From positions 434,001-473,870 of the forward strand of contig JASTWF010000365.1 in NCBI GenBank assembly GCA_030390025.1: DNA of 39,870 bases. The letters are read 5' to 3'. Below the pieces are notes generated by a model. The model did not search any database, was not told where the DNA came from, and saw nothing but the letters and a program-made list of their open reading frames with translations. Of the stretch, positions 1 to 39,870 are shown piece after piece. The stretch is from Squalus acanthias. Lineage: Eukaryota. A program made the translations under genes and the position numbers. Within the stretch, counting starts at the first letter, position 1. Each line of letters starts with the position of its first letter.

Positions 1-35
1 ACAGTACTCCAGGTGTAGTCTCACCAAGGCCCTTA
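1..35 (-). mobile_element. CR1 LINE ORF2 fragment (continues beyond window start)
   Basis: Reverse strand encodes the RPHLEYC-type CR1 motif (here LVRLHLEYC). It is positionally equivalent to the 5' end of the CR1 copy at 28164-28742. Confidence 0.6.
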
Positions 36-49
36 TATAATTGGAGTAA

Positions 50-400
50 GACCAGTGAGCGAGTGGTCAATCTATGGAACGGACTCCCCAGGGAGCCACT
101 TCTCAAAACAAAAATGAAGTAAGGATTTTTTTCATAAAATAGTACTGCGGGATATATTGGAGTTAATTTGAGACATGACGTGTGGTGAGTGTAGCATGCT
201 CGGGAGGAACAGGGGTCTTTGGACCTCTGGTTCCCAAAGCTCTCCAACCACTGGGGGTTTTCCTTGCCTTGTGTCTGGATCTGTTGGAGATTCATTGATG
301 GAGATTGATCGCTGTGATTGGTCAACTACTCCATTATCGTCGTGTCGTGTGACGACCAGGAGGGTCGAAGGTGAACTAGAAGGATCCTTGGTCTTTTAGC
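50..400 (+). mobile_element. Old CR1-like LINE 3' remnant
   Basis: gagcgagtggtcaatctatggaacggactcccc translates to ERVVNLWNGLP, a CR1 ORF2 C-terminal motif. Near-identical copy at ~28755-29104; diverged relative at ~34500-34790. Confidence 0.5.
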
Positions 401-404
401 GTTC

Positions 405-660
405 AGCAGCAACAACTTGCATTTATATAGAACCTTATAAATCAGACAAAATTTGACAGCGAGCCACATGAGGAGATATTAGGACAGGCAAGCAAAAGCT
501 TGGTCAAAGAGGTCGGTTTTAAGGAGCGTCTTAAAAGGAGGAGAGAGAGGCGGAGAGGTTTAGGGAGGGAATTCCAGAGCTTAGGACCCAGGCAGCTGAA
601 GGCACGGCCGCCAATGGTGGAGCGAAGGGAATGGGAGATGGACAAGAGGCCAGAGCTGTG
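405..660 (-). mobile_element. L2-type LINE 3' fragment
   Basis: ORF 442-645 contains STIGGRAFSCLGPKLWNSLP, an L2 ORF2 C-terminal motif. The tail reads (caa)n-cttgcatttatatag on the + strand. Confidence 0.7.
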
Positions 661-693
661 CCTATTCCTACATTGCCATTATCGAATACTTAC

Positions 694-987
694 ATTGCAC
701 AGACAGTGTGATCGGAATAGACTGTGGCCGATCCAGCGACTCATGGGTCACCACACAAGTGATGGTCTCCCCGTCGATCTCCCCGCTGGGGACCGCACTG
801 AAATGGCTCTCCACGGTGATGGTTCCATCGCTGTTCTTGGTCTGGGTCGTGTTGACATTTCCCGCAACGTCCCCCTTCCAGATGATAGAAGATGCCGGCT
901 TCCCATTGGCCGAGGTGCAGACGGCCACGGGAACTTCAGTGGGCCCAGCCTTTTCCAGTAGCGGGCTGGCCGAATTATTAGGCTTGA
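694..987 (-). CDS. Nectin/PVR-like IgC2 exon, paralogous block (VKPNNSASP...AVCTSANGKPASSIIW...TCVVTHESLDRPQSIPITLSVQ)
   Basis: Acceptor tcttgcag|TC, donor CAAT|gtaagt, 294 nt, phase 1-1, open frame. The C-x-S-x-x-G-K-P...W...C-V-V-T-H pattern is typical of the second nectin domain. Confidence 0.88.
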
Positions 988-1024
988 CTGCAAGACAGAA
1001 GATAAAATGGTCACGCGAGTCAAG

Positions 1025-1100
1025 ATGGGATGATCAGCCGTCATCTCAGTGAACGGCCGAACAGGCTCGAGGGGCTGAATGGCCTCCTCCAGTTCCTGCG
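1025..1100 (+). mobile_element. CR1-type 3' end fragment
   Basis: gatcagcc...caggctcgaggggctgaatggcctcctccagttcct resembles the 3' ends of the other CR1 copies in this window. Copy at ~29730-29803. Confidence 0.55.
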
Positions 1101-1176
1101 ACCATATCACATGGATCAACTCTGCTCTCTGGTTCAGTCAACAGACTCTACCAGCCGTCCTTGTTCTCTGGGATAC

Positions 1177-1526
1177 GGTGGTGTAGGGGTTATTTTACTG
1201 GACTAGTAATCCAGAGGCCTGGGACGAATAATCCAGAGAACGAGAGTTCAAATCCCACCGCCATTGCAGTTTGAGAATTTTGAATTGAGTTTAAAAAAAG
1301 CAAACTTGGAAATAAGTGACAATGAAGCGGTCAGATTGTTGTAAAAACCCAACTGGTTCACCAGCGTTCATTTAGGGAAGGAAACCTGCCGTCCTTACAC
1401 AGTCTGAGCCTATGTGTGAGTCTAGACCCAGTCTTAACTGCCCCATGAAGAGGCCGAACAAGCCACTCAGTAGTTCAGTGGTTTAAAAAGGCGGCCCACC
1501 ACCACTAGGGCAACTAGGGGAATAAA
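1177..1526 (+). mobile_element. tRNA-derived SINE whose tail resembles the adjacent LINE family
   Basis: A-box-like tggtgtagggg and B-box gagttcaaatcc. The 3' part (aaggcggcccaccaccac...agggcaactaggg...aataaa) resembles the 3' end of the LINE at 1527-1835. Copy at 29879-30230. Confidence 0.6.
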
Positions 1527-1835
1527 TCTTCGGCAGCACCTCCCAAACCCCCGACCTCTACCACCTAGAAGGACAAGGGCAGCAGCCGCATGGGGAACAC
1601 CACCACCTCCAAGTCACACACACCATCCTGACTTGGAAATATATCGGCCGTTCCTTCACGGTCGCTGGGTCAAAATCCTGGAACTCCCTCCCTAACAGCA
1701 CTGGGAGCACCTTCACCACACGGACTGCAGCGGTTCAAGAAGGCGGCTCACCACCACCTTCTCAAGGACAATTAGGGATGGCCAATAAATGCCGGCCTTG
1801 CCAGCGACACCCACATCCCCGGAATGAATAAAAAA
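1527..1835 (+). mobile_element. 5'-truncated non-LTR retrotransposon 3' end (CR1/Jockey-group family), inverted relative to 2208-2838
   Basis: Reverse-complement homolog of 2208-2530, ending in an A-rich tail. Confidence 0.75.
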
Positions 1836-2207
1836 CACTCAAGGATGCTCTCCCCTGAACACGGTGTCGTAACCAAGCCACACAGGCCAGGAAGATCCCA
1901 AGATTGTTCCGAAGCCGGAGAGCGGAGTCAGGAGGTTCTGGGTTCGAGCCCCACTACAGACAGGTTACTGCTTTCAGTCCCGAAACCATTGGTTGGCAGC
2001 ATCGACAAAAGCCACTTGGCTTCCTACCTTTACACCCTTCCCTTGGGAGAACAGCGGGGAAAGTCGGAGAACGAGTCGCAGTCTGGCGGGGTGGCCTTTG
2101 TGTTGTTTTTGTGGAAGGATTCGCAGGCTGACGGGCAAAACTCCTTCTGGGACAGTGACCAGCTTCATCCCGGTCGATAGGGTAGTGTGGGTTGGTAGGG
2201 GTCGTCC

Positions 2208-2838
2208 TTTTTTTTTTGTTTATGGGACGTGGGCGTCGCTGGCTAGGCCGGCATTTATTGCCCATCCCTAATTGCCCCTTGAGAAGGTGATGGTGAGCCG
2301 CCTTCTTGAACCGCTGCAGTCCGTGTGGTGAAGGTGCTCCCACAGTGCTGTTAGGGAGGGAGTTCCAGGATTTTGACCCAGCGACGATGAAGGATTGGTG
2401 GTATACCTCGAAGTCAAGATGGCGTGTGACTTGGAGGGGAACTTGGAGGTGGTGGTGTTCCCATGCGCCTGCTGCCCTTGTCCTTCTAGGTGGAAGAGGT
2501 CGCGGGTTTGGGAGGTGCTGCCGAAGAAGCCTTGGCGAGTTGCTGCAGTGCATCTTGTAGATGTTACACACTGCAGCCACGGTGCACCGGTGGTGGAGGG
2601 AGTGAATGTTTAAGGTGGTGGATGGGGTGCCAATCAAGCGGGCTGCTTTGTCCTGGATGGTGTCGAGCTTCTTGAGTGTTGTTGGAGCTGCACTCATCCA
2701 GGCAAGTGGAGAGTATTCCATCACACTCTCGACTTGTGCCTTGTAGATGGTGGAAAGGCTTTGGGGAGTCAGGAGGTGAGACACTCGCCGCAGAATCCCC
2801 AGCCTCTGACCTGCTCTTGTTGCCACAGTATTTACGGT
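2208..2838 (-). mobile_element. 5'-truncated non-LTR retrotransposon (RT C-terminal region plus 3' tail)
   Basis: ORF 1954-2826 encodes LSTIYKAQVESVMEYSPLAW...LKKLDTIQDKAARLI...WNSLP, a LINE ORF2 C-terminus. Poly-A tail on the minus strand at 2208-2217. Confidence 0.8.
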
Positions 2839-3139
2839 GGGGAGGGAGGGTTTTTAAAGGGCTCCCACAACCCATACAATGGAGGGAGGGGTCACCCACA
2901 CCCACCGGACGAGAGCATCCCGTCCAGCAGGAATTCCGAGCGGTCTCCACTCGCCGGGACTCTTTGGAGCGGGATCGCTAACCACTGGACCCAAGGCTGG
3001 CTCCGGGGCCGATGCCTTTCAAGAGCGAGGAGTCGAGACATCTTGTGCCTTTTCTGCCACACCTGGAGTGAAAGAAACCAGGCTCCTGGCACGAAAACAC
3101 GGCGGGCACGTCCGAGACGCAATCTGCCCGAAATTGGCA

Positions 3140-3480
3140 GCAGATTCAATCAAGGTGTTCAAAAACAGGAGGGGTTCTGATCGAGTAGAGGGGGAGAAAC
3201 CGTTTCCAGAGGCAGGAGGGTCGGTAACCAGAGGACACAGGTTTAAGATCATTGGTCAAAGAACCAGAGGGGGTGGGGGGGACCAGAATAATTTTTGTTT
3301 CACACACTGCGAGGCAGATTCAACTTTCAAAAGGGAATTGGATAAATATTTGAAAAGGAAACATTCACAGGGCTATGGGGAAAGGAGCAGGGGAAGAGTG
3401 GGCCGAATTGGAGAGCTCTCTCAAAGAGCCGGCACAGGAACGATGGGCTGAATGGCCTCCTCCTGTGCTGTGAGATTCTA
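3140..3480 (+). mobile_element. CR1 LINE 3' fragment
   Basis: Encodes GSVTRGHRFKIIG...FKRELDKYLK and ends gatgggctgaatggcctcctcctgtgctg. Copy at ~27321-27661. Confidence 0.7.
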
Positions 3481-3580
3481 CCCAGCGGCCTCCACCCTCC
3501 GCCGTTGCTTGGGAGGCGGGAAGCCGAGATGAGTCTCGGCCCCGCGAGGCCCACCTTAACCGAATAGTCCACAGACGTAC

Positions 3581-3931
3581 CTAGGACCGTCAAGTTGGTG
3601 GCGGCCTCCTGGTTGCCCTCGGGGTACGTGGCGAACTCGCAGCTATAAATCCCGTCGTCGTCCATCTGCAGTCTCTCGATGATAAGCGTGGCGTCCTCCA
3701 TGGAGACCTCACGGAAGTGGATGCGCCCCCCGGTCTCGGTGGGGTAATTGGTGCCATGGTCCGGGTTGTAGACGGCCAGGTTGACCTTGGCTCCCGAGGG
3801 GTCCTTGATCCAGGTGACCTGCGTGACCGTTAGCGTCTGAGCGGGGTCCACGAACTGGCAACGGAGGGCAGCCTGACTCCCCACGTAGCCGGTCACTTTG
3901 GGCTCCACCTTCACGTGTTGGGCATTGCACA
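3581..3931 (-). CDS. Nectin/PVR-like IgV exon, copy V3 (CNAQHVKVEPKVTG...LRCQF...VTQVTW...LAVYNPDHG...DATL...DDDGIYSCEFATYPEGNQEAATNLTVL)
   Basis: Acceptor ctgcag|TG, donor CTAG|gtacgt, 351 nt, phase 1-1, no stops. Has the V-set C...W...D-x-G-x-Y-x-C pattern and all three PVR motifs (VTQ, AX6G, TYP). No leader exon is visible for this copy. Confidence 0.88.
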
Positions 3932-3982
3932 CTGCAGCAGGAGGGAGGGGGAAAAAGACAGCGTTAGCGTGAACCACTTGAT

Positions 3983-4104
3983 GAAGAACACAAGAATTCG
4001 GAGCAGGAGCACGCCCTACGGCCTCTCGAACCTGCGCGGGATTCAATAAGATCATGGCTGATCTTCGACCAACTCCATTTTCCTGCCTGATCCCCATATC
4101 CCTC
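3983..4104 (-). mobile_element. CR1 LINE 3' end, interrupted by the 17-bp satellite
   Basis: Matches 31999-32120, which continues into recognisable CR1 ORF2 sequence. Confidence 0.7.
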
Positions 4105-7100
4105 GAGTCTCTCCCCTACTAGAGTCTCTCCCCTACTAGAGTCTCTCCCCTACTAGAGTCTCCCCCCTACTAGAGTCTCTCTCCTACTAGAGTCTCTCCC
4201 CTACTAGAGTCTCTCCCCTACTAGAGTCTCCCCCCTACTAGAGTCTCTCCCCTACTAGAGTCTCTCTCCTACTAGAGTCTCTCTCCTACTAGAGTCTCTC
4301 TCCTACTAGAGTCTCTCCCCTACTAGAGTCTCTCCCCTACTAGAGTCTCTCTCCTACTAGAGTCTCTCTCCTACTAGAGTCTCTCCCCTACTAGAGTCTC
4401 TCCCCTACTAGAGTCTCTCCCCTACTAGAGTCTCTCCCCTACTAGAGTCTCCCCCCTACTAGAGTCTCTCTCCTACTAGAGTCTCTCTCCTACTAGAGTC
4501 TCTCCCCTACTAGAGTCTCTCTCCTACTAGAGTCTCTCTCCTACTAGAGTCTCTCTCCTACTAGAGTCTCCCCCCTACTAGAGTCTCTCTCCTACTAGAG
4601 TCTCTCTCCTACTAGAGTCTCTCCCCTACTAGAGTCTCTCCCCTATTAGAGTCTCCCCCCTACTAGAGTCTCTCTCCTACTAGAGTCTCCCCCCTACTAG
4701 AGTCTCTCCCCTACTAGAGTCTCTCTCCTACTAGAGTCTCTCCCCTACTAGAGTCTCTCCCCTACTAGAGTCTCTCTCCTACTAGAGTCTCTCCCCTACT
4801 AGAGTCTCTCTCCTACTAGAGTCTCTCTCCTACTAGAGTCTCTCCCCTACTAGAGTCTCTCCCCTACTAGAGTCTCTCTCCTACTAGAGTCTCTCTCCTA
4901 CTAGAGTCTCTCCCCTACTAGAGTCTCTCCCCTACTAGAGTCTCTCTCCTACTAGAGTCTCTCCCCTACTAGAGTCTCTCTCCTACTAGAGTCTCCCCCC
5001 TACTAGAGTCTCCCCCCTACTAGAGTCTCTCCCCTACTAGAGTCTCTCTCCTACTAGAGTCTCTCCCCCTACTAGAGTCTCTCCCCTACTAGAGTCTCTC
5101 TCCTACTAGAGTCTCTCCCCTACTAGAGTCTCTCCCCTACTAGAGTCTCTCCCCTACTAGAGTCTCTCCCCTACTAGAGTCTCTCCCCTACTAGAGTCTC
5201 TCCCCTACTAGAGTCTCTCCCCTACTAGAGTCTCTCTCCTACTAGAGTCTCTCTCCTACTAGAGTCTCCCCCTACTAGAGTCTCTCTCCTACTAGAGTCT
5301 CTCTCCTACTAGAGTCTCTCCCCCTACTAGAGTCTCCCCCCTACTAGAGTCTCTCTCCTACTAGAGTCTCTCCCTACTAGAGTCTCTCCCCTACTAGAGT
5401 CTCCCCCCTACTAGAGTCTCTCTCCTACTAGAGTCTCCCCCCTACTAGAGTCTCTCCCCCTACTAGAGTTCCTCTCTCCCTACTAGAGTCTCCTACTAGA
5501 GTCTCCCCCCTACTAGAGTCTCTCCCCTACTAGAGTCTCCCCCCTACTAGAGTCTCACTCCCGCCCCCCTACTAGAGTCTCTCTCCTACTAGAGTCTCTC
5601 CCCTACTAGAGTCTCCCCCCTACTAGAGTCTCCCCCCTACTAGAGTCTCTCCCCTACTAGAGTCTCTCCCTACTAGAGTCTCTCCCCTACTAGAGTCTCC
5701 CCCTACTAGAGTCTCCCCCCTACTAGAGTCTCCCCCCTACTAGAGTCTCTCCCCTACTAGAGTCTCTCTCCTACTAGAGTCTCCCCCCTACTAGAGTCTC
5801 CCCCCTACTAGAGTCTCTCCCCTACTAGAGTCTCTCTCCTACTAGAGTCTCTCCCCTACTAGAGTCTCTCCCCTACTAGAGTCTCTCCCCTACTAGAGTC
5901 TCTCCCCTACTAGAGTCTCCCCCCTACTAGAGTCTCTCTCCTACTAGAGTCTCCCCCCTACTAGAGTCTCTCCCCTACTAGAGTCTCCCCCCTACTAGAG
6001 TCTCTCTCCTACTAGAGTCTCTCCCCTACTAGAGTCTCCCCCCTACTAGAGTCTCCCCCCTACTAGAGTCTCTCCCCTACTAGAGTCTCTCCCCCTACTA
6101 GAGTCTCTCCCCTACTAGAGTCTCTCTCCTACTAGAGTCTCCCCCCTACTAGAGTCTCCCCCCTACTAGAGTCTCTCCCCTACTAGAGTCTCTCCCCTAC
6201 TAGAGTCTCTCCCCTACTAGAGTCTCTCCCCTACTAGAGTCTCCCCCCTACTAGAGTCTCCCCCTACTAGAGTCTCTCCCCTACTAGAGTCTCTCCCCTA
6301 CTAGAGTCTCCCCCCTACTAGAGTCTCTCTCCTACTAGAGTCTCTCCCCTACTAGAGTCTCTCTCCTACTAGAGTCTCTCCCCTACTAGAGTCTCTCTCC
6401 TACTAGAGTCTCTCTCCTACTAGAGTCTCTCTCCTACTAGAGTCTCTCTCCTACTAGAGTCTCTCTCCTACTAGAGTCTCTCTCCTACTAGAGTCTCTCT
6501 CCTACTAGAGTCTCTCTCCTACTAGAGTCTCTCTCCTACTAGAGTCTCCCCCCTACTAGAGTCTCTCCCCTACTAGAGTCTCTCCCCTACTAGAGTCTCT
6601 CCCCTACTAGAGTCTCTCCCCTACTAGAGTCTCCCCCCTACTAGAGTCTCCCCCCTACTAGAGTCTCTCCCCTACTAGAGTCTCTCTCCTACTAGAGTCT
6701 CCCCCCTACTAGAGTCTCTCCCCTACTAGAGTCTCTCCCCTACTAGAGTCTCTCCCCCTACTAGAGTCTCTCCCCTACTAGAGTCTCTCTCCTACTAGAG
6801 TCTCTCCCCTACTAGAGTCTCCCCCCTACTAAGTACTAGGTCTCTCCTACTAGAGTCTCTCCCTACTAGAGTCTCTCTCCTACTAGAGTCTCCCCCCTAC
6901 TAGAGTCTCCTCCCTACTAGAGTCTCTCTCCTACTAGAGTCTCTCCCTACTAGCGTCTCACCCCTACTAGAGTCTCTCTCCCCCTACTAGAGTCTCCCCC
7001 CCTACTAGAGTCTCTCCCCTACTAGAGTCTCTCCCCTACTAGAGTCTCTCCCTACTAGAGTCTCTCCCCTACTAGAGTCTCTCCCTACTAGAGTCTCTCC

Positions 7101-10100
7101 CCCTACTAGAGTCTCTCCCTACTAGAGTCTCCCCCCTACTAGAGTCTCTCCCCTACTAGAGTCTCCCCCTACTAGAGTCTCTCTCCTACTAGAGTCTCCC
7201 CCTACTAGAGTCTCTCGCCCTACTAGAGTCTCTCCTCCTACTAGAGTCTCCCCCTACTAGAGTCTCTCCCCTACTAGAGTCTCTCTCCTACTAGAGTCCT
7301 CCCCCTACTAGAGTCTCTCCCTACTAGAGTCTCTCCCCTACTAGAGTCTCTCCCCTACTAGAGTCTCTCCCCTACTAGAGTCTCCCCCTACTAGAGTCTC
7401 CCCCCTACTAGAGTCTCTCCCCTACTAGAGTCTCTCCCCTACTAGAGTCTCTCCCTACTAGAGTCTCTCCCCTACTAGAGTCTCCCCCCTACTAGAGTCT
7501 CTCTCCTACTAGAGTCTCTCCCTACTAGAGTCTCTCCCCCTACTAGAGTCTCTCCCCTACTAGAGTCTCTCCCTACCTAGAGTCTCTCTCCCCTACTAGA
7601 GTCTCTCCCCCTACTAGAGTCTCCCCCCTACTAGAGTCTCTCCCCTACTAGAGTCTCTCCCCTACTAGAGTCTCTCTCCTACTAGAGTCTCTCCCCTACT
7701 AGAGTCCTCCCCCTACTAGAGTCTCTCCCTACTAGAGTCTCTCCCCCTACTAGAGTCTCTCCCCTACTAGAGTCTCTCCCCTACTAGAGTCTCTCCCCTA
7801 CTAGAGTCTCTCCCCTACTAGAGTCTCTCCCTACTAGAGTCTCTCTCCTACTAGAGTCTCTCCCCTACTAGAGTCTCTCTCCTACTAGAGTCTCTCCCCC
7901 TACTAGAGTCTCTCCCTACTAGAGTCTCTCTCCTACTAGAGTCTCCCCCTACTAGAGTCTCTCCCCTACTAGAGTCCTCCCCTACTAGAGTCTCTCCCCT
8001 ACTAGAGTCTCTCCCCTACTAGAGTCTCTCCCCTACTAGAGTCTCTCCCCTACTAGAGTCTCTCCCCTACTAGAGTCTCTCCCCTACTAGAGTCTCTCCC
8101 CTACTAGAGTCTCTCCCTACTAGAGTCTCTCTCCTACTAGAGTCTCTCCCCTACTAGAGTCTCCCCCCTACTAGAGTCTCTCCCCTACTAGAGTCTCTCC
8201 TACTAGAGTCTCCCCCCTACTAGAGTCTCTCTCCTACTAGAGTCCTCCCCCTACTAGAGTCTCTCCCCTACTAGAGTCTCCCCCTACTAGAGTCTCTCCC
8301 CTACTAGAGTCTCTCCCCTACTAGAGTCTCCCCCCTACTAGAGTCTCTCCCCTACTAGAGTCTCCTCCCTACTAGAGTCTCTCCCTACTAGAGTCTCTCC
8401 CCTACTAGAGTCTCTCTCCTACTAGAGTCTCCCCCCTACTAGAGTCTCTCCCTACTAGAGGTCTCCCCCCTACTAGAGTCTCTCCCCTACTAAGTCTCTC
8501 CCCTACTAGAGTCTCTCCCCTACTAGAGTCTCTCCCCCTACTAGAGTCTCTCCCCTACTAGAGTCTCCCCCCTACTAGAGTCTCTCCCCTACTAGAGTCT
8601 CTCCCCTACTAGAGTCTCTCCCCTACTAGAGTCTAGAGTCTCTCCCTACTAGAGTCTCCCCCCTACTAGAGTCTCTCTCCCTCCCTACTAGAGTCTCTCC
8701 CCTACTAGAGTCTCTCTCCTACTAGAGTCTCTCCCTCTACTAGAGTCTCTCTCCTACTAGAGGTCTCCCCTACTAGAGTCTCCCCCCTACTAGAGTCTCT
8801 CCCCTACTAGAGTCTCCCCCCTACTAGAGTCTCTCTCCCTACTAGAGTCTCTCCCCTACTAGAGCTCTCTCCTACTAGAGTCTCCCCCCTACTAGAGTCT
8901 CCCCCCTACTAGAGTCTCTCTCCTACTAGAGTCTCCCCCCTACTAGAGTCTCTCTCCTACTAGACGTCTCTCTCCTACTAGAGTTCTCACTGCCTCTAGA
9001 GTCCTCCCTACTAGAGTCTCTCCCCTACTAGAGTTCCCCCCATACTAGAGTCTCTCTCCTACTAGAGTCTCTCCCTCTACTAGAGTCTCTCCCCTACTAG
9101 AGTCTCTCTCCTACTAGAGTCTCCCCCTACTAGAGTCTCTCCCCTACTAGAGTCTCTCCCCTACTAGAGTCTCTCCCCTACTAGAGTCTCTCTCCTACTA
9201 GAGTTCCCCTAACTAGAGTCTCTCCCCTACTAGAGTCTCCCCCTACTAGAGTCTCTCCCCTACTAGAGTCTCCCCCCTACTAGAGTCTCTCTCCTACTCT
9301 GAGTCTCTCTCCTACTAGAGTCTCTCCCCCTACTAGAGTCTCTCCCTACTAGAGTCTCTCCCTACTAGAGTCTCCCCTCCTACTAGAGTCTCTCCCCTAC
9401 TAGAGTCTCTCTCTACTAGAGTCTCTCCCCTACTAGAGTCTCTCCCCTACTAGAGTCTCCCCCTACTAGAGTCTCTCCCCTACTAGAGTCTCTCCCCTAC
9501 TAGAGTCTCTCCCTACTAGAGTCTCCCCCCTACTAGAGTCTCTCTCTACTAGAGTCTCTCTCCCTACTAGAGCTCTCCCCCTACTAGTAGTCTCACCCCT
9601 ACTAGAGTCTCCCCCTACTAGAGTCTCTCCCCTACTAGAGTCTCTCTTCCTACTAGAGTCTCTCCCCTACTAGAGTCTCTCCCCTACTAGAGTCTCCCCC
9701 CCTACTAGAGTCTCCTCCTACTAGAGTCTCTCTCCTACTAGAGTCTCCCCCTACTATAGTCTCTCTCCCTACTAGAGTCTCTCTCCTACTAGAGTCTCTC
9801 CCTACTAGAGTCTCCTCCCCTACTAGAGTCTCTCTCCTACTAGAGTCTCTCCTCCTACTAGAGTCTCCCCCTACTAGAGTCTCTCCCTACTAGAGTCTCC
9901 CCCTACTAGAGTCTCCCCCTACTAGAGTCTCCCCTACTAGAGGTCTCTCCCCTACTAGAGTCTCTCCCCTACTAGAGTCTCTCCTACTAGAGTCTCTCCC
10001 CTACTAGAGTCCTCTCTCCTACTAGAGTCTCTCTCCTACTAGAGTCTCTCCCTACTAGAGTCTCTCTCCCTACTAGAGTCTCTCTCCTACTAGAGTCTCC

Positions 10101-13100
10101 CCCCCTACTAGAGTCTCTCCTACTAGAGTCTCTCCCCCTACTAGAGTCTCCCCCTACTAGAGTCTCTCCCCTACTAGAGTCTCCCCTACTAGAGTCTCTC
10201 CCCTACTTAGAGTCTCCCCCTACTAGAGTCTCTCACCTACTAGAGTCTCTCCCCCTACTAGAGTCTTTCCTACCCTACTAGAGTCTCTCCCCTACTAGAG
10301 TCTCTCTCCCTACTAGAGTCTCTCCCCCTACTAGAGTCTCCCCCTACTAGAGTCTCTCCCTACTAGAGTCTCTCCCCCTACTTGAGTCTCTCCCTACTAG
10401 AGTCTCTCCCCTACTAGAGTCTCCCCCTACTAGAGTCTCCCCCTACTAGAGTCCTCCCCCCTAACTAGAGTCTCTCCCCTACTAGAGTCTCTCTCCTACT
10501 AGAGTCTCTCCCCTACTAGAGTCTCTCCTACTAGAGTCTCTCCCTACTAGAGTCTCTCTCCTACTGAGTCTCTCTCCCTACTAGAGTCTCTCCCCTACTA
10601 GAGTCTCTCCCCTACTAGAGTCTCCACCCTACTAGAGTCTCTCTCCTACTAGAGTCTATCCCCTACTAGAGTCTCTCCACCTACTAGAGTCTCCCCCCCT
10701 ACTAGAGTCTCTCCCCCTACTAGAGTCTCCCCCTACTAGAGTCTCCCCCCTACTAGAGTCTCCCCCCCTACTAGAGTCTCCCCCCTACTAGAGTCTCTCC
10801 TACTAGAGTCTCCCCCCTACTAGAGTCTCTCCCCTACTAGAGTCTCTCTCCTACTAGAGTCTCCCCCCTACTAGAGTCTCCCCTACTAGAGTCTCTCTCC
10901 ACTAGAGTCTCTCCCCTACTAGAGTCTCCCCCCTACTAGAGTCTCTCCCCTACTAGAGTCTCTCCCCTACTAGAGTCTCTCTCCTACTAGAGTCTCTCCC
11001 TACTAGAGTCTCTCTCCCCTACTAGAGTCTCTCCCCCTACTAGAGTCTCTCCCCTACTAGAGTCTCTCCCCCTACTAGAGTCTCTCCCCTACTAGAGTCT
11101 CTCCCCCTACTAGAGTCTCCCCCCTACTAGAGTCTCTCTCCTACTAGAGTCTCTCTCCCTACTAGAGTCTCTCCCCTACTAGAGTCTCCCCCCTACTAGA
11201 GTCTCTCCCCTACTAGAGTCTCCCCCCTACTAGAGTCTCTCTCCCCTACTAGAGTCTCCCCCCCTACCCCTACTAGAGTCTCTCCCCTACTAGAGTCTCT
11301 CCCCTACTAGAGTCTCTCTCCCTACTAGAGTCTCTCCCCTACTAGAGTCTCCCCCTACTAGAGTCTCTCCCCCTACTAGAGTCTCTCTCCTACTAGAGTC
11401 TCTCCCCTACTAGAGTCTCCCCCTACTAGAGTCTCTCTCCTACTAGAGTCTCTCCCCTACTAGAGTCTCTCCCCTACTAGAGTCTCTCCCCTACTAGAGT
11501 CTCTCTCCTACTAGAGTCTCCCCCCTACTAGAGTCTCCCCCCTACTAGAGTCTCTCCCCTACTAGAGTCTCTCCCTACTAGAGTCTCTCCCCTACTAGAG
11601 TCTCTCTCCTACTAGAGTCTCCCCCCTACTAGAGTCTCCCCCTACTAGAGTCTCTCTCCTACTAGAGTCTCTCCCCTTCTAGAGTCTCTCCCCCTACTAG
11701 AGTCTCTCCCTCTAGTGTCTCTCCCTACTAGAGTCTCTCTCCCTACTAGAGTCTCTCCCTACTAGAGTCCCCCCTACTAGAGCTCTCTCCTACTAGAGTG
11801 CTCCCCCCTACTAGAGTCTCTCTCCTACTAGAGTCTCCCCCCTACTAGAGTCTCCCACCTACTAGAGTCTCTCTCCTACTAGAGTCTCTCCCCTACTAGA
11901 GTCTCTCCCACTAGGTCTCTAGAGTCTCTCCCCTACTAGAGTCTCTCTCCTACTAGAGTCCTCTCCCCTACTAGAGTCTCTCCCCCTACTAGAGTCTCTC
12001 CCCTACTAGAGTCTCCTCTCCTACTAGAGTCTCCTCCCTACTAGAGTCTCTCTCTACTAGAGTCTCTCCCCTACTAGAGTCTCACCCCTACTAGAGTCTC
12101 TCCCCTACTAGAGTCTCTCTCCTACTAGAGTCTCTCCCCTACTAGAGTCTCCCCCCTACTAGAGTCTCCCCCCTACTAGAGTCTCCCCCTACTAGAGTCT
12201 CTCTCCCTACTAGAGTCTCTCTCCTACTAGAGTCTCCCCCTACTAGAGTCTCTCTCCTACTAGAGTCTCCCCCCTACTAGAGTCTCTCTCCTACTAGAGT
12301 CTCTCTCCTACTAGAGTCTCTCCCCTACTAGAGTCTCTCCCCTACTAGAGTCTCCCCCCTACTAGAGTCTCTCCCCTACTAGAGTCTCTCCCCCCTACTA
12401 GAGTCTCTCTCCTACTAGAGTCTCCTCCCTACTAGAGTCTCTCCCCCTACTAGAGTCTCTCTCCTACTAGAGTCTCTCTCCCTACTAGAGTCTCTCCCCT
12501 ACTAGAGTCTCTCCCCTACTAGAGTCTCTCCCTACTAGAGTCTCTCCCCTACTAGAGTCTCTCTCCTACTAGAGTCTCTCCCCTACTAGAGTCTCCCCCC
12601 TACTAGAGTCTCTTCGGTCTCCCCTACTAGAGTCTCTCCCCCTACTAGAGTCTCCCCCCTACTAGAGTCTCTCCCCTACTAGAGTCTCTCCCTACTAGAG
12701 TCTCTCCCCTACTAGAGTCTCCCCCCTACTAGAGTCTCCCCCTACTAGAGTCTCTCTCCTACTAGAGTCTCTCCCCTACTAGAGTCTCTCCCCCTACTAG
12801 AGTCTCCTCCTCCTACTAGAGTCTCTCCCTACTAGAGTCTCTCCCTACTAGAGTCTCTCTCCCTACTAGAGTCTCTCCCCTACTAGAGTCTCTCTCCTAC
12901 TAGAGTCTCTCCCCTACTAGAGTCTCTCTCCCCTACTAGAGTCTCCGCCCCTACTAGAGTCTCCCCCCTACTAGAGTCTCCCCCCTACTAGAGTCTCTCC
13001 CCTACTAGAGTCTCCCCCCTACTAGAGTCTCTCCCCTACTAGAGTCTCTCCCCTACTAGAGTCTCTCTCCTACTAGAGTCTCCCCCCTACTAGAGTCTCC

Positions 13101-16100
13101 CCCCTACTAGAGTCTCCCCCTACTAGAGTCTCTCCCCCTACTAGAGTCTCTCCCCTACTAGAGTCTCTCTCCTACTAGAGTCTCTCCCCTACTAGAGTCT
13201 CCCCCCTACTAGAGTCTCTCCCCCTTACTAGAGTCTCTCCCTACTAGGAGTCTCTCCCTACTAGAGTCTCTCCCCTACTAGAGTTCTCCCCCCTACTAGA
13301 GTCTCCCCTACTAGAGTCTCTCCCCTACTAGAGTCTCCCCCCTACTAGAGTCTCTCTCCCCTACTAGAGTCTCTCCCTACTAGAGTCTCTCCCCTACTAG
13401 AAGTCTCCCCTACTGAGTCCTCCCCCTACTAGAGTCTCTCTCCTACTAGAGTCTCTCTCCTACTAGAGTCTCCCCCCTACTAGAGTCTCTCCCCTACTAG
13501 AGTCTCTCTCCTACTAGAGCTCTCCCTACTAGAGTCTCTCTCCCTACTAGAGTCTCTCCTACTAGAGTCTCTCCCCTACTAGAGTCTCCCCCTACTAGAG
13601 TCTCTCCCCTACTAGAGTCTCTCCCCTACTAGAGTTTCCCCCTACTAGAGTCTCTCTCCTACTAGAGTCTCTCCCCTACAAGAGTCTCCCCCCTACTAGA
13701 GTCTCTCCCCTACTAGAGTCTCCCCCTACTAGAGTCTCCCCCTACTAGAGTCTCTCTCCTACTAGAGTCTCTCCCTACTAGAGTCTCCCCTACTAGAGTC
13801 CTCTCCCCTACTAGAGTCTCTCCCTACTAGAGTCTCCCCCCTACTAGAGTCACTCCCCTACTAGAGTCTCTCCCCTACTAGAGTCTCTCTCCTACTAGAG
13901 TCTCTCCCCTACTAGAGTCTCTCTCCTACTAAGAGTCTCTCCCCCTACTAGAGTCTCTCCCCCCTACTAGAGGCTCCCCCCTACTAGAGGTCTCTCCCTA
14001 CTAGAGTCTCCCCCCTACTAGAGTCTCACCCTACTAGAGTCTCTCCCTACTAGAGTCTCTCCCCCTACTAGAGTCTCTCCCCTACTAGAGTCTCCCCCTA
14101 CTAGAGTCTCCCCTACTAGAGTCTCCCCCCTACTAGAGTCTCTCTCCTACTAGAGTCTCCCCCCTACTAGAGTCCTCCCCCTACTAGAGTCTCCCCCTAC
14201 TAGAGTCTCTCCCCTACTAGAGTCTCTCCCCCCTACTAGAGTCTCTCTACTAGAGTCTCTCCCCTACTAGAGTCTCCCCCCTACTAGAGTCTCCCCCTAC
14301 TAGAGTCTCTCTCCTACTAGAGTCTCCCCCTACTAGAGTCTCCCCCCTACTAGAGTCTCTCCCCTACTAGAGTCTCTCCCCTACTAGAGTCTCTCCCCTA
14401 CTAGAGTCTCTCCCCCTACTAGAGTCTCTCCCCTACTAGAGTCTCTCCCCTACTAGAGTCTCTCCCCCTACTAGAGTCTCTCCCCTACTAGAGTCTCCCC
14501 CCTACTAGAGTCTCTCCCTACTAGAGTCTCCCCCCTACTAGAGTCTCTCCCCTACTAGAGTCTCCCCCCTACTAGAGTCTCCTCCCCTACTAGAGTCTCT
14601 CCCTACTAGAGTCTCCCCCTACTAGAGTCTCTCCCCTACTAGAGTCTCCCCCTACTAGAGTCTCTCCCCCTACTAGAGTCTCTCTCCTACTAGAGTCTCT
14701 CCCCTACTAGAGTCTCCCCCTACTAGAGTCTCTCCCCTACTAGAGTCTCTCCCTACTAGAGTCTCCACCCTACTAGAGTCTCTCTCCTACTAGAGTCTCC
14801 CCCCTACTAGAGTCTCCCCCCTACTAGAGTCTCTCCCCTACTAGAGTCTCTCCCTACTAGAGTCTCCCCCCTACTAGAGTCTCTCCCCTACTAGAGTCTC
14901 TCCCTACTAGAGTCTCTCTCCTACTAGAGTCTCTCCCCTACTAGAGTCTCTCTCCCTACTAGAGTCTCCCCCTACTAGAGTCTCTCTCCTACTAGAGTCT
15001 CTCTCCTACTAGAGTCTCTCCCTACTAGAGTCTCCTCTCCCTACTAGAGTCTCTCCCTACTAGAGTCTCACCCCTACTAGAGTCTCTCTCCTACTAGAGT
15101 CTCTCCCCCTACTAGAGTCTCTCCCCTACTAGAGTCTCTCTCCTACTAGAGTCCTCCCCCTACTAGAGTCTCTCCCCTACTAGAGTCTCTCCCCTACTAG
15201 AGTCTCTCCCTACTAGAGTCTCCCCCTACTAGAGTCTCTCCCCTACTAGAGTCTCCCCCCTACTAGAGTCTCTCCCCTACTAGAGTCTCTCCTCCCCTAC
15301 TAGAGTCTCTCCCTACTAGAGTCTCTCCCCTACTAGAGTCTCCCCCCTACTAGAGTCTCTCCCCTACTAGAGTCTCCCCCCTACTAGAGTCTCTCTCCTA
15401 CTAGAGTCTCTCCCCTACTAGAGTCTCTCCCCTACTAGAGTCTCCCCCCTACTAGAGTCTCTCCCCTACTAGAGTCTCTCTCCCTACTAGAGTCTCTCTC
15501 CTACTAGAGTCTCTCCCCTACTAGAGTCTCTCCCCTACTAGAGTCTCCCCCTACTAGAGTCTCTCCCCCTACTAGAGTCTCCCCCTACTAGAGTCTCTCC
15601 CTACTAGAGTCTCTCTCCTACTAGAGTCTCTCCCCTACTAGAGTCTCCCCCTACTAGAGTCTCCCCCCTACTAGAGTCTCCCCCCTACTAGAGTCTCCCT
15701 CCTACTAGAGTCTCCCCCTACTAGAGTCTCCCCCTACTAGAGTCTCCCCCCTACTAGAGTCTCTCTCCTACTAGAGTCTCTCTCCTACTAGAGTCTCTCC
15801 CCTACTAGAGTCTCTCTCCTACTAGAGTCTCTCCCCTACTAGAGTCTCTCCCCTACTAGAGTCTCTCTCCTACTAGAGTCTCTCCCCTACTAGAGTCTCT
15901 CCTACTAGAGTCTCTCCCCTACTAGAGTCTCTCTCCTACTAGAGTCTCTCTCCTACTAGAGTCTCTCCCCTACTAGAGTCTCTCTCCTACTAGAGTCTCC
16001 CCCTACTAGAGTCTCTCCCCTACTAGAGTCTCTCTCCTACTAGAGTCTCTCCCCTACTAGAGTCTCTCTCCTACTAGAGTCTCTCTCCTACTAGAGTCTC

Positions 16101-19100
16101 TCCCCTACTAGAGTCTCCCCCCTACTAGAGTCTCTCTCCTACTAGAGTCTCTCCCCTACTAGAGTCTCTCCCCTACTAGAGTCTCTCCCTACTAGAGTCT
16201 CTCTCCCCTACTAGAGTCTCTCCTCCTACTAGAGTCTCTCCCCTACTAAGTCTCTGTCTCCCTACTAGAGTCTCCTCCTACTAGAGTCTCTCTCCTACTA
16301 GAGTCTCCCCCCTACTAAGTCTCCCCCTACTAGAGTCTCCCCCCTACTAGAGTCTCTCTCCTACTAGAGTCTCCCCCTACTAGAGTCTCCCCCTACTAGA
16401 GTCTCTCCCCCTACTAGAGTCTTCCCCTACTAGAGTCTCTCCCCTACTAGAGTCTCTCCCCTACTAGAGTCTCTCCCTACTAGAGTCTCTCCCTACTAGA
16501 GTCTCTCCCCTACTAGAGTCTCTCCCTCTAGAGTCTCTCCCCTACTAGAGTCTCCCCCTACTAGAGTCTCTCCCCTACTAGAGTCTCTCTCCTACTAGAG
16601 TCTCCCCCCCTACTAGAGTCTCCCCCTACTAAGTCTCTCCCCCTACTAGAGTCTCTCTCCTACTAGAGTCTCTCACCTACTAGAGTCTCTCCCTCTACTA
16701 GAGTCTCTCCCCTACTAGAGTCTCTCTCCTACTAGAGTCTCTCCCTACTAGAGTCTCACCCCTACTAGAGTCTCTCCCTACTAGAGTCTCTCCCCTACTA
16801 GAGTCTCTCCCTACTAGAGTCTCCCCCCTACTAGAGTCTCTTCCCCTACTAGAGTCTCTCTCCCTACTAGAGTCTCTCTCCTACTAGAGTCTCTCCCCTA
16901 CTAGAGTCTCCCCCCTACTAGAGTCTCTCTCCTACTACTAGAGTCTCCCCCCTACTAGAGTCTCCCCCCTACTAGAGTCTCTCCCCTACTAGAGTCTAGC
17001 TCCCCCCTACTAGAGTCTCTCTCCTACTAGAGTCTCACCCCTACTAGAGTCTCTCCCCTACTAGAGTCTCCCCCCTACTAGAGTCCCCCCCTACTAGTAG
17101 TCTCCCCCCCCTCTAGAGTCTCTCCCCTACTAGAGTCTCTCACCTTCTAGAGTCTCTCCCCTACTAGAGTCTCTCCCTACTAGAGTCTCCCCCTACTAGA
17201 GTCTCCCCCCTACTAGAGTCTCCCCCTACTAGAGTCTCTCTCCTACTAGAGTCTCTCTCCTACTAGAGTCTCTCCCCTACTAGAGTCTCTCTCCTACTAG
17301 AGTCCTCCCCTACTAGAGTCTCACCCCTACTAGAGACTCTCCCTACTAGAGTTCTCTCCCCTACTAGAGTCTCTCCCCTACTAGAGTCTCCCCTACTAGA
17401 GTCTCCCCCTACTAGAGTCTCTCTCCTACTAGAGTCTCCCCCCTACTAGAGTCTCTCCCCTACTAGAGTCTCCCCCTACTAGAGTCTCTCTCCTACTAGA
17501 GTCTCTCCCCTACTAGAGTCTCTCTCCTACTAGAGTCTCCCCCTACTAGAGTCTCTCCCCTACTAGAGTCTCTCCCCTACTAGAGTCTCTCCCCTACTAG
17601 AGTCTCTCTCCTACTAGAGTCTCTCCCCTACTAGAGTCTCTCCCTCTCTCCTACTAGAGTCTCTCCCCTACTAGAGTCTCTCCCCTACTAGAGTCTCTCC
17701 CCTACTAGAGTCTCTCCCCTACTAGAGTCTCTCTCCTACTAGAGTCTCTCCCCCTACTAGAGTCTCTCCCCTACTAGAGTCTCTCTCCTACTAGAGTCTC
17801 TCTCCTACTAGAGTCTCTCCCCTACTAGAGTCTCTCCCCTACTAGAGTCTCCCCCCTACTAGAGTCTCTCCCCTACTAGAGTCTCTCTCCTACTAGAGTC
17901 TCCCCCCTACTAGAGTCTCTCCCCTACTAGAGTCTCTCCCCTACTAGAGTCTCTCCCCTACTAGAGTCTCCCCCCTACTAGAGTCTCTCCCCTACTAGAG
18001 TCTCCCCCTACTAGAGTCTCCCCCTACTAGAGTCTCCCCCCTACTAGAGTCTCTCCCCTACTAGAGTCTCTCCCTACTAGAGTCTCTCTCCCCTACTAGA
18101 GTCTCTCTCCTACTAGAGTCTCTCTCCTACTAGAGTCTCTCTCCCTACTAGAGTCTCTCCCCTACTAGAGTCTCTCCCCTACTAGAGTCTCTCCCCTACT
18201 AGAGTCCTCTCTCCTACTAGAGTCTCTCCCCTACTAGAGTCTCTCCCCTACTAGAGTCTCTCCCCTACTAGAGTCTCTCCCCTACTAGAGTCTCTCCCCT
18301 ACTAGAGTCTCTCTCCTACTAGAGTCTCTCCCTACTAGAGTCTCTCTCCTACTAGAGTCTCTCCCCTACTAGAGTCTAGAGTCTCCCCCTACTAGAGTCT
18401 CCTCTCCTACTAGAGTCTCTCTCCTACTAGAGTCTCTCTCTACTAGAGTCTCTCTCCTACTAGAGTCTCCCCCTACTAGAGTCTCCCCCCTACTAGAGTC
18501 TTCTCTCCCCTACTAGAGTCTCTCCCCTACTAGGTCTCCCCCCTACTAGAGTCTCTCTCCCTACTAGAGTCTCCCCCCTACTAGAGTCTCCCCCTACTAG
18601 ATGTCTCTCCCCCTACTAGAGTCTCTCCCCTACTAGAGTCTCCCCCCCTACTAGAGTCTCTCCCATACTAGAGTCTCACCCTACTAGAGTCTCTCCCCCT
18701 ACTAGAGTCTCCCCCTACTAGAGTCTCTCCCCCTACTAGAGTCTCCCCCTACTAGAGTCTCTCCCCTACTGAGTCTCTCCCTTACTAGAGTCTCTCTCCT
18801 ACTAGAGTCTCCCACCTACTAGAGTCTCTCCCTACTAGAGTCTCCCCCCTACTAGAGTCTCTCCCCTACTAGAGTCTCTCCCCTACTAGGTCTCCTCCCT
18901 ACTAGAGTCTCTCTCCTACTAGAGTCTCACCCTACTAGAGTCTCTCCCCCCTACTAGAGTCTCTCCCCTACTAGAGTCTCTCCCCTACTAGAGTCTCCCC
19001 TACTAGAGTCTCTCCCCTACTAGAGTCTCTCCCCTACTAGAGTCTCTCCTACTAGAGTCTCTCTCCCTACTAGAGTCTCCCCCCTACTAGAGTCTCCCCC

Positions 19101-22100
19101 TACTAGAGTCTCCCCTACTAGAGTCTCTCTCCTACTAGTGTCTCTCCCCCTACTAGACGTCTCTCCCCTACTAGAGTCTCTCCCCCTACTAGAGTCTCCC
19201 CTACTAGAGTCCTCTCATCCTCCCCCTACTAGATCTCCCCCTACTAGAGTCTCCCCCCCTACTAGAGTCTCCCTTCCCTACTAGAGTCTCTCCCCTACTA
19301 GAGTCTCCCCTACTAGAGTCTCTCCCCCTACTAGAGTCTCCCTCCTACTAGAGTCTCTCCCCTACTAGAGTCTCTCTCCTACTAGAGTCTCCCCCCTACT
19401 AGAGTCTCCCCCCTACTAGAGTCTCTCCTACTAGAGTCTCCCTCCTACTAGAGTCTCCCTCCTACTAGAGTCTCCCCCCTACTAGAGTCTCCCCCCTACT
19501 AGAGTCTCCCCCCTACTAGACGTCTCCTCCTACTAGAGTCTCCCTCCTACTAGAGTCTCTCCCCCTACTAGAGTCTCCCCCTACTAGAGTCTCCCCCATA
19601 CTAGAGTCTCCCCCTACTATTCTCCTCCTACTAGAGTCTCCCTCCTACTAGAGTCTCTCCCCCTACTAGAGTCTCCCCCCTACTAGAGTCTCTCCCCCTA
19701 CCTAGAGTCCTCCACCTACTAGAGTCTCTCCCCTACTAGAGTCTCACCCCTACTAGAGTCTCCTCTCCCCCTACTAGAGTCTCTCCCCCTACTAGAGTCT
19801 CTCTCCCTACTAGAGTCTCTCCCTACTAGAGTCTCCCCCCTACTAGAGCTCTCTCCTACTAGAGTCTCCCCCCCTACTAGAGTCTCCTTCCTACTAGAGT
19901 CTCCCCCTAACTAGAGTCTCTCTCCTAATAGAGTCTCTCCCCTACTAGAGTCTCTCCCCTACTAGAGTCTCTCCCCCTACTAGAGTCTCCCCCCTACTAG
20001 AGTCTCTCCCTACTAGAGTCTCTCCCCTACTAGAGTACTAGAGTCTCTCCCCTACTAGAGTCTCTCCTCCTACTAGAGTCTCTCCCCTACTAGAGTCTCT
20101 CCCCTACTAGAGTCCTCCCCTACTAGAGTCTCTCTCCTACTAGAGTCTCCCCCCTACTAGAGTCTCCCCCCTACTAGAGTCTCTCCCTACTAGAGTCTCT
20201 CCCCTACTAGAGTCTCTCCCCTACTAGAGTCTCCCCCCTACTAGAGTCTCGTCCCTACTAGAGTCTCTCCCCTACTAGAGTCTCTCAACTACTAGAGTCT
20301 CTCCCTACTGAGTCTCTCCCCTACTAGAGTCTCTCTCCTACTAGAGTCTCTCTCCTACTAGAGTCTCCCCCCTACTAGAGTCTCTCCCCCTACTAGAGTC
20401 TCCCCCCTACTAGAGTCTCTCCCTACTAGAGTCTCCCCCTACTAGGAGTCCTCCCCCCTACTCGAACGTCTCTCCCCTACTAGAGTCTCACCCTACTAGA
20501 AGTCTCTCTCCTACTAGAGTCTCCCCCTACTAGAGTCTCGCCCCCTACTAGAGTCTCTCACCTACTAGAGTCTCTCCCCTACTAGAGTCTCTCTCCTACT
20601 AGAGTCTCTCCCCTACTAGAGTCCTCTCACCTACTAGAGTCTCCCCCCTACTAGAGTCTCTCCCCTACTAGAGTCTCTCCTCCTACTAGAGTCTCTCCCC
20701 TACTAGAGTCTCCCCCCTACGAGAGTCTCTCCCCTACTAGAGTCTACCCCTACTAGAGGTCCTCCTCCTACTAGAGTCTCTCCCTACTAGAGTCTCCCCG
20801 ACGAGAGTCCTTCCTACTAGAGGTCTCTCCCTACTAGAGTCTCTCCCCCTACTAGAGTCTCTCCCCTACTAGAGTCTCTCCCCTACTAGAGTCTCTCCCC
20901 TACTAGAGTCTCTCTCCTACTAGAGTCTCTCTCCTACTAGAGTCTCTCTCCTACTAGAGTCTCTCCCCTACTAGAGTCTCTCTCCTACTAGAGTCTCTCT
21001 CCTACTAGAGTCTCTCTCCTACTAGAGTCTCTCCCCTACTAGAGTCTCTCCCCTACTAGAGTCTCTCTCCTACTAGAGTCTCTCCCCTACTAGAGTCTCT
21101 CCCCTACTAGAGTCTCTCTCCTACTAGAGTCTCTCTCCTACTAGAGTCTCCCCCCTACTAGAGTCTCTCTCCTACTAGAGTCTCTCTCCTACTAGAGTCT
21201 CCCCCCTACTAGAGTCTCTCTCCTACTAGAGTCTCTCTCCTACTAGAGTCTCTCCCCTACTAGAGTCTCTCCCCTACTAGAGTCTCTCTCCTACTAGAGT
21301 CTCCCCCCTACTAGAGTCTCCCCCCTACTAGAGTCTCCCCCCTACTAGAGTCTCTCCCCCTACTAGAGTCTCCCCCCTACTAGAGTCTCCCCCCTACTAG
21401 AGTCTCCTCCCCTACTAGAGTCTCTCCACCTACTAGAGTCTCCCCCCTACTAGAGTCTCCCCCTACTAGAGTCTCTCCCCTACTAGAGTCTCTCCCCTAC
21501 TAGAGTCTCCCCCCTACTAGAGTCTCTCCCCCTACTAGAGTCTCTCTCCTACTAGAGTCTCCCCCCTACTAGAGTCTCCCCTACTAGAGTCCTCCCCTAC
21601 TAGAGTCTCTCCCCCTACTAGAGTCTCTCCCCTACTAGAGTCTCCCCCCTACTAGAGTCTCTCCCCTACTAGAGTCTCCCCCCTACTAGAGTCTCTCCCC
21701 TACTAGAGTCTCATCCATACTAGAGCTCTCCTACTGAGTCTCCCCCTACTAGAGTCTCCCCCTACTAGAGTCTCCCCCTACTAGAGCTCTCCTCCTACTA
21801 GAGTCTCCCCTACTAGAGTCTCTCCCCTACTAGAGTCTCCCCTCTAACTAGAGTCTCTCCCCCTACTAGAGTCTCTCCCCTACTAGAGTCTCTCCCCTAC
21901 TAGAGTCTCTCTCCTACTAGAGTCTCCCCCCTACTAGAGTCTCCCCCTACTAGAGTCTCCCCCTACTAGAGTCTCTCCCCTACTAGAGTCTCCCCCCTAC
22001 TAGAGTCTCTCTCCCTACTAGAGTCTCTCCCCTACTAGAGTCTCTCCCCTACTAGAGTCTCTCCTACTAGAGTCTCTCCCCTACTAGAGTCTCCCTCCTA

Positions 22101-25100
22101 CTAGAGTCTCTCCCCTACTAGAGTCTCTCCCCTACTAGAGTCTCTCACCCTACTAGTGTCTCTCCCCTACTAGAGGCTCTCTACTACTAGAGTCTCTCCC
22201 CTAATAGAGTCTCTTCCCCTACTAGAGTCTCTCGCCCCTTCTAGAGTCTCTCTCAGCCCCTAGCTAGAGCTGATCTCTCCCCTACTGAGTCTCTCGCCCT
22301 CTAGGAGTCTCTCTCCTACTAGAGTCTCTCCCTACTAGAGTCTCTCTCCCTACTAGATGGTCTCTCTCTCCTACTAGAGTCTCTCTCCTACTAGAGTCTC
22401 TCTCCTACTAGAGTCTCTCTCCCTACATAGAGTCTCTCTTCCTACGAGATTCTCTCTCCTACTAGAGTCTCCCCCTACTAGAGGTCTCTCTCCTACTAGA
22501 GTCTCTCTCCTACCTAGAGTCTCTCCCCTACTAGAGTCTCCCCCCTAGCTTGGAGTCTCTCCTCTACTAGAGTCTCTCTCCTCTAGAGTCTCTCTCCTGA
22601 CTAGAGTCTTCCTCCTAGCTAGAGTCTCTCCCCTACTAGAGTCTCTCTCCTACTAGAGTCTCTCTCCTACTAGAGTCTCGCCTACTAGAGAGTCTCCCCC
22701 CCTACTAGAGTCTCTCCCTACTAGAGTCTCTCCCCTACTAGAGTCTCTCCCCTACTAGAGTCTCCCCCCTACTAGAGTCTCCCCCTACTAGAGTCTCTCC
22801 CCTACTAGAGTCTCTCCCCTACTAGAGTCTCTCTCCTACTAGAGTCTCTCTCCTACTAGAGTCTCTCCCCTACTAGAGTCTCTCCCCTACTAGAGTCTCT
22901 CCCCTACTAGAGTCTCTCCCCTACTAGAGTCTCTCCCCTACTAGAGTCTCCCCCCTACTAGAGTCTCTCCCCTACTAGAGTCTCTCCCCTACTAGAGTCT
23001 CTCCCCTACTAGAGTCTCTCTCCCTACTAGAGTCTCTCCCCTACTAGAGTCTCTCCCCTACTAGAGTCTCTCTCCTACTAGAGTCTCTCTCCTACTAGAG
23101 TCTCTCCCCTACTAGAGTCTCCCCCTACTAGAGTCTCCCCCCTACTAGAGTCTCTCTCCTACTAGAGTCTCCCCCCTACTAGAGTCTCCCCTACTAGAGT
23201 CTCTCTCCTACTAGAGTCTCTCCCCTACTAGAGTCTCTCCCCTACTAGAGTCTCTCCCCTACTAGAGTCTCTCTCCTACTAGAGTCTCTCCCCTACTAGA
23301 GTCTCCCCCCTACTAGAGTCTCTCTCCTACTAGAGTCTCTCCCCTACTAGAGTCTCTCTCCTACTAGAGTCTCTCTCCTACTAGAGTCTCTCTCCTACTA
23401 GAGTCTCTCTCCTACTAGAGTCTCCCCTACTAGAGTCTCTCCCCTACTAGAGTCTCTCCCCTACTAGAGTCTCTCTCCTACTAGAGTCTCTCTCCTACTA
23501 GAGTCTCTCCCCTACTAGAGTCTCTCTCCTACTAGAGTCTCTCTCCTACTAGAGTCTCCCCCCTACTAGAGTCTCTCCCTACTAGAGTCTCTCCCCTACT
23601 AGAGTCTCCCCCTACTAGAGTCTCCCCCCTACTAGAGTCTCCCCCCTACTAGAGTCTCCCCTACTAGAGTCTCTCTCCTACTAGAGTCTCTCTCCTACTA
23701 GAGTCTCTCCCCTACTAGAGTCTCTCTCCTACTAGAGTCTCTCTCCTACTAGAGTCTCTCCCCTACTAGAGTCTCCCCCCTACTAGAGTCTCTCCCCTAC
23801 TAGAGTCTCTCTCCTACTAGAGTCTCTCCCCTACTAGAGTCTCTCTCCTACTAGAGTCTCTCCCCTACTAGAGTCTCCCCCCTACTAGAGTCTCTCCCCT
23901 ACTAGAGTCTCTCCCCTACTAGAGTCTCTCTCCCCTACTAGAGTCTCTCTCCTACTAGAGTCTCTCCCCTACTAGAGTCTCCCCCCTACTAGAGTCTCTC
24001 TCCTACTAGAGTCTCCCCCCTACTAGAGTCTCTCTCCTACTAGAGTCTCTCCCCTACTAGAGTCTCTCCCCTACTAGAGTCTCTCCTACTAGAGTCTCCC
24101 CCTACTAGAGTCTCCCCCCTACTAGAGTCTCTCTCCTACTAGAGTCTCTCCCCTACTAGAGTCTCCCCCTACTAGAGTCTCTCCCCCTACTAGAGTCTCT
24201 CTCCTACTAGAGTCTCTCTCCCTACTAGAGTCTCCCCCTACTAGAGTCTCTCCCCTACTAGAGTCTCCCCCTACTAGAGTCTCTCCCCTACTAGAGTCTC
24301 TCCCCTACTAGAGTCTCTCTCCTACTAGAGTCTCTCCCCTACTAGAGTCTCCTCCCCTACTAGAGTCCTCCCCTACTAGAGTCTCTCCCTACTAGAGTCT
24401 CTCCCCTACTAGAGTCTCCCCCCTACTAGAGTCTCTCCCCTACTAGAGTCTCCCCCCTACTAGAGTCTCCCCCCTACTAGAGTCTCTCCCCTACTAGAGT
24501 CTCTCCCCTACTAGAGTCTCCCCCCTACTAGAGTCTCTCCCTACTAGAGTCTCCCCTACTAGAGTCTCCCCCCTACTAGAGTCTCCCCCCTACTAGAGTC
24601 TCTCTCCTACTAGAGTCTCCCCCCTACTAGAGTCTCTCTCCTACTAGAGTCTCCCCCCTACTAGAGTCTCCCCCCTACTAGAGTCTCTCCCCCTACTAGA
24701 GTCTCTCCCCTACTAGAGTCTCTCTCCTACTAGAGTCTCTCTCCTACTAGAGTCTCTCCCCTACTAGAGTCTCTCCCTACTAGAGTCTCTCTCCTACTAG
24801 AGTCTCTCCCCTACTAGAGTCTCTCCCCCCTACTAGAGTCTCTCCCCTACTAGAGTCTCCCCCCTACTAGAGTCTCTCTCCTACTAGAGTCTCTCTCCTA
24901 CTAGAGTCTCTCCCCTACTAGAGTCTCTCTCCTACTAGAGTCTCTCCTACTAGAGTCTCCCCCCTACTAGAGTCTCTCCTACTAGAGTCTCTCTCCTACT
25001 AGAGTCTCCCCCCTACTAGAGTCTCTCCCCTACTAGAGTCTCTCTCCTACTAGAGTCTCTCTCCTACTAGAGTCTCTCCTACTAGAGTCTCTCCCCTACT

Positions 25101-34233: not shown

Positions 34234-34884
34234 CACCCAACACATTAAAGCAGATGATTTAAGCTTTTTTTTAAAAAGAAAATGCATGTGGAATGTCTCT
34301 CTGCCTCCGCTTCCCCCTCCCCCCCGCAAACCCCCAAGTTTGAATACTTTACAGGAACATACAAGAAATAGTGATCACAAACGGTATGGTATGTTAGTGA
34401 GAATCCCTCAACTCCCCAAGAATCTTAGTTCCTTTGTTAATGTAATCTCTCCATCTTCTGATCAAATGCCTGATTGGTTTTTTTTTGAGGGGGTGGGGGC
34501 AAGAGAGAAGGTATAAATTACATCGATTTCTTTCAGATAACAACATAGATCCAGTCTATGAGTCATTTGGGGCATGACATGTGGCGATTGTAGCTTGCTC
34601 GGGAAGAACAGGTGACTTTCGACATATGGTTCCCAAAACTCTGGGTGTTTTCCTCCCCCGGTCTCGAGTCTGTTGTTGACTAATCCATAGAGATTGTTTG
34701 CTATGATTCAGCAACAAGTCCCAGTATCGATGGATCATGTGACCACCAGGATGTTAGAAGGAGAATTAGGTGGACCTTGGCCTTTTTTCAACCTAGCTAC
34801 TTCCCCAGACCCTTTCGAAAGGTTTAAGTATTTATCCATTTCCTTTTTAAAAGCTATTATAGATTCTGCTCCCATCATTCTATG

Positions 34885-35445
34885 CCAACAACAACAACTT
34901 GTATTTATACAGCGCCTTTAACGTAGTAAGACATCCCAAGGCAGCTTCACAGGAGTGTTATCAAACAATATTTGACACCGAGCCACATAAGGTGGATTAG
35001 GACAGCTTGGTCAAAGAGGTTGGTTTTAAGGAGCGTCTTAAAAGGAGAGGTGGAGAGGTTTAGGGAGGGAATTCCAGCGCTCGGGGCCCAGGCAGCTGAA
35101 GGCACGGCCACCAATGGTGGAGCGATGGAAATTGGGGGATGGACAAGAGGCCAGAGTTGGAGGAGCGCAGAGATCTCGGGGAGGTTGTGGGGCTGGAGGA
35201 GGTCACAGAGATAGGGAGGGGAGGAGGCCCTGGAGGGATTTGAAAACAAGGATGTGAATTTTGAAATCGAGGCGTTGCTGGACTGGGAGCCAATGTAGGT
35301 CAGCGAGCACAGGGGGTGATGGGTGAACGGGACTTGGTGCGAGTTAGGACACGGGGCAGCCGAGTTTCAGATGAGCTCAAGTTTATGGAGGGTGCAAGGC
35401 GGGAGAGCGTTGGTATAGTCGAGTCTGGAGGTAACAAAGGCATGA
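34885..35445 (-). mobile_element. L2-type LINE 3' fragment
   Basis: Homologous to 405-660 but longer and more diverged. Encodes FKTLLKTNLFDQA and has a (caa)n tail. Confidence 0.75.
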
Positions 35446-35519
35446 ATATATCTCAGTGTGTGTATGGTATTTATTTATGAAGCCCTTGAATTAATCTGTT
35501 AGTTATCAACCAGTGGAAA

Positions 35520-35770
35520 TAGTTCTTCCCTGGTTACTTTATCAGAACTTCTCAATTCTGACCACCATCAGATCTCCTCTGAACCTGCTCTGTTCGAATG
35601 GAGAGAGCCCCAGTTTCTCTAGTCAGTCCTCATAACTCAAGTCTCTCAAATCGCTGGACTGATCCCAGTAAATCTCTCCTACACCCTCTCCCTGGTGTGG
35701 ACAACCTCTCTCATAAGCAAAACGCCCCAAAACTAGACACAATATTCGACTGGCAACCCATCCAATACTC
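35520..35770 (-). mobile_element. Old degenerate CR1 fragment
   Basis: Minus strand encodes LEKLGLSPFEQSRFRGDLMVV, similar to CR1 LxxLGLySLExRRxRGDLI. Confidence 0.45.
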
Positions 35771-35981
35771 AGTTGATTTAAAGTTAGCTTTTAATTTAAA
35801 AAAAAAAGTTTTTCTATTTTCTTTTAACAGACATTGCTAAAATAAGCTCCATTAAAAAAGAGGGACACCAAACCCTTCACTGAGACACAAACAATGACCC
35901 CCACCAGGAGAGAGAGAGAGAAAGGGGGCATTTTAGAAACTCGATTCTCACACCCAACAAAGCAAACGCCCTTTTCACTCT

Positions 35982-36001
35982 CACACACACACACACACAC
36001 A
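35982..36001 (+). repeat. (CA)n microsatellite
   Basis: About 10 CA units. Confidence 0.8.
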
Positions 36002-36407
36002 AACAGAAAAATAAGCACACTTTTCCTTGTTGCAAGGGGAATAAACAATTAAAAAATAAGTTAAGAAATGTTTTTAAAGATTTATTTTTTAAAACAGGGA
36101 GAGCTAGATTTTCATTTCAAATGGATTCAGTTGCAGTCTTTTTTTCTACACACACATAGCCCTTCCCCTGGGGTAATGTGATCTCACCCAGTCCATGAAA
36201 CTTTAGACTATAAACAGCCCTGGATCTCCAGTGACCGATAACATGGGAGCAACTTCACTTCATCCAGAGACAGGGCTGTAACACACACAAAAACTCACAC
36301 ACACACACGGTTGTAGCAAGAGAGACAAGGTGTTCAAATCCAATATAACAACAGAAAACGCTGGAAAAACTCAGCAAGCCAGGCAGCATCCGTGGAGAGA
36401 GAAACAG

Positions 36408-36444
36408 AGTTAACGTTTCAGGTCGAAGACCTTTCATCAGAACT
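36408..36444 (-). ncRNA. Minimal type-I hammerhead ribozyme motif, sense to the receptor pre-mRNA
   Basis: Minus strand reads AGTT-CTGATGA-A-AGGTC ttc GACCT-GAAA-CGTT-AACT: intact CUGAUGA and GAAA cores, stem I AGTT/AACT, stem II AGGTC/GACCT. Confidence 0.72.
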
Positions 36445-36726
36445 GGGAAAAAAGCAGGAAATTAAATGATATTTTTTCATCCACCCTTTTGTTTGGCCCT
36501 TTTTTCTTCCCTCCCAGAAGTTGGCAGCTGTCCTTCATTCTGCCAGCACATTTCACACATCAACTAGCCTCAACCTGTCACATTACCAGCTCCTCTCGCC
36601 TTGAATATCTCTCAATCTCTCCTGCTTTCTATCCCACCACTGACCTTCCCTTTTGTTCTTTCATCCCCTCCCCCTTTTCCCAGCTTTATACTTGCTTTAA
36701 ATCTATTTCATTTCCTGCTTTTTTCC

Positions 36727-36763
36727 AGTTCTGACGAAAGGTCTTCGACCTGAAACGTTAACT
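36727..36763 (+). ncRNA. Minimal type-I hammerhead ribozyme motif, antisense to the gene
   Basis: AGTT-CTGACGA-A-AGGTC ttc GACCT-GAAA-CGTT-AACT. Confidence 0.72.
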
Positions 36764-36921
36764 CTGTTTCTCTCTCCACGGAAGCTGCCTGGCCTGCTGA
36801 GTTTTTCCAGCGTTTTCTGTTGTTATTTAGGGAAGAGCTGTGTAACTTTTTTTTAAAAAGGAGTCAGTGATGTCGCTTGAAGTTACAATGTTGCTGATTT
36901 CAGGGGGAAAGTCAGTCCTAC

Positions 36922-36979
36922 CTGCCAAGATATGAAGACAGATGATGGCGAGGAGTTCCTTGAGACTCAATGTGGCCAT
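36922..36979 (-). CDS. Exon 1 coding part: signal peptide MATLSLKELLAIICLHILA
   Basis: ATG in good Kozak context (AGCATGG), hydrophobic h-region, donor GCAG|gtagga. 58 nt gives phase 1, compatible with all three V exons. Translated by hand; too short for the ORF track. Confidence 0.85.
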
Positions 36980-37194
36980 GCTGAAATTGCCCCGCGCCTC
37001 CTGAAATTGAATAGGCGAGTCGATCGGGTTTCACTGCGGATGGGAGTCTTTCCGAAGCTTTTCCCTCTCCGCCTGATTCTTCCTCTCTCTTTCGCCCCTC
37101 TCTCTGCAATCCCAATTTAAACGAACTGCCTTTCTTTCTCTCTCTCGATACTCCAAGGGGAAAAAAAAACCTGTTCGACAGTATCGGCTGCAAC

Positions 37195-37220
37195 CCTTTA
37201 CTCCGCCTCTTTAAAGGGAG
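37195..37220 (-). promoter_or_regulatory. Possible core promoter (TTTAAA next to GC-box-like GAGGCGGAG)
   Basis: Lies ~220-240 bp upstream of the ATG; motif match only. Confidence 0.3.
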
Positions 37221-37261
37221 TGTCTCTCTCTGACGAACTGATATTTTGGAGAAAAAAATGC

Positions 37262-37276
37262 AGTGAAACTGAAAGT
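37262..37276. promoter_or_regulatory. ISRE/IRF-E-like element AGTGAAACTGAAAGT
   Basis: Matches the GAAANNGAAA IRF consensus, ~290 bp upstream of the ATG, outside recognisable repeats. Confidence 0.55.
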
Positions 37277-37323
37277 AGACTGCAATTAAAAGGGAAATGC
37301 TGAACCTAAATTAGTACCTGCAA

Positions 37324-37340
37324 AGAGAGAGAGAGAGAGA
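37324..37340 (+). repeat. (GA)n microsatellite
   Basis: About 8 AG units. Confidence 0.75.
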
Positions 37341-37497
37341 ATAATCACACAGAGAATTTGAGGTCTTGGTGCCTTCAATCGTTCATTCGAACTATAACTG
37401 GTGCTGAAATTTTAAACACTTTTCCTTTTGCAGTGTATTCCTAGTATTTTCTCTCTTTATATCCCAATTCCCCAAACTATATGCCGACACTGCTGCT

Positions 37498-39870
37498 GCC
37501 AGTACTGAGGGAGCGCCGCACTGTCGGAGGGGCAGTACTGAGGGAGCGCCGCACTGTCGGAGGGGCAGTACTGAGGGAGCGCCGCACTGTCGGAGGGGCA
37601 GTACTGAGGGAACGCCGCACTGTCGGAGGGGCAGTACTGAGGGGGCGCCGCACTGTCGGAGGGGCAGTACTGAGGGAGCGCCGCACTGTCGGAGGGGCAG
37701 TACTGAGGGAGCGATGCACTGTCGGAGGGGCAGTACTGAGGGAGCGCCGCACTGTCGGGGGGCAGTACTGAGGGAGCGCCGCACTGTCGGAGGGGCAGTA
37801 CTGAAGGAGTGCCACACTGTCAGAGGGGCAGTACTGAGGGAGCGCCACACTGTCGGAGGGGCAGTACTGTGGGAGCGCTGCACTGTCAGAGGGGCTGTAC
37901 TGAGGGAGAACTGCACTGTCGGAGGGGCAGCACTGAGGGAGCGCTGCACTGTTGGAGGGGCTGTACTGAGGGAGTGCTGCACTGTCGGAGTGGGGGCAGT
38001 ACTGAGGGAGTGCTGCACTGTCGGTGGTGCAGTACTGAGGGAGCACCGCACTGTCAGAGGGGCTGTACTGAGGGAAAGCTGCACTGTCGGAGGGTCAGTC
38101 CTGAGGGAGCGTCGCACTGTCGGAGGTGCAGTACTGAGGGAGCGCCGCACTGTCGGAGGGGCAGTACTGAGGGAACGCCGCACTGTCAGAGGGGCTGCAC
38201 TGAGGGAGCGCCGCGCTGTCGGAGGGTCAGTACTGAGGGAGCGCCGCACTGTCGGGGGGTCAGTACTGAGGGAGTGCCGCACTGTCGGAGGGGCAGTGTT
38301 GAGGGAGCGCCGCACTGTTGGAGGGGCGGTTCTGAGGGAGCGTTGCACTGTCGGAGGGGCAGTACTGAGGAAGCGCCGCACTGTCGGAGGGGCAGTACTG
38401 AGGGAGCGCCGCACTGTCAGAGGGGCTGTAATGAGGGAGAACTGCACTGTCGGAGGGGAAGTACTGAGGGAGCGCTGCACTGTTGGAGGGGCAGTACTGA
38501 GGGAGAGCTGCACTGTCGGAGGGGCTGTACTGAGGGAGCGCTGCACTGTCGGAGGGGCTGTGCTGAGGGAGCACTGCACTGTCGGAGGGTCAGTCCTGAG
38601 GGAGCGCTGCACTGTCGGAGGGGCAGTACTGAGGGAGCGCTGCACTGTCGGAGTGGCAGTACAGAGGGAGCGCTGCAGTGTCTGAGGGGCAGTACTGAGG
38701 GAGCGCCGCACTGTCGGAGGGGCAGTACTGAGGGAGCGCCGCACTGTCGGAGGGGCAGTACTGAGGGAGCGCCGCACTGTCGGAGGGGCAGGACTGAGGG
38801 AGTGTAGCACTGTTAGAGGAACAGTACTGTGGGAGCGCCACACTGTCGGAGGGGCAGGACTGAGGGAGTGTAGCACTGTTAGAGGAACAGTACTGTGGGA
38901 GCGCCGCACTGTCGGAGGGGCAGTACTGAGGGAGCGCCGCACTGTCGGAGGGGCAGGACTGAGGGAGTGTAGCACTGTTAGAGGAACAGTACTGAGGGAG
39001 CGCCGCACTGTCGGAGGGGCAGTGCTGAGGGAGCGCCGCCCTGTCGGAGGGGCAGTACTGAGGGAGCACCGCACCGTCGGAGGGGCGGTATTGAGGAAGT
39101 GTTGCACTGTCGGAAGGGCAGTACAGAGGGAGCGCTGCACTGTCGGAGTGGCAGTACAGAGGGAGCGCTGCAGTGTCTGAGGGGAATTACTGAGGGGGCG
39201 CTGCACTGTTGGAGGGGCAGTACTGAGGGAGCGCCGCACTGTTGGAGGGACGGTACTGAGGGAGCGCCGCACTGTCGGAGGGCCAGTACTGAGGGAGCGC
39301 TGCACTGTCGAAGGGGCAGTACTGAGGGAGCGCCGCACTGTCGGAGGGGCAGTACTGAGGGAGCGCCGCACTGTAGGAGGGGCAGTACTGAGGCAGCGCC
39401 GCACTGTCGGAGGGGCAGTATTGAGGGAGTGCTGCCATGTCAGAGGGGCAGTACTGAGAGAGCACCGCACTCTCGGAGGGGCAGTACTGAGGGAGTGCAG
39501 CACTGTCAGAGGGGCGGTACTGAGGGAGCGCTGCACTGTCGGAGGGGCAGTACTGAGGGAGCGCTGCACTATCAGAGGGGCGGTACTGAGGGAGCGCTGC
39601 ACTGTCGGAGGGGCGGTACTGAGGGAGTGCTGCACTGTCAGAGGGGCAGTACTGAGGGAGCGCCTCAATGTCGGAGGGGCAGTACTGAGGGAGTGCTGCA
39701 CTGTCGGAGGGGCAGTACTGAGTGAGTGCCGCACTGTCGGAGGGGTGGTACTGAGGGAGCGCCGCACTGTCGGAGGGGCGGTACTGAGGGAGCGCAGCAC
39801 TGTCGGAGGTGCAGTACTGAGGGAGCGCTGCACTGTCGGAGGGGCAGTACTGAGGGAGCGCTGCACTGTC
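37498..39870 (-). repeat. 33-bp minisatellite (>=72 copies, runs off the window), inverted relative to 33203-34123
   Basis: + strand unit AGTACTGAGGGAGCGCCGCACTGTCGGAGGGGC is the reverse complement of the SINE-internal unit. No tRNA head is visible on the left flank. Confidence 0.97.

Follow-up and report, generated by a model that had tools for sequence, protein, structure and literature searches.

The nectin-2-like locus and its repeated exons

The window, by which we mean the whole stretch of 39,870 nucleotides of Squalus acanthias DNA that was analysed, is the end of contig C2944. On its minus strand is a nectin-2-like gene of cartilaginous fish, with exons that match the Pfam V-set and C2-set_2 families and that are 70-78% identical to nectin-1/2-like proteins of sharks and rays (elasmobranchs). 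The exons occur on the contig in the order leader, V, C2, C2, transmembrane (TM) region and tail, which is the arrangement that defines the nectin/PVR family. The gene inventory comprises three V exons (A, B, and C), two first-C2 exons, one leader, and one set of later exons, the last all located left of the window (Table 1). Copy A is the one that is contiguous with the rest of the gene. The third V exon, copy B, carries a different LINE body and was absent from the initial annotation. A tblastn search with four queries in the 50 kb to the left revealed no further exons, which were later found by using a full-length relative as the query. Contigs from two runs of one study, guessed to be RNA, end at exon borders, which is compatible with splicing.

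Table 1. Features of the window and their positions
Feature	Position	Strand	Remarks
C2-set exon, copy A	694..987	-	remaining exons left of the window: C2944:431425, 428677, 387969, 382565
V-set Ig exon A	3581..3931	-	nectin-2-like; acceptor 172 bp from the array
CR1-type LINE 3′ end, copy A	3985..4104	-	tail, 3′ UTR and last ORF2 codons; array starts within
17-bp minisatellite, 1,242 units	4105..25229	+	main variants a GAGTCTCTCCCCTACTA, b GAGTCTCTCTCCTACTA, c GAGTCTCCCCCCTACTA; random order; ends at N
Run of N	25230..25879		genome copy likewise N for 500 bases from 25230
Transmembrane-like exon	26186..26290	-	approximate bounds; region matched at 98-99% by copies on contig C339
V exon B (third copy)	27762..28112	-	
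Hybrid LINE	28165..28740	-	tail shared with copies A and C; body that of the LINE to the left of window position 1; full length kept at the seed site
C2-set exon, copy C	29398..29691	-	
V exon C	31597..31947	-	
Same LINE insertion as in copy A	32001..32301	-	in-frame loss of 9 nt at the seed site relative to the family
Single 14-bp unit GAGTCCCCCTACTA plus GA	32121..32136	+	likely near-ancestral seed state
Leader (signal peptide) coding exon	36922..36979	-	sole one found in the assembly

The copies also differ in ways that are separate from the array. A 1-kb segment with inverted repeat copies at its bounds is flipped between copy A (1527-2527) and copy C (30231-31232). At position 31564, copy C is missing ~680 bp of intron (2865-3547 in A), beginning ~30 bases past the V-exon donor, and the resulting junction was found in run X3. 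The amino acid differences between V exon C and V exons A and B are clustered (KVILAVYNPNF versus KVNLAVYNPDH, at 31757-31797 and 3741-3781), and this stretch is possibly a binding face.

The contig to the right of the N run (25880-37000) could encode a chimeric protein composed of a leader, V, C2, V, and then a TM region. The latter, whose TM-like exon is not this gene's own TM exon, resembles two copies on C339, and the switch is located inside a shared repeat at ~26400-27015. This switch could be a real recombination or a chimeric join. Elsewhere in the assembly (G000), C339 carries nectin-like V/C2 exons in clusters, and C30:46000-2355000 contains at least 29 related copies of the TM region. 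Two V-exon matches with identical scores are located 5.5 kb apart in another nectin gene (C22:62040879 and 62046399) and constitute another duplication, real or false. Arrays of a 33-bp minisatellite flank the leader in opposite orientations (33204-34128 and 37500-39870), with more copies left of the window, and the scaffold terminates inside one such array. A MITE-like element of ~480 bp (36345-36826) has 123-bp inverted ends at 96% and many genome copies.

A LINE insertion common to all three V-exon copies

A LINE is inserted at an identical point beside each of the three V exons. We tentatively take it to be a CR1 element on the basis of ORF2 C-terminal motifs and the initial annotation, and a Pfam search of its C-terminal piece gave no match. 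The element is very abundant (900,534 first-look candidates, the best 150 of which, the query's own place aside, are at 89-92%). A 651-aa frame of one copy matches RVT_1 with an E-value of 5.7e-34, and this reverse-transcriptase ORF ends near a short-repeat 3′ tail, as is characteristic of CR1-clade LINEs.

The LINE variants of copies A and C agree right up to the base that precedes the array. In contrast, 15 sites separate B from A and C, and 14 of these are at or right of position 4038. In copy B, the tail of the V-exon insertion is joined to the body found in the LINE that lies downstream of the C2 exon. The V-C2 duplication therefore probably originated by unequal crossing-over between two LINEs. 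A contig from organism B passes from the exon into the LINE tail, and thus the insertion is likely to predate the array. Synthesis of the array in a telomere-like fashion or by reverse-transcriptase stutter was rejected because the insertion is probably the older of the two.

A locus-specific minisatellite within the LINE

In copy A, the LINE sequence gives way ~120 bp from its 3′ end, in the last codons of the ORF, to a tandem array with a period of 17 bp (1242.6 copies; unit-wise alignment resolves 1,242 units). This array sits in intron 1 and begins 172 bp from the AG acceptor (3932-3933) of V exon A. The initial annotation had described this left junction, some 1,240 copies, a location inside a CR1 3′ end and a splice acceptor ~170 bp away, all of which are borne out, with the name CR1 being tentative. 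The size of 21 kb that it gave is present in the sequence but is only a minimum: the array runs into N at 25230 and its far end is absent from the sequence, so that 21.1 kb is a lower bound on its length. The run of N is likely a scaffold gap. Candidate far junctions were sought throughout the assembly, where one form was found only at copy C and the other form had no matches.

As far as the assembly reaches, the array is specific to this locus, as had been expected. A 24-mer of the commonest unit has 350 matches in the 3.7-Gb assembly and a degenerate 16-mer has 1,070, and every one of these is located inside the window. The array had been called a satellite, but head-to-tail units of 10-100 bp at one locus are the mark of a minisatellite, here a candidate VNTR, whereas the many genome-wide arrays of a satellite DNA family were not found in this assembly search, which unassembled arrays would escape. 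A literature search, conducted on main texts and with terms other than the gene name, found no paper on this locus.

Unit variants and their order

Exact copies of three variants make up 760 of the 1,242 units, with a, b, and c represented 369, 221, and 170 times (49, 29, and 22%). Two positions, each either C or T, distinguish these variants. Of the four combinations possible at these sites, the fourth was observed 7 times versus 51 expected if the sites were independent, and this scarcity fits a nested order of unit changes that would lead from a 14-mer, described below, to c, then a, and then b.

There is no clear trace of higher-order repeat structure or block duplication in neighbour, self-alignment, and lag tests of the array. 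Neighbouring variants appear independent (chi2 2.8, p = 0.59), the best self-alignment score of the variant order is 13 compared with 12-20 in 40 shuffles (the cleanest parts behave alike), and variant frequencies are even along the 21 kb (p = 0.48). Faint order is detectable as repeated 8-unit strings (32 versus 15.9 ± 5.7 in shuffled arrays) and as a z of 3.7 at the strongest of 599 lags (298). In simulations with the same masked units, duplication alone gave scores of 28-516 in all 20 runs. When conversion tracts of 1-3 units were included, scores of at most 14 were reached in 9 of 60 runs, compared with 0 of 40 for tracts of 10-30 units. This model of growth is crude, with 5 runs per setting, and suggests that the array likely grew with conversion tracts of 1-3 units.

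The interior of the array contains 3.4% edits, mainly 1-base indels (631 indels versus 93 substitutions). The first kilobase has a single edit, whereas further in the density reaches 66 per kilobase. Units other than a, b, and c are presumably sequencing noise from a poorly polished interior. An extension of this idea is that a real array exists but is uniform, or much shorter, with the random variant order being base-calling or consensus noise. Independent frequencies that stay stationary over 21 kb are indeed the pattern of per-unit miscalls, the point at which a TC run yields to a C run is all that separates the variants, and the interior is rich in errors. However, the first 56 units contain 1 edit and still include 24 a, 23 b, and 8 c units, whereas a consensus of 10-20 reads would yield 70-81% a. 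Moreover, the variants stay at a length of 17 although errors are mainly indels, and the missing repeated blocks speak against an assembler that looped over the same reads. We therefore consider noise a very unlikely source of the random order. The three variants appear to be real, as judged from the clean first 56 units of the assembly sequence rather than from reads.

A probable near-ancestral unit at the second site

The LINE insertion in copy C reads ...cccatatccctc-GAGTCCCCCTACTA-GA-tcgatttcag, with the single unit at 32121-32134. The initial annotation had noted one array unit at this site. A single unit is indeed present in the LINE 3′ end, but it is a 14-mer, not the 17-mer. It has no matches in the array, and its junction has one genome match. 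Among 37 copies of the LINE family, 23 have a downstream anchor at a distance of 38 nt, three at 28 nt, three at 39 nt, and one each at 36 and 41 nt, and the remaining six have no anchor. In copy C this distance is 29 nt, allowing for a 1-base offset, which corresponds to a loss of 9 nt relative to the family. Judging from these comparisons, the unit is likely near-ancestral but not pristine.

Both the 14-mer and the LINE family are without the 3 extra bases of the array's three main variants. Because the single unit agrees with the family in this respect, growth in copy A is simpler than collapse in copy C. The initial annotation had proposed growth from one unit, or else complete collapse in the other copy, and growth in the left-copy lineage appears to be the likelier direction, even though copy C has itself lost 9 nt. 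Collapse would require that A and C separated only after an array had formed, whether of the 14-mer or of a 17-mer that later lost 3 bp, and that C deleted this array together with 13 nt of flanking LINE. The shortfall of copy C would agree with such an event, and TACTA-GA is readable as one unit followed by the opening two bases of another, as if the deletion had started 2 bp into the second unit. Yet a collapsing 17-mer array should leave a 17-mer, while the 14-mer occurs nowhere in the array and, where the three bases are inserted, has the state of the family. A 12-nt deletion between two CTA triplets, together with two small insertions, accounts for the 9-nt loss just as simply. On balance, collapse is an improbable history for this site.

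The growth reading begins with the sequence of the LINE itself. At the seed site, the family carries a 6-bp sequence repeated in near-direct fashion (GATTCC..GAGTCC, 10 bp apart), and 10 nt are lost there in 3 of 37 family copies, two of which may be related. These losses show that the seed site slips. Models of minisatellite birth invoke a flanking direct repeat of 5-10 bp (Haber and Louis 1998 and Taylor and Breden 2000, as cited in PMC3389668). The family offers the 6-bp near-repeat, whereas copy C offers only 2 bp (GA), and the far flank is outside the sequence. Small local changes would have created a 14-bp unit, which would then have undergone tandem slippage via the 6-bp repeat or the 2-bp GA overlap. 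By one route, duplication would have occurred through the 6-bp repeat and the deletion in C would have come later; by the other, a shared deletion would have preceded duplication through the GA overlap. Three added bases would have given variant c, and two successive C-to-T changes variant a and then b. Growth to >1,240 units with conversion tracts of 1-3 units may finally have erased the footprints of duplication. Taken together, we think it probable that the array arose in the LINE 3′ end by slippage from a 14-bp unit like that at 32121 and then grew with unit-scale reshuffling.

Age of the array

The flanks of copies A and C differ by 1.9% (29 differences over 1-1526) to 3.5-4.4%, consistent with the few percent reported in the initial annotation. 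At a mutation rate of 7e-10 per generation, borrowed from the epaulette shark (PMC10587355), a divergence of 1.9-4.4% corresponds to 14-31 million generations, which is only an upper bound on the age of the array. The earlier view that the array grew very recently does not follow from flank divergence, which caps the age. There is one substitution in the first 950 bp of the array, which would place the common ancestor of the present units within roughly a million generations. Such shared ancestry would reflect recent growth or turnover.

Duplicate or other haplotype

The one-unit site had been labelled a paralogue. A similar block is certainly present, but the chances are about even that it is a duplicate or the other haplotype placed across the gap. 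According to the latter reading, which we judge to have an equal claim, the one-unit site is an allele, and two divergent haplotypes of one gene have been scaffolded side by side as a false heterotype duplication. Gaps and half depth are described as marks of such false duplications (PMC9516828). Here, 500 N separate the copies on one scaffold in the genome copy, and only ~14 kb remain to the scaffold end. There are two blocks but one leader region and one set of second-C2, TM, and last exons, and elasmobranch relatives (462-501 aa) are as long as one V-C2-C2 gene. The search for leaders scored 40 of 8,879 candidates, however, and a second leader could sit in the gap.

Sequencing depth in run X3 is closer to the allele expectation in five of six contigs. 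Observed depths are 24.5 (expected 23.0 for alleles and 45.9 for paralogues), 29.1 (20.6-27.9 and 41.3), 28.8 (26.1 and 52.3), and, for two more contigs, 16.2 and 19.4 (13.4 and 26.8). The sixth contig fits paralogues, with 52.7 versus 48.6 expected (24-35 for alleles). A single contig (26.8) serves as the depth control, the depth of a contig should not be equated with copy number, and X3 may derive from an animal or species other than the one assembled. When contigs are aligned with copy C, other LINE copies swamp the LINE part, and no contig is readable across the seed site. In addition, A-type and C-type letters occur together in other samples of organism A, and 9 of the 702 compared bases of X1 depart from copy A; both observations favour alleles.

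Conversely, true tandem copies do exist on one contig, namely V exons B and C, and B runs on into the TM region of the C339 cluster, which indicates that real rearrangement exists here. The divergence of 3.5-4.4% is also high for alleles, given a pi of 0.002 in the epaulette shark. The locus resembles described cases of false heterotype duplication in having similar blocks on one scaffold with a gap between them, and it differs in that a real tandem V-exon duplication is also present on the right contig (PMC9516828).

Should the two sites be alleles, the animal is heterozygous for one unit versus >21 kb. The label 'paralogue' would change and the birth mechanism would stay the same. A tentative and rather doubtful extension is that one shark carries both a one-unit and a 21-kb-plus allele, with the birth of the array still segregating and each unit drawn independently from three variants rather than by block copying.

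Possible effects on the host gene

A coding role for the array was rejected: two of the three minus-strand frames stop at about every third unit, and an identical pair of stops recurs in all three. Purines predominate in the transcribed strand, which carries G-quadruplex motifs of the long-loop type only (120 with loops to 13, and 0 with loops to 7). Instability of the CEB1 minisatellite is reportedly linked to G-quadruplex formation. A putative effect of the array on splicing of V exon A is possible, and the array is most likely neutral intronic DNA.

Relationship to known minisatellites

By analogy with described systems, the array can be regarded as a known kind of element, namely a LINE-derived minisatellite with one-to-many growth like that of CACNA1C. 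The 30-mer in intron 3 of human CACNA1C is reported as one copy in chimpanzee versus 3-30+ kb in humans (bioRxiv 10.1101/311795), with pervasive internal tandem duplication (PMC11118589). As in that report, the shark array is intronic, occupies a single locus, has a one-copy comparator, and has a majority unit unlike the single copy. In contrast to CACNA1C as described there, where the comparator is another species, the comparator here is in the same assembly and perhaps the same animal. Furthermore, the shark array has no clear sign of internal tandem duplication, and it is without a known enhancer or trait link.

At least 23% of human minisatellites and satellites are given as transposon-derived (PMC3389668). 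The shark array fits this pattern because it starts in a retroelement at a built-in short near-direct repeat. It differs from the cases described there in that its unit is not a plain slice of the element, so that local indels were needed first, and its far flank is outside the sequence. Human minisatellites with randomly interspersed variant units have been described (PMC2363947), and meiotic conversion is a proposed force that shuffles such units (PMC3389668). The shark array likewise mixes two or three unit variants on a G-rich strand, with conversion as the proposed shuffler, whereas it differs from those human minisatellites in having far more units (1,242), a short unit, and long-loop G-quadruplex motifs only. 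Its random unit order also contrasts with the block duplications of CACNA1C.

The founding state of long minisatellites is usually lost, and for this reason their start is hard to study (PMC3389668). At this locus, a near-founding state is present next to the array, and the succession of units from the 14-mer through c and a to b may be readable. If the two sites are paralogues, the array is one more LINE-derived array. If they are alleles, intermediate lengths would be typable in the population, and mutation would be observable in pedigrees.
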